The translations under genes and the position numbers were made by a program. Positions 1 to 64,000 of a DNA stretch of 64,000 bases are shown piece after piece. The notes beneath the pieces are model-generated. The model made no database searches and was not told the origin of the DNA. It saw nothing but the letters and a program-made list of their open reading frames with translations. Every line of letters starts with the position of its first letter. The stretch's first letter is position 1. The stretch is from an uncultured Solirubrobacterales bacterium (GTDB lineage: Bacteria > Actinomycetota > Thermoleophilia > Solirubrobacterales > Solirubrobacteraceae). Where the stretch lies: the NCBI GenBank assembly GCA_963742275.1, contig CAVUKU010000003.1, positions 111,866 to 175,865 on the forward strand. The letters run 5' to 3'.

Positions 1-145
1 TATACAAGGTCGTGTTGCCGCGCTGCCGCTGTGAACGGCAAAAGACGTCCGCGTTGAGATACGGCCCAGCCAGATGCCCTACGTGCAAGTCTCCGTTAGT
101 TGTCGGCGGCGTCGCAGTGACAAGGAACTTACGGGACGAGCCCAT
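1..145 (-). CDS. Methionyl-tRNA synthetase-like protein (hydrazine synthetase MetRS-like component), 5' end only
   Basis: Not in the ORF track. ATG at 145 overlaps the cupin stop (TGATG). Manual translation gives MGSSRKFLVTATPPTTNGDLHVGHLAGPYLNADVFCRSQRQRGNTTLY, a class I aaRS HIGH motif (HVGH) in a MetRS-like context; runs off the window. Confidence 0.88.
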   Translation of the reverse strand, partial: MGSSRKFLVTATPPTTNGDLHVGHLAGPYLNADVFCRSQRQRGNTTLY

Positions 146-504
146 CAGGTACTCCCACCGAACTCGCCGAGCGTCCACAGGCACAGTAGCTCCAGCGATG
201 TGCTAGGGGACGTGTTCTCGAAGTAGTGACTGTGCCCAGGTTGTACCTTAATCACGTCCCCCTCTTGAAGAGCTATTCGCTCGTCGCCGACGTACGCATC
301 GCATTTTCCACTGACGACCATGAAATGCTCGACTTCCTCGTGGCTGTGGAGTTCCGTTCGCCCACCCGGTGGGACTATCCCCAATCCCATCCCATTCTCC
401 GAGGGCCCACTGGAGTCCCACGGCAAGATTCGCCAAAACTGGCAGCCGTAGTCATCGAGCAGGCTGGCCTCCGACCGGCGTTGTATTGCGAAGCTACTGT
501 GCAC
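145..504 (-). CDS. Stand-alone cupin (metal-binding), likely the N-N bond-forming cupin of a hydrazine synthetase
   Basis: Cupin motifs PGGRTELHSHEEVE and GDVIKVQPGHSH; translationally coupled between the N-hydroxylase and the MetRS-like gene. Confidence 0.85.
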   Translation of the reverse strand: MHSSFAIQRRSEASLLDDYGCQFWRILPWDSSGPSENGMGLGIVPPGGRTELHSHEEVEHFMVVSGKCDAYVGDERIALQEGDVIKVQPGHSHYFENTSPSTSLELLCLWTLGEFGGST

Positions 505-1868
505 TATGTACCTCCCACAGCGTAGATTTCATTAGGTCTCTGGCGGTGCTCACGCTCCGTGCCCATTGCCGACTGCAGAATCTCGTAGTTCCGATGCGAG
601 AGAACAGAGAGCAGGGTGCTCGTCAGACCGTGCGATTCCTCCGTGGCCCCTTGCAGAAAGATCTTCACTCGCAAGAGGTCGTCGGTTTCGATCGCATAGT
701 CGCGTCTCACCACCAGGGTGCCCTCGGCGGTCCTGCACAAGTAAGGCTCAAGGTCACCAAGAAGCTGCTCAACATGTTTGTAGTCGTAGCCGGTTGCGAA
801 GACAACCCCGTCGTAGTCGCCTGTGCGTACAGTGCCTGTGTTGACGTCTTGCAATGAAGCAGTTACCTTGTCCTTCACTTGGTGGCACTCCAGCAGCCGC
901 GTGAAGCGAAGCAGACGCAACCGTTCGTGGTTGCAAAGACGCTGGTGATAGAGCAGCTCTGAGATTTCCCGGATAACATCCTCATCGACTGCCGCATAGT
1001 TTGTGTGATGCAGGCTTTCAAGAACTTGGTGCTTGCCGCTTGCCGGAAGCTGGTAAAACAAATCGACGTTCTCGGGATTAAAGATCTCGTTTGCTTGCAC
1101 GCTGTTGTTTGCGGGCATAAGAGCAAATGTCGAAAACGCCATCGTGACGTCTGCACGCGGGAACTCACGGCCGAGGTACTGAAATATCTCAGCGGCACTC
1201 TGACCTGCTCCGATGACCAGGAACCGATAGGGAACATCGCGCCCCCGCTCGGCATAGCTCTTGATCTTTTCTAGGAAGGAATTACTGTGGAAAGCTGCAT
1301 CCGTCAGTTCGATGTGCTCCGCGCCTCGCGGCAGCGCTGGCTTACCCCCCAACGCGAGGACGACGTTAGATGCTACCCTCAACATCGAAGATCCCTCCCG
1401 ATCTGCGCCGAACCTGACTACCACGCGGTTCACACTGCCGTCAGGTTCAACAATCGGGCTCAAGCCTGCGACAGGCTGCTGATACATAACATAGTTGGAC
1501 AACTTCGCCGCGGCCCATGAGAAGTAATCGTGGTACTCACGCCTGGTCGGGTGGAACGTTCGGAGGTTCAGAAAGTCCTCTAGACGTCCGTGCTCGCACA
1601 GATAATTTAGAAACGAATACGGGCTAGTAGGATCTGTCGGAGTTACGAGATCCTTGAGGAACGCAACTTGCATACGAGCGCCATCGAGCAGCATGTCAGG
1701 ATGCCACGCGAAGGCGGCCCGGCGCTCCAAAAAGCCGATACGCTTGTCGACCCATCCAACCTTTGAGCGGAGCGAGGCAAACAAGGCACACAGAGAGAGG
1801 TTCGATGGCCCAAAGCCGACACCGACCAGGTCAAGCGACGGCGTATGAGCGAGGGCATCGTGTGTCAT
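504..1868 (-). CDS. Lysine/ornithine N-monooxygenase (SidA/IucD/PvdA family)
   Basis: GVGFGPSN FAD motif, WHPDMLL, FLKDLVT..PTSPYSFLNYL, GAGQSAAE NADPH motif, FATGY, HGLTSTLLS. Confidence 0.95.
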   Translation of the reverse strand: MTHDALAHTPSLDLVGVGFGPSNLSLCALFASLRSKVGWVDKRIGFLERRAAFAWHPDMLLDGARMQVAFLKDLVTPTDPTSPYSFLNYLCEHGRLEDFLNLRTFHPTRREYHDYFSWAAAKLSNYVMYQQPVAGLSPIVEPDGSVNRVVVRFGADREGSSMLRVASNVVLALGGKPALPRGAEHIELTDAAFHSNSFLEKIKSYAERGRDVPYRFLVIGAGQSAAEIFQYLGREFPRADVTMAFSTFALMPANNSVQANEIFNPENVDLFYQLPASGKHQVLESLHHTNYAAVDEDVIREISELLYHQRLCNHERLRLLRFTRLLECHQVKDKVTASLQDVNTGTVRTGDYDGVVFATGYDYKHVEQLLGDLEPYLCRTAEGTLVVRRDYAIETDDLLRVKIFLQGATEESHGLTSTLLSVLSHRNYEILQSAMGTEREHRQRPNEIYAVGGT

Positions 1869-4800
1869 GGGCGCGCCCCTGAGACTGATCCAGCGGCCGC
1901 CGACCGGCGGGCTGGTTGGACGGAGTCTGAAGCGATCAGCTCAAGTATCCTGGCGGCAATAGCCGCGGCGTGGGCTCGGCTGATAATCGTATAGTGATCG
2001 CCTGGCAGCCACATGATGGGCGTGCTCTCGCTTATGGCAGGTTGATGCGTGTGTAGCGGCGTCAGTGCAGCAAAGCCGTCGGCCGGCTGATCGGCCGCTG
2101 CAATCAACTCCGTCGGGCAGTTTGGTAGTGAAGAGACGCGGTGCGAAATCAGCAGGCTGCCCAGCTGCGCGTACTGCGAATAGAGAGGCTCGAGCGTTTC
2201 GGTCGTCTCATTCTCGCGCAGGCGGCCGGCAAGGCGCAGCCAAGCCACAGCTTCGGCCAAGGAGTGCGCCTGCGAAGACCGCAGGGCGGCGGCGTCCTGC
2301 AGATAGTCGGCGAAGAAGCCCGCGACCTTCTGGACCGCAGTGAGCTCGATCTCCCCGGGCGTAGCGCATACGAAGGCATCAATCACCGTCAACGATGCTG
2401 GCGGCATCGCAAGCCGCTCCAACACATGCGCAAGCTCGATGCCAAGTACTCCCCCCATCGACCATCCGACGAGGTGCACCGGCTCGGGGCTTTCAAGCGC
2501 CAGCAGCACCTCGGCATAGCGCGAGGCGAGATCGAGGAGGGTCTCCGGCAACACCAGCGCTGGCGGGCTTTGCAAGCCGTACACAGCCAGCTCCTGTGGC
2601 AGGGCGTCGATCAACGGCCGGTAGCAGAGCAGATGTCCCCCGATAGGATGAATAATCACCACTGTCTGGCCTTGACTCCGTCGTATCGGCACCATCACCG
2701 ACGGCTCGTCGTAAGCGGAGGAGCCTTCAATGAGTCGTGCTTGCGCTTTAATCGTGTTCTGTTCGAAGAGGCTTGAGAGGGAGATTCGTGTACCGAAGGT
2801 TTCCTCGATACGCCGCACAAGCTGTACGGCGAGCAGTGAGCTTCCGCCGACCGAGAAGAAGTCATCGTTGACCGATCTCACCTCTGTCTCGCACACATCC
2901 TCCCAGATGAGTGTCAGGGAGCGCTCGACCGGTGTTGCAGGTATGCCTCCCGTCGCAGGCGACGCCAGCTGAGCCTCCTGTGCGAGCCTGCGCATCGCCA
3001 CGGTGTCGCGCTTGCCGTTGGCCGTGAGAGGCACTGCGTCGATGACGCGGAACGTGTCTGGAATCGCGTACCTGGGGAGCTTTTCGCACAGCATGTCCCT
3101 GGCAAGACCGAAGTCCGGCGAGACATCTCTGCTTGGAATGACCAGCGCCACGAGCGTTTGCCTGGCGCCATCGCCATTTACGACACACACGGCCGTCTCG
3201 ACGCCCACGACCGCCTCAAGGTGCTTCTCGATCTCCACGAGGTCCAAGCGGTGGCCGCGGACCTTCACCTGGCTGTCGGTGCGTCCCAGGAACTCGATGC
3301 TTCCGTCGCTCCAATAGCGTCCTCGATCTCCTGTCCGGTAGATGCGATCCTCTGTGCGCGGGTGCACAAAAAAGCTTTCGCTCGTAAGTGCGGGCTGGTG
3401 GACGTATTCGGTGGCAAGCCCGTCGCCAGCGATGTACAAGTCGCCCGCCACCCACGTGGGGACCTCTGCCATCTCGGCGTCGAGCACGTGGAGTTGCTGG
3501 TTGGCGAGCGGCCGGCCGTAGGGGATGCTCTTCCAGGAGGCCTCGACGCGATCGACCACGTGATAGTTGGACCAGATAGATGCCTCGGTAGCGCCACCCA
3601 GCGCCACCACCTGTAGGCTCGGGTTGGCAGCGTGCAGCCGTGCGGGCAGATCGAGCGGTATCCAGTCGCCACTGAGCATCACCAGACGCAAGCCGCCAAG
3701 CACCGCCGTGGCTCGCGTGCCGACGTAGTCCAGGAGCATCTCCATCAACGCCGGCACCGAGTTCCACACCGTGACATGTGCTGAGTGCAGACATGCCGCC
3801 CACGACTCGGGTTCGGGATGTCGCCGATAGGGCGGGATCACCACAGCCCCTCCACAATGAAGCGCCCCGAGAAGATCGAACGCGGAGAGATCGAAGTTCA
3901 ACTCTGACAGCGAGAGGATGCGATCTTTGCTCGAGAAGCTAAACCGCTCACAGACATCAACGACGGTGTTGAGTACCCCGCGCCGTGAGATTGCGACGCC
4001 CTTTGGTACGCCGGTGGAGCCTGAGGTATAGATTACATATGCAAGCGAGTCGAGGTCAGCCGCTCGGCGTGTGGCTATCTGTAGCGTCTCGACTCCCCGG
4101 TCACTAGCGTCAATTGAGATCGCTGTCACAGAAGAGTTGAGGTCGGAGAGGATCTGTTGCCCGCGCTTATCTGCCAAGACGCATTCCAGAGTGCCCTCTG
4201 CGATGAAATGCTGCAGTCTCTTTGGCGGCCAGTCGATGTTGAGCGGCACATACGCGCTCCCGTACTGCATGACAGCAAGGGCCCCGACGTACTGCTCGGC
4301 GCTCTTCTCTGCAAGCACGCCAACGACGCGCGGCGGATCCTCTCGCCAGCGGGCGAGCTCATGATGCAGCCCCTCCATGCGCGTTTGAACCTCGTGGTAA
4401 GACAGGGCGCGCTCTGACGTCACCATCGCGGCGTCGCCGGGCGCCGTCTTCGCGTGCCCGAAGAAGCCCTCCGGCACATCCGTCTGTGGCAGTGTCTTCG
4501 CTGTGCGGTTGGCACGCCTGCGCGCAGCCGTTAGCTGCTCCGGCAAATCCGGGCTCGTTTCGGATTCCCAGCAGGAGCGATCATTGGCAAGCCGCTCGAG
4601 CAGGTAGGCGTGATAGGCAACTAGCTCCTCAATCATGCCCTGCGGAAAGGCATCCGCCACGTAGTCGAAGTTGCTCACCAGGTCGCCGTGGTCTTCGAAG
4701 ACCTGGTGATCGAGTAACACCTGCGGAGTCTGCATCGCTTTGAACGCGCACCGCCAGCCAGGTGCCTCAACCTGATTGGGGAGCGGCTTCGAAGAGCTAC

Positions 4801-6130
4801 TTGTGTCCAGTCCGGACGCGAAGACGTATGGGTTGTTGTCACGGGTCTCGGGGTTCGCCTGGCGCCCACGGCGCAGCACCTCCACTGCCGAGACGAAGCA
4901 GTGCTGGAGGTCATTTGCCATCTGCAATTGGAGCTCTCGCGCACGCTGAAGGAAGGTTTTGGACTTTCTGTCAGGCGCAAGCAACATCGTCGTGCCGAAG
5001 TTCCCGACACATCGCTCCAAAGCGTTGCTGCCAAGGGTCAGAGCCCGCGTCGATACGAGCACAGTCACCGAAAAATCCTTCGTGCCCGACCAGCGTCCGA
5101 GGACATCCATGTAAGCGCTGCACAGGACCGCGTTGGCGGAGAGTTCCACGTTGCGGGAGCGAGCCTGCAGCAGCTTCCATACCTGGGCCGGAAGCCGGTG
5201 CTGCGCACGCCGCATGACCGCTTTCCGCGGGCCATTGCCCGCGACATCCGCGGGGAGTGCAGGAGCCGGGGGAAGCGAGGGCAGGCGCCGTTCCCAGTAT
5301 GCGACGGAGTTGCGATAGCTCTGGCTCTGGCGGTAGCGGACAAGCGCCTCCAGGTAGCGCCTATACAGGCCATTGTGCGCTGCGCCGTCCCAGAGTTGCG
5401 TGCCGCTGTCGGCGGCATAGGCCTGTGCGATGTCTGCCCACACCAGCCCGATTGAGCGGGCGTCGAGCACAAAGAGCCGCACAACTATCAGGACGAAGTT
5501 TGTGTCGCGTGTGCGATAGGCCGTGCAGGCAAGCTGTGGCCCAGCATCGAGCGGTGCCAGCAAATCGCCTGCGCCCTCGCGCATCTGCGCGAACCGGGCG
5601 CGGCCCTCGTCGCCGGCCACGTCCGTCCAGTCAACAACCGTCGGGCTCCAGGAGCCAAGATCCTGCACTTCCTGCTCCTCGGCGCCGATGACCGCCACGC
5701 GCAGCATCTCGTGCCTGCTCATGACCGCGCGCAGAGCCTCAGCGAGTCGCTCAACGTCAAGGTCTGCGACTTCATAGCCTTGCGCGATATATGCCCGTGT
5801 GTGCAGGTCCAGGAAGTCCAACTCCCCGACTTGATAGGCGCCCTGTAGGTCTGTGAGCTTGAAGCTGGCGCTCCCGGCCAACGCCTCTAGCTGCAACCCG
5901 GCTGTTCCGGGGTTGCGCCGGATGTATTCAAGAGCCTCGCCCTCGCGCGCAGACAACGCTGCAACGAGCCTCTGGGTCTCGGCGTCATCTGCCGGCGTGT
6001 CGACGCGCAGGCCGCCACGTCTGGCGCGCACATAGACCCCCCGAGAGGCCAGGCTCATCAGCAGATCCTCCATAGGGCTGCCCGCGCCGGCCTGCGCCCG
6101 TGAGGATCTATCGGCCATCGTCTGACTCAT
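1865..6130 (-). CDS. NRPS termination module: TubC_N-like docking domain, heterocyclization (Cy), A (Cys-predicted), PCP, thioesterase
   Basis: Cy motifs FKLTDLQGAY and QTPQVLLDHQ; A motifs YTSGSTGVPKG, SGDWIP, GGATEASIWS, YRTGD; specificity residues read by eye as about DLFNMSLIWK (Cys type); PCP FFSVGGSSL; TE GWSMGG and GDHY. Confidence 0.93.
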   Translation of the reverse strand: MSQTMADRSSRAQAGAGSPMEDLLMSLASRGVYVRARRGGLRVDTPADDAETQRLVAALSAREGEALEYIRRNPGTAGLQLEALAGSASFKLTDLQGAYQVGELDFLDLHTRAYIAQGYEVADLDVERLAEALRAVMSRHEMLRVAVIGAEEQEVQDLGSWSPTVVDWTDVAGDEGRARFAQMREGAGDLLAPLDAGPQLACTAYRTRDTNFVLIVVRLFVLDARSIGLVWADIAQAYAADSGTQLWDGAAHNGLYRRYLEALVRYRQSQSYRNSVAYWERRLPSLPPAPALPADVAGNGPRKAVMRRAQHRLPAQVWKLLQARSRNVELSANAVLCSAYMDVLGRWSGTKDFSVTVLVSTRALTLGSNALERCVGNFGTTMLLAPDRKSKTFLQRARELQLQMANDLQHCFVSAVEVLRRGRQANPETRDNNPYVFASGLDTSSSSKPLPNQVEAPGWRCAFKAMQTPQVLLDHQVFEDHGDLVSNFDYVADAFPQGMIEELVAYHAYLLERLANDRSCWESETSPDLPEQLTAARRRANRTAKTLPQTDVPEGFFGHAKTAPGDAAMVTSERALSYHEVQTRMEGLHHELARWREDPPRVVGVLAEKSAEQYVGALAVMQYGSAYVPLNIDWPPKRLQHFIAEGTLECVLADKRGQQILSDLNSSVTAISIDASDRGVETLQIATRRAADLDSLAYVIYTSGSTGVPKGVAISRRGVLNTVVDVCERFSFSSKDRILSLSELNFDLSAFDLLGALHCGGAVVIPPYRRHPEPESWAACLHSAHVTVWNSVPALMEMLLDYVGTRATAVLGGLRLVMLSGDWIPLDLPARLHAANPSLQVVALGGATEASIWSNYHVVDRVEASWKSIPYGRPLANQQLHVLDAEMAEVPTWVAGDLYIAGDGLATEYVHQPALTSESFFVHPRTEDRIYRTGDRGRYWSDGSIEFLGRTDSQVKVRGHRLDLVEIEKHLEAVVGVETAVCVVNGDGARQTLVALVIPSRDVSPDFGLARDMLCEKLPRYAIPDTFRVIDAVPLTANGKRDTVAMRRLAQEAQLASPATGGIPATPVERSLTLIWEDVCETEVRSVNDDFFSVGGSSLLAVQLVRRIEETFGTRISLSSLFEQNTIKAQARLIEGSSAYDEPSVMVPIRRSQGQTVVIIHPIGGHLLCYRPLIDALPQELAVYGLQSPPALVLPETLLDLASRYAEVLLALESPEPVHLVGWSMGGVLGIELAHVLERLAMPPASLTVIDAFVCATPGEIELTAVQKVAGFFADYLQDAAALRSSQAHSLAEAVAWLRLAGRLRENETTETLEPLYSQYAQLGSLLISHRVSSLPNCPTELIAAADQPADGFAALTPLHTHQPAISESTPIMWLPGDHYTIISRAHAAAIAARILELIASDSVQPARRSAAAGSVSGARP

Positions 6131-6146
6131 TGGGTTTGTGCCCTCG

Positions 6147-9100
6147 TTAGTTCACGGCAAGCGAGGTTGCACGAGCCAGCTTGCGGATCATGCTGTCCGG
6201 TCCGAAGAGGTCTGCCAGCGCGAACTCGAACCCATCCTGCTGGCTCAGCGCTAGGATTCTCATTGCCGCCAGCGAATTCCCGCCCAGCGCCAGGAATCTC
6301 GTCTCGACGTCTACGACAGGCAGATCGAGAACATTGCTCCATATGCCGGAAAGCACTTGCTCCTCCGGCGTCTCAGCAAGGCTGACTTCGCCCTCTCCTC
6401 GATCGGCGACCGTGCCTCTCATGGGAAGGGTATCCCCACCGCCGTCCTCCGCGACGGGCGTCTGCACCCGAGCGTGGCCGACGATGTCGACGAGTCCCTC
6501 ATTGCGCCCTGACGCAATACGTTGAAGGATCGCGCGGAACGTCTCAAGAACCTCCTCGACACGCGCTGCGCTGAAAAACGCACGGTCATACTTCACCTGG
6601 AAGTAGAGCGTCTCGTCAGGCATAGCCTCTATAGCAAAGGGGTAGTTGGTCCAGCCGATGTAGCGCTCTTGACGGACCTCGATGCCACCTCTCCCCGACC
6701 AGCCAGCACCTCGTGGAAAGTTCTCGAAGATGAGCAGCGTCTCGAACAGCGGCTGGTCGCTCGGAAGCTCTGATCGCTGCTGGATCAGAGGCAGCGAATA
6801 TTGCTCGTGAGCGCGAGCGGCGACCTGCGCGTCCTGGATTTCTTGCAACCAGTCGTCGACCCGCAGCTGCGGTGCGATGCCGATGCGGATGGGCAGACTG
6901 TTGATGAAGATCCCGACTAGGTTCTCCACGCCCTCCAGCGCAACGGGGCGGTGTGTGATGGTGATTCCAAAGCAGATGTCCGCCTGACCGCTGAGGCGAC
7001 CGAGGACCAGCGCCCACGCTCCCTGGACGAGCGAGTTCAGCGTGAGACGCTGGCGGCGCGCGTACTCCATCAGCGCCCCGCTGAGTTCCTCGTCAAGATC
7101 GAGGCGCGTCTCGGAGTGAAGCTCTAGGTCGCTCGCCGACAAGGTCAGCCGCTCGACGCCGCTAACCATCGTCGGGCGGCGGAAGCCACGCAGCCTCTCT
7201 TGCCAGTAGGCTCGCGCGGCGTCCTGGTCCTCTTTCTTCAGCAGCGCGACGTAGTCGCCGAACGATCGCGTGGGCGCCAGCTGCGGCAACCTGTTCTCTA
7301 GCTGGGCACTGTACAGCTCGAGAGAGTCACGCAGCAACACGAACAGCGACCAGGCGTCGAGGATCAGGTGGTGATAGCTCATGACAAGCTTGAACGTCCG
7401 ATCCTCCATGCGCATGACGGCAAGCCGGAACAGGGGCGCCTGCGTGTAGTCGAACCCGCGCCGGCGGTCCTCACGCAGATAGTCTTCGAGCAGCGTCTGC
7501 TGAGCGCCCGATTCCTGACGCCAATCGCACACTGTCCACTCGAGCTTTGCCTCACGCTGGACGACCTGATGCGGCTCCTGCATTCCCTGCAGCGCGATCC
7601 AGACGCGAAGTATCTCGTGGCGATCGACCACGGCCTGCCACGCATGGTTGTATGTCTCGAGATCGAGATCTCCCTTGAGCGTGTGGATGAACTGCTCGCA
7701 GTACACGCCTGAGCCTGGGTCCAAGAGTGAGTGAAACAGCATTCCCTTTTGCATGTCGGTCAGGGGGTAGAGCCGCTCGATCGCATCCGGCTTCTCTGCC
7801 AGACGCGCCGCTTCCTCGTAAGCGTCCTGAAACTCCTCCGCAGGCTCTGAGGCGCCCGCACTCGGTCGCTCCGAGCTCGCCCGGCACGCAAGGGCCTTTG
7901 TGACTGCCTGTGGAGATTCTAGGACCGATTCGATGTGCAGCGCCATCTCCGCGATCGTCGGCGTCTGAAACACCTGTGTCGCCGGCAGGCCGATGCCGAT
8001 CCTGTTGAGCTTTGCGCTCAGCAGGAAGCCTTGAATCGAGTCGCCGCCAAGTGCGAAGAAGTTGTCGTGGACGCCGATACGCGAACGCTCGAGCACGTCG
8101 CCCCATATCTCGCAAAGATACGTCGGCAACTCGCCCTCAGGGGCCGTGTAGTCCTCAGCTATCTCCAGATGGTTGCCCGTCACCTGTTCGAGCGCGACAC
8201 GGTCCACCTTGCCATTGTGCGTCTGAGGGATCTCGTCGACCAGGATAAACGCCGCAGGGATCATGTAATTCGAGATCTTCGCCGCCAGGTGCGATCGGAT
8301 ATGAGTAGTGGACGGCATAGCGTCCCCATCAGCGATCAGATAGGCGATGAGCCGCTGTTGCCCCGAGGCTCTGCGGCGGCCGACGACGACCGCTTGGAGG
8401 ACTCCTGGTACCTCGCGCAGGGCGCTCTCCACTTCACCAAGCTCCACGCGATGCCCAGTGATCTTCACCTGGGTGTCGATGCGGCCCATGAGCTGACAGC
8501 ACCCGTCATCGTCGATCCGCGCAAGGTCGCCGGTGTGGAACCAGTCTCCGTGCTCAGTTTTCACGAACCTCGTCGCCGTCAGATCGAGGTCCTTGTAGTA
8601 GCCATCGGCCATGCCTACGCCACTCATGCAAAGCTCGCCCGGATTCCCATCTGGGACAGGCCTCATCTCAACATCCAGGATGTGGGGCGTAAGATCAGCG
8701 GCGTGGCCGACCGGCACGAATCCTGGGTACTCGACGCCAGGAAGGCACTCCCAATAGGTGCAGTAAAGGGCCTCGGTAAGGCCATAGATGTTGTACAGCC
8801 GCGCTGCCCCCCCAGTAGCGAAGTACCGCCTTGGCAGGTCTCCGGGCATTACATCCGAACTGCAAAACAGGTACTTCAGCGAATCGGTCGCACGAAAGGC
8901 CGGTGTTTCGATCAGCCCTTCGAGCAGGCCAGGCACGACCAGGATAGTGCATATGCCATGCTGATGGACGAGCTCGGCAATCCGCTGAGGATCCTTGTGC
9001 TGCCCGGACGGCATGATGACGATCATGCCACCGGATAGCACCGGCCAAAACACCTCGCGAATCAGGTTTGTGACACTCAGCGTCGTTCGCAGGAGGTGAC

Positions 9101-9638
9101 GCTCACCGCGCTCTAGAGGGAAGGTCCGCTGTAGCCACTGCTGGCCCGAGAGGAGTGCCCTGTGCGAGAGAACCACGCCCTTGGGAACACCTGTGGAGCC
9201 GGATGTATAGAAGATGAATGCCGGGTCCTCAGGCTTGACTTTGTCCGACCCTGGCTTGCCTGCGGGCAGCTCGGCCACAGCCACCATGCGGGCGCACGAG
9301 GGGCTGTCGGCAACATGCCCATCGGTAAGCACGAACTCGGCTTGGGCGTGCTTCAGAATGACCTCCCGGCGCTCTGCCGGATCGTCGGCGTCAATCGGCA
9401 CGACCACGCCCCCAGCCCGCAAGATCCCGAATATCGCCGCCAGTAGCTCGTGCGAACGCGACATGTATAGGCCGACTCTTGCACCACTTTCCACACCGAG
9501 TGCGCACAGTCCCCCGGCAATCCGCAGCGCGTCCTGCTCCAAACCACCGAAGCTCGCCGTCTCATCCCCAAATACGGCCGCCACCGCGTCCGGGCTCTGG
9601 GTAGCTTGATTGGTAAGAAGGTCGTGCAATCGAGACAT
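6147..9638 (-). CDS. NRPS A-PCP-C-PCP
   Basis: A motifs YTSGSTGVPKG, YGLTE, FHTGD, NGKVDR; PCP FFALGGDSI; C domain HHLILDAWS; second PCP FLALGGNSL at the C-terminus. Confidence 0.93.
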   Translation of the reverse strand: MSRLHDLLTNQATQSPDAVAAVFGDETASFGGLEQDALRIAGGLCALGVESGARVGLYMSRSHELLAAIFGILRAGGVVVPIDADDPAERREVILKHAQAEFVLTDGHVADSPSCARMVAVAELPAGKPGSDKVKPEDPAFIFYTSGSTGVPKGVVLSHRALLSGQQWLQRTFPLERGERHLLRTTLSVTNLIREVFWPVLSGGMIVIMPSGQHKDPQRIAELVHQHGICTILVVPGLLEGLIETPAFRATDSLKYLFCSSDVMPGDLPRRYFATGGAARLYNIYGLTEALYCTYWECLPGVEYPGFVPVGHAADLTPHILDVEMRPVPDGNPGELCMSGVGMADGYYKDLDLTATRFVKTEHGDWFHTGDLARIDDDGCCQLMGRIDTQVKITGHRVELGEVESALREVPGVLQAVVVGRRRASGQQRLIAYLIADGDAMPSTTHIRSHLAAKISNYMIPAAFILVDEIPQTHNGKVDRVALEQVTGNHLEIAEDYTAPEGELPTYLCEIWGDVLERSRIGVHDNFFALGGDSIQGFLLSAKLNRIGIGLPATQVFQTPTIAEMALHIESVLESPQAVTKALACRASSERPSAGASEPAEEFQDAYEEAARLAEKPDAIERLYPLTDMQKGMLFHSLLDPGSGVYCEQFIHTLKGDLDLETYNHAWQAVVDRHEILRVWIALQGMQEPHQVVQREAKLEWTVCDWRQESGAQQTLLEDYLREDRRRGFDYTQAPLFRLAVMRMEDRTFKLVMSYHHLILDAWSLFVLLRDSLELYSAQLENRLPQLAPTRSFGDYVALLKKEDQDAARAYWQERLRGFRRPTMVSGVERLTLSASDLELHSETRLDLDEELSGALMEYARRQRLTLNSLVQGAWALVLGRLSGQADICFGITITHRPVALEGVENLVGIFINSLPIRIGIAPQLRVDDWLQEIQDAQVAARAHEQYSLPLIQQRSELPSDQPLFETLLIFENFPRGAGWSGRGGIEVRQERYIGWTNYPFAIEAMPDETLYFQVKYDRAFFSAARVEEVLETFRAILQRIASGRNEGLVDIVGHARVQTPVAEDGGGDTLPMRGTVADRGEGEVSLAETPEEQVLSGIWSNVLDLPVVDVETRFLALGGNSLAAMRILALSQQDGFEFALADLFGPDSMIRKLARATSLAVN

Positions 9639-9779
9639 AGGCTCCCATGGTCCTCTCGTCTAGTCATACCGCCATCGACGGTCGCAGGCGGCTTGCTGGC
9701 GTCAGATTGTCGCCCGTGAAGCTCTATGTCAAAAATCGCGCCTTGGGCGATGACGGGGATCGGCCTTGATCGGCGCTGC

Positions 9780-10661
9780 TCAATCCGCAGCGCCGACGGC
9801 CTCTGAGAGGCTGGACATGGCACTGAAGTCCTCTGGGCCGCGGTTCGCGGAGCCGACCTCCTCCGGGAAGCAGGGACGGACGGCGGTACTCATTTCCATG
9901 AGATCCATTGTCGTGTACTGCGGCACGTAGACAGGGGCTGCACGGCCAGTGAGCAATCCAAGAATGAGCGTGGCCACGCGGGCGCCGGTGAGGAACACCG
10001 CAGGCGCGACCACAGGTGCCGGAATCTGCCCCTCAATGACTTCCCGCACGAGGACGGCAGGGGCAGATGACGGCAGGTCGGCATCTGCCGGTATCCATGG
10101 AAAGCGGCCTGCAGCGAGCGTCTTTTCGATGTACTGCGCAATGCCAACGCCTTCCGGGTGGTAGGCGTAGACGTCCGACCGAAAGCCGACGCTTGCACCA
10201 CCGACTATGGTCAACTGGGCCTCGCGTGCCGCTTGGTCAAGCGCGCGAGCGGCGTCCAGTGCAAAGAGGTCCACACCGTTGACCACACACTGCAAGTCCT
10301 CCACAAGCCGCTTGGCATTCTCAGGAGTCACTCCCTCGGGGACCTCTTCGATCTGAATCAAGGGGTTTATGCGCCGTAGCTCCTGAGCTAGGCCCTGGAC
10401 CTTGGGAAGTCCAAGGGTATCCGTGTACGCGCCGAACTGGCGATTGAGATTGGAGACATCGAAGTCATCGACGTCGGCTAGGCGGAAGCGCTGGAAGCCC
10501 AGACGCGCTAGACACGTTGCGGTCGCACCACCCTCGGCGCCGATGCCCGCCAGAAGAATTCGGGCGCTGGCAATGCGATCTTGCTCCTCGCGGCTGATGA
10601 TTCCAAGATTGCGCGAGAAGATATTGTCGTAGCTCACCGCCGGACTGTGTCTTGTGTCCAT
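9780..10661 (-). CDS. ThiF/MoeB (E1-like) adenylyltransferase
   Basis: FSRNLG..EEQ..I, GIGAEGG nucleotide-binding loop, DVDDFDVSNLNRQ; AAGGAG SD before ATG 10661. Confidence 0.88.
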   Translation of the reverse strand: MDTRHSPAVSYDNIFSRNLGIISREEQDRIASARILLAGIGAEGGATATCLARLGFQRFRLADVDDFDVSNLNRQFGAYTDTLGLPKVQGLAQELRRINPLIQIEEVPEGVTPENAKRLVEDLQCVVNGVDLFALDAARALDQAAREAQLTIVGGASVGFRSDVYAYHPEGVGIAQYIEKTLAAGRFPWIPADADLPSSAPAVLVREVIEGQIPAPVVAPAVFLTGARVATLILGLLTGRAAPVYVPQYTTMDLMEMSTAVRPCFPEEVGSANRGPEDFSAMSSLSEAVGAAD

Positions 10662-10761
10662 GTGATGATCTCCTTCGGATCGCCGGTTGATGTTCGAGAT
10701 CGCGGCGTGCATCCCCAATGCCGCTGCGTAATCGCCAGCCTCACCAGTGGTTGATCCGATG

Positions 10762-11613
10762 TCAAGAATCGGCGTCAGCGAGTTGGAGCTCGCGGAGATG
10801 GTTCGTGACCTTGCGCCGTGCTTTGAGCGCTCTCACGGCAAAGCCGGGGGTGCCGAGCATTACGCCGATCAGCGCGTCGCCGGCGTTAGTATCGACCAGT
10901 GCTGTGAACCGCGAGTCCAGCTGCGGCTCGCCCGACAGCGGAAGCTTCTCGCCATAAAGCGAGCCCATGTACGAGAAGACGCCCCGCGACACGAAGAACT
11001 CACGCTCGAGTTCGATGCCTGGGGGCCCAAGATGCTCCGCCGTGACTTGCGCCGCCGCGAAGGCGCGATCGCTCCTGTGAGCGGTTCCCGATGAGGGATA
11101 GGGGAAGGCATAACGCCCTCCAAGGTTCGCCGCGGCACGCAGAACGACTGGGCTCTGCGTTCTGAAGGTCATTGTCATGAGACGCCGATGCTCACGAGAA
11201 ATAGCGCTCCACGGCGCGACCGTGAGCAACGTAGCGAGGCCATGCCGGTGATGGGCGTGCCTGAAGCCTACGGTGTCAATGTAAAGCAGGGGCTCGCGAA
11301 CGCCGGGCAGGATCTTTATCCCGGCCCATCCGACGACCTCCCGGCCAGCTGTCACAAGCCACCACTCCGACAGCTCCTGAAAGTAGTCGCGGCGCTCCCA
11401 GTATTCACTGAGATCAGCGCCTACCATCTCACTAGAGACTGCCTTGCAGATCGGCATCAGCATGGCCTTGTCATCACGACTGAGCGAGCTCCTCGGCCTT
11501 ACGAATCGGCGCAGCATGTACGGGCCGTGCGTTATGGCTTGACTAGCCCCTGCTGGGGTCCTTGCCAGCAGCGGGGGATCACGATATTTATCGATAAGCG
11601 GGTCGTTGGTCAT
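10762..11613 (-). CDS. Putative GNAT-fold acyltransferase
   Basis: VVGWAG..LYIDTVGFRHAHHRHGLATLL resembles GNAT motif A; same strand as and within the cluster; start uncertain. Confidence 0.55.
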   Translation of the reverse strand: MTNDPLIDKYRDPPLLARTPAGASQAITHGPYMLRRFVRPRSSLSRDDKAMLMPICKAVSSEMVGADLSEYWERRDYFQELSEWWLVTAGREVVGWAGIKILPGVREPLLYIDTVGFRHAHHRHGLATLLTVAPWSAISREHRRLMTMTFRTQSPVVLRAAANLGGRYAFPYPSSGTAHRSDRAFAAAQVTAEHLGPPGIELEREFFVSRGVFSYMGSLYGEKLPLSGEPQLDSRFTALVDTNAGDALIGVMLGTPGFAVRALKARRKVTNHLRELQLADADS

Positions 11614-11662
11614 GCTTGCGACTATCGGCTCGTCATTCGTGGTGGCCCAAACCGAGTCCTTG

Positions 11663-12367
11663 CTAGGGTCGACGATAATTGAGCACGTAGTCTGGCAGGG
11701 AGCCCGCCGTCGAGACATCCATCCGCGGATCGCCAATCGGAGCGCTAGTCCGAACGTCAAGGGGAATGACTCCCGCCCAGACAGGTAGCGCATAGTCCTC
11801 CTCATCGTCCTCTGGCGGCCCAGTCCTGACCTTTGCCGAAGCTGCTGTCACAGGTAGCTTCAGAACCGCTGTCCCCTTGAGCTCCTGACTGGTCGGAGGA
11901 CGCACATCATCCCAGCGTCCCTTGATGATGTGCTCCGAGATAGCACGAAGGCTCTCCCACTTCTCATCAGCGTCCAGGACAAGTGAGGCCTGGCCATACA
12001 GAACCACCGACCGATAGTTCATCGAGTGGTTGACCGCAGAGCGAGCCAGAACCAACCCGTCAAGCAGCGTGACCGTCAGGCATACGTCTATGCGTGCGCT
12101 TGGTGCGCCCTTCGTCACCTTGGCCGCTCGGCTCGCAGCGGACCCGTGGATGAAGACGTGATCACCTATCCGCCCGTAGGATGTGGCGATGACCACCGGC
12201 AATCCATCGGTCGCGAAGCCTAGATGGCAGATAAAGCCCTCGTCCAGTATGGAAAAGATGACCTCGCGCTCATAGTTGGCACGCTGGGGCATGCGACGGA
12301 TCTTTGTTCGCACTGTGGGCTCGAATACGTCGCTGGTCATCGGCTCCTTGCTTTCGTTCGTCGCCAT
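11663..12367 (-). CDS. Pyridoxamine 5'-phosphate oxidase-like / NimA-like flavin-binding split-barrel protein
   Basis: RANYEREVIFSILDEGFICHLGF, IHGSAASR, DGLVLARSAVNHSMNYRSVV, SAKVRTGPP, WAGVIP. Confidence 0.9.
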   Translation of the reverse strand: MATNESKEPMTSDVFEPTVRTKIRRMPQRANYEREVIFSILDEGFICHLGFATDGLPVVIATSYGRIGDHVFIHGSAASRAAKVTKGAPSARIDVCLTVTLLDGLVLARSAVNHSMNYRSVVLYGQASLVLDADEKWESLRAISEHIIKGRWDDVRPPTSQELKGTAVLKLPVTAASAKVRTGPPEDDEEDYALPVWAGVIPLDVRTSAPIGDPRMDVSTAGSLPDYVLNYRRP

Positions 12368-12483
12368 TGCTTGGTCGCCAGCAAGCATAGCTAAACGGCT
12401 TATGATGCCTCCAAATACGCTAGGGCTACGGAGAGGGCGCCGGGGCGATCGCACACCCGATCCCACGTTGGGGATTGATATTT

Positions 12484-14300
12484 ATGAACCCATACACCAC
12501 AACAGCGCTATTCACCGGCTCGAGCACTGTGGATATCTGGTTCGTGGATCTTTACCCCCCAGCACCCTTGCGAGACCCAATGCTCGCTTTCCTCTCCGCA
12601 GACGAGAGGAACCACGCCACGATGTTCCGATCACATCATGCGCGCAGCACATTCCAGATCGCACGGGCGACCTTGCGCCTTCACCTGGCGCGCTATACGG
12701 GAGCCGCCCCACACGAACTCATCATTGAGGTCAGCAGGCAAGGCAAGCCGTTTCTCGCCGGACAAGAGGCCCATGCCCCGCTTCGTTTTAACGTTTCTCA
12801 TTCTCACGGCTACGCGCTCATGTGTTTTTCAAGGAGCCACGAAGTAGGGATCGATATCGAGAAGATCAGGCTGCTTCCCGATGCTCGCCTGGTTGCTGAG
12901 CAGCACTTTTCACCTGCCGAGCTCAAGAGCGTCTTTGCAAAGAGGATAAAGGCGCATCCACGCGCTTTCTTGCGTGCTGGACTCGAAAGGAGGCACTCGT
13001 AAAGGGGCTAGGTGACGTGCCCAGGGACGTTCAGAACGCGGTGTAGGTAGGTCCGGGCCTACCGAGAGGCTGTGGGTGTCAAAGCTCACGACCTCAAGGG
13101 AGGCCCGGAATGCCGCACCATAGAGCTCGTATGACCCCGCGTGGGCGGGAGATGGTCGTTCGTCGTGTCGTGGATGACGGGATGTCCTTCGCGCAGGCCG
13201 CGGCGTGGGGGAACGTGTCGAAGTCCACGGTGTGGGAGTGGGTACGCCGCTGGCGGGCGGCGACCCCGGGTGAGCGGGAGTCGCTGGTGTGCCTGGCAGG
13301 AGCGCTCCAGTCGCCCTCACCGGTCTCCCTCCCGGTGCCCTGCTGAGGAGGAGCAGCGGATCTGTGAGCTGCGCCAGCGAACGGGCTGGAGTCCCAGGAC
13401 GATCGCGATGCTGATTGGGCGCCCTCACTCGACCGTGCACCAGGTGCTGCGACGCGGGGGCTGCTCACGCCGGGAGCCCTCCGAGCGCGCAGCGGTCGTC
13501 CGCTACGAGTGGCCCTGCCCCGGGAACCTGCTGCATATGGACGTCAAGAAGCTCGGGAAGTTCACCGAGCCCGGGCACGCGCTGACGGGTGATCGCACCC
13601 GACGCTCCCCGGCGAGTCGGCTGGGAGTACGTGCACTCGATCGTCGATGACTGCTCACGCCTGGCGTACTCAGAGATCCACGACGACGAGAAGGCCCCGA
13701 CCGTGACTGCGTTCACCTGCCGCGCCCTGGACTGGTTCCTTGGAGCACGGGATCGTCGCTGAGCGGCTGATGACCGACAACGCGTTCGCCTACATCCACA
13801 ACAAGACGCTGCGCGAGCTGCTCTACCGCCGCGCGATCCACCATCTCCGCACCCGGCCCTACACGCCCCGCACCAACGGGAAGGTCGAGCGCTACCAGCA
13901 GACCCTGCAACGCGAGTGGGCCTACGCCCTGCAATACGCCTCAAGCGACGCCCGTCGAGCTTCGCTGCCACACTGAGTCCGCCACTACAACGAGCAGCGC
14001 ACCCACAGCGCCCTCGGCAACCGCCCACCCATCCACCGCGTTCGGGACGTCACCGGGCACAACAGCTAGGTCAAGGCTTGCATATGCCTCTGCGTACATT
14101 TGACGTGACACCCGAGCGCTCCGCCAGCGCCGTCGCCTGGCGTTGCTCCAACTTTAACTCGTTGGTTCACCGCGCAGCTCACTCTGCCTGTGGAGAGACA
14201 CTGTGGTGCTGTCGCGCTATCCGCCATCCAAAGCCTACGTGCTCACCAGCCGCTCTGTCCCACGACAACCGAGTGGGATCCCTTTCTGGCGCATTGCTAT
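12484..14300 (+). pseudogene. Sfp-type 4'-phosphopantetheinyl transferase interrupted by IS481 and frameshifted
   Basis: GKP, FNVSHS and VGIDIE motifs; WTRKEALVKGLG lies in a shifted frame at ~12978; the reading continues after the IS as GQGLHMPLRTFDV; 3' end approximate. Confidence 0.88.
13013..14064 (+). mobile_element. IS481-family insertion sequence (1052 bp) with frameshifted transposase
   Basis: Imperfect terminal IRs TGACGTGCCCAGGGACGT and ACGTCACCGGGCACAACA; 6-bp DR GCTAGG at 13007-13012 and 14065-14070; transposase fragments HMDVKKLG, LMTDN, RPYTPRTNGKVER across several frames. Confidence 0.93.
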
Positions 14301-14308
14301 CTTCAGCA

Positions 14309-14881
14309 TCACTCCTGGGTGTCCGTGTTTGGCGGGGAATCAGAGGAGCTTTTCAGCTCGAGGTAGTGCCCGCATTGCGGACAGGTGATGCCTGTCTTAC
14401 TCGCCTTCGTAGATGGCACGTCCTTCCCCCCGTCTTTCCGCCGCCGAAGCTCAACGCGCAGGCAGCGCACCGAAAGGCGCTCCTGCTCTGCAAGATCAAG
14501 CCAATGCTCCTGTTCCTCCGCGGTAAGTGCCGCCAGCTCCGCGTGATGGCTCCACGACAGCATCTCCCGACGTCGGGAGATCTCGAAGCGGGCTGCTACA
14601 TATGCCATGTTCATCAATGTTTGCCTGTCATAAAGCGTGAGTTTTTCGGCGCGTGCGTACTTTTCACCGAAACGAGCGTTGCCGTAGCGAATCCAGTCCC
14701 CTACCCACCAGCCTGCAGCTCTGCTTTGACTGGCTAGTTGTGCACCGAAGCGAGCCCACGTCTCCAGATCGAGCTCTCCGTTTGGCTCCCAAGCTACACG
14801 CGTAATCCGCGGCGTCGAAACTTGCGTCCGCAGCGGTCTCAGCGCTATCTGTTGTGCCTGAGCAGTGCTCATGCTTGTCAA
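14309..14881 (-). CDS. LmbU/NovE-family cluster-situated transcriptional regulator
   Basis: WWVGDWIRYG...Y..A...T..D.QTL.N.AYVA.RF..SRRR..LSWSHHAELA.L...EQ..WL..A motif series; C-terminal CPQCG. Confidence 0.88.
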   Translation of the reverse strand: MTSMSTAQAQQIALRPLRTQVSTPRITRVAWEPNGELDLETWARFGAQLASQSRAAGWWVGDWIRYGNARFGEKYARAEKLTLYDRQTLMNMAYVAARFEISRRREMLSWSHHAELAALTAEEQEHWLDLAEQERLSVRCLRVELRRRKDGGKDVPSTKASKTGITCPQCGHYLELKSSSDSPPNTDTQE

Positions 14882-15667
14882 CTAGCGATGTCTCATAGAT
14901 CGTGGGCACGCAACCCGCGCTGAGGCAGTTGCGGCTGAACCATCTTGAAAGTGAAATTCAGCTGCAAACTTGAAGCCTCCTACTGGGCACCTGGCTGGTA
15001 CGGCCATCCCTATCGGGTGGTATCCTACCTTCCGTCCTTTCACGCGCCTATAGTATGTCAATCCAAGGGGCCCAAAACTCGTGCGAATATCGACCACGGA
15101 CACATCTGATGCGCCTGGCAAAGAAGGCGTTAGCGGTACAATAGTGTTTAGATGAGCTGATTCGAACGAGCCCGCTCCCTGCAAAAGCAACGCGGGAAAG
15201 ACAAGCTGGGCGGCAACCGGCGTCTCCGCATCGACATAAAACAACATAGCGGTATGGTGATTTACTGCTGGCCCCATGAACATATCGATGCTGACTGGCT
15301 CATGCACGACAACCGGGCCAAACGGCACCTCTGCAGTTGCACTCCCAAAGCCCAGATATGAGTTACTAGAGCAGGCTGCGGGTCCTCGCTGTAACAGGGC
15401 TACAGGATCGCAGATTGTAGTGCCTAGTTCGGTCGTGCCTAGACCCATACCAGGTGGTAGGCTTAGGTCTATATCGGTTACCGGCGACGGCACCAGTGTG
15501 CCAGTTGGGCTGATGTCGAAGTGAACCAAAATCGTCGTGCTCTTACCTAGCTGGTCAGGCGAGAAGGCCACATGAAGCTTCACCGTCTGGGACGCCCCCG
15601 CGACGGCCGGGAACAATCCTGAAAGCACAACAAAAACGATCGTGCTCCATCTTGCTTTGATCATCAT
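14882..15667 (-). CDS. Secreted Cys-containing beta-rich hypothetical protein (paralog of 33854-34621)
   Basis: Signal-peptide-like N-terminus; collinear similarity to 33854-34621. Confidence 0.8.
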   Translation of the reverse strand: MMIKARWSTIVFVVLSGLFPAVAGASQTVKLHVAFSPDQLGKSTTILVHFDISPTGTLVPSPVTDIDLSLPPGMGLGTTELGTTICDPVALLQRGPAACSSNSYLGFGSATAEVPFGPVVVHEPVSIDMFMGPAVNHHTAMLFYVDAETPVAAQLVFPALLLQGAGSFESAHLNTIVPLTPSLPGASDVSVVDIRTSFGPLGLTYYRRVKGRKVGYHPIGMAVPARCPVGGFKFAAEFHFQDGSAATASARVACPRSMRHR

Positions 15668-15689
15668 CAGCCTTAGCAGGGAAAGGACC

Positions 15690-16184
15690 CTAAATTTTGA
15701 TTCTGCCCGTGACAACAGCGGACATAGCATAATTACCTCTCGCTAGGGTGCCGCGTATGTTCCCCGCCGGTCCTGAGACATGCGCATAGCGTCCAGTCCC
15801 GTGAGTGAAGAACAACGACCCGCTAAAGTTCGCACTAGGCCCAGCAACGTAATACGAAACAGTCCCGGCGCCGCTCATCGTGCCGTTACGTGTGCTACAG
15901 GTGTATGCGATTCTTGCCTGCGTGTAGGAGATATTGATCTGTATCGCCAATGAACAGTTGAATGTTCCTGAGCCATGACCACGCTCGTTGAGCACCGTAG
16001 CGCCCCGATGGCTTACCAGGCTGGCATGAATCGATTCGTGCAGCGACAGGCTGCTCGAAGCCGTTGTGCCGCGTCGTGGCACGGATGCGGAGGCAACGCC
16101 AAAAACACCGGCGGCAGACATGGCTAGCACCGATAGCACGGCGACCGGCACGAGGGCACATTTCCAGCGTGGGCAAAAGCTCAT
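15690..16184 (-). CDS. Small secreted beta-barrel-like hypothetical protein (paralog of 34631-35191)
   Basis: Signal peptide; GTGRYAH motif shared with 34631-35191. Confidence 0.75.
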   Translation of the reverse strand: MSFCPRWKCALVPVAVLSVLAMSAAGVFGVASASVPRRGTTASSSLSLHESIHASLVSHRGATVLNERGHGSGTFNCSLAIQINISYTQARIAYTCSTRNGTMSGAGTVSYYVAGPSANFSGSLFFTHGTGRYAHVSGPAGNIRGTLARGNYAMSAVVTGRIKI

Positions 16185-16333
16185 TGGTGCTGCAACCTCC
16201 GATGGTGGGCTCGGGTAATTGGGACTCACGACGGTTGTAAGTTTGAACGGCACCGGAGTCTGCCAGAACGGCGCCCGTGCGTGGCTTACCAATATGCGTA
16301 ATCGCGTTTCGCATAACACGAAACTATGGTCGG

Positions 16334-17593
16334 CTAAACGACGGTCGCCGATGACGGCGTGCGGACAATGCTTGGCGGCTCGGTGCGTTTGGTGCCCGCA
16401 TCCATGTAGCCAAGCTCCTCGAGTCGAAGAGCTATCTCAAGCGCAGTTAGGTCGAGTAGATCGCCAAGGGCCTTCCGGACATCGCCGAGATGGTTTTCGA
16501 CGGTTCGCCGGGTTAGCCCAATAGCCTTTCCCGCTGAGGAGGCGTTTCGGCCGTGCTTAAAGTCGGCGAGTAGTGACTTTCGCGCCGGCAGACCACACCC
16601 GTGCAGGCTGTTGAGCGGTTGGAGGTAGACTGCCCCATATATGCGGATCATCGCGTTGTTTTGCATAGTGGCCACCACCGGCAAGACGTCGGCGCAGCGG
16701 GTGACCTCTTGCGGCTTGTGACGAGCGATGAGCAGTGCCAACTGGGCTTCGTCGTGAGTCTGGCGCCAGCCTTCAAGTCCGTTCCCCGGATCACCGATCG
16801 CAAGCGTGGCGTGTCGACACCCGCTGGTGGAGAGTAAGCACTTGAACTCAGCGACGGACAGCTTTGTCTTGCTACCCAGCCACGCCCACACGGTCTCGTC
16901 ATCGTCACCCGCCACGGACAGTAGCTTCCGTCCGGGAGCAGCCCCCAGGCGCCGAAGGGTCTCGGCGCTCTCCGCTCCGACCGCGATCACCCCGAGATGC
17001 CAACGGGAGCCCACCTCGTAGTTCAGCTCCTTGAGCTCGGCCGGGTCGACGTCTTCGACGATCAGCCGGCGCACGAGCTTGGCGCAGCGGTGTTCCGGCG
17101 AGCAAGCGAGGTGCTCGGACTCTCGCTCGTACTCGTCTTCTACAGAGGCGACTATGTGGTCGAGCAGTGAGCCGTAGTTCTCGCGCAGATGCTCGAGCAC
17201 GGCCTCGTGATCTGCGTAGCCTGTCCGCTCGATCTCCTCGCGGATGAAGTCCATGAACCGCCCGTGCCCGGCCAGATAACGGCGCACCAGCACGCCCGGA
17301 CGCATGCCGATGCGAGCTGCGCGGCGTGCGTGAGCTGCCAGCGCCTGCGGCATCTCTCCCCACTCCCCTCCCCGCTCGATTGCATCCAGGCTGTACTCGA
17401 TGGTCGCCACGATAGCCGCGGCACGACCGCGCTCGTACTCGGCGTCGTGGTGGCCCAGCGGGTCGGTCTCCGCAGCAGGGATGCTGGCGTGGATCTCCTC
17501 GGCCATTTCCAGACCGCGTGATCGCAGCCCGGCGACCACGACGGCATAGACCTCCTCGGGCGACGCTGGGCAGTTCAGTACGCTTTCGCTCAT
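16334..17593 (-). CDS. PucR/CdaR-like transcriptional regulator
   Basis: AHARRAARIG, GLEGWRQTHDEAQ, C-terminal HTH NASSAGKAIGLTRRTVENHL. Confidence 0.82.
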   Translation of the reverse strand: MSESVLNCPASPEEVYAVVVAGLRSRGLEMAEEIHASIPAAETDPLGHHDAEYERGRAAAIVATIEYSLDAIERGGEWGEMPQALAAHARRAARIGMRPGVLVRRYLAGHGRFMDFIREEIERTGYADHEAVLEHLRENYGSLLDHIVASVEDEYERESEHLACSPEHRCAKLVRRLIVEDVDPAELKELNYEVGSRWHLGVIAVGAESAETLRRLGAAPGRKLLSVAGDDDETVWAWLGSKTKLSVAEFKCLLSTSGCRHATLAIGDPGNGLEGWRQTHDEAQLALLIARHKPQEVTRCADVLPVVATMQNNAMIRIYGAVYLQPLNSLHGCGLPARKSLLADFKHGRNASSAGKAIGLTRRTVENHLGDVRKALGDLLDLTALEIALRLEELGYMDAGTKRTEPPSIVRTPSSATVV

Positions 17594-17808
17594 CGGCTAC
17601 CGATGCTTTGCAGGCTTGGGAAGGCGCCAGGACATCAAGAGGCCGGCCCGGTCGTTAGGGCAAGCACCAGACGCACGATCGCACTCTGGAAGTGGTCCGC
17701 ATATGTCTATCAGGCAGAGACTGCAACGTGGCCGACCAATGTGGACGGTGCGACCGAACACATTGATCGGTTGTACTCTTCGGCATCAGTTGTACAGAAA
17801 GGCCAGTC

Positions 17809-19014
17809 CTACTCTTTGGACGATGAGTCCTCGGAGGCGAGATCCGCAAGCCGGAGCGCGACGTCGATCTCAGCGAGGCAGGCGCAGAGTGGCCGATCAA
17901 GCAGCTCCTCTACCAAGCGTAGGCGATTCCCAACTGTCTGCCGGCGGACCTTCGCTACATGAGCCGCAGAGGTGGAGTTGCATCCAGCGTCGATATAAGC
18001 ACGTAGCGTCTCAAGCAAATCCGCACTATCCGCGCGCCCCCGAATCAGCGCCAAGAACTCCCCGAGCCATGTTGCGAGCGTTTCATTTTCCAACGCAGCC
18101 ACCAGCAGCGGGCTTTCCGCATACCGCACAACTTGCTCCGGTCTGCGTAGCGCTCGCAACTGCGCTCCCCTGGCTTCGCGGTGCGTCTGACGCCATCCGT
18201 CGAGCCCCCATCCCGGCCCGCCGATAGCGAGTATCTCGCCCGTAGTCCCGTTGGGTGTCAGCACGCGCTCAATGTCCACGATCTTGAGCCGCTGAGATGC
18301 GCCGAACCAGGCCCACACGGTGCCGTCGTCGCACTGCGCCAGCAGGAGTTCGCAACGACAGTCGGCCTTCACGCGTCGGAAGGCGCCGTGAATGTCGGTC
18401 CCCGTGGCGATCACGCCGAAATGCCAGGAAGTGTCGAGCTCGTATTCCAACTCGGCCAGTTCCGCAAACTCGACCAGCTCCTTGGCGAGTAGCCTCCTCA
18501 CAATCTCAGTTCGACGCTGCTCGGGCGTACACACCAGTTGCTCGCGCTCGTCGTTGTACTCGCTTTCGATCGCCGCCGTCACACGTTCTAGCAACATCTC
18601 CAGAATCCTGCGGAGATTGTTGAGTGCAGACCCGTTGCTTGACAAGCCGATGTTCTCTGCCTCCTCCACGACAAACTCGCTGAGCCGGCGGTGCCCGGCG
18701 ACGTAGCGGCGGAGCACCGTGCCCAGGCTTACGCCCGCGCGTGCAGCGCGCCGTGCTTGAGCCGCCGCCTCTTGCGGGATCGGCACTGTCCATCCCAACC
18801 CGTGTTCGAGGGCTTCGAAGCAGGAGTCGAGAATCGCCGTCACCGCCGGCAACACTCCCACTTGATATGTCGGGTTTTGACCGCCTGCCGAGTCAGGCAC
18901 AGCCTCCTGGATGCGGGCATAGATCGTGTGGGCGATCTCCGAGTGACGTGCTCGCAATCGCCCGACGATCTCAGGTGCGGAGTCCTCGACGTGATCTTGC
19001 GGTACCGCGCTCAT
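17809..19014 (-). CDS. PucR/CdaR-like transcriptional regulator (tandem paralog)
   Basis: AQARRAARAG, GLDGWRQTHREA, HTH LETLRAYIDAGCNSTSAA..RQTVGNRL. Confidence 0.85.
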   Translation of the reverse strand: MSAVPQDHVEDSAPEIVGRLRARHSEIAHTIYARIQEAVPDSAGGQNPTYQVGVLPAVTAILDSCFEALEHGLGWTVPIPQEAAAQARRAARAGVSLGTVLRRYVAGHRRLSEFVVEEAENIGLSSNGSALNNLRRILEMLLERVTAAIESEYNDEREQLVCTPEQRRTEIVRRLLAKELVEFAELAELEYELDTSWHFGVIATGTDIHGAFRRVKADCRCELLLAQCDDGTVWAWFGASQRLKIVDIERVLTPNGTTGEILAIGGPGWGLDGWRQTHREARGAQLRALRRPEQVVRYAESPLLVAALENETLATWLGEFLALIRGRADSADLLETLRAYIDAGCNSTSAAHVAKVRRQTVGNRLRLVEELLDRPLCACLAEIDVALRLADLASEDSSSKE

Positions 19015-19167
19015 CGTCGGTCTCGACCACCACGAGCCGGAGGCTCACTCGACCAGGTTGGACACATCAAAATCGGACCAGCCAACTACGATGAATAAAA
19101 TGGACAGCCAGAGCGGTGCCCCGCCTCGCCATCCATCGACCAGAATGCCCTCGGAAGCGTCCTTTAC

Positions 19168-19188
19168 GGGGGGGGGGGGGGGGGGGGG
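19168..19188 (+). repeat. G21 homopolymer tract in a divergent intergenic region
   Basis: 21 consecutive G read directly. Confidence 0.9.
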
Positions 19189-19347
19189 TAGAAGCGTTCG
19201 GCTTCGCGGAAGCGGCCAGGATCGAGATCGTGGAGATGCTGCTGCTTGTCGTCCGACCATGGGCGCCGGGTACCCTAATGGATAGCTGAACTGGCCCGTC
19301 GCGCAAAACATTGGGTAGACGCTCAACCTGGTCAGCTGGCATTAGCC

Positions 19348-19373
19348 GAGAACTCTACCGGGAACTAGTTCTC
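19348..19373. promoter_or_regulatory. Putative operator (GAGAACT-N12-AGTTCTC) just upstream of the XRE gene
   Basis: Perfect 7-bp inverted repeat ending 5 bp before ATG 19379. Confidence 0.4.
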
Positions 19374-19378
19374 TGGTC

Positions 19379-19684
19379 ATGGCAGTCTCCGCCACGGAGG
19401 GTTCAGGCGTGCGGATCAGTCGAAGCCCCCAGGTTGCCCTTGGCCGAGCAGAAATCGGGCTCACGCAGGAGTCCCTGGCCGACGCCGCCGATCTCGACGC
19501 CACCTCCATCCGCGGCCTTGAGCGTGGCGTCGCCAATCCGACCTGGGACGTAGCCGACCGCATTGCACGAGCTCTGGGGCTCGCTCTGCATGAGCTCGCC
19601 CGCAGGGCCGACGACCTGGAGACCAGAGACCGCCGACCGACCAACCGGCCGCTGGCACCTGAGCATCCCCGGCAGAAGCGCTAA
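19379..19684 (+). CDS. XRE-family HTH regulator
   Basis: LTQESLADAADLDATSIRGLERGVANPTW..RIARALG. Confidence 0.8.
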   Translation: MAVSATEGSGVRISRSPQVALGRAEIGLTQESLADAADLDATSIRGLERGVANPTWDVADRIARALGLALHELARRADDLETRDRRPTNRPLAPEHPRQKR

Positions 19685-19893
19685 CGCGCTGTCGGTCAAG
19701 AAGCTGACCGGCCCCACCGGCGCGCGGTCGTGGACCGAGCGTAGCGCTGAGGGCGTAGCTGTTCCCGCCTCGCCAACCAAGCTGAGACCATGCCCCGGAC
19801 CCGCCACTGGGCCATCCATGCACAGCTGGTCGGTCAGCGCATTCGTGGCGCTCGCGAAGACCCACTGCGAGGGCTGCCCCTAGGCTGCCCATT

Positions 19894-20252
19894 CGAGCGT
19901 TTTTTGAGGGCACCTGAGAGCACCTGACGTTCCCGAAAACCGCTTAGTTCGGCGGAGAGCAGCGTATTCCAACGCACTGCAAAGCCGTCTACACCGGTTC
20001 GATTCCGGTCGTCGCCTTGAAAAAGCCCTGCAAATCGGCACTTTTTGCCTTGGTCGCTGCGCACACGACCATCTACGCTCCCAGGACTCTCCCAAAAGGC
20101 CGTCTACACGGCTCGATTTTTGGGCCCATTTGCAGGGGATTTGTTCGGCACCCAACTCGTCGATTCCAGTGCCGCGCCAAAAAGCCGTTGACGGTGGCCA
20201 TTAGGCAAAGGATCATCGGCCGGAGGTAGTCGGCGAGCGCTTGCTTGTCGTC
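19894..20252 (+). repeat. att junction copy 1 (~360-bp imperfect direct repeat) containing a tRNA-Cys 3' fragment at 19977-20017
   Basis: CTGCAAAGCCGTCTACACCGGTTCGATTCCGGTCGTCGCCT = anticodon loop (GCA), T-arm, acceptor 3' strand and U discriminator; flanks align with 24816-25172. Confidence 0.9.
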
Positions 20253-20556
20253 CCAGCAAGCGCGTTCGGTGCTGCGGGTTGCGCTTTCGCAGACTGCATG
20301 CAAGCAGGAGTCAGGAATCGTGATCGCCGCCGCCTGATTCCAGACCGCCGGCTACGAGAAACCCAGGTCAGATCAGTTGCTGGTCGAGGACCCGCCGGCC
20401 GATCCAGGCCTACGTGCGCCCGGAGACGCTGCTCACTGATGGCGACGTTCGAGCCGCTCGACCGGATCGGCGAGATGAATCCGCCGCAACTCGCGTCGGA
20501 AGTCGCGTCCGCACCGGCCGGTATCGTGTGCTGCCCCAAATCTGGGAGCGTCGAGA

Positions 20557-22788
20557 ATGGACTTCAACACGATAGATCCCCAGGCAGTCCATCTCCTGGC
20601 TCAGTACCGGCCGTTTGAGGATGGGTCGGCGGATATGCACGCCGCTCACGACGACCTTGTCGCTGCCGCCATTCAAACCAACGGGGGGCAGTTCGCGAAC
20701 CTAGAGGAATGCCGCAAGTTCGTCGAGCAACGCTTCTGCATCGAGCTAGAGCTGCAGGAGGTGCGCGAGGCCCGCGACAGGCTTATAGCTGAGGGGCGAG
20801 CGGTCAAGGTCGGCGGAGGGATCGAGCTAACGGAGGACGCCGGGGCGTCGCTGGACAGCGAGCGGATCGCGTGGGAAGAGGCTCGCGGAACCGCATTCGT
20901 CGAGTGGGAGGTCGCGATCCGCCGCTCTTTCCCGACGATGTCTGACGAGCACATCTCGACACTTAAGGACCAAGTTGGCCCGTGGCTCGACCGAGTGGTC
21001 GCCACGCACGGGGCTGAGACAAGTCTTCTGCTTTACCCGGCTCACCCGAAGGCTCCTGCCTTGATCGCGGCCATCGAAAAGATCGATCTTGGATTTCTGC
21101 CGCGATGCGACGAGGATCTGGAACGTCAGAGGGCGGCCGCGTTCAGGCTGCTAGTGCGTAACCCCACCGAGGCGCAGAGTGAGTATCTCGGGCGCCTACT
21201 CAATACCGGATTCTACCTCACCGTGATGACACTGGACCCCCGAGTGGAAGAACTAGCGCGTGCAGAGGCGAGCAAGGTCACACTTTACCTGGATACCAAC
21301 TTCTTGTACTCGGTCTTGGGCGTCGGGAGCGCGAAGGAGGCATTTGCTGCGCGACGGTTCCTCGACCTCTGCAGAGAGCTTGGCGTGACACTCCGCATCT
21401 CGCCCTGGACAGCAGACGAGCTGAGGACGAGCATCAGAAGCAATCGCCAAGACGTAGAACGCTATGCCCAGTCCCGAAAGGTTGCGGCGGTCATGGCCCA
21501 AGTTACCGGGGAGAAGGGCTTCGAGGCTGCCTATTGGCGCACAGCGAGTGAATCCGGCGAGGGGGCCGAGTCATTTTTCGGGAAGTTCGCTCACTTCGAA
21601 CGGTTCTTGGAAGGCCTCGGAATTCAGGAGCATCCCGAGGGGGTGCCTGAGATCGAAGCGGATATTTCCGGGATCCGCGACTACTCGTCTCCACTGGAGG
21701 GGATGTACGGGCCAGGCAGTCGCCCACGTATCGTCATCGAGCACGACGCGAAGATGCGGATGCTCATCGAGCATCTCCGGGGCAAACACAAGCCGCCGGC
21801 GGGGTACACAGACGTTCGCTATTGGTTTGTCACCGAGAGCACGCGACTACCTACCTACGCGCGTCTCGGGATCGGTGGTGGACCGCGAGCGAGCTTCCCA
21901 TTCTGCATCCTCTCATCGACGGAGGCTCAGCTCCTGCGCGCGATGGTGCCGCGAACGTCTGACCTGAACGAGATGGTCGCAGCACTACTCGCCTCCCCAT
22001 TTGTCGGGTATAGATCTGCGCTTGGGGGCGAGGCACAGCTAGCAGCCCTTGAGCGGATCACCCGATCGATCGACTCACTGAAGGACGTGCCGCCCGCCGT
22101 TGCCATCGCGGTCGTGAATGACAAGGCAATGGCGACAAAGATTGGCGAGGAGGCCGATCCGGTCGTCATCCAACAGATGATCGAGGAGGCGATCACAGCT
22201 AAGGCTGCCGAACTCCAAGCCCAGCTTGACTCGGCTGCACAGCGGATCACCGACGCAGAACGTGTTCGCGAGCGGGCCCGAGCCGACAGGCTTGCGGCGG
22301 AGCAGGAGGCAGAGCGCCTGAGGATCGAGCGGGATCACGCCGTTGCTGATGCCCAGCGCAACGTGATCGAACTAGAGGCCGCCCGAGGCAGCCACGACGA
22401 TGAGTCTGAGGCTCTGCGCGAAGAGGTAAAGCAAGTCAAGAAGCGCCTTGATGACACCGAGGCCGAAAGGCGGGCGGATCGCGAAAAGCGCCGTCGTCGA
22501 AGCCGCAACGTCGCGGCGGTTCTCGGTTGTGTGGTGATCGATGGAATTGGTGCTTCGCTCATCGCAACCTCGATGATCTCGGGCGCAGTGGGCGATGTTG
22601 TGACGATCGCCGTCATGGCGGTCGCCATCTATTTCGCTCTGCGCATGATCTCCAAGCGCCTCGCCGTCGAGGTGATCGCGGTTATCGGGGTCGTCTCGGC
22701 GGTCGTGACGGTTGCGAGCCTCCTGGTTGCTTCCGACGGAGGCGCCAAAGCTAAGCCGTCGGCCGTCGAATCGACGGTGGGACACTAG
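20557..22788 (+). CDS. PIN-like domain protein with coiled coil and C-terminal transmembrane helices (putative defence protein)
   Basis: LYLDTNFLYS..., TADEL, IEHDA, YWFVTE acidic PIN pattern; E/R/A-rich coiled coil; three hydrophobic C-terminal segments. Confidence 0.7.
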   Translation: MDFNTIDPQAVHLLAQYRPFEDGSADMHAAHDDLVAAAIQTNGGQFANLEECRKFVEQRFCIELELQEVREARDRLIAEGRAVKVGGGIELTEDAGASLDSERIAWEEARGTAFVEWEVAIRRSFPTMSDEHISTLKDQVGPWLDRVVATHGAETSLLLYPAHPKAPALIAAIEKIDLGFLPRCDEDLERQRAAAFRLLVRNPTEAQSEYLGRLLNTGFYLTVMTLDPRVEELARAEASKVTLYLDTNFLYSVLGVGSAKEAFAARRFLDLCRELGVTLRISPWTADELRTSIRSNRQDVERYAQSRKVAAVMAQVTGEKGFEAAYWRTASESGEGAESFFGKFAHFERFLEGLGIQEHPEGVPEIEADISGIRDYSSPLEGMYGPGSRPRIVIEHDAKMRMLIEHLRGKHKPPAGYTDVRYWFVTESTRLPTYARLGIGGGPRASFPFCILSSTEAQLLRAMVPRTSDLNEMVAALLASPFVGYRSALGGEAQLAALERITRSIDSLKDVPPAVAIAVVNDKAMATKIGEEADPVVIQQMIEEAITAKAAELQAQLDSAAQRITDAERVRERARADRLAAEQEAERLRIERDHAVADAQRNVIELEAARGSHDDESEALREEVKQVKKRLDDTEAERRADREKRRRRSRNVAAVLGCVVIDGIGASLIATSMISGAVGDVVTIAVMAVAIYFALRMISKRLAVEVIAVIGVVSAVVTVASLLVASDGGAKAKPSAVESTVGH

Positions 22789-22887
22789 CCACATCCCGGA
22801 GAAAGTCCGGCCCGAGAGCAAGTCGCCCTGAGAGTCAGGTTCGTGGACTGTCCTGTGTTCGGCGACCTGTCGCCAGCGCAATGCCGC

Positions 22888-23343
22888 TCAGTGCGGCAGA
22901 TAGACAACATCTTGGGGACCGCAGGTGCCCCCGGCCGAGCACGCGTTGTAGTCGGACTCTTCTGTGAAGGGCCCCTTCCAAGTCGTTCCGCCGCCGGTCC
23001 CTGAGACGTAGGCCGGGCGGTAGGGATAGCCGCAGAAGTAGAACCCCATACGACCGCCGCACACCCACCAGCGGCCGTCAATGAGTACCGGCCCGGCGTC
23101 GCCGGTGGCGGCCCCGTCCGCGGTCAGGTTGATGTGCTTGGCGTGTGGGTTGATGGCGCCGGCAAGAATTGTCCGGGCCCGCGCGCATGACATGTGCCAC
23201 GGATAGATCGCGTCCTTGCCGTAAAAGCCTTTGGCCGCGTAGCCGCAGCGCTTGACCGTGACCGTCGTCAGTGCGGACGCTGCGCCTACGCCCATCATCA
23301 GTAACGCGAAAGCGATCAAGATGCACCGCCATCCCCTGAACAT
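22888..23343 (-). CDS. Small secreted Cys-rich hypothetical protein
   Basis: Signal peptide ILIAFALLMMGVGAASA; six Cys in the mature part. Confidence 0.6.
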   Translation of the reverse strand: MFRGWRCILIAFALLMMGVGAASALTTVTVKRCGYAAKGFYGKDAIYPWHMSCARARTILAGAINPHAKHINLTADGAATGDAGPVLIDGRWWVCGGRMGFYFCGYPYRPAYVSGTGGGTTWKGPFTEESDYNACSAGGTCGPQDVVYLPH

Positions 23344-23740
23344 GCGCGCGAGCCTAACACGAATCGCTGTCGTTCGACAGCGGCTTCGGCGCGCGACCGC
23401 ATCGGCGACGTCTCGATGGTGCCGATCACCGGCACCACATGAGCGCCCCACCGCGTTTTCACTCGCCCTGCGCGCCCGAAGGTCGACTGCCGCGATACTC
23501 GCGGAAACACCGAAGCAGGACCCATCCGGGTCGGCACACGCAGCCTTGAGTTTCGCCACAAGCAGGGGACTCGGGACAACCGCATTCCTGCCGCAAGCGG
23601 GAGCCCAACACCGAGACGATGACTGTGCCGCCCTGGACGAACACCAGCAGTCTGTCTGGGTCCTCGTTCGCTCCCGCTCCTTGGCAGGGCAGACGAGCGA
23701 TGGACGTCTGACGGCACCGGTGGGTCAGCGCAGGTGGCAG

Positions 23741-24322
23741 TCAGAGGCTCAGCGAGCGGCGTGCCTTGTCAGCCAGAGAGGGCGCGCCAGCGCGCTCGAT
23801 CGCGGCGAGTAGATCCTCAATGGGTCTTCCTCCTGCCCAGCTGCCTGCCTGCAACTCCAAAATGTCGAGTATGCCCCGAGCGTCGGCGTCAAATGCAGGA
23901 GCGAGGAACTCGTCAGGAGTGAGAACTTCGACGCCAAAACGTCGCAGGCCCTCGCGCAAGTAGCCACGGTCGTGCGTGAAGAGATAGTGAGCACCCGAGG
24001 CTACCGCCAGAGCGCACACGTGGTGATCTGCAGGATCGGTGGTCAGGCTGCCGAGATCGACGGCCGACGGCGCCTCCTCGAGGCTGGTGTTCCCGCTGGG
24101 GAATCCCTGCGGAAGGTAGTCGACCCATCGCTGGGCCACCTCGACGGCCAATCCCTTCTTCTCGATCAGTGATCTCCTCGCCTCGCCCAGCAGCTCCTCG
24201 CTCCAGACAAGATCCAGCAGACGCAGTTCGCTCGCGATGCGTCCCAGCAACTCGTGAAGTACTCGCGAGTAGATGATGTCGCTATCGAGGACCGCACGTG
24301 GTGGCCTGTTCGGCTTACTCAA
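23741..24322 (-). CDS. PIN-domain toxin (PIN_3/VapC-like)
   Basis: AVLDSDIIY, WSEELLGE, DPADHHVCALAV, YLFTHD, VLTPDEFL; TTG start overlaps the upstream stop. Confidence 0.85.
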   Translation of the reverse strand: MSKPNRPPRAVLDSDIIYSRVLHELLGRIASELRLLDLVWSEELLGEARRSLIEKKGLAVEVAQRWVDYLPQGFPSGNTSLEEAPSAVDLGSLTTDPADHHVCALAVASGAHYLFTHDRGYLREGLRRFGVEVLTPDEFLAPAFDADARGILDILELQAGSWAGGRPIEDLLAAIERAGAPSLADKARRSLSL

Positions 24323-24659
24323 GCGGCGCGCCCATCGCGTCGAGGTCGCGCGACCATTTGTCGGTGAGCCCGCGGGCTCGGTCACGGCGCTCCTCGAAGG
24401 CGAGCAACGAGGCGAACGGAATCTTCCAGTAGCTCGACCCGGGTAGCTTCTGTGCCTGAAGCTCGCCGTAGCCGATGAGTCGAACGACGTGCTGGCGGGA
24501 GAACCCAAGCCGATCCGCCGCCTGCTGGGGCGAGAGCAGCTCCTGCTCCTCGGCCACCGTCACCGCGATCCGCTTTCCCTCGCCGAGCAATCTGTCGATC
24601 TCGTCGGCCACAAGCGCCACCTGATCACTAGCAGCCGGATCAAGGTGCAGAGTCTTCAT
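24315..24659 (-). CDS. Excisionase-like HTH (HTH_17) protein, likely antitoxin
   Basis: ELLSPQQAADRLGFSRQHVVRLI..GEL; directly upstream of the PIN gene. Confidence 0.82.
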   Translation of the reverse strand: MKTLHLDPAASDQVALVADEIDRLLGEGKRIAVTVAEEQELLSPQQAADRLGFSRQHVVRLIGYGELQAQKLPGSSYWKIPFASLLAFEERRDRARGLTDKWSRDLDAMGAPLE

Positions 24660-24815
24660 CTCCCGCCGCACAATAGCACAACCTGTCCTACCTGCTCATG
24701 CCAACCTGATGACCGAGGAGCAACGGAACAAGATCTGGGGCACAAACGCACGCGCCTCGTGTTGGTATCCGACCCAGCTCCCGTGTCCCGCCACTCTCCC
24801 ATAACTCTCCCAGCA

Positions 24816-25172
24816 CGAGCGTTTTTTGAGGGCACCTGAGAGCGCCTGAGGTCCCCGAGAACCGCTCAGGTAAGCGGAGAGCACCGTTTTTCCGACACCC
24901 TGCAAAGCCGTCTACACCGGTTCGATTCCGGTCGTCGCCTTGAAAACTCCCTGCAAATCGGCACCTTTTGGCCAGTCCACTGCGCAGACGATCGTCTACT
25001 CTCCCGGAACTCTCCCAAAAAGCCGTCTACACGGCTCGATTTTTGTGCCCATTTGCAGGGGATTTGTCTGGCGCCCGACTCATCGATTCCGGTGCTGGGC
25101 CAAAAGCCGTTGACGGTTGCCGTTGGCAAAGGGATCGTCGGCCGACGTCGGCGGGCGCGCTTGCTTGTCGTC
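24816..25172 (+). repeat. att junction copy 2 containing a tRNA-Cys 3' fragment at 24900-24940
   Basis: Same 41-bp core as copy 1; flanks collinear with 19894-20252; cut on the right by IS1182. Confidence 0.9.
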
Positions 25173-25174
25173 GT

Positions 25175-26840
25175 GGGTGTCGCGCAAACCTCCGGTCTGT
25201 CCGAGCGGTTTTGGACTATTCTGGGTATGCCCTAGAACTTTCTTGAGTGTGATCGTGAGCAGGTGTTTTTGATGCCGCCGGACTCGCGGGATTGGCTGCC
25301 GGAGGGTCATTTGGCGTGGTTCGTGTTGGCGTCGGTTGATGAGATGGATCTCGCGGTGTTCTGTGGCTTCTACCGCCAGGATGGGTGGGGCCGCGCGGCG
25401 TTCGAGCTTTCGATGATGGTGGCACTGCTTTTGTACGCCTATGCGCGGGGTGAGCGATCCTCAAGGGGGATCGAGCGTTGCTGCGTGGAGGACGTCGCCT
25501 ACTGGGTGATCGCTGCTCAGCGGACGCCCGATCACGCGACGATCGCGTGGTTTCGCGTGCGCCACGAGGAAGCCCTCGCGGGCCTGTTCAGCGAGGTGCT
25601 GGGGCTCTGTCGGGAGTCGGGGCTCGTGAAGGTGGGGCTGATCGCGATCGACGGCACGAAGCGGTGCATGCAAACGCCTCGCATCACTCAAACCTCGACT
25701 ACGAGCAGCTCGCCCGCGAGATCCTGAAGGAGGCGGGCGAGGTCGACGCTTGCGAGGATGAGCTCTATGGCGAGGCGCGCGGCGATGAGCTGCCCGAGTA
25801 CCTGAGAACCCACGAGGGCCGACGCGCTGCGCTGCGCGAAGCCAAGGAGAAGCTCGCGCGGGAGCGTGCAGGCATAGAGAACACGAAGGTGAAGGTGCCT
25901 GACACGCAATCGCAGAGTGTGAAGCTCGTACTTGATCCCGAGGTGATCGTCGCCCGGATGCACGGGCGTCAGGGGTGGGTGCGCGAGGCGCGCTACCAGC
26001 TCGATGAGCATCGCCGCTTGGCGGCCGATCCGATCCCGCGCTCGCGCTCGGAGCGCTTGCTTGAGTGCGAGCGTCGCCTACAGGAGAACCTGCGCGTCGA
26101 GCGCGAGGCCAACGAGGCCTACGAGCATCACCGCGCGACTGCCGTGACCAAGGACGGCCGGCGGTTCGGAGCGCGCCCGAACCCTACGTCGCGCCGGAGG
26201 TGCCGCCGGGGAAGATCAACGTGACCGATCTCGATTCACGCAACGTCAAGACGCCGCGCAGCTACACCCAGGGCTACAACGCCCAGGCCGCCGTGAATGA
26301 GCATCAGATCGTCTTGGCGGCTGAGGTCACGCTCACCTCACCAGACTTCGGGCAGCTCGAGCCGATGATCAAGGCCACCCGACGCGAGCTAGAGCAGATC
26401 GGTGTGAGCGAGGCGCCTGGGGTCGCCCTCGCGGACAGCGGCTACTGGCATGAGCAGCAGATGGACCGCGTCGTGAACATCGGCACCCAGGTCTTGATCC
26501 CGCCCGATGCCGGCAAGCACGACACACCGCGCCGCGGCTGGGATGGTGGCCGCTACGCCTTTATGCGCACCGTGCTCGCTGGTGACCACGGCGGCGGGCT
26601 TACCGAAAACGCAAGGCGATGGTCGAGCCCGTTTTCGCTCAAACCAAGCACAACCAGCACATCAACCAGTTCCAACGGCGAGGCAGATCCGCCCACGCTC
26701 GGAATGGCGGCTAATCACCGCGACACACAACCTGCTCAAGCACCACAAGCACCACATGGCCGCCCAGGCCGCCTGAAACGCCACCCGGGCCGCACCGACA
26801 CCCCACCAAGCCCCCAGAACCCGATACCTACAGCCGGACC
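25175..26840 (+). mobile_element. IS1182-family element, transposase pseudogene
   Basis: End GGGTGTCGCGCAAACC; MP*NFLECDREQ (premature TAG), DWLPEGHLAWFV, PDHATI, AIDGT, TDLDSR, QGYNAQ, ADSGY; frameshifts; right boundary approximate. Confidence 0.85.
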
Positions 26841-26844
26841 GAAC

Positions 26845-27281
26845 TCAGGGGGTCAGGCCACGCCGCCCGTCCTTCATCACCCCGCGCGCACGGTAGGCCT
26901 CATAAGCCTCGTTCGCGGCGCACTCGACAGCGAGTTCCTCCTCCAGTCGGCGTTTTGATTGCCGAAAGCGCTCAGGGCGCGAACGCGGGATTGGCTCGGC
27001 CTCGGCGGCACGTTTCTCATCGAAGCGACGTTTAGCCTCACGCAACCAGCCCCGCCGGCCCTGCTCGGTGGAAAGCTCCGGCGGCAGCTCCTCGCCGCGC
27101 TTGCCCCCATACTGCTCGTCCTCGAGCCGGTCAGCACAAACCACGCCAAGTGATCCTCCGGAAGCCACTCCCTCAGACTCGCCGGCAACAACAACTCCTG
27201 CTCACGGTCACAAGCAATGAAGCTCTGGGGCATACCAACATAGTCTTCAGCCCGCCGGACAGCACCCTTTACGCAACAGCC
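26845..27281 (-). mobile_element. IS1182-family remnant, internally deleted
   Basis: End GGCTGTTGCGTAAAGG; MPQSFIACDREQELLLP..WLPEDHLAWFVL joined directly to the EDEQYG..GEELP segment. Confidence 0.8.
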
Positions 27282-27446
27282 ACGAACGAGGGCAGCAGCA
27301 CGGCGCGGGGTGTGCTCGTGACTGAGTTGCCAGCGAAGCAGTCACCTGGGCCGAAGGAACTTCGGCAGCATTGACAAGTGGTTATCAAAATGATAGGTCG
27401 ATAGCCGACCGGCTGGCCGGTACCACAGGCGCAGGAGGGATCCCCC

Positions 27447-27821
27447 ATGAATGCATCCAACGACAACACCGGTGCGAAAGGTCTACGCGGGTGGTGGCTA
27501 TCTCCTCCGAGATCCGGCATGCGACGCTTGCTTGCGCCATTTGAGTACCGCCACGTCCGCGTCTTTGGGGTCACGCGTATTGTCGGCGGCGCTGTCGCCG
27601 CCGCCGCGGGCGTCGCGTGCCTCTCGTACGCCGTCTACGGATGGGCAGCCTTCTTCCTGGTTGTTGGGGCGCTGAATCTCGCGTGTGGCCAGCGATCGGG
27701 ACCGTGGCCCGCTTCGCACTTGGGCAGGGCGGGCAGTCACGCTGCCGCTGGCGATTCGCCCGTTCGTCGTCGCACGCTCGCACCCAAAGGCCAGACGCGG
27801 GCCAAGCGCCACGGCCGGTGA
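27447..27821 (+). CDS. Small membrane hypothetical protein (3' end possibly disrupted)
   Basis: AGGAGG SD; WWLSPPRSG..EYRH followed by two hydrophobic segments. Confidence 0.55.
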   Translation: MNASNDNTGAKGLRGWWLSPPRSGMRRLLAPFEYRHVRVFGVTRIVGGAVAAAAGVACLSYAVYGWAAFFLVVGALNLACGQRSGPWPASHLGRAGSHAAAGDSPVRRRTLAPKGQTRAKRHGR

Positions 27822-28280
27822 TGCCCCCCGTCACCGACACCCGTTCAGGAACCCTGATGAGTCTTGGGCAATACGCCAAGCCTGCATGGGCGCTGCCGAT
27901 GAAGTGGGAGGCGAACACGGACTCGGGCAAATGCGTGAACGCGAGCGTCAGCGCGGCCGTGGATCTCAGTGCTGGTTACGCCCAGGAGCAGGAGCGAACC
28001 GAGAGCCGGCGCGGACAGCCCTTCGTCGCCGGGCGACCACTCGGGCACTCGCATCCGTTGCGAAAGCGAGCATCCACTTTCGCGTCGAGGGCAGGGTTCC
28101 GTCCCCGTTGGCGGGATGCCCTTCGGGAACTGAACCAGGTCTCGGCCCGCCTGCCTCCCGAAGGTCGGTGCGGGCCAGCCACCGTTCGCATTCTCATATG
28201 GATCCGTGAGCCTCTCGTTCGGTGATAGCTGCTTGTCAGTCCAGCCCCAAGGAGATCCGGGTGTCTACTGACGAACGTAG

Positions 28281-28745
28281 TCAGGAGCCTAGGGTGGCGG
28301 GGGCGACCGAGACGGAGATGCCCTGCAGCGGTGGCAGGGTCTTGGCAGCGATCTGCTGCTGGGTTTGGGGCTGGAGCAGCTCCTCGACGGCGATATCGGC
28401 GAAGGGCTTCCCTTCGGTGCGGATTCCGCCGTCGACGGCCGGCGAGTCCATCGCGACGTCGCCGTAGTACGGTTCGGGCGCGTCCCACATCCGCAGGGCG
28501 TTATACAGGCGCAGCGGCTCGGCGAGCGAGCGCAAGCTGACGATGCGTCCGAGCGCCCACTCGATCCTGGCGTGGCTGGTCATCCGACCAGTGTCTCCCG
28601 AGCGCAGTTCGAACTGCGCATTGGCGCTGAGCTTCCACAGCGGTGAGAGTGTTCGCACGAGCATGAGCGCCTTGAGCAGTGCGCGATGCAGGTTGGCAAA
28701 CTCTCTCCGTGCTACGCAGCTGTCGGGCGCGCCGGCGGCTGGCAT
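28281..28745 (-). pseudogene. Probable frameshifted C-terminal part of the FRG gene
   Basis: Same strand, 113 bp downstream; the intervening DNA can be read through with two frameshifts, one at a T6 run. Confidence 0.4.
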
Positions 28746-28857
28746 GACGAGGTCGCGCCGGACGAGGTGGAAAAAACCTCGACGGGACCGATCGTGGAGA
28801 GTTCGTGGGGTGATTGCATGAACACCCTCAGGTAGAACGACAGGTGATCGATGCTCA

Positions 28858-30093
28858 CTATATCCACATGGCCCGGATGGTCCCGAAGTCCGGGTCGCCC
28901 TCGGAGCGCTCCCAGCCTACGGCGTCGAGGCTGCTGAGGTCGATGAACACGTTAGTGAGATCGGCATCCTCGGCGTTGGCGCCCGTCACCACGTCCCACC
29001 GTGGCGCTGAGGCAGCCCGGTCGGTCATTAGCACGCCCAGGTTCAGACGCTCGACCGGGGCGATCGTAGTCATCATGGGACCCTCGATAAGGAATGGAGT
29101 GGCCTTGGTGAAGCGATCCGCAAGGGCGGGAATCTGTGTGACGTCGGGGCCACCTTTGGCAAGCAGCGACGCGTAGAGCAACGGTGGACGCTGAACGACC
29201 AATCGCTGGGTCAGATTGTCAAGGCTCGCGTGGTCGAGCTCGTGGCTCGCGGTCTGTGGCAGATAGAGCGAGACGTTGATCGGATGGTCGTAGACGGTGG
29301 CGGATTGCGATTTTTCGAGCGCTGGCGCGAGCGGGATGGAGACGAAGCGCCGATACCACTCGTCAGCCGCCACGTCGGGGAAGATCTCGCTCGGCAATGC
29401 GGTCACCTCCGCGCAGCCGTTGAGTGGCCTGCCGATCCGCAGCGGTGTCCCCGGCACATAGAAGGAGGCGAGGTCACCGTGATCGACGTTCCGGTCAGCG
29501 TAGACGAGGCATCCCTGCTGAACCGTGATCCGGGGACTGGTCGAGAAGGGCTCCGGGGCCTGCGCCAAGTCAAAGACCCTGCCATGTTCGAGGTCGCCCG
29601 ACGTCGAGCCCACCAGGGCGTCGATGACGTAGAGAACGGCCGGTTGCTCGTAGGGCACGTGCTTGACGAGATGGTGGACGCCGATGACGTCAGTATGTGG
29701 GTTGAACGGGCCCGGCGGACCGTAGGTCGCTTCCGCGGTCTCATACTCCACTGTGTGCAGCGCAAACCACGCGGCGATGCCCGGCGAGTGCGTGACATCG
29801 AGAAACTCGGTCCCGGGGCCGTAGTGCTGCTTGATCGCCCGCAACCACAACATCACGAGGTCGAGGTCCTGCGTCGAGGCGTCCGGCGCGAGCGCGTTGG
29901 CAAGCTGATACGAGTAGAACCGCCACACCTGCTCGGCGTCGCGGATGCCCCGCAGGGCCGTTGGCTTCATCGCCCCGAAGTCACGGTTCTGGCCTCGGAA
30001 CACCCTGATGTGACCGGGTGCCGGAGGCGGCAGACCCTCCAGCGTGGCCAAAAGCTCACCGTAGCTCGTAATCGCAGTCACTCGCGCTCCCAT
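28858..30093 (-). CDS. FRG-domain protein
   Basis: VFRGQ...MKPTALR, QHYGPGTEFLDVTHSPGIAAWFA, PRITVQQG. Confidence 0.85.
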   Translation of the reverse strand: MGARVTAITSYGELLATLEGLPPPAPGHIRVFRGQNRDFGAMKPTALRGIRDAEQVWRFYSYQLANALAPDASTQDLDLVMLWLRAIKQHYGPGTEFLDVTHSPGIAAWFALHTVEYETAEATYGPPGPFNPHTDVIGVHHLVKHVPYEQPAVLYVIDALVGSTSGDLEHGRVFDLAQAPEPFSTSPRITVQQGCLVYADRNVDHGDLASFYVPGTPLRIGRPLNGCAEVTALPSEIFPDVAADEWYRRFVSIPLAPALEKSQSATVYDHPINVSLYLPQTASHELDHASLDNLTQRLVVQRPPLLYASLLAKGGPDVTQIPALADRFTKATPFLIEGPMMTTIAPVERLNLGVLMTDRAASAPRWDVVTGANAEDADLTNVFIDLSSLDAVGWERSEGDPDFGTIRAMWI

Positions 30094-30179
30094 CTATCTT
30101 GTGCCGCCAATCCTAGTCGGGCACTGATAGTTTTGTCAAGAGTCGGAAAGGTTGCGATTGTGCAAACGAAAACTCAGGT

Positions 30180-31020
30180 ACTCGGTCGCGAGTGCTTGGC
30201 GCATCGCCGTGTATCTTCCGCCTTGCCATCCCGGCCGCGGGCCTGGCGCTTGCCAGCGTCCGGCGGGATGAGAACCTGCACGTGCTCGTTGGCCACGACA
30301 TAGTCCATCTGCTGCTCATTCCAGTGCCGCTATCGGCAACCGCGGCCCCTAGTGTCTCTGTAACACCAATCGCCTGGAGTTCCCTCTTGGTCGCCTTCAC
30401 CATCGGCTCGAGGTGACCGAAGTCTGGTGAGCTCGCGCTCACCTTGTCCGCGAGCACGATCTGCTCCTCGGTCACGACTGCCTGGACGTTGTAGCCCTGG
30501 GTGTAGCTGCGCGGAGTCTTCACATTCCGCGAGTCCAGGTCGGTCGTGTTGATCTTCCCGCCGGGATATCGGGTGGCCATGTGGCTTCGGCGGACGACTG
30601 AGTCGCCGGTCTTGCGTGTCGCGTCCGTGCGCGCAGTAATGCTCATACGCCTCGTTCGCCGCATGCTCGACTTCGAGGTCTCCCACCATCCGGCGCTCCG
30701 CCTCCAACAACCGCTGCGCACGCGAACGGACGATCAGCTTCGCTTCCCGGCGGCGGTACTCATCGAGCTGGTGGCGAGCCTCATCAGCTAGCCCTCGCGG
30801 CCCTGAGTGCGGGCCACGATGACATCCGAGTCAAGCTCGATCTTCGGCTTGGTCACCCCTACCGACGCCAACACAAACCACGCCAAATGACCCTCCGGCA
30901 GCCAATCCCGCGGGTCCGGCGGCATCAAAACACCTGCTCACGATCACACGCCAAGAAGTTCATAGCCACACCCAAGTCTCTAAAACGACCCCGGACAGAC
31001 CCCGGTTTACGCGACACCCC
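30180..31020 (-). mobile_element. IS1182-family remnant, inverted relative to the 25175 copy
   Basis: End GGGTGTCGCGTAAACC at ~31019; KINTTDLDSRNVKTPRSYTQGYNVQ; internal deletion and frameshifts. Confidence 0.82.
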
Positions 31021-31562
31021 CCGTCCATTGCGATCGCGCGGTGGGCGCACGTTTAGACACCTCCGTCTCACGCGTTGCGGAACCGGCGGCGCCGCGCGAT
31101 TCTCTTCCGCCAGCCATCGCCAGCCACAGTGGGCGGGACCGCTAAGGAGTGTGGCCGATAGCCATTAGATGGGCGCTGGCGCCGAGTAGTGTGGGCTCGG
31201 TCTCGACTCGAACGGCTCGAGCACGGGATCTCGCTCGGTCATGTCCCTGGACCATTGTACGCCGCGCAACTCATCGCTCGACGAGCGGCAGCGATCCAGC
31301 GCTGCGGTCTCCACGCGAAGCCGCATCGGCTGTGGCAAACGCGGCCGCTTCCGCTACCGCCTGATGGGAAGCGTCTCCTTGCCCGAGGCCGTCGCTGCTG
31401 CGACGAGGACCAGTCTGAGACGCGGCGAGCTCTTCCGCTTCGCCCGGCAAGCGGGCGCGTGCGAGGCGCGTGCGGTAGCTGAAGCTTTGGTTGATGCGGA
31501 AAAATCGCAGGTCCGCCACCCCCCGAGCAGGTCTGCAGCCGGACACTGCGTCGAGTGAGAAC

Positions 31563-32942
31563 ATGGCTACTGTGCAGGAGACTCCGGCGACTCCCCAAGG
31601 AGGCCTTGCCACGCGGCCCTCGTGGCTGCGGCGCGTCGCTGCGATCGTGGCGCTCCTCGCGCCGCTCGCAATGGCCGTGGTTGCCATGATCGCGCTGGTG
31701 GGTGACGTCGCCATCGCAGTGCTGGCGGTCGCGCTCGTGCTGGTCGCGAACGCCGCCATCTGGTTCGCCTTGACCGAGCGCGGCGCGCGGCGCGCTGTCG
31801 GCGCGGTGGTCGCGGTGCTCACCGGGGCCGGTCTGGTTGTGGTGTTGGCGACTCACTGGCAAGGGCTGCTGGTGCTGGTCGCGCTGTTGTTCTTGCTCGG
31901 GTTGTTCGGGTTGACCGCGCGCTACGCACTGGGGCGGGCAGGGGAGATGGCGGTCTCGAGGGCGGCGGGCGCCGTCGTATCCATGGGCGTCGCCGACTCG
32001 GCTGCGCTGATCATCAACCTGAAGTCGGGCGGGGGGAAGGCCGAGCGCTTCGACCTCGCTGACCAAGCTCGGCGGCGAGGTATCGAGCCAATCGTCCTCG
32101 AGCCTGGCGATGATCTGCTCGAGCTCGCCGAGAGCGCCGTTGCGCGCGGCGCTCAGGTCATCGGGATGGCCGGGGGTGATGGGTCGCAGGCGCTTGTGGC
32201 GACGGTTGCCGCCCGGCGCGACGTCGCCCACGTCTGTATCCCGGCGGGGACGCGAAACCACTTCGCGCTCGATCTCGGCCTCGACCGCGACGACGTCGTC
32301 GGCGCGCTGGACGCGTTCACCGATGGCGTTGAGCGGCGCATCGACCTCGCGCGAGTGAACGACCACGTATTCGTCAACAACGCGTCGCTCGGCGTTTACG
32401 CGAAGGTCGTCCAATCCGAGGTCTACCGCAACGCCAAGCTCGAGACATGGACGCGCATGCTCCCCGACCTGCTCGGCCCCGACGCCGAACCGATCGACCT
32501 CGAGTTCACGTCGGCAAACGGGAGTAGCTGCTACGACGCCGCGCTCGTGCTCGTGTCGAACAACCCGTACGAGTTGACGCACCTCGCCGGCGCCGGCACC
32601 CGCGAGCGGATCGACTCCGGCATGCTCGGCATCGCGGCCGCCCGGGTGCGGGGCGCGGAGGTGGCCAGGCTCGTCGCACTCGAGCTGGTCGGCCAGGCGG
32701 GACGCTTCCCGGACCTGCTGTCGTGGTCGGCACGGGAGTTCGAGGTCCGCTCGGGCGGCCCAGTGGCGGTTGGCCTCGACGGCGAGGCGCTCGTACTCGA
32801 CCCGCCGTTGCGCTTCGAGTCGCTGCCCGGGGCGCTGCGCGTGCGGCTGCCCCGCAGTGCCGGCCTGGCACCGGGGGCCCGTGCGGTGGCACTCACAACC
32901 GCCAACCTAGGCACGCTCCTGCGGGTGGCCGCCGGCCGGTGA
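31563..32942 (+). CDS. Membrane-anchored diacylglycerol kinase-family protein
   Basis: N-terminal TMs; INLKSGGG, AGGDGS, PAGTRNHFALDLG, FVNNASLG, DGE. Confidence 0.9.
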   Translation: MATVQETPATPQGGLATRPSWLRRVAAIVALLAPLAMAVVAMIALVGDVAIAVLAVALVLVANAAIWFALTERGARRAVGAVVAVLTGAGLVVVLATHWQGLLVLVALLFLLGLFGLTARYALGRAGEMAVSRAAGAVVSMGVADSAALIINLKSGGGKAERFDLADQARRRGIEPIVLEPGDDLLELAESAVARGAQVIGMAGGDGSQALVATVAARRDVAHVCIPAGTRNHFALDLGLDRDDVVGALDAFTDGVERRIDLARVNDHVFVNNASLGVYAKVVQSEVYRNAKLETWTRMLPDLLGPDAEPIDLEFTSANGSSCYDAALVLVSNNPYELTHLAGAGTRERIDSGMLGIAAARVRGAEVARLVALELVGQAGRFPDLLSWSAREFEVRSGGPVAVGLDGEALVLDPPLRFESLPGALRVRLPRSAGLAPGARAVALTTANLGTLLRVAAGR

Positions 32943-33069
32943 GGAGCCCCACCGCACGGTTGGTGCTCGGCTTCGTTGCTCTTTTGCTCGTAGGCTGGGT
33001 AGTCGACGTGCTCCTCGGCACGGGTTGGACGGCGTTCGTGATGCGCGGTGTACGGGAGGCTGCGGCTCA

Positions 33070-33597
33070 GTGACAGTATTGGATCACGTGCGGAACCTGG
33101 ACCGCCGGCTGATGAGGCGCCCGCTCCGCGGCCGCTCACGGGCGCTGGACCGCTCCCTCGTCGCGATCACGCGATCGGCGAACTACTCGCGGATGTGGCT
33201 TCTCCTCGCGGGCGCACTCGCCGTGTCCGGGGGTAAGCAAGGGCGGAAGGCCGCCGGGCGGGGCGTCATCGCAATCGCGATCGCGGCGGCCGTCGCGAAC
33301 GGACCGGCCAAGCTGCTCGTGCGCCGGCGGCGGCCGCTCTCGAGCTCGCCGCCGGCGCTCATTCGGATGCCGCGGTCGACGTCGTTTCCATCGGGTCACA
33401 GCGCCGCGGCGTTCGCGTTCGTCACCGGCGCCTGCACCGAACTGCCGGCGCTCGCGCCAGTGCTCGTTCCGTTGGCGAGCGCCGTTGCTTACTCGCGCGT
33501 TCACACCGGCGTTCACTATCCTAGCGACGTCGCGGCCGGCGTGGGAATCGGGATCGGCTCCGGCGTGCTCTCCACACGTTGTCATCGCGGATACTAA
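33070..33597 (+). CDS. PAP2-family phosphatase
   Basis: K......RP, SFPSGH, SRVHTGVHYPSDV. Confidence 0.9.
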   Translation: MTVLDHVRNLDRRLMRRPLRGRSRALDRSLVAITRSANYSRMWLLLAGALAVSGGKQGRKAAGRGVIAIAIAAAVANGPAKLLVRRRRPLSSSPPALIRMPRSTSFPSGHSAAAFAFVTGACTELPALAPVLVPLASAVAYSRVHTGVHYPSDVAAGVGIGIGSGVLSTRCHRGY

Positions 33598-33853
33598 CGA
33601 GAACAACGGTCGCTTGTTCGTGATCGGGCTGCAGTCCGGAGCGATCGTCGAGCACGTCGTCGACATGACCGAGCCGTACCCCCAAGCCGCAAGGCGTGTT
33701 GACCGTGTCCTCTCTGCGGAGGGGTTCGAGCGATACGCGATTAGCGAGCAGAGACTAACCACACAGGCGCTCACTAACATGCGCCAGGGAAAGGCGACAC
33801 CCCTATCGGCCAGTTAGCTGACCGCCCGCTTGCGCGGAGCCCAGAACGCTCCC

Positions 33854-34621
33854 TTACCGTGGGCAGGGCACAGTGGTGGAGGCTCTGGAGCGACTACCGC
33901 CTTGGAAGGTAAACCTGGCGGAGAACCGGAATCCTCCGTGTGGGCATGTGTTGGGGAGCGGGATGCCTTTGGGTTCATAGCTGATGACGCGGCCGTGGGC
34001 GCGTTCGTGGTAGTGCAGGTGCAGTGGCCCGATGGTTGAGTGGAACGCTACGACGGCGGCATCGGGTCCTTCGGGGAGACTCGGTATGAGTGGGATGTTC
34101 ATGGCGAGGCGTCCGCCGAATGGAGGCGCGGCGGGGAGTACGAGAGCGGGGAACACGATCTGCGCGCTGACGGGATCTTCAGCGTTGACGTAGATCAGTA
34201 GCCGCAGATGTCCGGCCTGACCCGTGGTCCTAACGATAGTTACTTGCCCGATCTCGTGGACGATGGAGGGGCCGAGCGGGATCTCTGCGAGCGCGGTGCC
34301 GTACCCCATCAGGGAGTTCGCCGGGCACCCCGCCAACCCGGAGGCTTTGAGTGTCTGGGTGGAGCATGTCGCGAGGCCCAGTTCGCTCAAGGCAAACGCA
34401 AGTTCCTTGGGGTAGCTGATTTCGACCCTGGTCAGGGGCGGCGGCACGTCTTCGGCGGGCGCGGCGATCCGAAAACCGATGCCGATGGTTGTTTCTTGGC
34501 CGAGTCGCTCGGGGGTGAATGTGGCATTGAGCGTCACCGACTGCGCCGCAGACGCGATGCCGCACGCGCTGAGGCAGAGCGTAACGGTGACCAGTAGGCA
34601 GAGGGCTCGGTTTCGCCTCAC
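33854..34621 (-). CDS. Secreted Cys-containing hypothetical protein (paralog of 14882-15667)
   Basis: Signal peptide; shared motifs CPANSLMGYG, AQIVFPAL, CPHGGF.F...F.FQ.GS, CPR. Confidence 0.82.
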   Translation of the reverse strand: MRRNRALCLLVTVTLCLSACGIASAAQSVTLNATFTPERLGQETTIGIGFRIAAPAEDVPPPLTRVEISYPKELAFALSELGLATCSTQTLKASGLAGCPANSLMGYGTALAEIPLGPSIVHEIGQVTIVRTTGQAGHLRLLIYVNAEDPVSAQIVFPALVLPAAPPFGGRLAMNIPLIPSLPEGPDAAVVAFHSTIGPLHLHYHERAHGRVISYEPKGIPLPNTCPHGGFRFSARFTFQGGSRSRASTTVPCPR

Positions 34622-34630
34622 TGGGTGGTT

Positions 34631-35191
34631 TCAGTAGGAGAGTGACCCGGTGGTCTGCACGACGAGTGCGTAGGTGCGACGGTCGAATGTGCCGTAGAGC
34701 CCTCCGTGTCCGTGTGCGTGGGTGTATCGGCCGGTGCCGCCGGTGACGGTCAGGATGCCGGCGAAGCTTTCGTAGAGGCCGGAGCCGCGAGGGGTGGCTG
34801 TGCCGCGCCCGTCGATGGTCCCGTCGTGGGTGTAGATCGTGAAGGTGGCGGTGAAGGTGGAGCCGAGGTTGCAGTGGGCGCGCATACTGCCGGGGAGGGT
34901 TCCCTGCGCTGCGCCTTCCTCGAGTAGCTGCGAGCCCACGTGCCTGATGTAGCGCAGCTTGGCGGTGTCAGTGACACTGGCGACGCCTGCCATGTGGGCT
35001 TGGGGTGCGCGGCTATCGGAAGAGGCGACGCTGGAGGCTGCGTTGGTGGCGAGCGCCAGGAACAGGCCGGCGGCCACGAGTGCCGCGGGCCGTGCTATGG
35101 CCACCGCCGCCTTCCTCGCCACCGCCAGTCCAGTCGATTCCAAGGCTACGTGATTGCGCTCGTTGCGTCGCGGGATTCGTGATTTGGCCAT
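34631..35191 (-). CDS. Small secreted beta-barrel-like hypothetical protein (paralog of 15690-16184)
   Basis: Signal peptide; ESFAG.LTVTGGTGRYTHAHG. Confidence 0.8.
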   Translation of the reverse strand: MAKSRIPRRNERNHVALESTGLAVARKAAVAIARPAALVAAGLFLALATNAASSVASSDSRAPQAHMAGVASVTDTAKLRYIRHVGSQLLEEGAAQGTLPGSMRAHCNLGSTFTATFTIYTHDGTIDGRGTATPRGSGLYESFAGILTVTGGTGRYTHAHGHGGLYGTFDRRTYALVVQTTGSLSY

Positions 35192-35234
35192 TGAGATGGA
35201 TGCGTGTCTCTTATTGTTGGCAAAGTCGAACTGT

Positions 35235-36014
35235 TTAGAGGATCTTACATTGTCTTAGCCCGTCCCGGGCTGTGCCGGGCTGCCTCGACGCTGGCTGGTG
35301 CGGGGCCGATGGCCGTCCGCCGAAGCGGCGGTGCCGGTCGTTGAACTCGGCCAGCGATTCCTCTAGGGCTGCTCGCGTGAAGTCCGGCCAGAGCTCCTCG
35401 CGGAAGACGAGCTCAGAGTAGGCGGCCTGCCAGAGCAGGTAGTTGGACAGTCTCCGCTCGCCGCCGGTACGGATGATGAGGTCCGGGTCGTGCATCTCGG
35501 GTGCGTATAGGCAGCGGCGGAACTCCTCCTCGCCGCCGCCGGTGTACCGCTGTGCGGCGTCGAGGATCTCCGCCTGCCCGCCGTAGTTGAAAGCGATGAA
35601 CAGCCGCAGCCGCTGGTTGCCGGCGGTGAGCGCCTCGGCCCGGCGTATCTGCTCGACCAGCTCGCCGGGTACTCCCTCCCGGCGCCCGATGAAGCGCATT
35701 TGGACTCCCCCACGGTGAAGCTCGGGGGTCTCCCGGGCGATGCGCTGGGCGAGCATCGCGATGAGACCCAGAACCTCTTCCTTGGGCCGTGACCAGTTCT
35801 CTGTCGAGAACGAGTACACCGTTAGCTGCTCGATGCCGAGCTCCACCGCGTCGCGCAGGCGCGCCTTCAGCGTGTCGGCGCCCGCCTCGTACCCATCGTT
35901 GGTCGGCACGCGGCGGGAGCGTGCCCAGCGGCCGTTGCCGTCGGCGATGATCGCGACGTAGCGCGCTTGCGGGCGAGCCGACTCTCCCTCTGCGCCTGCC
36001 GTCGCGGGACGCAT
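35235..36014 (-). CDS. uppS: cis (Z)-polyprenyl diphosphate synthase (UppS family)
   Basis: AIIADGNGRWA, YSFSTENWSRP, NYGG, PDLIIRTGGERRLSNYLLWQAAYSEL; ATG at 36014 overlaps the upstream stop (TGATG). Confidence 0.92.
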   Translation of the reverse strand: MRPATAGAEGESARPQARYVAIIADGNGRWARSRRVPTNDGYEAGADTLKARLRDAVELGIEQLTVYSFSTENWSRPKEEVLGLIAMLAQRIARETPELHRGGVQMRFIGRREGVPGELVEQIRRAEALTAGNQRLRLFIAFNYGGQAEILDAAQRYTGGGEEEFRRCLYAPEMHDPDLIIRTGGERRLSNYLLWQAAYSELVFREELWPDFTRAALEESLAEFNDRHRRFGGRPSAPHQPASRQPGTARDGLRQCKIL

Positions 36015-37132
36015 CAGCGGCCGGTCCTGCGGGGGATCGCGCCGCGGGCTCGCTTGGCGGCCCGCCAGGAGCGCATGACCACGAGTGTGGGGGTGATGAG
36101 CGGCTCGAGCTCGCGGCGTACCCGCCGGGTCACGGGCCGGGCGAAGTCGCTGCCGGCGGTCGGCGCAGAGATGTAGTAGGCGGCGACACCCACGAGCGTC
36201 ATCGCGTGGTGTGCGCCGTTGGGTAGCGCGCCGGCGTGTTCGACCGCGCGTCGCGCGGCGCAGGCGAGGTCCTCGGCGAGCAGGTCGTGGTCCTCGTAGT
36301 AGCGCAGGTAGCCGACCCGCCCAGCCTGGGTATCGCACTGGTGGTCCACGAGGCTGTCGAGCATCGTGCTCAGGGCACAGATCGACAGGTAGGTCGTGTC
36401 GATCTCCGTGGCGTTCCCGGGGGTGGTGTGCTCGTCGGCGGCGGCGGCGATCAGCGCGTGGACGGCGAGTACGCAGGACGCCGCGCCGGCGAGGAACTCT
36501 CGCCAGCCAAGCGAGATGTCCTGCGCTTCGCTCCTCGCCCACTGCTCGAGCTGGGGGGTCCCGAGCGCTGGGACGGCGTGCGCACGGATCTGTGCCTCCG
36601 CGCACCGAGCCGCTGCTCCCCTCGCGGCAAGGGAGATCGCGGCCGTGGACGGCAGCCTGGCCAGTGCTCCTCGCACGACGCTGACGAGCTCTTCGAGGTA
36701 GCCGCCGTCGTCTGCGGGCCAGGAGGTGTAGTAGCCGCCCGTGGCCTTCGAGTCGAGGGTGATCGCGTCCGTGAACGCCCGGTAGAGGTCGTGTCCGTCG
36801 TCGAGGGGGTTGGCTGTCGGCTGCTCGACCAGTCTGTCGAGGTAGTCGTACATGACCTCGTAGGCCACGATCGCTTCGACGACGGTTTTGCGGTGCGCTC
36901 GTGGTGCGAGCGTTGCGAGGGTCGCCGCGACCTCGGCGTTGAAGCGCTCCTCGCGCAGCTCCTCGAGCGCGAGCGCGTGAAGCACGGGGTCGTTGATCGC
37001 GTGGGCGTGCCGCTCCCACCGTTTGAGTTGTGCGCCGAGGAGTGGGGCAACCGTCGCCCAGAAGCGGACGTTCGCGAGTACCAGGGCCACGCCGGCTCGT
37101 GCCAGGAGCCGGCGATCACCAAAGGCGGTCAC
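36014..37132 (-). CDS. Tetraprenyl-beta-curcumene synthase-like terpene cyclase (YtpB/DUF2600)
   Basis: W...A..I.DP.L..LAL, IVAYEVMYDYLD.L, DGGYL..LV, W.EF.A.A.S.L..HAL.A.A, LSTMLDSLVD...D. Confidence 0.82.
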   Translation of the reverse strand: MTAFGDRRLLARAGVALVLANVRFWATVAPLLGAQLKRWERHAHAINDPVLHALALEELREERFNAEVAATLATLAPRAHRKTVVEAIVAYEVMYDYLDRLVEQPTANPLDDGHDLYRAFTDAITLDSKATGGYYTSWPADDGGYLEELVSVVRGALARLPSTAAISLAARGAAARCAEAQIRAHAVPALGTPQLEQWARSEAQDISLGWREFLAGAASCVLAVHALIAAAADEHTTPGNATEIDTTYLSICALSTMLDSLVDHQCDTQAGRVGYLRYYEDHDLLAEDLACAARRAVEHAGALPNGAHHAMTLVGVAAYYISAPTAGSDFARPVTRRVRRELEPLITPTLVVMRSWRAAKRARGAIPRRTGR

Positions 37133-37207
37133 GGCTCTGCTCGGTCTTAGCCGGCTGCTGGTCGCTTGTGGTCGCGCGGCGCCTTGCGAGGTGGATGTGG
37201 ATGTCCT

Positions 37208-39751
37208 CTACTCATTCAGGGCAAGCGTCGCGGGTACACGCGAGGCGAACCAGCCGGGGAGGGACACAATCAGAAGAACCGCGGCGATGACAAGCAGGGG
37301 GATCTCAATCGGGCGCCCGCCTGTGGCCACTCCCGCGACCGGAAAGCCGGTGACGTGCTCGAGGTAGCCGTCGATCACGATCTGACCATAGACGCCGGCT
37401 ACCGCTCCGGTCAAGCATCCTGCGCTGAGCATCAGTGCGGATTCGACGAACAACACGAGCTTGATCTGGCGGCGCGGGGCGCCTTCGAGTCGTAGTTCGG
37501 CAAGCGAGCGTCGTCGCTGCCAGATACTCGACCCGAGTGCCGCGGCCAGCGCGAGGATCGCCGCAGCGACGAGCAGCGTCGAGATCTCTCCGAGCTGCCC
37601 AAGCCCTTCGGCGGCGATAGCATCGAATCGCTCTGCCCTGGTATGGGCGGTAACCGCTTCCAAGCCGCTCTGCGATCCCAGTGCGACCGCGATCTCGCGC
37701 AGTGCACGCCCAACGGGTGTGCCTGGCGTGAGGTTGATGCCAAGCGCTGTGGGCACCGTGGTGGCCCAGAACCGAGCGTAGTCGTTGATGTTCATGAGCA
37801 CCACTCCCGATGTCCAGCCAAAGTTGGTCGTCGTCGCTGCGAGCTTGAACTTGATGATGCCTGTGGCAGTCGGCAGGCTGAGTGATCCCCCGAGTCCAAC
37901 GTGCTGTTCTTCGGCGATCTGCTTGGAAACGGCGATCCAGCCTCCTTGCCGCAGGTGGGCCTCTGCGGTAACCGCGTTGCCTTGAACTACCTGGCTCGTG
38001 AGCAGCCCGATGTTCGCGTTGGGCGGGCGCGCGATGAGCCACACGCGCCGGTCGCCCATCGTCATGAACTCACTCTGAAAGGTATGAACGCCTGCGACTC
38101 CCGGTATCCGACTGATGCGGGATGCGTAGTGGTCGGGCGAGAAGCTGTTGGCTGCCGCGGTGTCTTTTGGGTTCAGCACCCAGATGGCAGCATCGGCTAC
38201 ATACGCGCCGGCGAAGGTGTGCAGCCCGTGGAGCAGGTCGTTGCGGGCGCTGCCGAGAGCGACGCTGCCAAAGAGCGCTACCGCCCCGGTCGCGGCTAGC
38301 GCCAACGAGCGCAGCGTCGTGGCCTTCAGAGACGAGAGCGCCAGCGGCAGGACCGTGAGTTTTGGGTTGCCGGATGCGACCGCCCCGCAGACGTGCAGGA
38401 CGAGTCCAAGCATCAAGGGAACCGCGAGCATGGTCGCCAATGCGAGCACGACACACGCGGCAAGTGCCGCGCCCGGTACCAACAAGAACAGAGCGCTCGC
38501 GAGCAGCACGAGGCCGGTCGCGACGCTCGCCAGCCATCTCCTGGCGCCCGGCGGCACACCGTCACTGCTCTCGCTTTCGGAGAAGACAGCATCCACGGGG
38601 CGTCCGCGGCGCAGATCCTGCAGTGGGACCAGCGAGGCGAGGCACATAGCCAGCATCCCTCCCCCGAGCGAGAGCAGGACGGGCTTGGCGCCGATCACGG
38701 TGCTCGTGCCCAACGTGAACGCCTGCGCAAGATACCCCGGGGAGGACTGGTGGAAGACCCCTATCGACAGGGCGTAGCCTCCGAGCAACCCCACCAGGGA
38801 CGCCGCGGCCCCCAAGCAAAGAGCCTGGAAGAGCACCATCTGCACGATCGCGGCGCGCGTGGCGCCATCGAGCCGCAAATCGGCGATCGCTTCGCGTCGC
38901 TCGGGTACGGTCAGCAGCATCGCGTTGAACGCGAAGAGAAATCCGATCAGGGCACTCAGACCAGCGAACAGCTCGCTCGCCTGGTTGCTCGGCTGTAGCG
39001 CCTGGCGCAGCACCGAAATATCCTGGTTCGCCGGTGCGACGGTGATCCTGCCGGCAGCAAGGGTCTGTAGCTCACGTTCGACGCTCGCCTTATGTCCGGG
39101 CTTGCTTTCGATGAAGATCCGCGTGACACGGCCCCGCAGCCCGGCGAGCTGCTGCAGCCGCGTGAGCGGCATGACTGCCACTCCGGCCTGGGCGAGCGCC
39201 CCGGCCGTTTCGTGGCCCAGCACCGCCGACACCTTCAACGGGATAGTGCGTCCACGTAGCTCCAGGTTGACCTCGATCGGCCGAGTCGGGTTGTAGGCCG
39301 GCAGTCCCAGCGCGCCCGCGCTCGACTGACTCAGCCCGATCCCGCCCGGCGACAGCGCTCCGATAGGCAGAGTATGCGCAAGACCGTCCAGCAGAGCGAG
39401 GCCAAGATTCGTTCCAGCGACATCGACCGTCTCCTGGCGGCCGTTGGGGGCGAGGACGGTCGCGGTCTGTTCCAGTAGCGACGCGGCCTGCGCGACTCCT
39501 GGGAGCCCTTCCACGCGGGTGAGCAGGTGTTCGTCGAAGCCGTTCGGACCGCGGGCGTGCAGCTGGAGGTCGGCGGGGCCGATAACCGTGTGGACCACAT
39601 CGCTCGCGGAGTTCGTAACGCTGCTGTTGGCGACCGTGACCGCGAACACCAGCGCCACGGCGATGGCTACCCCGATGCCGGCGAGCAGCTCCTGCATCGC
39701 GTGGACCCGCAGCCGCCTGCTGTAGAAGTAGACGAGCGCGCGTGTCCGCAT
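37208..39751 (-). CDS. ABC transporter permease, double FtsX/MacB-type
   Basis: Two repeats of TM, large extracytoplasmic loop and three TMs, with ERREAIADLRLDGA and QRRRSLAELRLEGA motifs. Confidence 0.9.
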   Translation of the reverse strand: MRTRALVYFYSRRLRVHAMQELLAGIGVAIAVALVFAVTVANSSVTNSASDVVHTVIGPADLQLHARGPNGFDEHLLTRVEGLPGVAQAASLLEQTATVLAPNGRQETVDVAGTNLGLALLDGLAHTLPIGALSPGGIGLSQSSAGALGLPAYNPTRPIEVNLELRGRTIPLKVSAVLGHETAGALAQAGVAVMPLTRLQQLAGLRGRVTRIFIESKPGHKASVERELQTLAAGRITVAPANQDISVLRQALQPSNQASELFAGLSALIGFLFAFNAMLLTVPERREAIADLRLDGATRAAIVQMVLFQALCLGAAASLVGLLGGYALSIGVFHQSSPGYLAQAFTLGTSTVIGAKPVLLSLGGGMLAMCLASLVPLQDLRRGRPVDAVFSESESSDGVPPGARRWLASVATGLVLLASALFLLVPGAALAACVVLALATMLAVPLMLGLVLHVCGAVASGNPKLTVLPLALSSLKATTLRSLALAATGAVALFGSVALGSARNDLLHGLHTFAGAYVADAAIWVLNPKDTAAANSFSPDHYASRISRIPGVAGVHTFQSEFMTMGDRRVWLIARPPNANIGLLTSQVVQGNAVTAEAHLRQGGWIAVSKQIAEEQHVGLGGSLSLPTATGIIKFKLAATTTNFGWTSGVVLMNINDYARFWATTVPTALGINLTPGTPVGRALREIAVALGSQSGLEAVTAHTRAERFDAIAAEGLGQLGEISTLLVAAAILALAAALGSSIWQRRRSLAELRLEGAPRRQIKLVLFVESALMLSAGCLTGAVAGVYGQIVIDGYLEHVTGFPVAGVATGGRPIEIPLLVIAAVLLIVSLPGWFASRVPATLALNE

Positions 39752-39797
39752 GAGAGTGTGCCGTGCCGCCGGTGGCTCGGAGCCTCGCAACGCCACC

Positions 39798-40550
39798 TCA
39801 CCCAGGGATCGGCGCAGACTGCGGCTGCGCATCAACGGGGTCGCGTACCTCGCCGGCGGGGGGCCCGTCGGTGAGCTTGCCGTCGCGCAGCGTTGTGCAG
39901 CGGTCGGCGATCAGGGCAGCCTCCCGATCGTGAGTGACGAGCAGCACCCGCGCGCCGCGCTCATGCGCGACGGAGCGCAACAGCTGCACGATCTCCCTGC
40001 CGCGTACGCTGTCGAGGTTCCCTGTCGGCTCGTCGGCGAGGATCAGACTCGGCTCTCCCGCGAGCGCGCGGGCGATAGCGACGCGCTGGCGCTCTCCGCC
40101 GGAGAGCTTCTCGGGTGTGTGCTCGAGCCGGTCAGCGAGCCCCACCCGCTCGAGCCAGGGGATCGCGCGAGCCTGGGCCTCACGCATCCCGACCCCGCCG
40201 ATGAGCAGCTTCCGGGCCGCGTTCTCGATCACCGGGACTCGGGGCATGAGATGGAAGTGCTGAAAGACGAACCCGACCTCCCTGAGCAGGTACTCACTCG
40301 CCTGACCTTCAGACATCGAAGGTACGTCGCGCCCCTGGTAGCGAATCGTGCCCTCCTCGGGCTTCATCAGCGCAGCGATCAGCAGCAGCAGTGTCGTCTT
40401 GCCCGAGCCGCTGGGGCCAAGCAACGCGACCATCTCGCCGGGCGCGATCGTAAGGCTCACGCCATCGACGGCGCGCACCTCCTCGCCCGCGCCGTGGTAG
40501 TACTTGACCACGCTGTCGAGTTCAAGCAACGCCGCCCGCTCCTCGCGCAA
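39798..40550 (-). CDS. ABC transporter ATP-binding protein (LolD/MacB type)
   Basis: [31 protein letters not shown]. Confidence 0.95.
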
Positions 40551-41247
40551 GGCGGCGGCGCGCGAGATCGCTCACGGGCGCGAGATCGGGCGTCAGCTCG
40601 CCGAACAGTTTGCCTTTCCCGAGGGACAGCACACGGTCGGCTCCGAGCATCCCCGTGCCGTCACCGGCGCTCGCAAGGATCGCGATCCCGTCGTCGGCGA
40701 AGGAACGCAGGAGCTTCAGGATCCCGTCCCGGTCGAGCGACTCGACACCGATCGTCGGCTCATCGACTACCAGCAGGCGCGGGCTGGAAGTCAGCGCGCG
40801 AGCGAGGGCCACCCGCATCGTTTCCTCGATCTTCAGCTCGCCTGCCATCAGCGTGGCGCACGAGACGGCCTGCACGCGCTCCAGTGCCCTCCAGGCGCGG
40901 GTCAGCGCCGTGGACTGCGGGACCCTGCGCGCGAGCTGGCTCGCCATCATCTGGTCGAGGACAGTCAGACCCTTGGCGGATCGGAACTCCCGATGGCAGT
41001 AGCTGATCCCCCCACCGAGCATCTCCCCGCCACGCTCGGCCAGGTCGCGGCCATCGAAGCGCACCACACCCATACTGGGCGCTTCGACCCCGGCCGCGAT
41101 CCGCAAGAGCGTCGAGCGTCCCGAGTGTCGCTCGCCCAGCACCACAACCATTTCGCCCCTGTCGATCACGAGCGACAGATCGTCGAGCGCGACACACGCA
41201 CCGCGGTTGTAGCTCTTGCCTACATGCTCAAGCTCGAGGAGGATCAT
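40522..41247 (-). CDS. Degenerate ABC ATPase-like protein
   Basis: Walker A GERHSGRS (K to R), signature LKIEE, Walker B VVDEPT intact, no H-loop His (LASAGD). Confidence 0.8.
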   Translation of the reverse strand: MILLELEHVGKSYNRGACVALDDLSLVIDRGEMVVVLGERHSGRSTLLRIAAGVEAPSMGVVRFDGRDLAERGGEMLGGGISYCHREFRSAKGLTVLDQMMASQLARRVPQSTALTRAWRALERVQAVSCATLMAGELKIEETMRVALARALTSSPRLLVVDEPTIGVESLDRDGILKLLRSFADDGIAILASAGDGTGMLGADRVLSLGKGKLFGELTPDLAPVSDLARRRLARGAGGVA

Positions 41248-41854
41248 CGCGATCGACGCTCCTAGCCGCCCAGGCCTCGAAGATGTCGTGGGCGTGCCGC
41301 AGCCACGAGAGCATCGCCCCGCCGACCCTACGCTGCTGATCGGCCACGAGCTCATCGATCAGCTCACTACGAGCGCCGACCGCGGCCCCGGCCGGCTGCT
41401 GTCCGATCTGCCCCGCCCCCTTGAGATACTGGCGCTCAAAGCGGCCGAGGACATGCAACGCCGCCCGAGGGTTGTCGGCGAGGATCGCGAGCTGGCGCAC
41501 CCATAGCTCCTGGCGTCTGCGCTCGACATCGACCTGCTCCACGAGCCACTCGACATAGCTGTTGACCCCTGACTGGGTGGCCTGGTAGTGGGGCTTGGGC
41601 TGGCGGCCTTCTCCGATCCCGGGAATGGTCGCGATCAGCCCCCTCGCCTCCAGCCCGTTGAGCGCCGAGTAAACATGCGATTCGCCGCTGATGGGAAGCA
41701 CGTCTCCATACATGCGCTGGAAGCGGTGGTAGAGCTCGAGGCCATAGCTCGGACGCTCGATCACGAGGCCAAGGACCGCCCAAGAGACCGACGAGGTCAT
41801 CGCCCGTCTAGGCGCCTTCTTTTCCGGTCTCCCAGCCATCGACTGGTCCAGCAT
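41228..41854 (-). CDS. PadR-family transcriptional regulator
   Basis: AVLGLVIERPSYGLEL....HVYSALNGLEARGLI...HYQAT..G. Confidence 0.82.
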   Translation of the reverse strand: MLDQSMAGRPEKKAPRRAMTSSVSWAVLGLVIERPSYGLELYHRFQRMYGDVLPISGESHVYSALNGLEARGLIATIPGIGEGRQPKPHYQATQSGVNSYVEWLVEQVDVERRRQELWVRQLAILADNPRAALHVLGRFERQYLKGAGQIGQQPAGAAVGARSELIDELVADQQRRVGGAMLSWLRHAHDIFEAWAARSVDRDDPPRA

Positions 41855-42262
41855 AGTGGAAGTTCGCCCCCGCAGAAAAGACCCGTTTCCTTCTCGAATG
41901 GACACTTCCAAACTTTGAACCCTCAAACGATGCCTACCCAAACCGCGCCGCAGACCCCATCATGCCCGCAGTGGCGTCCAAGGACACACGACGGACAACG
42001 CAGACCGGGAGCCGTGCTTGCCCGCGGTGGCCGCGCATAGCGACCACCGGCGGCGTGAGCGACCGGCGAAGCGATGCCCGCGGGCGCGACGGGTGCTACC
42101 CGCTCTGGCACTCTCGCCGGAAAGGCCACCCAGGCTGGCGTCGCCCTGGCGCTGCGTTCTCCTGGGTCGGTCGTCGTGTCCCGAGGCGGGCCGAGCGTCC
42201 ACAAGACTGCCCTGGGGTCAGACGCTCGGCCCGCCCAGACGCTACCACCCATGCCAGGCGTC

Positions 42263-42622
42263 ATGGTTGACGGCGTCGTTCACCTACGGCTGACTCCCCA
42301 ACAGGTTGGGGAAGTGCTGCGCAACGTGAGCGTGGATGGGGCGGTAAGCGTGATCAGGCCTGCCTCAGACTGGGAGCTGCCATCCTCGACGGTCCTTGAT
42401 GAGCGCTCCCGTCAGGCGGAGGGGACTCAATTCTCGATGTCGCTCATAAGAGGGCTGCTAGTCCTCGCGTATTTCATGAGCGGCAAGCCCGTTGGCGTTT
42501 CCGACATGGCAGCGGAGCTTCAGATGGAGCCGAGCACAGCGAGTAGATTGATCCACACGCTAGAGCTCCTAGGGTTGATCGAGCGAGACCCTGGAACGGG
42601 CAGATCTCGGATCGTCCGATGA
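42263..42622 (+). CDS. IclR-type HTH-only DNA-binding protein
   Basis: SLIRGLLVL.....VGVSDMAAELQMEPSTASRLIHTL...GLIERDP at the C-terminus; no effector domain. Confidence 0.75.
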   Translation: MVDGVVHLRLTPQQVGEVLRNVSVDGAVSVIRPASDWELPSSTVLDERSRQAEGTQFSMSLIRGLLVLAYFMSGKPVGVSDMAAELQMEPSTASRLIHTLELLGLIERDPGTGRSRIVR

Positions 42623-42802
42623 CCCCGATGCGCCAACTCGGCGCGATCCCCGACCCGTCCGGCTTGCTCTGACACCCTGTTCGACGACCTCGCGGCGATC
42701 GAGACGTTGGGCGGTACTCTGCACACCCGCGGCACCTACCTGCGCCTGGCCCGGCGGGGTAGCGCCGGATGCAGATCGATGCCTGGCCCTACGCTTGGGC
42801 AC

Positions 42803-43207
42803 ATGCTGCGGGGCACAGAGGAGCGCAACCGACGGATGCTGCGCGCCCGCGACGCGATGGACCGAGCCTTCGCGCAGCCCCTCGACATCCCCGCGCTCGC
42901 GCGCCTGGCGCACTCCTCCCCAGCCCACTTCAGTCGGCAGTTCCGCGCGGTGTTCGGCGAGACGCCGCACAGATACCTTCAGCGCCGTCGCGTAGAGCGC
43001 GCGATGGAGCTGCTCAGGGAGACCGATCGACCCGTGACCGAGATCTGCTTCGATGTCGGTTTCAACAGTCTCGGCACGTTCAGTCGCACCTTCAGCGAGA
43101 TCGTCGGCGAGTCACCGTCGAGCTACCGAAAGCGCTTCGTGGACGGTGGCGCCGCCCTGCGGGTACCGGCCTGCTGGGCGATGGCGTGGATGCGCCCCGC
43201 GGGCTAA
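42803..43207 (+). CDS. AraC-family regulator
   Basis: LARLAHSSPAHFSRQFRAVFGETP, VTEICFDVGFNSLGTFSRTF..IVGESP. Confidence 0.92.
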   Translation: MLRGTEERNRRMLRARDAMDRAFAQPLDIPALARLAHSSPAHFSRQFRAVFGETPHRYLQRRRVERAMELLRETDRPVTEICFDVGFNSLGTFSRTFSEIVGESPSSYRKRFVDGGAALRVPACWAMAWMRPAG

Positions 43208-43249
43208 TGAGCAGATTCGGAGAAGCACGGCGAGCCCTGGCGCCCTAGC

Positions 43250-43714
43250 GTGTCGTCCATGTTCAAGCGAATAACCCACACCTTCATTCATGTCCTCGAC
43301 CAGGACGAAGCGCTCGACTTCTACGTCGGCAAGCTCGGAATGGTCGTCCACACCGACGCCGACCTCGGCGTCATGCGCTTCCTGACCGTGACCCTCCCGG
43401 ACCAGCCCGACCTCCAGCTCACCCTGATGCTGCCCGGACCGCCCGCCTACGACGACGCAACCGCCGCCCAGATTCGCGAGCTCGTGGCCAAGGGCGGGGC
43501 GGGCGGTGGCGTGATCTTCGAGACCGACGACTGTCGCGGCACATACGAGCGGCTGTGCGCGGCCGGTGTCGAGTTCACGCAGGAGCCGACCGAGCGCTTC
43601 TACGGGACCGACTGTGCGCTGCGCGACCCGTTCGGGAACCCGATCCGCTTCACTCAGCCACCGGACGAGCCGATCGTGGTGCCCTCGGCCGAGGAGCTGC
43701 GGGCACAGGCGTAG
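43250..43714 (+). CDS. VOC/glyoxalase-family protein
   Basis: HVLDQDEALDFYVGKLG, FETDDC, RDPFGN. Confidence 0.92.
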   Translation: MSSMFKRITHTFIHVLDQDEALDFYVGKLGMVVHTDADLGVMRFLTVTLPDQPDLQLTLMLPGPPAYDDATAAQIRELVAKGGAGGGVIFETDDCRGTYERLCAAGVEFTQEPTERFYGTDCALRDPFGNPIRFTQPPDEPIVVPSAEELRAQA

Positions 43715-43859
43715 GTCGCGAGGGCGCGCCGCGTGCGCCAAGCAGAAGTATGGCGCGGACCGATCGAGACGCCCGCCCGCGCTGCGAAGGAGAACTACAC
43801 GTCCACTCTGGCCACAGCCCGCGAGGCTTCCATCGGCGCTTCGAGGCCTCCACCGGCGC

Positions 43860-44414
43860 TCAAATGCGGTAACGCAGGTGAACGACGCCGCTGCCGAAGC
43901 GCTGCTCCTCCAGCAGGTGAAGCTGCGCACGGACGCCACCCGGTAGCGAGCGCTTGCCGGTCCCCACGAGAACCGGCACGAGAAACAGGCTGCACTCGTC
44001 GACAAGGCCGGCACGGATCGCCTCGCCGGCAAGCTCGGCACCGCCGATCGTGATGTCGCTACCCGCCACCTCCTTCATCTGACGGATCGCCTCGGGGTCG
44101 AGTTCCCGCTCGACCCGCGTCTTTGCGCTCGACGCCCTCTCCAGGGTCCTCGAGTAGACGACCTTCTCCGCACCGCGCCAAATCGCAGCGAAATCGCGCA
44201 CCACGGTCGCCTGGTCGGCACCGGTGGCGACCGTCTCCCAGAACACCATCGTCTCGTACATCCGCCGCCCGTACAGGTAAGTGCCGATCGGCCGCTCGAG
44301 GGCGTTGATGAACGCAAACAGCTCATCGTCCGGCCTGCCCCAGTCGAAGTTGCCCTCCGCGTCCTCGACATAGCCGTCGAGCGACGTGATCGCCGAGTAG
44401 ATCAGCTTCGCCAT
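43860..44414 (-). CDS. Dihydrofolate reductase / RibD C-terminal family protein
   Basis: SLDGY, YLYGRRMYE, IGGAELA, GLVDE, GSGVVHLRY. Confidence 0.9.
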   Translation of the reverse strand: MAKLIYSAITSLDGYVEDAEGNFDWGRPDDELFAFINALERPIGTYLYGRRMYETMVFWETVATGADQATVVRDFAAIWRGAEKVVYSRTLERASSAKTRVERELDPEAIRQMKEVAGSDITIGGAELAGEAIRAGLVDECSLFLVPVLVGTGKRSLPGGVRAQLHLLEEQRFGSGVVHLRYRI

Positions 44415-44584
44415 GAGCTCAGTCTCGCGCATCGTCCGCTCTCTCAGGGCTCCAGGAGTCTGCGGGTCGCTGCGGCGACATCGTGCTCCAGCCAGGAGGG
44501 CAGCGGCGTCCACGACGGCGAGGCCTTCGACATGCTCGCGGAGGCGCCCCCGGTGCCGTCGGAGGGCAGTGCCGTATACGGCAC

Positions 44585-45421
44585 TCAGTCGAGGCTCTCG
44601 TAGGAGGGCTCGACTCGCAGGTGCGCCTCGTGTGAGCCCTGCGGCATGCGCCGGCGCTGAACGTCTCGGCGGGTGATCGCCAGATAAGCGACCAGGGAGA
44701 AGATGACGATCCCGAGCGCCAGGGTGACGGGCCCGTCACCGACGCCGAGCCCCCCCACATCGTTGGACTTGCCCATCCAGTCGGCGAACGACGCTCCGAG
44801 CGGTCGCGTCGCGACGTAGGCGAACCAGAAGGAGAAGATCGGGTTCCACCCCAACCGCCAGTAGCCGATGGCGGGAACCGCGATCACCGCGGCGAAGAGC
44901 AGCCCGGAGGCGAGGTACCCCAGGCCGAAGGTCGTTGCCGTCAGGTCCCCCACGGCTGTGCCCATCGCGAAGGTCGCGACCACCGCTGCCCAGTAGAACG
45001 CCTCGCGCCGGGGCGAGTCGACGGTGTGGATCGAGAGCGTCCTCTCGGTCCTCTGCCAGCCGGCGAACACCGCCAGCAGCACGATCCCGTAGAGGATGCT
45101 CGATACGGGGTAGGGGACGCCGAAGCCGACGTGGAGCACGTCGGCGGCCATCGTGCCGAACACCCCGACCATGACCACCGCCAGCCAGTACGTCCATGCG
45201 ATGTAGCGGCGCATCGAGAACTGCAACGCAAGGGCAGCGAGAAAGCCGACGAACCCCAGCGCGACGGCCACCACGGGAGCCATCGCGTGGACGAGGTAGT
45301 CGGACGTCGACTCCCCCATCGCGGTCGAAAGGGCCTTGATCGCCCAGAAGTAGACCGTGATCTCGGGGACCCGCAGCGCACCACGAAGCGTCAGCCGTGT
45401 GAGGAGGGTACGATCGCTCAC
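44585..45421 (-). CDS. COG4705/DUF347 membrane protein
   Basis: VPEITVYFWAIKALSTAMGESTSD, REAFYW, FWFAYVATRPLGASFAD. Confidence 0.88.
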   Translation of the reverse strand: MSDRTLLTRLTLRGALRVPEITVYFWAIKALSTAMGESTSDYLVHAMAPVVAVALGFVGFLAALALQFSMRRYIAWTYWLAVVMVGVFGTMAADVLHVGFGVPYPVSSILYGIVLLAVFAGWQRTERTLSIHTVDSPRREAFYWAAVVATFAMGTAVGDLTATTFGLGYLASGLLFAAVIAVPAIGYWRLGWNPIFSFWFAYVATRPLGASFADWMGKSNDVGGLGVGDGPVTLALGIVIFSLVAYLAITRRDVQRRRMPQGSHEAHLRVEPSYESLD

Positions 45422-45539
45422 CGGCGTTAGTCTCTCACGTCGCCCTGCGCAGATGCGCTCCCCCCTCCGGCCGCAGCAGACGCGAATGCCCGACCGGCTG
45501 ACGCCAGGGCCCGGTCAATTCGGCGATCATCCTCTAGCG

Positions 45540-47627
45540 TTGAGCACCCTCACGACTCCACCCCCGCCGCGGCCCCCATCCGGTGGTACGCCGCCGGGGG
45601 GGATGCCGCCCGAGCCGCCGCGTCAGGAGTGGTGGATGGCCAGGCGCTTCGTGCTCGCGGCGCTCGGCATCGTCGCGCTCGCGGGCGCCGGGACCTACAT
45701 GCTGGTTCGCAAGGAGATCAAGAACGTCGTCAGCGCGCTCGGGCAGAGTAAAGCGGTCAAGATCGCGCCCAGGGTGCTCGTTCCAACCAGCAGCGGCGAA
45801 CCCGAGACGCTGCTCCTGGTCGGCAACGACGAACGCCCGCCCCCGAGGGACAACCCCGGGGGTGCCGTCCTGCCGCACTCCAACGAGATGCTGCTCGTGC
45901 GGATCGACCCGAGCAAGCCGACGATCTCGATGCTCTCGATCCCACGCGAGCTGAGGGTCACGTTCACCGCGCCCACCGGGGAAGTGATCACGAACCGCAT
46001 CAACTCCGCCTACACCTACGGCTCCGAGGACGGCGGGGGCACCTCCGGGGGCATCAAGCTGATGCTCGAAACGATCAAGAGCGTGCTGGGCATCACCGTC
46101 AACCACGTGTTCGTCACGAACTTCCCGAAATTCAGGCACGCGGTCGACGAAATGGGCTGCGTGTACATGACAGTCGACAAGCGCTACCACCACGTCAACG
46201 AACCCGGGGGCGAACAGTACTTCGAAATCAACCTCCAGCCGGGCTACCAGCGCATATGCGGCCAGCGGGCCCTCGAATTCGTCGCCAACCGTCACGAAAG
46301 CACCTCGATCATTCGCGACGCCCGTGACCAGCGGTTCCTGCTCGCGGTCAAGTCGCAGTACGGCTCCACCCTCTTTGAAAACCGTGAAAAGTTCGAGCGG
46401 ATCCTCGGTAGGACCGTTGAAACCGACCTGCACGGCGAAGAAGAAGTACTGGCGCTGCTGGAGCTCCTGGTCGAATCGGCCGGCAAGCCCGTGCGCCAGG
46501 TGCCCTTCCAGGTCGAACTTCACTCCAACTACGACACCGCCACCCCCCAGCAGCTCGAGGCATCGGCGCGCTCGTTCCTGACGGGCACCGCCGCGGTCCC
46601 CAAGCGCAAGCTGGGCCGAGCCCTGCGCTCGGTTCACACGGCTCATCGAGCTTCATCGGAACTCTCGCTCTCTCCCACCCCGAGCTCCACACTGCACGAA
46701 GCGCTGGCGATGGCCCCCGATCTGCCGTTCGCGCTCGAGGCGCCGCGCTATCAGCAGACCACAGCGGAAGCGCCACCGGACGAACTGCGCTCCTACCGCA
46801 TCCACGGGCCGGATGGCCACAGCTACCCGGCCTATGTGATCGTCGTCGGCCGCGGCGAACTCGGGCAGTACTACGACATTCAGGGAACGACCTGGACCGC
46901 TGCGCCGCTGCTCAGCGATCCGAGTCAGGAGATCCACATCGGCTCCCGCGCCTACAGCCTCTTCTACGACGGCGAACACGTCAAGACGGTCGCGTGGCGA
47001 GAAGGGAACGCCGCGTACTGGATCGAAAACACCCTCACCTACAGCCTCTCGCCTCAGGCGATGGTGGCGATCGCCCGAGATACCCGGCCGGTCGGTGGCA
47101 GCCTCGAAGTCCCGGCGCGCGCCGCCGCCACGAGCCCGAGCGGCGTGACCCTGCCCCAGCCGGGGACCACCGCCACCAGCTCGACCGACAAGCTCGAGGC
47201 CGCGCTCGGCCTCGTCAGCCTCGCCGTGGTGATGCTGCTCGCGCTGCGTCTGCTCCTGCGCCAGCGCGAACTAAAGCTCCTGCGGACTCAGGTTGCCCAC
47301 GCGATGGCCCTCGAGGCACACCAGCGCCCGCTGCTCGCCGCCGGCGCAGGTGGCGACGGTGGCAGTGGCGCTGGCGCCACTGCGGTACGCCGCGCCGCCG
47401 CGACGACCACTGCTGCTGCTGCTGCTGCCACCACAGGTGCAGGTGCAGGTGGCGCTCTAGAGAACGCCGGCCAGAACCAGCCCGCCGATGATGAGCAGGA
47501 CAAGCGCGGTGAACACGTTACCCCACCGCTCGAGCCAGCGACCGCGTATCTGATACCCGCCGAAGCAAGCCAGCAGCGTGAGGCTGACGATCGTCCCGAT
47601 CGTCACAGCGGCGAAGACGACCAGTGA
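45540..47627 (+). CDS. LCP (LytR-CpsA-Psr) family protein
   Basis: TM anchor; LLLVGND.R, LLVRID, LSIPREL, RINSAY, F...VD..G, ALEFV..RH, R..RDQ; low-complexity C-terminus, end uncertain. Confidence 0.85.
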   Translation: MSTLTTPPPPRPPSGGTPPGGMPPEPPRQEWWMARRFVLAALGIVALAGAGTYMLVRKEIKNVVSALGQSKAVKIAPRVLVPTSSGEPETLLLVGNDERPPPRDNPGGAVLPHSNEMLLVRIDPSKPTISMLSIPRELRVTFTAPTGEVITNRINSAYTYGSEDGGGTSGGIKLMLETIKSVLGITVNHVFVTNFPKFRHAVDEMGCVYMTVDKRYHHVNEPGGEQYFEINLQPGYQRICGQRALEFVANRHESTSIIRDARDQRFLLAVKSQYGSTLFENREKFERILGRTVETDLHGEEEVLALLELLVESAGKPVRQVPFQVELHSNYDTATPQQLEASARSFLTGTAAVPKRKLGRALRSVHTAHRASSELSLSPTPSSTLHEALAMAPDLPFALEAPRYQQTTAEAPPDELRSYRIHGPDGHSYPAYVIVVGRGELGQYYDIQGTTWTAAPLLSDPSQEIHIGSRAYSLFYDGEHVKTVAWREGNAAYWIENTLTYSLSPQAMVAIARDTRPVGGSLEVPARAAATSPSGVTLPQPGTTATSSTDKLEAALGLVSLAVVMLLALRLLLRQRELKLLRTQVAHAMALEAHQRPLLAAGAGGDGGSGAGATAVRRAAATTTAAAAAATTGAGAGGALENAGQNQPADDEQDKRGEHVTPPLEPATAYLIPAEASQQREADDRPDRHSGEDDQ

Positions 47628-48035
47628 GCCGATAGCGGTCGCCAACCCGGCGGTCGTCGCGGCGAGAAACACCGGGAGAATCGTTAGATCGGGCGAGGCC
47701 GCGGCGCCGAAAGGAACCATCACCGCCGCCAGTCCACGAACCTGATCGTGGGTATGGACATGATCGTGGGTATGGGTATGGGTATGGGTGTTGTGGGCGT
47801 GGGTGTGGTGGTGCCCGCGTCCGCTCAGCTCGAGAATCGCGAACCCCAGACCGGTGAGGATCAGAACGCAGCCGATGATGGCGTCCTGCGCACCCTGCAC
47901 AGTCGAACGGAACTGCAGGCCCACCACGACGATCACGCCTCCCAGCGCGATCGAGACGAGCACGTGCGCCACGCCCGCGAGGCCTGAGAGTCGTGCAACG
48001 CGGGCGAGCGAATAGCGGCGCGTCCATCTTAACAT
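47457..48035 (-). pseudogene. His-rich membrane protein (Ni/Co transporter-like), apparently 5'-truncated
   Basis: TMs flanking HHHTHAHNTHTHTHTHDHVHTHD; ASPDLTILP; no N-terminal PDHW-type segment. Confidence 0.55.
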
Positions 48036-48045
48036 GAACACGTAG

Positions 48046-48483
48046 TCAGCTATTGATGCCGCAGGTCCGCTCGGGCGCGGCCCGCGGAGGCCGTCTGCGT
48101 GCCGCTTTGCGTCCCCGCAGCCATCCATAGGCGAGCGACGTCACGCAGGCCAGCAGCCCGATCAGGACAAGCAGCGCGACAATCGCGAGGCCGGGCGCGA
48201 GCACGATCGCTCCCAGCGCGAGCGTGAGACCGATCGCCAGATCGATCGCCAGCGTGCGTCTACGGCGGGCTCGTGCGGCGACTGCGCGGCGGTGCTGGAC
48301 CGACCCCGGGCGCCCGCGAGGTGCACTCGCATGGCGGTGCGCGGAGTGGCTGTACTCGACCGGCGTCCACCCCTCCGCCGAGGCGTGGCCAACGACGAGC
48401 TCCCGCCGCTCCCCCGGCGAGGCCTGGCCACCGGCTGGCTCCCGCCTCTCCCCCGTCCCGGAGTGCGATAGCCGGGAGCTCAC
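48046..48483 (-). CDS. Hypothetical membrane protein
   Basis: GTG overlaps the dprE2 stop; one long hydrophobic hairpin. Confidence 0.55.
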   Translation of the reverse strand: MSSRLSHSGTGERREPAGGQASPGERRELVVGHASAEGWTPVEYSHSAHRHASAPRGRPGSVQHRRAVAARARRRRTLAIDLAIGLTLALGAIVLAPGLAIVALLVLIGLLACVTSLAYGWLRGRKAARRRPPRAAPERTCGINS

Positions 48484-49232
48484 AGCGGGAGCCTCCTGAA
48501 CAGCGGACGGGGCAGCAGCCGCAGGATCGTCATCACCCAGCGCAGCTCGGCTGGCACCCACACCGTCTGGGCGCCGCGCCGCAGCCCGCGCACGGTGGCC
48601 CGCGCCACGGTCTCGGGGTCGCTCGCCAGCGGCGGCACGGGCAACCCGCGCGTCATACGCGTCCTGATGAACCCGGGCCGCACCACCATCACCCGCACGC
48701 CAGTACCCGCCAGTGCGTCGGCGAGACCGCGGGCGAGCGCGTCGAGCCCGGCCTTCGAGGCGCAGTACACGGCGTTCGCGGCGCGGGGGCGCTCAGCGGC
48801 GACGGAGGAGAGGACGACGATCGTGCCGCGCCCCGCCTCACGCATTGCGCGGGCGCTCTCCAGCAGCAGGGAGCCGGCGCCGCGGACGTTCACGTCGAGC
48901 ACCTCCACGGCGCCGCGTAGATCGTCGGGCAGGCCGCCGCGCTCGCCAAGGAGGCCGACGGCGAGGATCACGAGGTCGACGCCACCCAACAGCTCGATCC
49001 CGCGCGCAAGCGCCGCGCGGTGGCTCTCGGGCTCGCGCGCCTCCAGTGCGAGGGTCTCCACGCGTGCGCAGCCGGCAGAGCGTAACTGCTTGGCCGTCTC
49101 GTGCAGGCCCTCCTCGCTGCGGCCCGCGAGCGCGACCTCGCAGAGCCCTCCGCTCGCCAGCTCGCGCACGATCGCGGTGGCGATCTCGGAGGTGCCGCCG
49201 AGCACAAGCACGCGCGGGAATGCCTCGCTCAT
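48480..49232 (-). CDS. dprE2: Decaprenylphospho-2-keto-erythropentose reductase-like SDR
   Basis: VLGGTSEIA, SSVAAERPRAANAVYCASKAG, VRPGFIRTRMT; coupled to dprE1. Confidence 0.85.
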   Translation of the reverse strand: MSEAFPRVLVLGGTSEIATAIVRELASGGLCEVALAGRSEEGLHETAKQLRSAGCARVETLALEAREPESHRAALARGIELLGGVDLVILAVGLLGERGGLPDDLRGAVEVLDVNVRGAGSLLLESARAMREAGRGTIVVLSSVAAERPRAANAVYCASKAGLDALARGLADALAGTGVRVMVVRPGFIRTRMTRGLPVPPLASDPETVARATVRGLRRGAQTVWVPAELRWVMTILRLLPRPLFRRLPL

Positions 49233-50704
49233 CCGCAGAGCCCCAGCCGTCGGCCCATGTCCGAGCGCAGCACCCCGTCGGGGTCTACGCGCCCGCGTAG
49301 GTCCGCGAAGCGCCCGAGCTCCGGGTACATCGCGGCCAGCATCTGCGGACGCAGGCGGGCATCCTTGGCGAGATACACCCGGCCTCGCGCGGCGGCAACC
49401 AGCTCGTCGGCCTCCTCCAGCGCGCCGTACAGCCCGGGCGCGCCGGCGGGGAGGTCGATTGCAAGCGTGAGGCCCTCGATCGGGAACGACAGCGGACCGC
49501 CCGTGCCGGGGCCGAAGCGCTTGAGGACCGCGAGGTACATCGGCTGGCGGCGTTCGCGCAGCGTGTGGACGACGCGCAGGAGCGCCTCCTCCTGCCCGCG
49601 CGGCACCGCGAACTGGTACTGCAGGAGGCCCGCGGGCCCATACAGCCGGCTCCACTCGCCGAGCACGTCGAGCGGGAAGAGCTGCTGGCTCATGCTCAGC
49701 GACCGCCCGCGCTCGCTGCGCGGCGCCGAGCGCCAGTACACGGCGTTGAACGCCCGCACCGCAGCAGGGCGCAGGAGCCCTCCGGGAAAGCCGCGCGGGA
49801 CGGTGAAGCGCGGGCGCATCGTGAACGGCGCCTTGCCCCGCCCGCGCTCGGCGGAAGAGGGAGACTCATCCTTGGAGGAGTCAGCCTCGCCCTCAGAAGA
49901 GAGAGCCTCGGAGGAGAGGGAGGAGGATTCGTCGGAACGGGTCAGGACCGAGCGGCCGAACGCGGGGCCCTCGGCAAGCAGGTCGACCCACGCGATCGCG
50001 TAGCGATGGGACTGCTCGCCCGAGATCAGCGCGATCGCCCGGTCGAGCGTGTCGAGGCGCTCGATATCCGCAACCGCGTGGGCGGAGCGCATCGGCGCCA
50101 CGCGCAGCGCGGCCTCCACGACCACCCCCGTCAGGCCCATCCCGCCGAGGGTCGCGTCGAAGAGGTCATGGTCGCGCGCTGCGGAGACCAGGCGCGGCCC
50201 ATCCGCCGGGGTGCACAGCGTCAGGGACTCCACGTGCCGTGCCAGGCTGCCGTCACGGAGGTGGTTCTTGCCGTGCACGTCGCTGGCGATCGCGCCACCG
50301 ACGGTCACGCGCCTGGTACCGGGCACGACGGGCAGCGTGAGCCCGCGCGCAGCGAGGAACAGCAGGGTCTCCGCGAACGTCCTCCCCGCGCCAACGCGTA
50401 CCGCTCCGTGCTCGCGGTCGAGCGTGAGCCCCCCGCGCAGAGCCGTCGCGTCGATCACTACCCCGCCCCCGTTCTGCGCGGCGTCTCCGTAGCTGCAACC
50501 CGCTCCCCGCGCGATCGCGCCGCCCACGGCGGCCTCCGAGGAGACGAGTGCATCGGCGACCTCCGCGCAGACGCGGGGCCGCAGCAATCGTGCCCGTGTG
50601 GGGGCCGTGCGCCCCCACCCGCAGAGCAGCCGCTGCTCGTGCGGGGCCCCCCGGGGAGCTGGTCCGGTGAGCGCCGGCAGGATGTCAGCCGGCGACATAC
50701 ACAC
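49229..50704 (-). CDS. dprE1: Decaprenylphosphoryl-ribose oxidase-like FAD oxidoreductase
   Basis: GWGRT, RGAGCSYGDAAQN, VPGT..VTVGGAIASDVHGKNH, LQYQF, LSFP, RVYLAKD. Confidence 0.88.
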   Translation of the reverse strand: MCMSPADILPALTGPAPRGAPHEQRLLCGWGRTAPTRARLLRPRVCAEVADALVSSEAAVGGAIARGAGCSYGDAAQNGGGVVIDATALRGGLTLDREHGAVRVGAGRTFAETLLFLAARGLTLPVVPGTRRVTVGGAIASDVHGKNHLRDGSLARHVESLTLCTPADGPRLVSAARDHDLFDATLGGMGLTGVVVEAALRVAPMRSAHAVADIERLDTLDRAIALISGEQSHRYAIAWVDLLAEGPAFGRSVLTRSDESSSLSSEALSSEGEADSSKDESPSSAERGRGKAPFTMRPRFTVPRGFPGGLLRPAAVRAFNAVYWRSAPRSERGRSLSMSQQLFPLDVLGEWSRLYGPAGLLQYQFAVPRGQEEALLRVVHTLRERRQPMYLAVLKRFGPGTGGPLSFPIEGLTLAIDLPAGAPGLYGALEEADELVAAARGRVYLAKDARLRPQMLAAMYPELGRFADLRGRVDPDGVLRSDMGRRLGLCG

Positions 50705-51785
50705 CGCAAACGAACACCGCGAGCCACGCGGCGGCCATGCTCAGCAGGAAGCCGTCGTGGAGCACGAGCTCCTCGGGAGCCTGACCCTCCCCGCCGTCGA
50801 TCAGCAGCGCGTAGCGCAGCAGCCACAGCACGAACGGGATCACTGTCAGCTCATACCACGAGAGCTTCGCGCTGTGCGCGCGCTGGAACGCCCACAGGCA
50901 GTACCCCGTGGTGGTGACCGTGGCGGCCAGCCCGAGCACGAAGCGCAGGTACTGAGCCGAGTACGTGCGCAGCGGTGCCCGCACGATCCCGGCGGGCTCG
51001 CCGCCGGTCAGCTCGGCGTAGCGCTTGCCCACGACCAGGAACAGCGCGCCGAACGACGTGACGAGGATGAACCAGCGAGAGACCGGCACCGAGGTGGCCA
51101 CCCCGCCTGCCAGCGCTCGCAGCACGAACCCGCCCGCGACCGCCGCGATGTCGGCCACCGCGATGCTGCGACACCACAGGGTGTAGCTGGCGGTGAGCGC
51201 CAGGTAGCCCGCGCCGACGCCGGCGAGCGCGGGACGCACAACAGCTGCGAGCGCGAGGCCAGCGATCGCGAGCGCCAACGCCGCCGCTACCGCCACCCGC
51301 ACGGAGAGCTCACCCGAGGCGATCGGCCGCTCGCGCCTGCGGGGATTGTGGCGATCCTCGGCGAGGTCGTGCACGTCGTTGAGCAGATAGGTGGAGCTCG
51401 AGAGCATGCAGAAACACGCGAAGGCCAGCACCACCTTGCCGGCCACGTCCGGGTGTGTGAGGATGCCCGCCGCGCCGGGGGCCGCCACGACCAGCACGTT
51501 CTTGACCCACTGCCGGGGCCGGCAGGCGCGTACCAGGGCGCCGAGCCGTCGGGGTTCGGCCGCTCCGAGCAGTCGCGGTTCGGCCGCTCCGAGCAGTCGA
51601 GGGTCGGCCGCCCCGAGCAGTCGAGAGTCGGCCGCCCCGAGCAGTCGAGAGTCGGCCGCTCCCAGCGATGGGAGATCGGCCGCTCCGTGGCGCCCGGGTG
51701 CGTCTGGGATCTGCTCAACTCGTGGGGCCGGCGGTATCGGGCTGATGCGGGCTATGGCACTACATCTAACTTGGGTGCGGCTCAA
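50685..51785 (-). CDS. Decaprenyl-phosphate phosphoribosyltransferase (UbiA family)
   Basis: RPRQWVKNVLV, YLLNDVHD...DR.NP....RPIASG, GFVLR, KRYAEL, PEE; start uncertain. Confidence 0.88.
   Translation of the reverse strand: MSRTQVRCSAIARISPIPPAPRVEQIPDAPGRHGAADLPSLGAADSRLLGAADSRLLGAADPRLLGAAEPRLLGAAEPRRLGALVRACRPRQWVKNVLVVAAPGAAGILTHPDVAGKVVLAFACFCMLSSSTYLLNDVHDLAEDRHNPRRRERPIASGELSVRVAVAAALALAIAGLALAAVVRPALAGVGAGYLALTASYTLWCRSIAVADIAAVAGGFVLRALAGGVATSVPVSRWFILVTSFGALFLVVGKRYAELTGGEPAGIVRAPLRTYSAQYLRFVLGLAATVTTTGYCLWAFQRAHSAKLSWYELTVIPFVLWLLRYALLIDGGEGQAPEELVLHDGFLLSMAAAWLAVFVCGVYVAG
51541..51684. repeat. 24-bp tandem repeat x6 in the UbiA 5' region (GAADSRLL-like units)
   Basis: Unit CCGAGCAGTCGAGAGTCGGCCGCC with variants. 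Confidence 0.9.
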
Positions 51786-51860
51786 CCGTGGGTGAAAATG
51801 CTCTTAGGATGCGGCTCCTTTTAGAAGCGCGAAAGGCACGGGAGCCTACGATCTGAGGCG

Positions 51861-53084
51861 ATGGAGCTGCACACCCCTGCGCCCCGCCTGCCCCGCGCGG
51901 CGCTGCCCACGAGACAAAAGCTCCCCTCCATGCGCCCCGCGCAGCGTCTACGACGGATGCTGCTGGCGGCCTGCCTGCTGGCGCTGGTCCCGGTGCTCTT
52001 CTCCTACGTGACCACGATGCTCGAACCCTCCAACTCGAGCCTCGGAATCCGCTCGGTGGAGTGGCTGCGCAACCACGGAGCCGCCGGCCTGGTCACGAAG
52101 ATCGAGTCGATCTACTACACCCTCGAGGCCCCCGCCAAGGGCGGACCGGCGCTGCACGCACTGCCGAGGGTCGGCATCGCGGCGACGGGCACAGGGGCCG
52201 GCGGCGTCTCCGGAGCCCGCAGGTCGGAGGGAAGGGTGGGATCGGGGACCCGAACTCTCGATCGCCCGCCCCGCGTGCGGCCGCTTGCATACCCCCCGCT
52301 CCCCGGCGAGGGCGTCTGGCACTCCACGCAGGCGGGGGAGAGTGCCACCGATCCTCCGCTGCTGCTCACCACCTTCCGCAGCGACCCCTCCGAGTACCCG
52401 CGCCTCGTGGCGGGGGTGGCGTGGATCAACACCTCGCGCACCACCATCGCGCTGTACCCCGGACGCCTGGAGCCCTCCGTCGAACTGCCCTCGCGGGGTG
52501 CAATGGAGGTGCCGCCGCGCTACCGCCACAAGCTGCTGGCGACCTTCAACAGTGGCTTCAAGCTCGTCGACGCAAACGGCGGCTGGGCGTTGTACGGGCA
52601 CACATACACGCCGATGCGCGACGGCCAGGCCACGTTCGTGCGCTACGCCTACGGGCGCTACGACGTGATCGCCTGGCACGCCGGCGCGGAAGTGCCCGGG
52701 GACGTGGTGTTCGCGCGCCAGAACCTCCCGCTGATCGTCTCCGGCGGGCGGCCCAACCCCAACCTCAACGACGGCCCCGAATGGGGCGCGACGCTCGGCA
52801 ACGCTGTGCAGGTGTGGCGCTCGGGAATCGGCGTGGACCGCCACGGCAACCTGATCTACGCCGCTGCGGACTACCAGACGGTCGGCAGCCTCGCGAGCAT
52901 CCTGATCCACGCGGGCGCGGTGCGCGCGATGGAGCTCGACATCAACTCCTACTGGGTCAGCTTCAACGCCTACGCTGAGCCCGGCGCCGGGCACCCCTCC
53001 AAGCTACTGGAAGGGATGGAACGCCCGGCCGAACGCTACCTCACCCCCGAGGACCGGGACTTCTTCGCGGTCTACCTGCGCTGA
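51861..53084 (+). CDS. Phosphodiester glycosidase (NAGPA-like) family protein
   Basis: N-terminal TM; ATFNSGF, RQNLPLIV, WRSGIG, AMELDIN. Confidence 0.75.
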   Translation: MELHTPAPRLPRAALPTRQKLPSMRPAQRLRRMLLAACLLALVPVLFSYVTTMLEPSNSSLGIRSVEWLRNHGAAGLVTKIESIYYTLEAPAKGGPALHALPRVGIAATGTGAGGVSGARRSEGRVGSGTRTLDRPPRVRPLAYPPLPGEGVWHSTQAGESATDPPLLLTTFRSDPSEYPRLVAGVAWINTSRTTIALYPGRLEPSVELPSRGAMEVPPRYRHKLLATFNSGFKLVDANGGWALYGHTYTPMRDGQATFVRYAYGRYDVIAWHAGAEVPGDVVFARQNLPLIVSGGRPNPNLNDGPEWGATLGNAVQVWRSGIGVDRHGNLIYAAADYQTVGSLASILIHAGAVRAMELDINSYWVSFNAYAEPGAGHPSKLLEGMERPAERYLTPEDRDFFAVYLR

Positions 53085-53140
53085 GCGCCGGACGGTCCCG
53101 GCACCGGCTCCACACACCTCGCGGGGCGGGGAGCTCCGCC

Positions 53141-54772
53141 TCACCGCGGAGACTGCACGGCGCTCGACATGGGAGCACGGATCGTCGCGGAAGGGGGAGT
53201 TCTCGCGGAGGGGGTCGCTGCGGAGGGGGCCGCTGTGAAGCGGGGCAACTCGAGCTCGATGCGTGCGCCTCCGGCGGGGCTCGCGCCGGCCGCGACCCCT
53301 CCGCCGTGAGCCTCGACGATCGCCCGCACGATCGCCAGGCCGAGGCCGGTCCCCCCGGAGGCGCGGTCGCGGGCGGCGTCGGTGCGGTGGAAGCGGTCGA
53401 ACACCCGCTCCCGCTGCTCGGCGGGGATCCCCGGTCCATCGTCCTCCACGGCGAAGCGGATGCGCCCCGCGCCCGGGCGCTCCACACGTAGACGCACGAG
53501 CCCCGACGCGGGGCGGGTCGTGTGCTCAATCGCGTTTGCGAGGAGGTTGCGTAGCGCCTGGGCGAGCCTGTCGGGATCGGCGATCAGCGTCCCGGCGGGC
53601 ACCTCGCCCAGCTCGAAGCGCCTCTCCGCGAGCAGCGTGGTCCCGTCCCAGAGCTCCCCGATGAAGCTCTCCAGGGCGATCGGCTCCAGACGCAGGAACT
53701 GCGTCTGCTCGGCCTTCGCGAGCAGCAGGAGGTCATCGACCAGGCGGGTGATGCGGGCGATCTCCGCCTGGGCGAGACGCTCGACGCGCCGCACCTCCAT
53801 GCCGGAGGGATCCTGCTGGGCGGCGAGCACCTCGAGCTGGCCGCGGATCACCGTCAGCGGAGTGCGCAGCTCGTGCGAGGCGTCGGCGACGAACGCGCGC
53901 TGGCCCGCGAACGCGTCGGTGAGGCGGTCGAGCATGTGGTTGAAGGAATCCGCGAGCACCCGCACCTCCTCGCCCTCGCGGGCGACGTCGTGGATGCGCG
54001 GGTGCAGGTCCCCCGCGTCCACCTGCGCGGCCACCGCGGCCATCCGCCGCAGCGGGCGCGAGAAGCGTGCGCCGATCAGCAACGACCCGAGCAGTGCGCC
54101 CGCGAGCGTGAGCAGGCCCGCGAGGATGAACGCACGTGCGACCCCGCGCTGCGCGCGCGCGACGCTCGCCAGCGGCTCCCCCACCCCGACGGTCACGAGC
54201 TGCCCGGCCCGCGACCGGACGCTCGGGATCCGCGCCTGGCGCTTGAGCAGGCGCAGGTAGCCGATGTCCGCCAGATCAAGGGTGGAGAACCCCCCGCGCA
54301 CGGTGAGCAGCCTGTGCGACAGGCGGTCCTCCTGCGCCTGCACGGCGACACTCTCGCCGTTGTCGGGCACGGGGTCTCCGAACAGCTCCGGCGTGTTGGT
54401 GGCGGTCCCGGCCCCCGGGACCAGCGCGAACAGCAGCGTGGAGCTCGCGTTGAAGGGCTGCCCGCTGATGAAGTCGCGGGCGACGGCGAGCGTCTGGCGG
54501 GAAGTGCGGGGGCGAGCGCTGGCGAGCGCGTGTGCGAGCTCGCCGGCGTCGCCGGCGATCTCGCTGTCGATCTGACGGTGCAACTGGGTGCCGGTGCCGC
54601 GGTAGACCGCCACGAAGGTGATCCCGGAGGAGACCACGACGACCAGCGCCACCCAGCCGGCGAGCCGCCAGCGCAGGCTGGCCGGAATCCAGCGCGGGCG
54701 CCGCTCCGCCGCGGCTGGCGATCGGCCAGAGCGAGGGTCTGGAGCTCCGCCCACCCCCTCCTCAGCCGGCAT
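53141..54772 (-). CDS. HAMP sensor histidine kinase
   Basis: FVADASHELRTP, NLLANAIEH, VEDDGPGIP, GGTGLGLAI. Confidence 0.95.
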   Translation of the reverse strand: MPAEEGVGGAPDPRSGRSPAAAERRPRWIPASLRWRLAGWVALVVVVSSGITFVAVYRGTGTQLHRQIDSEIAGDAGELAHALASARPRTSRQTLAVARDFISGQPFNASSTLLFALVPGAGTATNTPELFGDPVPDNGESVAVQAQEDRLSHRLLTVRGGFSTLDLADIGYLRLLKRQARIPSVRSRAGQLVTVGVGEPLASVARAQRGVARAFILAGLLTLAGALLGSLLIGARFSRPLRRMAAVAAQVDAGDLHPRIHDVAREGEEVRVLADSFNHMLDRLTDAFAGQRAFVADASHELRTPLTVIRGQLEVLAAQQDPSGMEVRRVERLAQAEIARITRLVDDLLLLAKAEQTQFLRLEPIALESFIGELWDGTTLLAERRFELGEVPAGTLIADPDRLAQALRNLLANAIEHTTRPASGLVRLRVERPGAGRIRFAVEDDGPGIPAEQRERVFDRFHRTDAARDRASGGTGLGLAIVRAIVEAHGGGVAAGASPAGGARIELELPRFTAAPSAATPSARTPPSATIRAPMSSAVQSPR

Positions 54773-55445
54773 GGCCAAGGCGGTAGCCGACCGCGCGCAC
54801 AGTGTGGATCGGCGCCGGGCTGTCCGCGCGGCGCAGCTTACGGCGCAGATACCCGATGTACACATCCACGATGTTGGTCGCCGGGTCGTGCTGGTAGCCC
54901 CACACCGCGCTCAGGATCTGCTCGCGCGAGAGCACCCGCCCGCGGTGGCGCAGCAGGTAGACCAGCAGCTCGAACTCGGTGGTCGAGAGCTGCACCGGCT
55001 CCCCCGCGCGCCGCACCCTGCGGGTTAGGAGCTCCACCTCGATGTCCCCCGCGCGCAGCGTCGTGCCGGCGTCCTGCGAGGCGCTGCGCAGCTGGGCGCG
55101 CACCCGCGCGAGCAGCTCCGCGAGAGAGAAGGGCTTGACGAGATAGTCCACCGCCCCGGCGTCCAGGCCCGCGACGCGATCCTCGATCTCGCCCCTGGCG
55201 GTCAGCACGATCACCGGCAGGTTCGGCTTGGTCGCACGCAGGGAGGCGAGCACCTCCATGCCGCTCCTCCCCGGGAGCATCAGGTCGAGCACGACCGCGT
55301 CGAAGCTCTCCCGCAGTGCGCGCCGTTCGCCCTCCACCCCGTCCAGCTCGGCCTGGACCGCGAAGCCCTCCGCCTCCATCCCGCGCCGAACGAAGTCCAC
55401 GATCCCCGGCTCATCCTCGACCAGCAGGATCGACGGTTGCGTCAT
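54762..55445 (-). CDS. OmpR-family response regulator
   Basis: ILLVEDE, LDLMLPG, GAVDYLVKPF, NIVDVYIGYLRRKL, TVRAVGY. Confidence 0.95.
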   Translation of the reverse strand: MTQPSILLVEDEPGIVDFVRRGMEAEGFAVQAELDGVEGERRALRESFDAVVLDLMLPGRSGMEVLASLRATKPNLPVIVLTARGEIEDRVAGLDAGAVDYLVKPFSLAELLARVRAQLRSASQDAGTTLRAGDIEVELLTRRVRRAGEPVQLSTTEFELLVYLLRHRGRVLSREQILSAVWGYQHDPATNIVDVYIGYLRRKLRRADSPAPIHTVRAVGYRLGHAG

Positions 55446-55591
55446 CGCCTCCTGGGTGAGCTCCGTGGAACTCCGCATCCTGTTCAGGATAAGGCCGCCG
55501 ACGCGGCGCCCCCTCGGAGACAGAGTGATCCTATGAGCTCTCTCATCAGGCGATTACGCCACTCTTAGCGCCCACGCCGACACTCGTCTCG

Positions 55592-56266
55592 ATGGAGACC
55601 GAGACGGTGCTCAGGCCCCTGACCGCTGGAGGGAGCGAGGGTAACGAGCGGCTGACCGCGATCACCGGCGTGATCCTGATCGTCCTGCTGGCGGTGATCG
55701 GCGTGACGATCCTACGCCTGCACTCGACGCTGCTCTCCGTGCACCTGTTCGTCGGGCTATTGCTGATCGGGCCAGTCGTCGTGAAGCTCGCCAGCACCGG
55801 CTACCGCTTCGTGCGCTACTACACGCACAACCCGCGCTATCACAGCAAGGGGCCACCACCGGCCTATCTGCGAGCGATCGCCCCGATGGTGGTGCTCTCC
55901 ACCATCGTCGTTTTCGCCAGCGGGGTGGCGCTGCTACTGATCGGCCCCAGCTCACGCGGAGCGCTGCTGCCGATCCACAAGGTGAGCTTCTTCATCTGGC
56001 TCGCATTCACGGGCGTACACGTGCTCGGCCACCTGCCCGAGGTTAAGCGGGCGCTGAGCGGCGGACGAGAGCTCCGCGGCGCCGTGTTCGCCGGTGCGGC
56101 GTCCGCGCCCGGGCATGCCCGCGAGATGCACGACCTTCGCGCGGGGCGCGCCGGGCGCGCCGTCGTGCTCGCGGTGGGGCTCGTGTTGGGGCTCGTGCTG
56201 GCGCTGGCGCTGCTCCCCCAGTTCGGCCCCTGGCTGAGCTATCACCGCGTACTCCTCGACCACTGA
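55592..56266 (+). CDS. Membrane protein with conserved His (possible cytochrome b-like)
   Basis: GNERLTA, HLFVG, KLASTGYRF.RYY, HKVSF, HVLGH. Confidence 0.7.
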   Translation: METETVLRPLTAGGSEGNERLTAITGVILIVLLAVIGVTILRLHSTLLSVHLFVGLLLIGPVVVKLASTGYRFVRYYTHNPRYHSKGPPPAYLRAIAPMVVLSTIVVFASGVALLLIGPSSRGALLPIHKVSFFIWLAFTGVHVLGHLPEVKRALSGGRELRGAVFAGAASAPGHAREMHDLRAGRAGRAVVLAVGLVLGLVLALALLPQFGPWLSYHRVLLDH

Positions 56267-56473
56267 GGGTGCTTGAGATCCGGCCACTCAGGGTGAGGGA
56301 TGCTCTTGGCGGCAGGAGATCCGGCGGCCGAGGGTGATGGAGGCGGCCCGCGGCAGGGGCCGGGAGATCCGACGCCGAACACAGAGAACGTTATGGAACT
56401 TCTCACTTGCCCTTTAGCGGGGGATTGCGCAACCTGAGCACACTGCGGATGCAGCCTCACCACCGATCGCTCG

Positions 56474-57049
56474 ATGGACATGCTCGACAACCGCCACACA
56501 CCCAGCTCCCGCGACGCCGCGCTGCGCCGGCTGACCCGCTGTAACCGCTGGATGATCGCCGCCAGCGCGACTCTCACCGGGGTGCTCACCGCGGTCGCCG
56601 CCAGCGCCTTCCCCGGGAAAACGCTCAAACGGGCCAGCGCTGCGGGGGCTTTGAGTAGCGCACAGCACTCCACCGCGTCCAGGCGGAGCGCAGGCAAAGC
56701 CTCCGGGTCCTCCGGCGGCTCGCCGAAAGCGATCCAGCCTCCCGCCCAGGCCCCGCAGTCGAGCGGCACCCAGGAATCCACCACGCCCCACGAATCCTCC
56801 CCCTCCGGGGAAGCCTCGGCCGCGGCGCCCTCGCAGGAACCGGCCCCCAGCCAGGAAGCCGCCCCAAGCCAGGAAGCCGCCCCATCGCAGGAACCCAACC
56901 CCAGTCAGAGCTCCTCGCCCGCCCAGGAACCCGCCCCCAGCCAGGAAGCCTCGCCATCGCAGGAACCATCCCCCAGCCGGCAGGCGGCGCCTTCCGGGGA
57001 ATCTGCGCCCGCGCAGGAAAGCGGCCCCGTGGTCTCCGGCGGATCGTGA
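56474..57049 (+). CDS. Membrane-anchored Ser/Pro/Gln-repeat protein ending in VVSGGS
   Basis: N-terminal TM; SQEPAP/SQEAAP hexapeptide repeats at ~56830-57020. Confidence 0.7.
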   Translation: MDMLDNRHTPSSRDAALRRLTRCNRWMIAASATLTGVLTAVAASAFPGKTLKRASAAGALSSAQHSTASRRSAGKASGSSGGSPKAIQPPAQAPQSSGTQESTTPHESSPSGEASAAAPSQEPAPSQEAAPSQEAAPSQEPNPSQSSSPAQEPAPSQEASPSQEPSPSRQAAPSGESAPAQESGPVVSGGS

Positions 57050-57065
57050 GCGGGGGGCAGCTCCG

Positions 57066-57806
57066 ATGCACATCGCCCTCGCCCCACTTGCCGCGGCCGG
57101 ACCGAGCGTCGACTGGTACCTCACCCGCTCGAGCGGTGCGGTCTCGCTGCTGCTGTTGAGCGTCGCCGTCGCGCTCGGCGTCGCCGACGTGCAGCGCTGG
57201 AGCACCCCGCGGTGGCCGCGTTTCATCCTCGACACCCTGCACCGCAACGTCTCCCTGCTCGCGCTCGCCTTCCTCGCCCTGCACATCCTCACCGCGGTGC
57301 TCGACACCTTCGCCCCGATCTCCCTACTTGCCGCCTTCGTGCCCTTCATCAGCTCCTACCGACCCTTCTGGCTCGGGCTTGGGGCGGTCGCCCTCGACCT
57401 GATGCTCGCCGTGATCCTCACGAGCCTCCTGCGCCAGCGCATCGGGCAGAGCGCCTGGCGGATCACCCACTGGTTCGTCTACGCCTGCTGGCCGATCGCG
57501 GTGCTACACGGGCTCGGGACCGGCAGCGACGTCAAAAGCGCGTGGCTGCTCGTGCTCAGCGTCGCCTGCCTCGCGCTCGTCCTCGCCGCCGTGCTCGTGC
57601 GCACGTTCGGAAGCTCGGACGTGCGCACGAGCGCCCGCGGCCGCGGCCTCGCGCTCGGCGGCTCCACCGCTTTCACCGTGGGCCTGCTGCTGTGGCTCCC
57701 CAGCGGGCCGCTCGGCTCCGAATGGGCGCGGCGCTCCGGGACCCCCACCGCGCTGCTAGGCCACCATACCGCCGCCGCCAAATCGAAGATCGTGGTGAGC
57801 CCGTGA
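57066..57806 (+). CDS. Ferric reductase-like transmembrane protein
   Basis: WYLTRSSG, LHRNVSLL, LHILTA, TSLLR..IG..AWR..HW..Y..W....LHGLGTGSD. Confidence 0.88.
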   Translation: MHIALAPLAAAGPSVDWYLTRSSGAVSLLLLSVAVALGVADVQRWSTPRWPRFILDTLHRNVSLLALAFLALHILTAVLDTFAPISLLAAFVPFISSYRPFWLGLGAVALDLMLAVILTSLLRQRIGQSAWRITHWFVYACWPIAVLHGLGTGSDVKSAWLLVLSVACLALVLAAVLVRTFGSSDVRTSARGRGLALGGSTAFTVGLLLWLPSGPLGSEWARRSGTPTALLGHHTAAAKSKIVVSP

Positions 57807-57834
57807 GACGGCCCAGGCAACCGCACGACGCCCG

Positions 57835-59343
57835 ATGAGCGGACACGGGCAGCTCATGGGACATAGGGGTGAACCCGCGCAGCTCATCGAGCCAGAACGG
57901 GCCTCCGAGCACCTCGGGGCTCCCGCCGGCCTGCCGCGGCTGCTTGCCGGGATCCCCGCCCGGGGCTCGCTGAGCCTCGCCGAGCACCTCGATCTGCACG
58001 GAGAGCTGCCCCCGATCGAGGGCCGCGGGCGCCGCGGCGCCCGCGGGCTGATCGACCAGGTGCAGGCGGCCGGGCTGTGCGGGCGCGGGGGAGCCGGCTT
58101 CCCCACCGCCACGAAGCTCCGCGCGGTCGCCGGCGCCTCCCGATCGCCGCTCGGCGGACGGCCCATCGTTGTGGTCAACGCCGCCGAGGGCGAGCCCGCG
58201 AGCGCTAAGGACCGCACGCTGCTGCAGTCCCTCCCCCATCTCGTGCTCGACGGCGCGCAGCTCGCCGCCGCCGCGGTCGGCGCACAGGAGATCTTCCTCG
58301 GCGTCTGTGAGTCCGCCACGGGCGCCCTGGACGCCACCGTGCGCGCGATCGCCGAACGCGGCCAGGCCCGCCGCGGGAGCGGGGGCGGGCGGAGATTCGA
58401 GGTGCTCGCGGTCCCCAACCGCTACGTCGCGGGCCAGGAGTCCGCACTCGTCAACCTCCTCGGCGGCGGCCCCGCGCTGCCCACCTTCACTCCGCCGCGG
58501 CCCTTCGAACGCGGCGTGCGGGGGCGCCCCACGCTCGTCAGCAACGTGGAGACCCTCGCTCACCTCGCGCTGATCGCGCGGTACGGCGCGGAGTGGTTCC
58601 GCGAGCTCGGGACCCCCGCGCAGCCCGGGTCGGCGCTCGTGACGCTCTCCGGGCCGGTTCCCTACCCGGGGGTGTACGAGATCGAGTACGACTCCCCCCT
58701 CTCCGCCCTGATAGAGGCCGCCGGGGGCCTCACGGCGCAGCTACGGGCCGTGCTCCTCGGCGGCTACTCCGGCACCTGGGTAGACGCCCGATCGGTGGGC
58801 TCCGCTGCCGCCGGCGTGTCGCTCTCCGACCGGCACCTCGCGCCCCACGGGGCCACGCTCGGAGCGGGCGTGGTGGTGCTGCTCTCCACCGCGGCGTGCC
58901 CCGTAGCGGAGCTCGCCCGCGTCACCCGCTGGCTCGCCACGCAGAGCGCCCGCCAGTGCGGACCCTGCGTGAACGGCCTCGACGCGATCGCCTCCACGGT
59001 CGAGCAGCTCGTGCTCGGCGACCCAGGCGATGGCCGGCCCGCCATACCCCGCCTCGCGAGCCTCGCCGGCCTCGTCAACCGTCGCGGCGCCTGCAGCCAC
59101 CCCGACGGCGCCGCCCACCTCCTCGCGAGCGCGCTGGCGGTCTTCCCCGAGGAGCTCGCCGACCACGCCCGCCGCGGCCCCTGCGCCGCCTGCGGGCGGC
59201 CCTCGGAGCTGCCCCGGCCCCGCGTCGGTGCTCGTGAGGGCGAGCGAGACCCCCGCTCCCGCGCACCCGGAGGATCCTCGTCTTCGCACTCCCGCCCGCC
59301 CGGCGCCTCCTCGCCTTCGCGCGTGCGGTCGATCGCCCCATGA
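57835..59343 (+). CDS. NuoF-like FMN/Fe-S NAD(P)H oxidoreductase
   Basis: GRGGAGFPT, NAAEGEP, YVAGQESA, NVETLA, QCGPCVNG, GACSHPDG. Confidence 0.88.
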   Translation: MSGHGQLMGHRGEPAQLIEPERASEHLGAPAGLPRLLAGIPARGSLSLAEHLDLHGELPPIEGRGRRGARGLIDQVQAAGLCGRGGAGFPTATKLRAVAGASRSPLGGRPIVVVNAAEGEPASAKDRTLLQSLPHLVLDGAQLAAAAVGAQEIFLGVCESATGALDATVRAIAERGQARRGSGGGRRFEVLAVPNRYVAGQESALVNLLGGGPALPTFTPPRPFERGVRGRPTLVSNVETLAHLALIARYGAEWFRELGTPAQPGSALVTLSGPVPYPGVYEIEYDSPLSALIEAAGGLTAQLRAVLLGGYSGTWVDARSVGSAAAGVSLSDRHLAPHGATLGAGVVVLLSTAACPVAELARVTRWLATQSARQCGPCVNGLDAIASTVEQLVLGDPGDGRPAIPRLASLAGLVNRRGACSHPDGAAHLLASALAVFPEELADHARRGPCAACGRPSELPRPRVGAREGERDPRSRAPGGSSSSHSRPPGASSPSRVRSIAP

Positions 59344-59558
59344 GCTACCGCCTGCGCGTCAACCCCATCGCCTGCGAGGCCCACGGCATGTGTCACGAGC
59401 TGCTGCCCGAGCACATCGCGCTCGACGAGTGGGGCTACCCGATCGTCGACGGCGAGCTGGCGCCCGAACTGCTCACCCTCGCCCGCCGCGCCGCCCAGGC
59501 CTGCCCCACCTACGCGCTGCTGCTCGAGCGCCGCCGGGATCAGCCTCCTCGTGCATAA
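59340..59558 (+). CDS. Ferredoxin
   Basis: CEAHGMC...DEWGYP...ACPTYAL. Confidence 0.9.
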   Translation: MSYRLRVNPIACEAHGMCHELLPEHIALDEWGYPIVDGELAPELLTLARRAAQACPTYALLLERRRDQPPRA

Positions 59559-59629
59559 CCGGTTGGCTCCCTTTTCTCTGCGGCGCCTTCTGGGCTGAGG
59601 ACAAGTGGCTCACAGGGAGCTCCGCGCGC

Positions 59630-61690
59630 TCAGCGCGCCACCAGCTTACCCGCCGTTGCGGTCTGAGCCTCGGCCGTAGTTGCCGTTGCGGCGAAGGCGA
59701 GCCGGAGCATGTGAAGACGGCGGATGGCGAGGAGTGCCCTTGGCGTCAGCCGGATCGTCACCATTGCCTCCCCGGCGCGCTCCAGCGTGACCCGATCGCC
59801 GCCAAGCGCGGTGCGCACCACACACGTGCCCGGCTCGCTCATGCGACACGCGAATCGCAGCTCCCGGGTCTTGCGGATTGCGCGCAGCGTCTGCCTGAGC
59901 GGATCGACGCTGAAGCTCAGAGGCGCTGGGATGGCCGGCCCCCCGGGTTGGATTCGCGGAGCCGTCGTCACGCCCTGACCGGGCTGCTGCTGGCTTGGCT
60001 CGCCGCCGCCTGTTTGACTAGGCGGCGTCGTGATCGCGGCCTCCGGCTCGATCACGATCCTCCGCTGTGTGCTGCTCCGGTAGCCGAGCACCTCGGTGCT
60101 GGAGAACGTCACGGTGTATTCGCCGGGCGCCCCATAAGTGTGTGTCGCCGTGGTCCCCGCGTCCTCGCTGCCGTCGCCGAAGCTCAGCACCGGCGACCAC
60201 ACGTCCACAGAGGGCGCCGAGAACGTGACCGGTGCGCCGACCGCGCCGATGGCAGGTGCTTCCAATTCTTCGGATGGTTCGAGGGAATCATAGCCGGCGG
60301 CCTGCACCTGCTCGGTCGGGGGTTCTTTACATCCCATGATTTCCTTGCAACCGCCTTCGCTGCTCGTCCACACGGCCGTCGCGTCGCCGTCGGCTGTCGT
60401 CGAGCTCCCGGCGGCATCCAGCACGACGACGGCATCGGTCGAGTCCTTCCCTTCTTCGGAGAGGCTCTTCGGCTCCTGCCAGCCCCCTCCCGCGGGCCGG
60501 TAGTCGGCCTGGACGACGTCGTGACTTCCGTTCCAGCGCTCCCACACAACCGCCGCATTGCCCTGTGTGTCGAACACGACATCCGACGGGTAGGCATCTT
60601 CGCCGTTTTCGGAGAGCGTCGTCGGTTTCTGCCATTCCCCGCCCGCGGGCCGATAGGCAGCCTGCACGAGGTCGTAGCCACCAGCTTCGTGCGTGCCATC
60701 TGACCACACGAGCAGCGCGTCGCCGTGAGCATCCATCGCGACGTGGAGCGGCTGAACCTCGTCGCCGTTCTTGGACACATCCATGGGAGCCTGCCAGCTC
60801 CCCCCAGTCGGACGGTAGGCGGCGCGCACGACTTCGCCGCCGGCTGGATGCCCGTCCCACACGACCATCGTGTCGCCTTCGCCGTCGAGGGCGATCTGTG
60901 GGTCGCCGCCTTCTTCGCCCGGCTGCGAGAGGACCGTGGGCGGCCCCCAGCCTCCGCCGGCCGGCCTGTAGGCGCCTTCGACGACATACCGCGAGCCGTC
61001 GTAGTGCATCCACACGACGGTCGCGTCTCCCTGAGCGTCCATCGCAGCCTGCGGCACGTAGGATTCCCCGGCCGAGAGCGCCGCCGACGGTTCCCAGGAT
61101 CCACCGGCGGGCCGGTAGGAGCTCTCGATGACTTCCCCGCTCTTCCAGACCGCCGTCGTGTCCCCGGCCTCGTCGGCGGCCACCCACGGTTCGGGGTCGA
61201 CCGCGCTGTCCATTTCGCCGAGGTCGACCGGCGCCTGCCAGCTGCCGCCCGCCGGATGGTAGACCGCCTGTATCAGGATCCTGTTCGTCCCCGCGGATCG
61301 CGACCACACGACGGTCGTGTCGCCCGCGGCGTCCACTGCCAGCCGTGGTGAGTAGGCATCGCGTTCGCCGGCCAGAATGGTTTCTTCACCTTCCAGCGAG
61401 AGATCGGTCGGCGCCTGCCAGCTGCCGCCGGCCGGCCTGTAGGCGCTCTCGACAACCGTGTCCTGCCCATTCCACCGTGCCCAGACCGCTGTGGCGTCTC
61501 CCGCGGCGTCGAGCACCACCCGCGGTACGCCTACGTGTTCGCCAGTTTCAGAGATGCCGACCGGTGGCATCCACCCAGCTCGCGCGCCGGGCGCGAGCAA
61601 CAGCATCGCCGACACAATCAGCCCAACCGCAAGCAGATCCGCGGCATACGTCCTCTGCCACCACCGCAAACGCACCGAGCCCTCGATCAT
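59630..61690 (-). CDS. Secreted repeat protein with PKD domain
   Basis: Signal peptide; repeated D..GD..VVW....YRPAGG.W units; FGDGS...HTYGAPGEYTVT. Confidence 0.85.
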   Translation of the reverse strand: MIEGSVRLRWWQRTYAADLLAVGLIVSAMLLLAPGARAGWMPPVGISETGEHVGVPRVVLDAAGDATAVWARWNGQDTVVESAYRPAGGSWQAPTDLSLEGEETILAGERDAYSPRLAVDAAGDTTVVWSRSAGTNRILIQAVYHPAGGSWQAPVDLGEMDSAVDPEPWVAADEAGDTTAVWKSGEVIESSYRPAGGSWEPSAALSAGESYVPQAAMDAQGDATVVWMHYDGSRYVVEGAYRPAGGGWGPPTVLSQPGEEGGDPQIALDGEGDTMVVWDGHPAGGEVVRAAYRPTGGSWQAPMDVSKNGDEVQPLHVAMDAHGDALLVWSDGTHEAGGYDLVQAAYRPAGGEWQKPTTLSENGEDAYPSDVVFDTQGNAAVVWERWNGSHDVVQADYRPAGGGWQEPKSLSEEGKDSTDAVVVLDAAGSSTTADGDATAVWTSSEGGCKEIMGCKEPPTEQVQAAGYDSLEPSEELEAPAIGAVGAPVTFSAPSVDVWSPVLSFGDGSEDAGTTATHTYGAPGEYTVTFSSTEVLGYRSSTQRRIVIEPEAAITTPPSQTGGGEPSQQQPGQGVTTAPRIQPGGPAIPAPLSFSVDPLRQTLRAIRKTRELRFACRMSEPGTCVVRTALGGDRVTLERAGEAMVTIRLTPRALLAIRRLHMLRLAFAATATTAEAQTATAGKLVAR

Positions 61691-61786
61691 TGCGTCTGAG
61701 TCCGTCGCAATCCCATTTGTCGGACATGATCCTAGCTGAGCGCGAGCACCACGCCATCCGAGCAGTGCGCCAGGCAGAGGCGTCCC

Positions 61787-63697
61787 TCACGCGTGCTGAG
61801 CTGAGTGCAGCGCACGCGAACCGGCCGCGCGCACCGCCGCGCTGAGCGTCGCGACGTCGTAGACGCCGTTGTGGCGGCGCCCGTTGATGAAGAACGACGG
61901 CGTCCCCGAGACGCCGCTGGCGTCCGCGCTAGCCACATCCTCGCTCACCCGTGGGGCGTGGGTGCGCCGGCGCAGCTCCTCGCCGAAGCGCTCCACGTCA
62001 AGGCCCAGCGCCAGAGCGTAGCCGCGTAGGTGGCCCGGCGTGAGCTCCCCCTGGTGGGCGAGCAGGATGTCGTACATCTCCCAGAAGAACCCCTGCGCGC
62101 CCGCGGCCTCGGAGGCCTCGGCGGCGAGCTGGGCCCAGGGATGCACGTCGCTGAGCGGCAGGTGGCGAAAGGCGTAGCGCAGCTCCGCGCCCCACTCCGC
62201 GAGCAGCTCCCGGATCGCATGCTCGGCCCGCCCGCAGTAGGGGCACTCGAAGTCGCCGTACTCCAGGAGCGTCACCGGCGCGTCGCCCGCGCCGCGGATG
62301 TGGTCGCGCTCGGAGTCCACGTCCTCGGCGAGGTCGACCAACTGCTCGGCGGTGCGCCCGAGCTGGCGCGCCCGCACGGGAGCGGGCAGCCGGGCGATCA
62401 GCCGAAACGCGACCCACGCCACCAGGGGTGAGACGATCGCCGCGGCGAGGACGCCAAGCTTGGCCTGGTCGAGCAGCTCGCCGCTGAAGGCGCGGTCGGC
62501 GATCAGCAGCGACACCGTGAAGCCGATCCCCGCGACCGCGCCCGTCCCCGCCAGGCCGGGCCAGGTGACGGCGAGCCGCGCGCCCCCGAACGCGCGGCGG
62601 GTGCCAATCCAGGAGGCGCTCAGGATGCCGAGCGGCTTGCCGAGCACGTAGGCGAGCACGATCCCAATCGTCACCGGCGAGCGCGCCGCATCGGAGAGCA
62701 CGCGACCCTGGATGTGGAGGCCGGCGTTGGCCAGCGCGAACAGCGGCACCACCACGAAGCTCGTCCAGGGGTGCAGCCGGTACTGCAGCCGCTCGTTCGC
62801 GGAGATCGTCGAGGCGAGACCGCGCTGGGCGATGTACGCGAGCTCGGGCGTGGGCTGCTCGCGGAAGGACCGCGTCAGCTCGGTGGCGCGCTCGAGGTCG
62901 CCGCGGGCGGGCGGGTAGGCGCCCGTCACCAGCCCGATCGCCAGACCCGCGACGACAGGGTCGATGCCGGACTCGAACATCGCCAGCCACACGCCGACGC
63001 CCACGAGCACCGCCGCGGGCTCGCGCCAGCGCGGGGCGAAGCGCAGTAGCACAAGCGTCGCGAACAGCGCGAGCGCGACCCCCAGCGCGGGCAGCGAGAT
63101 GTGCGTGCTGTAGGCCACCGCGATCACGATCAGGGCGGTGAGATCGTCGACGACGGCGAGCGTCAGCAGGAACACGCGCAGGCGCGTCGCGCCGACGGGA
63201 GCGACGAGCGCGAGCGCGCCGAGGGAGAGCGCCGTGTCGGTCGACATCGCGACGCCCCACCCCCGCGCGCCGGCACCGCCGGCGTTGATCGCCAGGTAGA
63301 TGCCCACGCACAGCGCCATCCCCCCAAGGGCGGCGATCACGGGGATCGCGATGCGGTTACGCTCGCGCAGCTCGCCGAGGTCGAGCTCGCGCTTGGCCTC
63401 CAGGCCGACGACGAGGAAGAACAGCGTCATCAGCCCTTCGTTGACCCACTGGCGCAGGCTGGCGGAGAGCAGGTGGTCGCCCAGGCTGAGCGTGAGCTTG
63501 GTGCTCCAGAACGATTCGTAGGAGTGCGGCCAGGGCGAGTTCGCCCAGATGAGCGCCACGAGCGCCGCGCCGAGGAGGACCGTCGCCCCGCCGGTCTCGG
63601 CGCGCAGGAAGTCCCTCACGGGCGCGCCGAGATTGCGGGCCCAGGCGGTGCGGCCCGCGGAGTCGCCGTTCGAGGAGCCCGCTACAGCGGATGCCAT
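61787..63697 (-). CDS. nhaA: Na+/H+ antiporter NhaA fused to a DsbA-like thioredoxin domain
   Basis: WVNEGLMTLFF, STDTA, LAVVDD, FALANAG, GKPLGI, GIGFTVSL; C-terminal EYGDFECPYC, SGTPSFFING. Confidence 0.93.
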   Translation of the reverse strand: MASAVAGSSNGDSAGRTAWARNLGAPVRDFLRAETGGATVLLGAALVALIWANSPWPHSYESFWSTKLTLSLGDHLLSASLRQWVNEGLMTLFFLVVGLEAKRELDLGELRERNRIAIPVIAALGGMALCVGIYLAINAGGAGARGWGVAMSTDTALSLGALALVAPVGATRLRVFLLTLAVVDDLTALIVIAVAYSTHISLPALGVALALFATLVLLRFAPRWREPAAVLVGVGVWLAMFESGIDPVVAGLAIGLVTGAYPPARGDLERATELTRSFREQPTPELAYIAQRGLASTISANERLQYRLHPWTSFVVVPLFALANAGLHIQGRVLSDAARSPVTIGIVLAYVLGKPLGILSASWIGTRRAFGGARLAVTWPGLAGTGAVAGIGFTVSLLIADRAFSGELLDQAKLGVLAAAIVSPLVAWVAFRLIARLPAPVRARQLGRTAEQLVDLAEDVDSERDHIRGAGDAPVTLLEYGDFECPYCGRAEHAIRELLAEWGAELRYAFRHLPLSDVHPWAQLAAEASEAAGAQGFFWEMYDILLAHQGELTPGHLRGYALALGLDVERFGEELRRRTHAPRVSEDVASADASGVSGTPSFFINGRRHNGVYDVATLSAAVRAAGSRALHSAQHA

Positions 63698-63698
63698 G

Positions 63699-63801
63699 GC
63701 CGTGAGTATCGCGGGCGGGCCGTGAATATCGCGGTGAGCCGTGAATATCGCGGTGAGCCGTGAATATGGCGGGTGGACCGTGCATATGGCGGGTGGGCCG
63801 T
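63699..63801. repeat. 19-20-bp tandem repeat x5 filling the intergenic space upstream of nhaA
   Basis: GCCGTGAATATCGCGGTGA-like units. Confidence 0.88.
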
Positions 63802-63803
63802 CC

Positions 63804-64000
63804 CTAGCGCAGATGCGCGTAGGGAGCCCGGTGACGGGCGCGGTAGCTGCACGATGCGACCAGCTCGGTGATCGTGGCGTCGATATCGCGCGCGAAGTGT
63901 CCCGCGTCGGGTATCGCCTCGCGGTCGGCGTAGATCCCGAAGCAGGCGCGATCGCGCACGCTCGTCATGCCGACCGAGAGCGCGTGGCGATCGGCCAGGG
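63804..64000 (-). CDS. Wax ester synthase/DGAT family, C-terminal end
   Basis: Manual translation LADRHALSVGMTSVRDRACFGIYADREAIPDA..FARDI..TITEL; not in the ORF track. Confidence 0.75.
   Translation of the reverse strand, partial: LADRHALSVGMTSVRDRACFGIYADREAIPDAGHFARDIDATITELVASCSYRARHRAPYAHLR

Follow-up and report, generated by a model that had tools for sequence, protein, structure and literature searches.

A probable split hydrazine synthetase linked to a dedicated NRPS in an orphan gene cluster on a tRNA-Cys island of a Solirubrobacterales-type actinobacterium

Introduction

Among the systems closest to the locus reported here are hydrazine synthetases in which the cupin and MetRS-like components are encoded by separate genes. 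Such split pairs were described in 2010 from gene context (PMC2922099), and the ability to form an N-N bond has been demonstrated for RHS1 with a standalone MetRS-like protein in Rhodococcus jostii RHA1 (PMC8664883), for AsnHS of Burkholderia ubonensis (bioRxiv 2025.08.22.671884) and for FuzD/E/F/G of Microbispora fusca, where the split pair is FuzE/FuzG (PMC13149037). An oxidative release step is found in every characterised pathway of the hydrazine synthetase family, and the dob, triacsin and azaserine pathways follow a logic that combines a GNAT, a ligase, a carrier protein, an oxidase and a deacylase.

Here we describe a related locus in a window of 64,000 nucleotides, i.e. the whole stretch of DNA analysed, from an uncultured Solirubrobacterales bacterium (GCA_963742275.1, CAVUKU010000003.1:111866-175865). 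Our main reading, to which we give a probability of about 70%, is that a split hydrazine synthetase feeds a dedicated NRPS, encoded by an orphan cluster on a tRNA-Cys island of a Solirubrobacterales-type actinobacterium.

Organisation of the gene cluster

The genes for NRPS1, NRPS2, the N-hydroxylase, the cupin and the MetRS-like protein all lie on the minus strand, where the initial annotation had placed them, within the following set of features:

1-145, minus strand: first 48 codons of the MetRS-like gene, the rest lying left of the window; predicted O-aminoacyl-hydroxylamine synthetase half of the hydrazine synthetase
145-504, minus strand: standalone cupin of 119 aa (Pfam Cupin_2, 9e-16); predicted N-N-bond-forming zinc cupin
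504-1868, minus strand: flavin N-hydroxylase (Pfam Lys_Orn_oxgnase, 2e-100), most likely an L-lysine N6-monooxygenase
1865-6130, minus strand: NRPS2, 1421 aa (Pfam Condensation, AMP-binding, PP-binding and Thioesterase), with an EpoB-like N-terminal docking region, a Cy-like variant, A, T and TE
6147-9638, minus strand: NRPS1, 1163 aa (Pfam AMP-binding, two PP-binding and Condensation), in the order A-T-C-T
9780-10718, minus strand: ThiF/E1-like adenylyltransferase, accessory (ThiF, 5.6e-39)
10762-11805, minus strand: GNAT-fold acyltransferase-like protein (weak Acetyltransf_1 match, 7e-5)
11663-12466, minus strand: PNPOx-like split-barrel flavoprotein (Pyridox_ox_2, 4.8e-40)
12475-14400, plus strand: Sfp-type PPTase gene (AASDHPPT_N and ACPS matches), interrupted by an IS at 13008-14069
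19977-20017, plus strand: exact 41-nt copy of the 3' half of tRNA-Cys, likely the right end of the island

The overlapping stop and start codons said to join the N-hydroxylase, cupin and MetRS-like genes can be read directly in the raw sequence, and a further overlap joins NRPS2 to the hydroxylase gene: the NRPS2 stop and the hydroxylase start share a 4-nt overlap, the hydroxylase TAG (506-504) overlaps the cupin GTG (504-502), and the cupin TGA (147-145) overlaps the MetRS-like ATG (145-143).

The hydrazine synthetase triad

With the left flank fetched, the MetRS-like gene comprises 524 codons (L001 13571-15145, corresponding to contig C3 110436-112010). The protein matches Pfam tRNA-synt_1g at 1.3e-61 and carries the motifs LHVGH and KFSTS; the C-terminal domain of PyrN (9L8V) has KFSTG in place of KMSKS. 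Its best PDB match is PyrN-C (9L8V/9VQ4, 2e-51, residues 6-495), while the true MetRS structures score 3e-34 at best (Pyrococcus; E. coli at about 1e-24). An anticodon-binding domain was not detected by Pfam, residues 380-525 matching no family even at an E-value of 1, and all NCBIfam metG cut-offs are missed (256 vs 553 bits; 163 vs 336). The housekeeping MetG, with Anticodon_3 and KMSKS, is encoded by a separate gene on contig C1, is 23% identical to the MetRS-like protein, and sits in the tree on a long branch outside all 83 of the 83 MetRS-like rows. That the MetRS-like protein is itself the full-length housekeeping MetG is ruled out by this separate gene, the metG score below cut-off and the lack of a detected anticodon-binding domain.

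The amino acid pocket of the MetRS-like protein consists of T12, P13, D53, Q56, W256, M259, N299 and F303 (TPDQWMNF), of which the first seven are invariant and F303 nearly invariant within its clade. The spacing is that of Spb40 (T128/P129/D169/Q172/W371/M374/N412/H416), and seven of eight residues are shared with TPDQWMNH of Spb40 and AzsN, the AzsN code being of the glycine type (PMC12376268). This likeness points to glycine as the amino acid most likely adenylated. The one residue that differs, F303, is at a position whose equivalent is described in the PyrN structure paper as critical in side-chain recognition.

In the cupin, the residues H53, H55, E59 and H93 do not vary among 28 MetRS-linked cupins, some of them fused, and the resulting ligand pattern HxHxxxE...H corresponds to H50 and the essential E56 of PyrN, or to E69 of RHS1. 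A profile of MetRS-linked cupins matched Plu4264 at 9e-29 and 4RD7 at 5e-25; this cupin is only weakly related to RHS1 (5UQP), the sole biochemically proven standalone cupin, which was found at 7e-14, ranked under generic oxalate decarboxylases. The hydroxylase has as its best PDB match the L-lysine N6-monooxygenase MbtG (9NNS, 5e-93), above ornithine enzymes, and its substrate is thus most likely L-lysine, at N6. The initial annotation had recognised hydroxylase, cupin and MetRS-like gene as a hydrazine synthetase triad, an assignment upheld by the Pfam matches, the match to PyrN-C and the conserved cupin ligands.

Next to the MetRS-like gene is a true LysA (above the TIGR01048 cut-off; E. 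coli LysA 8e-167), the second copy in the genome. This gene was not anticipated in the initial annotation, and nor were the lack of a flavin oxidase, the tRNA-Cys island and the IS-cut PPTase described below.

NRPS genes and their conservation

NRPS1 has an A domain that lacks Asp235 and a C domain with the motif HHLILDA, whereas its second carrier domain is not paired with a dedicated A domain. Orthologues from Streptomyces, Pseudomonas syringae and Kutzneria retain the A4 region, LRTTLSVTNLIRE. The A-domain code of NRPS2, DLFNMSLIWK, is Cys-like; the pockets of both NRPSs are of neither the Lys nor the hydroxy-Lys type. The Cy-like domain of NRPS2 resembles EpoB Cy (9e-51), HMWP2 Cy1 (6e-38) and BmdB Cy (3e-31), and has the motifs RLFVLDARS and PYVFASGL, with TPQVLLDHQ retained. 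The first Asp of DxxxxDxxS is replaced by Arg. Of the Asp-Thr dyad with its role in cyclodehydration (PMC9547227), the Thr has become Ala (PYVFASGL vs FTS in EpoB, HMWP2 and BmdB), and the Asp is retained together with the helper Gln (LLDHQ). Both replacements are conserved in NRPS2 orthologues, the Arg for instance in those of Streptomyces and P. syringae, and a comparison of about 340 Cy-type domains from the 150 best representatives showed the Arg/Ala pair in NRPS2 orthologues only. Due to these conserved replacements, the formation of a thiazoline by NRPS2, which had been proposed for the product, appears doubtful.

The link between triad and NRPS genes extends well beyond this genome. In 25 of 25 sampled loci that combine the triad with a linked A-T-C-T NRPS, the MetRS-like proteins form one clade (SH-aLRT 99), and the A domain of the linked NRPS lacks Asp235; the NRPS1 orthologues of these loci are 50-70% identical and have the same A4 signature. 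Members of the clade come from Streptomyces, Kitasatospora, Catenulispora, Kutzneria, Amycolatopsis, Polyangiaceae, P. syringae pv. tagetis and a Solirubrobacterales MAG, and in many of the loci there are, in addition, an extra LysA and an NRPS of the type Cy-like-A(Cys-like)-T-TE. Although the initial annotation had treated the split of the enzyme as unusual, cupin and MetRS-like protein are split in 67 of 83 relatives sampled, and the split form is already known from RHS1, AsnHS and FuzE/FuzG rather than new. What is distinctive, to judge from the sequences compared, is the conserved pairing of the triad with a dedicated A-T-C-T NRPS. No characterised cluster with this architecture was found, which agrees with the earlier view that it is unlike known clusters, and no report of the product was found in the literature.

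Proposed pathway

In the pathway we propose, the extra LysA would supply L-lysine, which the flavin N-hydroxylase would convert to N6-hydroxylysine. A small amino acid, glycine being the likeliest, would be adenylated and esterified to the N-OH by the MetRS-like protein, and the standalone zinc cupin would turn the ester into an N-N bond, giving a hydrazine of the N6-(carboxymethylamino)lysine type. As the family has no conserved oxidase for cleavage, this hydrazine would probably be handed to the dedicated NRPS intact. The A domain of NRPS1 lacking Asp235 would load it and the C domain would couple it with the unit borne by the second carrier. Cysteine would then be added by the Cy-like domain of NRPS2, probably without efficient cyclodehydration, before TE frees the product and MMPL exports it. 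Gene identities, family membership, co-conservation with the NRPS and the island are read from sequence comparisons. We infer the substrates (Lys, Gly and Cys), the intact or trimmed state of the hydrazine, how the chain is ordered and what becomes of the cysteine.

A bolder and more tentative extension, which we think possible but would not bet on, is that the whole family takes up an intact lysine-derived hydrazine through the Asp235-replaced A domain, without oxidative release, and that the Cy-like variant serves for condensation only, or for a ring closure in which the hydrazine takes part, and not for a thiazoline. If true, intact uptake would define a new structural class, the hydrazine or hydrazide peptides of Streptomyces, of a Pseudomonas plant pathogen and of soil Thermoleophilia.

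Genomic island and activity of the cluster

This orphan biosynthetic cluster spans about 20 kb and is horizontally acquired. It lies on an island of about 32 kb marked by tRNA-Cys, an integrase and exact 41-nt repeats: an intact tRNA-Cys (L001 2877-2948) adjoins a tyrosine integrase (L001 3117-4661), and a second 41-nt copy of the tRNA-Cys 3' half is found at 24900-24940, beyond that at 19977-20017. The GC content of the island is 0.57-0.63, vs 0.69 for the genome, and the MetRS-like protein was not found in the 24 same-genus and 16 same-order genomes searched.

The IS in the PPTase gene (13008-14069) shows inverted repeats of 36 nt and a duplication of CTAG(G); its ends are confirmed by unrelated soil-metagenome contigs, in which the match is confined to 13007-14069 and divergence begins at both ends. 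With its own PPTase cut, activity of the cluster in this genome would depend on another PPTase. It is conceivable, though less likely than not, that in this genome the cluster is silent or decaying, carried along by the island without making a product, a reading that also fits the closest relative, L010, where the same cluster is in many pieces. RNA data were looked for, and none were found. However, judged against their orthologues, the 13 ORFs for biosynthesis and export are all complete in length, and two further ACPS-domain genes are present on C1. Indel errors also appear to be present in the assembly: one or more apparent frameshifts are probably assembly errors, as is the case for that of 1 nt near 12938, which vanishes with an extra A present in one short-read contig, and the pieces in L010 may be errors too.

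Accessory genes and alternative products

The ThiF/E1-like gene (9780-10718) is common only to Solirubrobacterales-type clusters (the L020 copy is 63% identical), and its protein falls under all NCBIfam cut-offs. As listed, the GNAT-like ORF shares 143 nt with the gene upstream of it, so that its true start is probably further downstream; the Atlas neighbours of the protein are N-acetyltransferase clusters at 0.94, and the L020 copy is 49% identical. A 56% identical copy of the PNPOx-like protein (11663-12466) is found in L020, and both L020 and this variant carry an alpha/beta hydrolase and an M28 peptidase. The cluster further contains GNAT genes and an MMPL exporter gene.

A search for the flavin oxidase (Spb39/Tri27 type) that would release a hydrazino acid, suggested by the initial annotation, found none in the island: the nearest gene of the DAO family is on C3 about 100 kb off, and none is listed in orthologous clusters. 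The only flavoenzymes of the cluster are the N-hydroxylase (504-1868) and the PNPOx-like protein. The latter could act as a hydrazine-cleaving oxidase in this variant, for which it is the candidate, and the use of intact hydrazine is thus not secure. On this basis a hydrazinoacetic-acid (HAA, hydrazonoacetyl) route as in triacsin, azaserine and dob can be drawn up, in which the PNPOx-like protein cleaves a Lys-Gly hydrazine, the GNAT N-acylates HAA for loading on T1 by the Asp235-less A domain, and deacylation follows by way of the alpha/beta hydrolase or the M28 peptidase. The glycine-type pocket code agrees with such a route, an N-acylated acid would fit well in an A domain that lacks Asp235, and the GNAT-like protein, flavoprotein, hydrolase and peptidase here and in L020 parallel the dob/triacsin/azaserine logic. 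Yet the Streptomyces, P. syringae and Kutzneria clusters keep the same NRPS1 A pocket without the GNAT, PNPOx or hydrolases and without a listed DAO-type oxidase, and the island has no DAO-family gene, making this route improbable in our view.

Far less probable still is a mycobactin- or pyochelin-like NRPS siderophore, with N6-hydroxylysine as a hydroxamate and the cupin and MetRS-like protein in a side role: in its favour are the hydroxylase, closest to MbtG, the Cy-like-A(Cys)-T module, and the genes for GNAT proteins and for MMPL export, but the MetRS-like, cupin and hydroxylase genes are strictly linked, a set whose demonstrated function is N-N bond formation, there is no Lys or hydroxy-Lys A pocket and one A domain lacks Asp235, neither a siderophore receptor nor genes for uptake were seen in the island, and a MetRS-like gene is a negative marker in the antiSMASH metallophore rule.

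Comparison with known systems

A split hydrazine synthetase feeding a dedicated NRPS, our preferred reading, can be set against known systems at the level of single proteins and of whole pathways. The proteins Plu4264 (4MV2) and 4RD7, whose PDB titles assign them no function, match the cupin profile over their full length, including the N-terminal YG..RR..PW region. PyrN/PyrN-C of pyrazomycin (9L8V, 9VQ4, 9VR2) and the MetRS-like protein are homologous over nearly their full length and have in common, besides the HxGH and KFST motifs, a CP insert with a zinc knuckle and a helical bundle at the C-terminus; however, PyrN is cupin-fused and uses glutamate, and its Glu-binding R390 and R425 align with Leu and Phe here. 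NRPS2 has the fold and domain order of the Cy-A(Cys)-T modules of EpoB, HMWP2, BmdB and PchE, the likeness to EpoB extending into the N-terminal docking region, but differs from all four in the Arg and Ala of its Cy-like domain.

At the level of pathways, the RHS1, AsnHS and Fuz clusters have, as here, separate cupin and MetRS-like genes adjoining an N-hydroxylase; unlike this cluster, they encode a dehydrogenase or oxidase for cleavage (PyrL-like, FuzF), together with ATP-grasp ligases or without any NRPS. The combination of a lysine N6-hydroxylase, a cupin and a MetRS-like protein is shared with Spb38/Spb40 (s56-p1), Tri26/Tri28 (triacsin) and AzsN (azaserine), although Spb40, Tri28 and AzsN are cupin-MetRS fusions and the genes are separate here. 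Where s56-p1 and triacsin use a flavin oxidase (Spb39/Tri27) to free hydrazinoacetic acid, the island encodes none, and the partner of the triad, unlike in s56-p1, triacsin and azaserine, is a dedicated A-T-C-T NRPS.

A probable hydrazine synthetase triad

The initial annotation proposed that an N-hydroxylase, a standalone cupin and a methionyl-tRNA synthetase (MetRS)-like gene form a hydrazine synthetase, and this proposal stands. Its ORF positions were reproduced by ORF calls, all on the minus strand, with which the Pfam assignments concur, and 15 kb fetched to the left of the window (L001) supplied the whole of the MetRS-like gene. The features concerned are as follows.

Features of the cluster and the adjoining sequence
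145-504, minus strand: cupin, 119 residues (ORF call)
504-1868, minus strand: N-hydroxylase (ORF call)
1865-6130, minus strand: NRPS2, 1421 residues (ORF call)
6147-9638, minus strand: NRPS1, 1163 residues (ORF call)
start at 145, minus strand: MetRS-like gene, 524 codons, complete in L001 (tRNA-synt_1g, 1.3e-61)
12475: divergent Sfp-type phosphopantetheinyl transferase (PPTase) gene, interrupted by an IS element
13008-14069: IS element of 1062 bp, with 36-nt imperfect inverted repeats and duplicated CTAG(G)

In the raw sequence, the cupin stop and MetRS-like start are joined in TGATG at 145, the hydroxylase stop and cupin start in TAGTG at 504, and the genes for NRPS2 and the hydroxylase share 4 nt. 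The order of transcription is PNPOx-like flavoprotein, GNAT-like protein, ThiF-like adenylyltransferase, NRPS1 (A-T-C-T), NRPS2 (docking region, Cy-like, A, T, TE), N-hydroxylase, cupin, MetRS-like protein, diaminopimelate decarboxylase (LysA), M28 peptidase, alpha/beta hydrolase, MMPL transporter and RimL-type GNAT, and the biosynthetic ORFs are all full length. The last gene of the operon, the RimL-type GNAT (L001 7202-7900), weakly resembles the resistance acetyltransferases BlmB and ArsN1 and an N-acetyltransferase domain that is part of an IleRS fusion. It may be a self-resistance gene, a role that would point to an antimetabolite as the product.

The best solved relatives of the MetRS-like protein in a PDB search are 9L8V and 9VQ4 (2e-51, residues 6-495), with true MetRS entries ranking behind them at 3e-34 and weaker. 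Both structures show PyrN-C, the domain of the hydrazine synthetase for pyrazomycin that serves as O-aminoacyl-hydroxylamine synthetase; in it, HLGH and KFSTG replace the HIGH and KMSKS motifs (preprint reporting both entries). Our protein carries LHVGH and KFSTS. It falls below all NCBIfam metG cut-offs, and no anticodon-domain match to Pfam was found along its 524 codons. That it might be the sole housekeeping MetG of the genome is contradicted by a separate MetG on contig C1, which carries Anticodon_3 and KMSKS, is only 23% identical to the MetRS-like protein, and forms a long branch outside every MetRS-like protein in a maximum likelihood tree of 84 rows. The tree covers 83 MetRS-like rows and this MetG; comparison with Spb40, Tri28 and PyrN themselves relied on PDB scores, on pocket residues from the literature and on the MetG of this genome.

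The cupin has H53, H55, E59 and H93, which do not vary among 28 aligned cupins linked to MetRS-like genes or fused with them and which match the ligands and the essential Glu known from PyrN and RHS1. The nearest match of the hydroxylase is MbtG, a lysine N6-monooxygenase. A single-sequence PDB search gave no match of the cupin to RHS1 (5UQP) at E <= 0.01, and a profile of the cupin family retrieved it at 7e-14, ranked under generic oxalate decarboxylases; since the latter outscore it, likeness to RHS1 is unusable as a test of membership. The profile of MetRS-linked cupins also has full-length matches to Plu4264 (PDB 4MV2, 9e-29) and 4RD7 (5e-25), which lie far above generic cupins and also above RHS1. 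The titles of these entries name no function, and their sequences suggest that they are probably N-N-forming cupins. On sequence grounds, the triad belongs to the family of cupin/MetRS-like hydrazine synthetases and has a pocket of the glycine type.

The division of the enzyme between two genes, which the initial annotation pointed out, is not new. Pairs of standalone cupins and standalone MetRS-like proteins were described from gene context in 2010 (PMC2922099), and their function has been demonstrated in Rhodococcus jostii (RHS1, PMC8664883), Burkholderia ubonensis (AsnHS, bioRxiv 2025.08.22.671884) and Microbispora fusca (FuzE/FuzG, PMC13149037). Among 83 sampled relatives, the two parts are split in 67 and fused in 16.

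Predicted substrates

The pocket of the glycine-type enzyme Spb40 is described by eight residues, T128, P129, D169, Q172, W371, M374, N412 and H416 (Matsuda's eight, quoted in PMC12376268), and glycine-type AzsN has the code TPDQWMNH (PMC12376268). The corresponding residues of the MetRS-like protein are T12, P13, D53, Q56, W256, M259, N299 and F303 (TPDQWMNF), with a spacing equal to that of Spb40 to within two residues. Across 15 clade members from several phyla, all of these are invariant except F303, which is nearly so. In PyrN, two arginines hold the glutamate side chain, whereas the MetRS-like protein has Leu and Phe at those positions. The pocket points, with moderate confidence, to glycine or possibly alanine as the substrate.

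The gene following that of the MetRS-like protein scores above the LysA equivalog cut-off, matches E. coli LysA at 8e-167, and is the second copy in the genome. A decarboxylase acting on hydrazines or making diamines was considered for this gene and rejected, as the protein passes the LysA cut-off and is very near E. coli LysA. The simplest role for the extra LysA is to supply lysine to a lysine-consuming pathway.

The adenylation domain of NRPS1 has LRTTLSVTNLIRE at the expected FDxSxxE position, placing Thr at Asp235. Its ten-residue code, obtained by alignment to the canonical A domain of NRPS2, is roughly T-N-R-L-F-S-I-Y-C-K, and the pocket is kept in Streptomyces, Pseudomonas and Kutzneria orthologues. 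Loss of Asp235 in A domains marks substrates without a free alpha-amino group; we infer that a hydrazino acid, or an N-acylated one, would fit. NRPS1 also has a second carrier domain, which lacks a dedicated A domain.

The N-terminal region of NRPS2 aligns to the docking region of EpoB and is followed by a Cy-type domain (EpoB, 9e-51). The A domain has the code D-L-F-N-M-S-L-I-W-K, with Leu at the fifth position in orthologues; the cysteine code in the Stachelhaus table is DLYNLSLIWK. The best module-length PDB matches of NRPS2 are BmdB and PchE, which activate Cys, and FmoA3, an alpha-methylserine module.

The Cy-like domain

Cy domains are characterised by a DxxxxDxxS motif and by an Asp-Thr dyad assisted by a Gln; cyclodehydration is severely affected when these residues are mutated (PMC9547227). 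In the Cy-like domain of NRPS2, the first Asp of the motif is replaced by Arg (RLFVLDARS) and the dyad Thr by Ala (PYVFASGL), with Asp and Gln retained; EpoB, HMWP2 and BmdB have FTS where this domain has FAS. Orthologues at 42-50% identity share both changes, so the domain is under selection, though non-canonical. An exhaustive search covered 1.84 billion representative proteins, and its 150 best hits supplied about 340 Cy-type domains for alignment. The canonical state is found in 200 of these, and the pair of Arg and Ala occurs ten times including the query, exclusively in orthologues of NRPS2. About 13 further cases of Ala in place of the Thr were counted. Several multi-Cy NRPSs (P0174, P0178 and P0187) have a first Cy domain with Ala at the dyad Thr (state DDSACDQ), and such domains may be a class with divided labour.

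The proposal of a Cys-heterocyclizing module survives in part: NRPS2 has a Cy-type domain and a near-cysteine A code, and against these stand Arg in place of Asp and Ala in place of the dyad Thr. As judged from these residues, a thiazoline product is conceivable but doubtful.

Genomic island and state of this copy

The assembly consists of four contigs totalling 3.69 Mb, and the window is C3:111866-175865. Past the last gene of the cluster, a tyrosine integrase (L001 3117-4661) adjoins an intact tRNA-Cys (L001 2877-2948), the last 41 nt of which are repeated exactly at window positions 19977-20017 and 24900-24940, 32 and 37 kb away. Given these repeats, the cluster lies within a tRNA-Cys island of about 32 kb, with a second element of 4.9 kb in tandem. 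The GC content of the island is 0.57-0.63, against 0.69 for the genome. The EF-Tu of the assembly is in the same 90% cluster as that of a Solirubrobacteraceae MAG, and a search of 24 same-genus and 16 same-order genomes did not find the MetRS-like protein. The plain reading is that the cluster was acquired horizontally. A megablast of window positions 40000-60000 against PLSDB gave trivial matches only.

The transposase frame of the IS element within the PPTase gene is, as assembled, split over several frames. Four unrelated soil metagenome runs gave contigs whose match is confined to 13007-14069 (90-99% identity), with divergence at both ends, which fixes the boundaries of the element and shows that it is mobile. 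A search of sequencing runs listed 17 DNA runs with small shares (<= 0.09), covering almost only the IS element, and no RNA run; this result bears on neither expression nor habitat. One short-read contig differs from the window only by an additional A after 12938, with which the N-terminal part of the PPTase is a single frame through WTRKEALVKG; the apparent second frameshift of this gene is thus probably an assembly indel, and the assembly probably contains homopolymer indel errors. Two other ACPS-domain genes are found on C1. In a LeuRS gene (contig C3, about 403000-406200; L005/L008) the C-terminal tail seems to be out of frame, and the matches to the housekeeping LysA (C1 221396-222678) fall in two frames; either genuine frameshifts or more assembly indels are the cause. 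In the closest relative (locus L010, MetRS-like protein 70% identical), the cluster is syntenic but called in pieces (NRPS1 in four, NRPS2 in three, LysA in two and MMPL in two), reflecting either decay or long-read assembly errors.

A conserved NRPS-linked family

A scan of species-representative genomes yielded 79 loci, whose neighbourhoods were scored with the proteins of this cluster. Wherever the MetRS-like protein exceeds about 50% identity, an NRPS1 orthologue (A-T-C-T, 50-70% identity) is present every time. The 25 NRPS1-linked MetRS-like rows form one clade (SH-aLRT 99), and these sampled loci span Actinomycetota, Myxococcota and Pseudomonadota. Subtype I comprises NRPS1, the triad and NRPS2, usually with LysA, and occurs in many Streptomyces, Kitasatospora phosalacinea, Catenulispora, a Polyangiaceae MAG, P. 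syringae pv. tagetis, a Solirubrobacterales MAG and the genome studied here. Kutzneria, Amycolatopsis and several Streptomyces carry subtype II, which is limited to NRPS1, the triad, a transporter and a small thioesterase. Only the Solirubrobacterales MAG and L010 share with the present cluster its genes for the ThiF, GNAT-like, PNPOx-like, M28, hydrolase and MMPL proteins.

The formation of N-N bonds by cupin/MetRS-like hydrazine synthetases is well studied, and this family provides a concrete, testable target. Both the enzyme chemistry and the split arrangement have precedents, and the features proposed for the product are uncertain; the points of interest are an A domain lacking the alpha-amino-binding Asp, a carrier without its own A domain, a naturally dyad-deficient Cy domain and an in-cluster LysA. 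The value lies in the family and not in the present copy, with its uncultured host and broken PPTase. Its culturable carriers include Streptomyces, Kitasatospora phosalacinea and P. syringae pv. tagetis, and the family is a sound target for genome mining, best in the Streptomyces or Pseudomonas carriers.

Comparison with known systems

The initial annotation recognised no characterised cluster of this architecture, and a literature search, with subscription journals mostly outside its reach, likewise found no report of a characterised product. In all the characterised pathways compared, an oxidase or dehydrogenase frees the hydrazino acid from the lysine carrier before use. A flavin oxidase had been suggested as something to look for, and no DAO-type oxidase is encoded in the island or listed in the orthologous clusters. 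None of the characterised hydrazine synthetase pathways compared has an NRPS of this kind as the partner of the enzyme. Taken together, the cluster is an uncharacterised variant that combines a dedicated A-T-C-T NRPS, whose A domain is without Asp235, with an additional LysA and a dyad-deficient Cy-like module, and that lacks a cleaving oxidase.

Follow-up and report, generated by a model that had tools for sequence, protein, structure and literature searches.

A probable tandem accretion array of tRNA-Cys-specific elements with an integrase-less passenger in an uncultured Solirubrobacterales genome

Described tandem systems and the locus studied here

In the accretion systems related to ICESt1 and ICESt3 of Streptococcus thermophilus, and in the composite islands at tRNA-Lys of S. 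agalactiae (PMC5704250), CIMEs have att flanks akin to those of an integrase-bearing neighbour, are devoid of integration or transfer genes, and are stacked at the 3' end of a tRNA gene, chimeric att sites separating the units. The locus described here shares these traits, and its family also includes a deletion derivative with an integrase stump, but the host is an uncultured soil member of the Thermoleophilia, the passenger has an arm octamer different from that of the resident integrase island, and no conjugation genes were seen on this integrase-bearing partner (GI-1), which is an island and not an ICE. Islands in tandem after one small-RNA gene are also known at ssrA of Dehalococcoides (PMC3146451), where 15 lack an integration module and were interpreted as possible cis-mobilisable elements. 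As in our array, each island closes in a direct repeat of the 3' end of the gene, the integration module sits beside attL and there is extra conservation around the repeats, although the target there is tmRNA, the recombinase is a serine one and the repeat has 20 bp, compared with tRNA-Cys, a tyrosine recombinase, a 41-nt core and long arms here.

An actinobacterial tandem of an integrase-less and an integrase-bearing unit, with an internal att site and biosynthetic cargo, is formed by TR1 (a CIME with the thaxtomin cluster) and TR2 (an ICE) of Streptomyces scabiei (PMC8369830); there the cluster lies on the integrase-less module, the target is aviX1 and mobilisation was shown experimentally, whereas here an NRPS cluster lies on the integrase-bearing island. 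Finally, the Islander survey (PMC4383910) found an anticodon-centred attP in 2083 of 3919 tDNA islands, as well as 125 tandem arrays. Islands of this 'A' crossover type resemble ours in the intact tDNA with a displaced direct 3' fragment, the tyrosine integrase and an identity that starts at the anticodon loop, but members of Islander tandems are required to have their own integrase, and units 2 and 3 have none.

The window (the whole stretch of DNA analysed, 64,000 nucleotides) belongs to a 762-kb contig, C3, of a 3.69-Mb MAG (G000, 86.6% complete, 4 contigs), and every genome compared is likewise a MAG. With a probability of about 0.78, we read the locus as an array of integrative elements specific to tRNA-Cys that accreted in tandem, with element 2 as a CIME-like passenger. 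Site-specific tandem accretion with a CIME-type passenger is an already described, rather common architecture.

Cores, arms and junctions at tRNA-Cys

Repeat search and pairwise alignment delimit two direct repeats of ~365 bp (window 19894-20253 and 24816-25172), 84-87% identical and spaced 4922-4923 bp apart. Each encloses a 41-nt block, 100% identical in both, that corresponds to the 3' half of tRNA-Cys(GCA) from the anticodon loop CTGCAAA to the discriminator base, and around it the similarity continues for ~83 nt leftward (~105 nt counting the octamer pair) and ~235 nt rightward. The original prediction, two 41-bp tRNA-Cys 3' halves starting at CTGCAAA in two-armed repeats, is borne out by this alignment. 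It had also placed an intact tRNA-Cys and a tyrosine integrase beyond the left edge of the window, on the same strand, and both are there, 32 kb to the left and 170 bp apart, ARAGORN giving the intact gene at C3:99742-99813 (+). Within the window no tRNA was found by ARAGORN or Rfam, as one would expect of half-tRNAs. A whole-genome pattern search with up to 3 mismatches returned exactly three copies of the 41-nt core, all on the + strand; of the additional copies sought, the intact tRNA supplied the third and no further core occurs in G000. One end of the array thus has the intact tDNA, with displaced fragments of the same tDNA as direct repeats on the same strand, as in Islander-type islands. 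The features, in window coordinates, are as follows.

1-19871 (no strand): right-hand 19.9 kb of GI-1; the whole island has ~32.0 kb (C3:99813-131841), its left end being outside the window
19872-19976 (+): P arm of GI-1; tandem GGCTGCCC pair at 19872-19890, then an inner 83-nt block common to all elements of the family
19977-20017 (+): core A, 41-nt tRNA-Cys 3' half, exact match to the intact tRNA and core B
20018-20253 (+): P' arm of element 2; conserved blocks in the alignment, ends in TGCTTGTCGTCC
20248-23640 (no strand): 3.4-kb cargo module; 743-aa gene at 20557-22788 (+), 223-aa ORF at 22888-23559 (-)
23741-24671 (-): toxin-antitoxin-like pair adjoining the P arm; HTH_17 gene at 24315-24671, PIN gene with a maximal ORF of 23741-24508
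24793-24899 (+): P arm of element 2; tandem ACTCTCCC pair at 24793-24811
24900-24940 (+): core B, second 41-nt tRNA-Cys 3' half
24941-25170 (+): P' arm of element 3; ACTCTCCC pair in tandem at 24998-25016; identity of 84-88% to its counterparts in element 2 and the G009 element
25171-27285 (no strand): degenerate IS1182-family insertion sequence with ~155-nt inverted ends, abutting the P' arm end (genome self-BLAST)

The first unit, GI-1, carries an NRPS/hydrazine cluster and a tyrosine integrase, Int1, whose gene (C3:99982-101526, -) lies 170 nt beyond the intact tRNA-Cys (Pfam Phage_integrase, 2e-23). Its PF00589 match (C3:100090-100596, 83-86 bits) shows the R, H-x-x-R and Y boxes in the alignment, and such an integrase inside the unit and beside att is found in GI-1 only, not in elements 2 and 3. 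A 514-aa version of this ORF was rejected as an over-call, the start MQAHK conserved across 17 homologues giving 400 aa. GI-1 genes have a GC3 of 0.63-0.76, versus 0.81-0.90 in the flanking core genes. Since Int1 is 97.8% identical in nucleotides to the integrase of G167, a genome whose shared genes are ~80-88% identical, the comparison points to an integrase module that passed recently from one species to another.

Each element has a tandem octamer pair at both ends, GGCTGCCC in the 32-kb NRPS island and ACTCTCCC in the 4.9-kb unit and the third element. The GGCTGCCC pair occurs at only two places in the 3.69 Mb of G000, ~72 nt to the right of the intact tRNA (next to int) and at the outer end of the GI-1 P arm, and octamer pairs altogether occupy five sites genome-wide, none beyond element ends. 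In G000, G009, G097 and others the pairs agree at both ends of an element and change at the junctions. As they are present nowhere else in the genome, they mark the junctions as hybrid attP-like sites; the attP-like character first proposed therefore holds in the form of hybrids, with octamers of different elements on either side.

The arms themselves are conserved across species (median 73-79%, versus 53-57% in the adjacent DNA), and 14 P' arms from 11 genomes align as conserved blocks with variable spacers between them. In 10 other genomes a P' arm directly follows the intact tRNA. That of element 2 contains CCTGCAAAT and a tandem ACGCTCCC/ACTCTCCC pair at 20075-20093, and a promoter/terminator scan added a promoter-like TTGACG box at 20188 and, at 20098-20113, a hairpin with a T-run; copy A has a degenerate form of the palindrome AGACGATCGTCT, which is present in copy B and most relatives. 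A 'pseudo-core' in the P' arm was first taken as a decayed tRNA fragment and scans also as a hairpin with a T-run. Across 17 Int1-family loci the P' arm octamers vary in concert in both copies (GGCTCCCC, GGCTGCCC, GGCGCCCC, GGGCTCCCC, ACTCTCCCC). No clean co-variation was seen between octamer type and the N-terminal domain of the integrase, one locus (L044) combining ACTCTCCCC repeats with a GGCTCCCC-group N-terminus in a frameshifted gene. Element 2 shares with the Int1-bearing islands the inner 83 nt of its P arm and the first ~35 nt of its P' arm. An attP on a viral contig has the same 41-nt core, an integrase 32% identical, and paired GTGTCCC repeats flanking the core on both sides.

In G011, a related species, the site is unoccupied and the tRNA-Cys is followed directly by the chromosomal flank. 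The attR and flank of G009 align with the G011 tRNA and flank from the first core base (83% over 1.25 kb), and in G167 this flank comes after the island, so that a relative provides an empty target with continuous flank, again as for Islander-type islands. In G009 the layout recurs with other cargo: after an integrase island come a two-armed junction, an integrase-less unit of 6.3 kb and an attR with a left arm only. The 235-bp right arm must therefore belong to the element and not to the chromosome; we had considered it as chromosomal flank, and this is ruled out by the true attR of G009, which has no such arm and whose flank matches the empty site.

Two similar 365-bp direct repeats 4.9 kb apart could also come from local duplication of, or unequal crossing-over at, one attR region, yet their flanks are 84-87% identical around a core that is 100% identical, and their left arms have different octamer pairs, each fitting another element. 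Besides, both are too close to the G009 junction for recent copying (B 88% and A 84%, against 86% between A and B), and the hybrid-junction layout recurs in independent genomes, all of which makes such an origin hardly credible. A false tandem created by mis-joined repeats deserves a thought in an incomplete, four-contig MAG. We find it extremely unlikely, given that the repeats differ by 13-16%, so that they are neither collapsible nor confusable, that the contig is 762 kb long, and that the layout is found in several independent long-read MAGs, closed chromosomes among them.

Under tandem accretion, an Int1-family tyrosine integrase would recombine the 3' half of tRNA-Cys with the attP of an element (P arm of ~105 nt, 41-nt core, P' arm of 170-235 nt). 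The strand-exchange overlap is most likely the 7-nt anticodon loop CTGCAAA, a crossover position that we infer. As each element brings its own tRNA 3' half, the gene would be restored and the next element could enter, pushing older residents outward. The present order would then be tRNA-Cys (attL), GI-1, junction A, element 2, junction B, element 3 and IS1182, with junction A as P(GI-1)-core-P'(element 2) and junction B as P(element 2)-core-P'(element 3). Three stacked elements at tRNA-Cys had been proposed from the outset, and the cores, arms and octamer switches agree with this.

The integrase-less element 2 and the truncated element 3

Element 2 is a four-gene mosaic whose ORFs, at least 4 in number, use both strands. 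When the genome was searched in six frames with PF00589 and PF00239, no tyrosine or serine recombinase was found in this element, as predicted for the middle unit, and Int1 is the sole match to these families between C3:100596 and 204087. Searches of element 2 by tblastn with four integrases were negative, and no relic of a second integrase was found either when the XerC-like recombinases from G097 and from G045 served as queries. When the ORFs of element 2 were scanned with Pfam, NCBIfam and PADLOC, HTH_17 and PIN were the only families to appear. The first of these, of the excisionase family, is matched by Pfam HTH_17 (3e-8) and by NCBIfam TIGR01764 at 29.6 bits (cut-off 28.8); the PIN gene, of the RSP_2648 family, by Pfam PIN_3 (2e-5) and NCBIfam NF046100 (1e-14). 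The pair recurs on metagenome contigs L073 and L074, with 93% and 83% aa identity, and is linked there to a ACTCTCCC-type P arm and core. Element 2 thus has a core with P' and P arms at its ends, related to the att sites of an integrase-encoding element, and none of its own integration or transfer genes, as a CIME does.

The 3.4-kb module is 96.6% identical in nucleotides in two other species (G047, contig C4, and G121), in a different context without att arms or tRNA core, and appears from this comparison to have been recently acquired by element 2. Its 743-aa and 223-aa proteins have no family assignment above threshold in Pfam, NCBIfam or PADLOC, and one of them might be an unrecognised recombinase acting on the repeats and making the element autonomous; the recent movement of the module fits this. 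Yet in G047 and G121 the module lacks att arm and core, and therefore its movement is independent of these sites. The 743-aa family has a PIN-type DTN motif, invariant in 30 homologues, and its model gives only weak local matches to VapC-like and winged-helix folds, has a long coiled coil and lacks a recombinase fold; in the whole-protein Foldseek search no match reached E <= 0.001. We read the model as a probable winged helix, PIN-like domain, coiled coil and C-terminal helices. A 90% homologue has a defence-island-like neighbourhood, and same-armed small units elsewhere hold entirely different genes. An autonomous element 2 is, in our view, very improbable.

As a passenger of the accretion array, element 2 would be movable only with an Int1-family integrase supplied from another element. 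Two exits could be open to it, either alone, by core A x core B recombination that would yield a 4923-bp circle, or with GI-1, by attL x core B. Such mobilisation in trans is plausible from the sequence, as arm-site function and present-day mobility would be by the same reading, although the resident Int1 has GGCTGCCC arms of its own and element 2 has ACTCTCCC arms, which speaks against cross-mobilisation. Free circular forms were looked for among 7 metagenome contigs matching the left-arm-plus-core pattern, and none had terminal overlap. Regarding its origin, element 2 has no integrase remnant, and decay is seen elsewhere in the family: metagenome contigs L070, L071 and L076 have a 2.3-kb unit in which both arms remain but the integrase is reduced to residues 261-396 (a 136-residue stump), a case of CIME formation by deletion within the Int1 element family. 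By analogy with these relatives, element 2 may have arisen by decay of an integrase-bearing element.

The third element was expected to be eroded by IS1182, and an IS1182-family element indeed cuts it at the end of its arm, the P' arm being all of element 3 that can be assigned with confidence. The NCBIfam transpos_IS1182 match (3e-16) is partial and below the cut-off; a partial inverted copy lies at 30226-31019, and the family is multi-copy in the relative G019. Searching all of G000 for a terminal attR gave no further core (up to 3 mismatches), left-arm block or octamer pair, nor is there an att remnant at C3:184482. Synteny with relatives is back only at that position, and the distal attR with ~1.25 kb of chromosomal flank has been lost.

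Variation among relatives, integrons and significance

As anticipated, content at the locus varies among relatives, one of which has the site empty. Small integrase-less units of 2.8-6.3 kb with conserved arms and differing cargo are found at tRNA-Cys in many species of the genus, alone at the tRNA in G096, G058 and G088, where the fetched locus has no Int1-family integrase. In G172 the Int-bearing element is second, and the longest arrays seen have 3 units. The AbiE-type small elements of G009, G096 and G058 have AbiEii proteins of 79-85% aa identity, which fits old vertical inheritance as well as mobility.

Integrons have an IntI-type tyrosine recombinase with an IntI-specific insertion, beside attI and Pc, and their cassettes are bounded by attC (imperfect palindromes of 60-140 nt) and are mostly promoterless single genes. 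Our array shares with mobile and chromosomal integrons one integrase gene heading a directional array, a repeated recombination site between units and cargo varying among relatives, and could be imagined as an integron-like platform in which a fixed tRNA-side integrase captures and shuffles integrase-less cassettes bounded by the 380-nt repeat. The small units with varied cargo suit this, as do the sharp boundary between arm and cargo (TGCTTGTCGTCC and then unrelated sequence, in at least 5 genomes) and the conserved outward-facing TTGAC box in the P' arm. We consider it unlikely nonetheless. No attC sites, IntI or promoterless cassettes were found at the locus, so neither feature of integrons is present, nor is there an attI/Pc platform; the sites are of lambda type, with arm sites and a tRNA core and without attC-type palindromes, the units are multi-gene and two-stranded, and the arrays are short. 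The integrase is not fixed, as it travels with the first unit, a mobile island whose cargo differs in G167 and G009, and as the second position in G172 shows. The lone units at the tRNA speak against the platform too. Nor is Int1 IntI-like: the NCBIfam integron-integrase models give 34.8 and 18.6 bits (cut-offs 265 and 435), and its best sequence relative in PDB is a XerC-like protein (4e-11), with IntI4 reaching only 9.5e-5 over ~50 residues. The 'integron-like cargo array' of the original prediction gives way here to ~380-nt lambda-type att sites with a tRNA core and arm repeats, served by an integrase that is itself mobile.

A more tentative idea, which we regard as doubtful, is that ACTCTCCC-type units form a genus-wide family of integrase-less, att-bounded cassettes (2.8-6.3 kb) with mostly toxin-antitoxin, Abi or defence-type cargo, whose P (~105 nt) and P' (~235 nt) arms would be selected through repeated excision and re-insertion in trans by the Int1-family integrases of incoming islands, the outer end of P' with its TTGAC box serving as a platform for cargo exchange and expression. 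If true, these units would be a tRNA-anchored analogue of the integron cassette system with lambda-type att sites.

The tRNA-Cys array reveals no new kind of system. It assigns the NRPS/hydrazine cluster to a 32-kb island that is defined and recently transferable, and for which the integrase is named and the att sites are mapped, and explains the small gene block beside it as a passenger unit. It also gives the Solirubrobacterales, for which there are no genetic tools, a tRNA-Cys integrase with a core and arm sites, and these could seed an integration vector. The stacked elements are a natural test of arm-site specificity as a limit on cross-mobilisation.

Three copies of the tRNA-Cys core and one integrase

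The pair of direct repeats seen in the window is real, and a repeat search, an alignment and a core search bear out the description, coordinates and spacing of the original prediction. The repeats are 84–87% identical, their starts lie 4922–4923 bp apart, and each contains the same 41 nt (cores A and B), which begin at the anticodon loop CTGCAAA of tRNA-Cys(GCA), take in the T arm and end at the discriminator base. Neither ARAGORN nor Rfam gave a match in the window, which is to be expected of half-genes. Searching the whole assembly (4 contigs, 3.69 Mb) with up to three mismatches retrieved exactly three copies of the core, all on the forward strand of contig C3, of which the window covers positions 111866-175865. 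The third belongs to an intact tRNA-Cys to the left of the window, followed by an ORF with a Phage_integrase domain (Int1). Both had been predicted to lie there, and most of the accompanying reasoning was also right. CTGCAAA is bordered by imperfect inverted repeats in the tRNA and in the junction copies alike.

Features of the tRNA-Cys locus (window positions unless marked C3)
C3:99742-99813, + strand: intact tRNA-Cys with the third core copy; it precedes the window by 12 kb and core A by 32,070 bp
C3:99982-101526, strand opposite to tRNA-Cys: Int1 ORF, ending 170 nt downstream of the tRNA
19894-20253 and 24816-25172: direct repeats
19977-20017, + strand: core A
24900-24940, + strand: core B

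A six-frame search found Int1, with a domain score of 86 bits (Pfam 2e-23), as the sole tyrosine recombinase between C3:100596 and C3:204087. It has the R, H-x-x-R and Y boxes. The 514-aa length of the ORF was over-called; the start MQAHK, on which 17 homologues agree, gives 400 aa. Its best sequence relative in the PDB is a XerC-like protein, and the nearest phage integrases are 23–27% identical. Homologues in public genomes come exclusively from uncultured Solirubrobacterales or Solirubrobacteraceae MAGs, and the same tRNA-Cys core adjoins 17 of the 19. Int1 and its tRNA-proximal flank (C3:99716-101536) have 97.8% nucleotide identity to a related genome (G167, OY970282.1), compared with 80–88% for the genes shared by both genomes, which suggests that the integrase module by itself, or else a remodelled island, was recently transferred between species. 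The island cargo of G167 is different, and attR is absent from it. The N-terminal 48 residues of Int1 are just 67% identical to those of the other homologues, against 83–87% for the rest of the protein. One homologue (83% identical; L044, CAWBLR010000003.1, 3331-4513) is split near residue 48 by a frameshift, which may reflect a sequencing error or mean that the gene is a pseudogene.

A viral contig (L056, IMGVR_UViG_3300036835_000635) has an attP at 326-366 on the minus strand with an identical 41-nt tRNA-Cys core. The integrase adjoining it is 32% identical to Int1, and both arms carry paired GTGTCCC repeats; a second, unrelated integrase lineage thus shares the tRNA-Cys target.

Element-specific octamers and hybrid junctions

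Each element has a tandem octamer pair about 57–72 nt to the right of its left core and another about 105–125 nt to the left of its right core. Such pairs are found in only five places in the source genome.

Octamer pairs in the source genome (window positions)
beside int, + strand: GGCTGCCC twice
19872, + strand: GGCTGCCC twice, at the outer end of the left arm of junction A
20075, + strand: ACGCTCCC/ACTCTCCC pair
24793, + strand: ACTCTCCC twice
24998, + strand: ACTCTCCC twice

The resident Int1 has GGCTGCCC as its own sites, and the arms of element 2 (the 4.9 kb between the cores) carry ACTCTCCC. Because the pairs are element-specific, junctions A and B (the cores with their arms) are seen directly to be hybrids, each joining the P (left) arm of the element on the left, via the core, to the P' (right) arm of the element on the right. 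We infer that the octamer pairs are putative arm-type sites to which the integrase would bind. In the related genome G009, the first element is bounded on both sides by GGCTCCCC and the second by ACTCTCCC; ACTCTCCC-type pairs also occur on small elements of G097, G096, G058, G088, G050, G080, G041, G122 and G136. The P' arm octamers always co-change across 17 loci of the Int1 family (GGCTCCCC, GGCTGCCC, GGCGCCCC, GGGCTCCCC, ACTCTCCCC), with the hexamer CTCCCC common to the GGCTCCCC and ACTCTCCCC types. The frameshifted L044 integrase, the single Int1 homologue with ACTCTCCCC repeats in its P' arm, has the N-terminus of the GGCTCCCC group.

Int1-bearing and integrase-less elements share the innermost 83 nt of the P arm as well as roughly the first 35 nt of the P' arm, and throughout the arms conserved blocks alternate with variable spacers. 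Comparison across species gave medians of 73–79% for the arms versus 53–57% for the DNA just outside and 41% for a shuffled control, a conservation consistent with functional constraint, short of proof. The P' arm also has a hairpin with a T-run (20098-20113 and 25021-25036) resembling part of the tRNA-Cys sequence and, about 90 nt beyond it (20188-20216), a conserved TTGAC(G/A) box directed towards the cargo. Both are kept in the majority of P' arms from the genus, and their arrangement resembles a terminator with an outward promoter behind it.

Chromosomal flank, cargo and distribution in the genus

The site is unoccupied in the relative G011, where the chromosomal flank directly follows tRNA-Cys. 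The order in G009 is tRNA-Cys, an Int1 homologue (75% amino acid identity) accompanied by cargo of about 12 kb, a two-armed junction, 6.3 kb without an Int1 homologue, a repeat of left arm and core, and a flank of the G011 type. The two flanks align from the first core base (83% over 1.25 kb). We rejected the right arm as chromosomal DNA: since the terminal repeat of G009 consists of left arm and core and then passes into the G011 flank, this arm of about 235 nt is not chromosomal. It is the P' arm of a small element, and the left arm is the P arm of the element to its left.

Judged by comparison with G009, G011 and G167, the tRNA-Cys flank of the source genome resumes only at C3:184482, past the window end and 47.7 kb to the right of core B, and no terminal attR survives. 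The variable region behind tRNA-Cys amounts to 84.7 kb. About 1.25 kb of flank is missing at C3:184482, a stretch of which (414–440 bp) has a 78–79% match at C3:532047-532460.

Outer end of the array (window positions)
25170: last base of the P' arm in element 3, the outermost element
25171-27285: IS1182-family element with inverted ends of about 155 nt
30226-31019, inverted: partial IS1182-family copy

To the right of the IS1182-family element there are core-like genes located elsewhere in relatives. The DAGK and PAP2 genes (31462-33591) are 93% identical to a distant G011 locus and, like the terpenoid operon, occupy unrelated loci among the relatives. The array has thus undergone rearrangement on its right side, which the two inverted IS1182-family copies may have mediated. 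Between them, 28858-30093 (minus strand) encodes an FRG-domain protein matching the PADLOC candidate system PDC-S15 (2e-11). At the opposite end, the interval from a divergent tRNA-Val(GAC) to tRNA-Cys is conserved in the closest relatives and the DNA left of tRNA-Val (C3:92000-98300, L004:1-6300) is not; a second variable region may flank the tRNA pair on that side.

Searched in six frames with PF00589 and PF00239, element 2 yielded no recombinase domain, and tblastn gave no match to Int1 or to three XerC-like recombinases from relatives. This element is a mosaic made up of three parts. Its arms are 84–88% identical to those of other species. Beside the P arm lie an excisionase-family HTH_17 gene and a RSP_2648-family PIN gene, most simply read as a toxin-antitoxin pair, which adjoins the tRNA in G022 (73% and 62% amino acid identity) and in metagenome contigs (93% and 83%) is linked to a ACTCTCCC-type P arm, core and flank. 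A two-gene 3.4-kb module (20248-23640; 743 and 223 aa) is 96.6% identical in nucleotides to copies in G047:C4 and G121:C266, whose context has no att arms, and the segment common to the three genomes starts exactly at the P' arm end. Short inverted sequences (TCGTCC and GGACGA) terminate the module, and no target duplication is visible. A DTN motif is invariant across the 743-aa family; the predicted model of the protein has helices at its C-terminus and a long coiled coil, its matches to VapC-like and winged-helix folds are only weak, and a 90% homologue neighbours integrase, HigBA-like, reverse-transcriptase and RES genes.

Matches to a 386-nt probe covering junction A were sought across the genus, in 151 genomes; two unpublished ones among them (G057 and G166) contribute tRNA-core matches only, and no particular claim depends on them. 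Counted by eye among the matches listed, there are about 31 attR-type sites (left arm and core), 12 two-armed junctions in 11 genomes, and 10 genomes with a ACTCTCCC-type P' arm directly after the intact tRNA. Lone units at the tRNA measure 2.8 kb (G096), 4.0 kb (G058) and 3.8 kb (G088), with no Int1 homologue on these loci. AbiEi/AbiEii genes lie beside the P arm in the G096 and G058 units and in the second G009 unit (AbiEii 79–85% identical). Arrays with two integrase-bearing or mixed units are found in G171, G172, G168 and G169. In three JGI metagenome contigs (L070/L071/L076), tRNA-Cys and a second core enclose a 2.3-kb unit that has kept both GGCTCCCC-type arms, 136 residues of the integrase (261–396) as a stump, and a gene with 97.7% identity to a gene of the first G009 element. 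This unit is a clear deletion derivative and gives a snapshot of passenger origin.

Accretion at tRNA-Cys

The locus is a case of site-specific accretion with cis-mobilisable elements, an architecture already described. According to PMC5704250 (citing Pavlovic 2004 and Bellanger 2011), an element decays, attL and attR are retained, and a new element integrates alongside. Dehalococcoides offers a close parallel in its tandem ssrA islands, of which 15 have no integration module (PMC3146451), and Streptomyces scabiei another in its pair of TR1 (CIME) and TR2 (ICE) (PMC8369830). Islander contains 125 tandem arrays, and anticodon-centred attP sites are its commonest class (PMC4383910). The label "integron-like" of the original prediction went beyond the evidence, as the locus differs from integrons on three counts: integrase, attC and cassette structure.

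The layout of attL followed by two hybrid junctions is directly observed, together with the empty site, the element-specific octamers and a single integrase in the whole region. By analogy with established tRNA-targeting tyrosine integrases, crossover would occur in or beside CTGCAAA, each arriving element would supply a 3' half that makes the tRNA whole again, recreating the target, and newcomers would enter at the intact tRNA, displacing older elements outward. Element 2 would be mobile only via an integrase from another element. Recombination of core A with core B would release a 4923-bp circle, and that of attL with core B would release element 2 together with GI-1, the island of about 32 kb that carries Int1 and the NRPS. 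Mobilisation of element 2 in trans, as proposed in the original prediction, goes beyond the evidence.

As far as a loosely matched literature search goes, whose eight top-ranked papers included none on Solirubrobacterales islands, this is a known architecture in a lineage without earlier description. The conserved ACTCTCCC-type small units may be either still-moving defence or toxin-antitoxin cassettes, or fixed relics.

Follow-up and report, generated by a model that had tools for sequence, protein, structure and literature searches.

Why would an uncultured soil bacterium of the Solirubrobacterales place a YtpB-like terpene synthase homologue beside a cis-prenyltransferase, an ABC transporter and two exported proteins, and what would such an arrangement make? 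The question arises from the window, a 64,000-nucleotide stretch of contig CAVUKU010000003.1, for which a sequence-only reading had proposed that a cyclic Z-polyprenyl terpene is synthesized, exported and handled by secreted carriers, perhaps serving as a signal. Domain searches and coordinates place every cassette gene that it named on the minus strand, and its interpretation overall is partly supported. Our own assessment leans, with somewhat better than even confidence, towards a PadR-headed "make-and-extract" operon producing a long-chain terpenoid from a Z-type (cis) polyprenyl diphosphate.

The eight co-oriented genes run in the order PadR, degenerate ATPase, canonical ATPase, permease, DUF2600, UppS, sec1 and sec2 (Table 1), and all eight ORFs are unbroken in the window genome. 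The true start of PadR is likely near 41800, and the degenerate ATPase likely begins at the ATG at 41247, overlapping the PadR end. The TGATG coupling described earlier is correct: the UppS ATG starts at 36014, and its A is the last base of the DUF2600 TGA, an overlap that recurs in many orthologues. A search of RNA runs found the locus in none of them.

Table 1. Genes of the cassette and the divergent ORF upstream, in window coordinates.
Feature	Coordinates	Strand	Basis
PadR-family regulator (first cassette gene)	41228..41941	-	PF03551 E=1.2e-8, residues 56-126; maximal ORF
Degenerate ABC nucleotide-binding protein	40522..41355	-	PF00005 E=7e-19
Canonical ABC ATPase, LolD/MacB/FtsE type	39798..40550	-	PF00005 E=1.6e-37
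Fused double-FtsX permease, 875 aa	37208..39835	-	PF02687 in two stretches; PF12704 MacB_PCD
DUF2600, class IB "large-terpene" synthase homologue, class U	36014..37132	-	PF10776 E=1.4e-59
UppS paralogue (cis-prenyltransferase), 259 aa	35235..36014	-	PF01255 E=5e-72; TIGR00055
sec1, exported dirigent/allene-oxide-cyclase-like 8-stranded beta-barrel (predicted)	34631..35191	-	N-terminal hydrophobic segment; AlphaFold model
sec2, exported Ig-like beta-sandwich (predicted), four invariant Cys	33854..34621	-	Lipoprotein in window genome (LSAC lipobox)
Divergent HTH_IclR ORF	42074..42622	+	PF09339 E=3e-11, residues 123-173; no IclR_C

The two regulators differ in how closely they belong to the cassette. 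PadR occupies the same position in about 38 of the 40 orthologous loci and would probably act as the operon repressor. The divergent gene does carry the HTH_IclR domain that had been read from its sequence, but it lacks IclR_C and is not a conserved component, so its place as a functional cassette part is doubtful. In 14 of 33 orthologous loci a full-length IclR gene stands divergently upstream of PadR, and the window ORF is not its orthologue.

The window cassette is one of eight paralogous DUF2600-ABC cassettes in its genome, a feature that had escaped the sequence-only reading, and relatives hold up to 17; a sample of 300 Actinomycetota genomes from other genera contained no DUF2600. Permease paralogues flank seven of the eight DUF2600 genes, the eighth being flanked by a remnant. 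The DUF2600 tree contains a branch of 100% SH-aLRT support, with 36 P450/IclR-linked copies on one side and, on the other, the UppS/sec side, every UppS-linked copy (36) and every sec-linked copy (8), the window copy included. The ABC transporter is the invariant partner of DUF2600; UppS is the mark of just one of the two cassette classes. In the sister class, a P450 directly follows DUF2600 in 16 of 28 cassettes, the classic arrangement of a synthase with a tailoring enzyme.

A synteny survey recovered the orthologous cassette in 40 species genomes, with DUF2600 identities of 39-89% (at least 52% in 36 of the 40; the lowest-identity orthologue, L087, falls in class P on the DUF2600 tree). UppS adjoins DUF2600 in 26 of these cassettes and is absent from 14, and sec1-sec2 are present in 28. 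Furthermore, across 30 related Solirubrobacterales genomes all 22 non-housekeeping UppS loci examined adjoin DUF2600 and all 28 housekeeping loci adjoin frr, while five same-genus genomes without DUF2600 hold exactly one UppS each. At least 16 metagenomic protein clusters carry PF10776 and PF01255 together; at least 11 of them are clean fusions with an intact DUF2600 C-terminus and a linker of 25-45 residues, the synthase domain being N-terminal and the prenyltransferase domain C-terminal; these fusions come from other soil genomes. The conserved gene order, the strict co-occurrence, the overlapping stop and start codons and the natural fusions together give good support to the proposed partnership of a YtpB-like enzyme with a dedicated cis-prenyltransferase, which is not a matter of chance. 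Where UppS has been lost from the orthologous cassette, a second class-U cassette with UppS is usually present in the genome, and in three genomes a class-U DUF2600 occurs without any cassette UppS. The missing genes in the 14 cassettes and in these three genomes suggest that a dedicated UppS is dispensable, or that the housekeeping product substitutes.

Joining a dedicated prenyltransferase to the synthase that consumes its product is also seen in fungal chimeras such as fusicoccadiene synthase (PaFS), in which the synthase domain is likewise N-terminal and the prenyltransferase domain C-terminal. Plant clusters of a cis-prenyltransferase and a TPS (tomato zFPS/NDPS1) follow the same principle, and in plants cis-prenyl diphosphates can serve as committed precursors of terpenes (PMC7422722). 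However, the fungal enzymes combine a trans-prenyltransferase with a canonical class I domain and the plant enzymes are short-chain (C10-C20) and unfused, whereas the window operon brings together, in a bacterium and alongside ABC transporter genes, a class IB domain and a cis-prenyltransferase that is of UppS type and probably long-chain.

The cassette UppS scores 222 bits against TIGR00055 (cut-off 110). A separate housekeeping uppS lies elsewhere in the genome (C4:193144-193878) among the neighbours tsf-frr-uppS-dxr-ispG, so that the cassette gene is not the sole uppS, a circumstance that the sequence-only reading had named as part of what would count against it. The two proteins share 78% identity, and for this reason the cassette enzyme may only produce ordinary carrier lipid. 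Mapping the cassette and housekeeping labels onto the UppS tree takes 3 changes as against about 19 in shuffles, and branches are longer for cassette copies; the cassette UppS departs from the housekeeping clade at the positions equivalent to E. coli F89, L137 and I141.

The transporter belongs with the type VII systems (MacB, LolCDE, FtsEX, BceAB, YbbP-type), with which it shares FtsX domains, a MacB periplasmic core domain and a LolD/MacB-like ATPase. It differs from them in that the two permease halves form one protein, for which hydropathy indicates about 10 TM segments and a pair of extracytoplasmic loops of roughly 220 aa, and in its conserved pairing of one catalytic with one non-catalytic ATPase. 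The latter has Arg for Lys in Walker A (GERHSGRS) and retains the Walker B Asp-Glu, but lacks both the LSGGQ signature and the H-loop His, a degeneracy conserved in orthologues; the canonical ATPase keeps every catalytic motif and has LolD as its best NCBIfam match (213 bits, under the cut-off of that model). By sequence, the nearest solved relative of the permease is LolC (E=1e-4), and the cassette contains no TolC/MFP partner, LolA/B or BceRS. LolCDE takes lipid-anchored cargo out of the outer leaflet and hands it to a carrier, and we adopt it as the model for the window system; export of the product would follow by analogy only, type VII ABCs acting also in resistance and signalling.

Both sec1 and sec2 carry signal sequences and are conserved parts of the cassette. 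Neither has a Pfam match at E<=0.01, sec1 showing a weak Dirigent match at E=0.02; within the sec1 family, 17 of 29 members match Pfam Dirigent below threshold (best E=2.3e-5). The AlphaFold model of sec1 (pLDDT >90 over residues 65-186) aligns by VIA-align at Z 11-13 to dirigent proteins, AOC, Diels-Alderases and PodA. Its predicted fold is a dirigent/AOC-type ligand-binding barrel, with the eight strands seen in AtDIR6 (5lal), GePTS1 (6ooc), AOC2 (1zvc), PloI4 (7x7z) and AbyU, at rmsd 2.4-3.7 Å over 103-118 residues and identities of just 11-18%, and with invariant Tyr-x-His and Arg residues. Members of this superfamily bind hydrophobic small molecules and often guide cyclizations without cofactors; sec1 is set apart by being exported in a monoderm bacterium, within a terpenoid/ABC cassette. 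The modelled barrel thus fits the secreted carriers that had been envisaged and, together with the LolC-nearest FtsX/MacB_PCD permease, makes for surroundings compatible with lipid export. For sec2, close orthologues have a lipobox and distant ones a Sec-type signal, the invariant cysteines are C86, C99, C226 and C253, and the top fold matches of the model (pLDDT 86), at Z 8.8 (YweA/BslA) and Z 8.0 (YcnI), are too low to be decisive.

The closeness of the cassette UppS to the housekeeping enzyme, together with its retained catalytic residues, would also suit an envelope-stress or antibiotic-protection cassette in place of a biosynthetic one, which we regard as unlikely. The FtsX-type ABC system would then act on lipid II-cycle intermediates as BceAB acts on undecaprenyl-PP, protecting or releasing them, while the additional UppS restocks carrier lipid during an attack. 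Surplus or antibiotic-trapping polyprenyl diphosphates would be cleared by DUF2600, with PadR as the stress sensor. Indeed, B. subtilis ytpB belongs to the sigma-M cell-envelope stress regulon, PadR regulators frequently govern detoxification and efflux genes, and the many paralogous cassettes per genome resemble the multiple Bce-type modules of Firmicutes. Nevertheless, a BceRS-type two-component system is absent at the locus, the permease has two MacB-type extracytoplasmic domains as against the single domain of BceB, and the P450 of the sister cassettes points to product tailoring. The sec1 barrel and the natural fusions also suit substrate channelling better than salvage, since it would be wasteful to fuse the enzyme that makes a carrier lipid to one that breaks this lipid down.

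The second alternative concerns the chemistry of DUF2600 itself, whose best solved relative is BalTS of B. alcalophilus (5yo8, E=1.3e-28 over about 300 aligned residues). The window protein shares PF10776 and its length with BalTS and with YtpB/BsuTS, the tetraprenyl-beta-curcumene synthase of B. subtilis, and keeps five of the six essential Asp, the Asp residues of the Asp-rich motifs being essential in BalTS (PMC5939612). Its motifs read DYLDRLVE (motif 1) and LDSLVDHQCD (motif 2, D-S-L-V-D-x-x-x-D), and the acidic positions are invariant across 87 lineage sequences. Unlike in the Bacillus enzymes, the third Asp of motif 1 is Glu throughout these sequences. The residue preceding the last Asp of motif 2 differs between the cassette classes, being Arg or Cys as against Glu. 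The active site looks intact from these motifs, with activity of the Asp-to-Glu variant a prediction. The characterized class IB enzymes take all-E C25-C35 substrates (PMC5939612), supplied in Bacillus by the trans-prenyltransferases HepS/HepT, which counts against the reading that we favour, since DUF2600 would there have to accept Z-polyprenyl, and perhaps C50-C55, chains. Furthermore, the Bacillus genes adjoin ytpA, with neither an ABC transporter nor a cis-prenyltransferase as neighbour, whereas DUF2600 here always accompanies a type VII ABC system and, in class U, a UppS paralogue as well.

It is conceivable, though still less likely than a protective role, that DUF2600 is no strict terpene synthase, and instead either a polyprenyl transferase that attaches the Z-polyprenyl chain to an acceptor (small molecule, lipid or exported protein) or a hydrolase-like lyase whose product is simply free polyprenol, used to remodel the envelope; the lipidated product would then be handled by the ABC system together with the exported proteins. 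The motif substitutions, the conserved and partly lipoprotein partners and the acyclic products of BalTS (PMC5939612) are in keeping with this, as is a terpene-cyclase fold repurposed elsewhere for prenyl transfer (bioRxiv 10.1101/2020.03.31.014811). Against it, every characterized family member is a synthase (PMC5939612), the cassette has no conserved gene for making an acceptor and its flanking genes vary between loci, and the P450s that accompany the sister class are suited to a hydrocarbon scaffold.

The "IADGN" and "GY" peculiarities reported for UppS are both present, but neither is a family feature. Position 2 of the first motif is A (16), T (8) or S (4) in cassette copies and the lineage housekeeping copies read ITDGN, so that by sequence comparison "IADGN" is a lineage trait and not diagnostic. 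Catalytic residues are kept in cassette copies, with one exception in the window: a Tyr at the position of E. coli His43 (codon 35889-35891), found in 1 of 28 cassette copies and in none of the 119 homologues with the motif among the 120 closest database homologues taken. It is private to this genome and possibly damaging; H43A in E. coli UppS causes an approximately 1000-fold loss of activity (PMC3095679). Soil contigs of about 97% identity from two runs show no difference at this codon among the matches listed, and the change is accordingly population-fixed and no assembly error, if that reading of the contigs holds. Least probable of the alternatives is a partly decayed cassette, its UppS crippled by this change and its IclR cut to an HTH stub, so that the locus reflects an ancestral function or DUF2600 now uses the housekeeping product: repeated UppS loss from orthologous cassettes, a shortened cassette at C1:779-783 kb of the same genome and the missing IclR effector domain agree with it, but the unbroken ORFs, the retained stop/start coupling and the soil contigs do not, and a Tyr could still hydrogen-bond the diphosphate.

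For the make-and-extract operon that we favour, the UppS paralogue would extend an allylic primer with IPP to a medium or long Z-polyprenyl diphosphate, probably near the C50-C55 carrier lipid in length, though not necessarily identical, since its tunnel residues differ slightly from those of the housekeeping enzyme. DUF2600 would take up this product and ionize the diphosphate via Mg2+ at its D..D...E and D...D...D motifs, so that a strongly hydrophobic product, either a hydrocarbon or an alcohol, enters the membrane; with a Z alpha-double bond, 1,6-ring closure could be direct, making a cyclic product a possibility. The double-FtsX permease, driven by the active and non-catalytic ATPases, would then extract the lipid from the outer leaflet as LolCDE does, and the dirigent-like barrel and Ig-like (lipo)protein would receive it and bind, carry or further shape it.

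A precedent comes from non-pathogenic Mycobacterium, where a Z-type C35 polyprenyl diphosphate is the precursor of the cyclic C35 terpene heptaprenylcycline (Sato et al., 2008, cited in PMC10301674). The logic proposed here is the same, actinobacterial cyclization of a Z-prenyltransferase product, though the chain length may differ. To our knowledge, the heptaprenylcycline pathway has no assigned cyclase gene, ABC transporter or gene cluster. The operon in the window probably makes and exports a long-chain Z-type terpenoid that has yet to be described.

The best-supported point of our analysis is a functional link between the DUF2600 protein, a class IB 'large-terpene' synthase homologue, and the UppS-family cis-prenyltransferase whose gene follows it, a link to which conserved gene order, strict co-occurrence, translational coupling and recurrent gene fusion all point. 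The sequence-only reading had placed a YtpB-like cyclase and an UppS-like enzyme in one operon, and its gene set is borne out: eight co-oriented genes are closely packed, the first four as overlapping maximal ORFs, and those for the two exported proteins, sec1 and sec2, lie 9 nt apart. The TGATG coupling it described is also there, DUF2600 and UppS having one base in common (ATG at 36014), with the UppS coordinates corrected in the table below. Among orthologues of the window DUF2600 in 40 species genomes (39-89% identity, 36/40 at ≥52%), the order PadR, degenerate ATPase, ATPase, permease, DUF2600 recurs in nearly all 40 loci; UppS lies within the cassette in 26 of them, its start mostly overlapping or nearly abutting the preceding stop, and the sec1-sec2 pair is found in 28. 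In the most distant orthologous loci UppS stands upstream or 3' of sec2. For co-occurrence, every UppS homologue in 30 of the 40 genomes was located and its surroundings read. All 28 loci adjacent to frr are housekeeping copies, and all 22 remaining loci adjoin DUF2600, within an ATPase-ATPase-permease-DUF2600-UppS-sec1-sec2 module. Seven genomes without UppS in the orthologous cassette have one in a second, paralogous cassette, and about 25 of the 29 genomes with a DUF2600 of the window's class (class U, below) retain at least one intact cassette UppS; same-genus genomes without DUF2600 (n=5) have one UppS each.

The two domains, PF10776 and PF01255, are furthermore found on one protein in at least 16 clusters (90% identity; 494-646 aa) from JGI, ENA, NCBI and Logan assemblies. 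Judged on the protein sequences only, in 11 of these the C-terminal helix of DUF2600 is intact and is joined to the UppS domain by a variable, charged or Pro-rich linker 25-45 residues long. Three of the 16 resemble frameshift read-throughs and were not counted as clean, nor was one further cluster in which the scan found neither motif 1 of DUF2600 nor the DGN motif of UppS. The fused protein clusters P0089, P0241-P0249 and P0251, from metagenomes and MAGs, have DUF2600 N-terminal and UppS C-terminal and are annotated at source merely as 'undecaprenyl/polyprenyl diphosphate synthase'. A complete Solirubrobacterales-type cassette also occurs in a 7-Mb MAG labelled 'uncultured Alphaproteobacteria' (locus L080, CAWJDW010000004.1), together with a second UppS of only 49-50% identity that has frr and dxr neighbours of its own; the bin appears to be mixed or wrongly labelled.

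Locations of the cassette and of related features. Positions without a contig are those of the window; C1, C2 and C4 are contigs of the same genome (G000).
Feature	Location	Strand	Description
Cassette	33854-41941	-	eight genes
sec2	33854-34621	-	exported Ig-like lipoprotein
sec1	34631-35191	-	exported dirigent/AOC-like barrel
UppS	35235-36014	-	cis-prenyltransferase family
Tyr codon in UppS	35891-35889	-	TAC, Tyr42, E. coli His43 position
DUF2600	36014-37132	-	class IB synthase homologue
Degenerate ATPase	40522-41355	-
DAGK_cat lipid-kinase-like membrane protein and PAP2-superfamily phosphatase	31491-33597	+	converge on cassette end
Second sec2/sec1-like pair	14882-16319	-	remote from any DUF2600 gene
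Two PucR-type regulator genes	16334-19014	-	GGDEF_2, HTH_30
Second UppS	C4:193144-193878		tsf-frr-uppS-dxr-ispG neighbourhood
L012	C1:779800-782900		decayed sister cassette
L018	C1:2031175-2034500		permease and ATPase without DUF2600
Further sec2/sec1 pair	C2:483302-484394
Further sec2/sec1 pair	C1:1655111-1656276

The genome has eight DUF2600 genes, seven of which adjoin a paralogous double-FtsX permease (840-880 aa) and ATPases and the eighth a permease remnant, with partners that vary: a P450 directly 3' of DUF2600 (twice), a full-length IclR (several), a TetR, a second sec2/sec1 pair. DUF2600 is present in 18 of 24 other genomes of the same GTDB genus, with up to 17 matches per genome; 16 genomes representing five further families of the order have none, and neither do 300 evenly drawn Actinomycetota genomes (199 genera, ≥85% complete, seven of the same family). 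An FtsX permease lies within 1.5 kb of 27 of 28 DUF2600 copies in relatives, and a P450 follows DUF2600 in 16 of the 28. Since DUF2600 is nearly always flanked by a permease, the ABC transporter is its invariant partner in this lineage. In a tree of 88 DUF2600 sequences, one branch with 100% SH-aLRT support parts two cassette classes: class P, 36 copies that are followed by a P450, an IclR or no partner gene, and with which the most distant orthologue (L087, 39% identity) is placed; and class U, to which the window's copy belongs, with all 36 UppS-linked and all eight sec1/sec2-linked copies, plus some further copies from which these partners have been lost. At the decayed locus L012, DUF2600, a P450 and three IclR-type genes are left, the FtsX permease is reduced to its last ~190 residues and the ATPases are absent. 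Locus L018, whose paralogous double-FtsX permease and ATPase stand beside a distant sec2-like gene, indicates that the transporter family can exist apart from the synthase.

The window DUF2600 matches PF10776 over profile positions 1-311 of 328 (E=1.4e-59) and its Bacillus alcalophilus relative BalTS (PDB 5yo8) over residues 25-324 (E=1.3e-28). Motif 1 of class IB enzymes, DYLDNLxD, has three Asp, each of them essential in BalTS (PMC5939612); the window's DYLDRLVE keeps two and has Glu at the third position, as do all 87 lineage DUF2600 sequences compared. Motif 2 (reference DY(F,L,W)IDxxED, three Asp) reads LDSLVDHQCD in the window, with all three Asp present and the Bacillus Tyr and Glu replaced, and its Asp are kept in nearly all 87 sequences, with one Asn at the middle position. 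Across these 87 members the lineage patterns are D-[YF]-L-D-x-x-x-E and L-D-S-x-x-D-x-x-x-D, the acidic positions being near-invariant. With five of the six motif Asp kept and a lineage-wide Glu as the sixth, the motifs suggest that DUF2600 is likely an active, metal-dependent ionising enzyme. The label 'tetraprenyl-beta-curcumene synthase' for DUF2600 and 'undecaprenyl diphosphate synthase' for the cassette UppS probably both mislead.

The 875-aa permease has two FtsX domains (PF02687 in two stretches) and a MacB periplasmic core domain (MacB_PCD, PF12704), with about ten TM segments by hydropathy and two extracytoplasmic loops, each of ~220 residues, between hydrophobic segments; among solved structures, LolC is the closest to it in sequence (E=1e-4). 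Its FtsX modules with large extracytoplasmic domains, together with a PF00005 ATPase, make this a type VII ABC system, the canonical ATPase being of LolD/MacB type. The degenerate ATPase and its orthologues have lost the Walker A Lys (replaced by Arg), the LSGGQ signature and the H-loop His, and keep the Walker B Asp-Glu. Such a subunit, paired with a second NBD in a heterodimer, would weaken both composite ATP sites, whereas in classical asymmetric ABC exporters one is weakened.

The main rival to a biosynthetic role is that the cassette serves as an envelope-stress module or protects the carrier lipid, in keeping with the ties of B. subtilis YtpB to sigma-M and bacitracin. BceB permeases have ten TM segments and a single extracellular domain, placed between TM7 and TM8, and a two-component system of BceRS type is encoded next to them. 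The cassette permease, in contrast, has two extracytoplasmic domains, the first directly after TM1, and the MacB_PCD match, and Pfam searches found no histidine kinase or response regulator in the window cassette or, for four of its seven paralogues, among the neighbouring genes selected. The window cassette does not have the make-up of a BceAB-type module, and the absence of Bce-type features weakens the stress-module explanation, against which both the P450 partners of the sister class and the DUF2600-UppS fusions also speak.

For a biosynthetic pairing of UppS with DUF2600, the sequence-only reading had asked whether a separate housekeeping uppS exists, a sole uppS with a cyclase that does not accept its product counting against it. 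The genome as searched (3.69 Mb, four contigs, 87% complete) has two PF01255 genes, so the window copy is not the only one; the second is frr-linked and 78% identical to it. By family the window protein is clearly UppS (PF01255, 242 bits against a cut-off of 27; TIGR00055, 222.5 bits against 109.55), and by context it is not of the housekeeping type, as it follows DUF2600 and lacks an frr-uppS-(cdsA)-dxr neighbourhood. The residues that we take to be catalytic or substrate-binding in E. coli UppS (D26, R30, S71, N74, W75, R77, E81, R194, E198, R200, S202 and E213) are all in the window copy and kept across 28 cassette copies, with one Asp at E213; the C-terminal RxG is also kept, as RRFGG in the window. 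The positions that set cassette copies apart from housekeeping copies include three that line the product tunnel (E. coli numbering): Leu versus Phe at F89, Leu versus Ile at L137 and Ile versus Val at I141. Both groups have a small residue at A69 and a bulky one at L137, which speaks against a short-chain, Z-FPP-type enzyme and argues for a cassette UppS making medium or long chains, near the carrier lipid.

In a tree of 57 UppS sequences, housekeeping copies form a tight, short-branched group with the cassette copies outside it on longer branches, and the two labels need three changes, against ~19 in shuffles. This pattern indicates that cassette UppS is an ancient paralogue passed on with the cassettes; tree and synteny rule out a recent duplication of uppS within the species as a full explanation. 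Two deviations in the window UppS had been flagged, IADGN and GY, but neither is a mark of neofunctionalisation: the former is a trait of the lineage, in which housekeeping copies have ITDGN, and the latter is private to this genome (1/28 cassette copies). At the E. coli His43 position the window copy has Tyr; 27/28 cassette copies and 28/29 housekeeping copies have His there. Of the 120 closest homologues the motif could be located in 119, and all of these have His. In E. coli UppS, His43 contacts the diphosphate, and H43A brings a 1000-fold loss of activity (PMC3095679). The assignment to the UppS family thus stands, while the window's own copy may have impaired activity. Contigs of ~97% identity from two soil runs that span the Tyr codon show no difference there among the matches listed, which is moderate support; if this reading holds, the Tyr is real and not an assembly error.

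The PadR regulator is recognised by its PF03551 winged-helix domain (35.3 bits, cut-off 27). A divergent IclR-HTH ORF had also been noted with the cassette, and we considered it as the regulator. In 14 of 33 orthologous loci a full-length IclR does lie divergent and upstream of PadR, but the window ORF has the HTH only and is not orthologous to it, and we reject it in this role. The PAP2 family takes in undecaprenyl-PP phosphatases; the flanking PAP2 phosphatase and DAGK-like kinase accompany the cassette in just one of 40 loci (L084), and we reject them as polyprenyl-phosphate enzymes of the system. These two genes, like those for an AraC regulator and a glyoxalase, recur beside the cassette in no more than one other genome; the surroundings of the cassette are variable. 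G+C rises stepwise along the window, from 57-64% up to ~26 kb through 65-69% at 26-48 kb, where the cassette is located, to 69-75% past 48 kb. A promoter and terminator scan of 33400-42400 gave no signal above shuffle expectation, and no RNA run with the locus was found; in DNA soil runs, contigs over the locus come solely from the ~97%-identical strain.

Neither exported protein matches a Pfam family at E≤0.01. sec1, which has a hydrophobic segment at its N-terminus, comes nearest to Dirigent (PF03018; E=0.02, 15 bits against a cut-off of 29), and 17 of 29 members of its family match Dirigent below threshold (best E=2.3e-5). Its structural model is an eight-stranded barrel (residues 65-186, pLDDT above 90 in the barrel) that superimposes on 6ooc, 5lal and 1zvc with Z of 12.7, 12.0 and 10.9 (rmsd 2.4-2.8 Å over 106-117 residues) and, more broadly, on dirigent proteins, allene oxide cyclases, beta-barrel Diels-Alderases and pyocyanin demethylase (Z 11-13, rmsd 2.4-3.7 Å, 103-118 residues). 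The model thus places sec1 in the dirigent/AOC beta-barrel superfamily, whose barrels bind hydrophobic small molecules and often steer cyclisations. sec2 is an Ig-like sandwich with four invariant Cys; its close orthologues bear a lipobox, the distant ones a Sec-type signal peptide. Its fold matches (Foldseek pdb, VIA wide) are generic Ig-like and weak, the best at Z 8.8 (YweA/BslA) and 8.0 (YcnI), and we assign to it nothing beyond export. Elsewhere in the window, the second sec2/sec1-like pair lies downstream of the PucR-type regulator genes, with 42% (sec2) and 30% (sec1) identity to the cassette pair.

The association of these genes is observed. For chemistry and transport we draw on family knowledge and on analogy with LolCDE (extraction), fungal prenyltransferase-synthase chimeras and plant cis-prenyltransferase/TPS clusters, and we lean slightly towards the full sequence of events in which cassette UppS would make a Z-polyprenyl diphosphate, DUF2600 would convert this by ionisation into a strongly hydrophobic terpene, the type VII ABC system would draw the terpene out of the membrane, and the exported barrel and sandwich proteins would take it over. 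A further analogue is the mycobacterial Z-type C35 terpene cited in PMC10301674. A bolder and rather unlikely version for class U would have 'giant' head-to-tail terpenes (up to ~C50-C55) formed when a channelled, at times fused enzyme pair ionises or cyclises an undecaprenyl-like Z-polyprenyl diphosphate, extracted in MacB fashion and finished or chaperoned outside by the dirigent-like barrel. If true, this would be the largest known terpene-synthase substrate, the first cis-prenyltransferase/terpene-synthase chimera and the first terpene as cargo of a type VII ABC system.

All parts of the cassette belong to known families. In the literature searched, on DUF2600, Solirubrobacterales terpene synthase and bacterial cis-prenyltransferase/terpene-synthase pairs or fusions, the system is not described, nor does any class IB synthase appear there as the partner of a cis-prenyltransferase or a type VII ABC transporter. 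The class IB terpene synthases known to us are a handful of Bacillus enzymes acting on all-E C25-C35 chains, and bacterial cis-prenyltransferases have, to our knowledge, been seen almost solely as makers of the cell-wall carrier lipid. The conserved, at times fused pair gives a first concrete hypothesis on the substrate of this large and uncharacterised family of cassettes, of which one genome of the uncultured Solirubrobacterales abundant in soil can have as many as 17, and points to a new class of terpenoids from Z-polyprenyl chains. The proposed terpene would furthermore be a candidate for the natural cargo of the double-FtsX ABC transporter, a poorly understood type that includes a non-catalytic ATPase, and the cassette suggests a role for dirigent-like barrels in bacteria.
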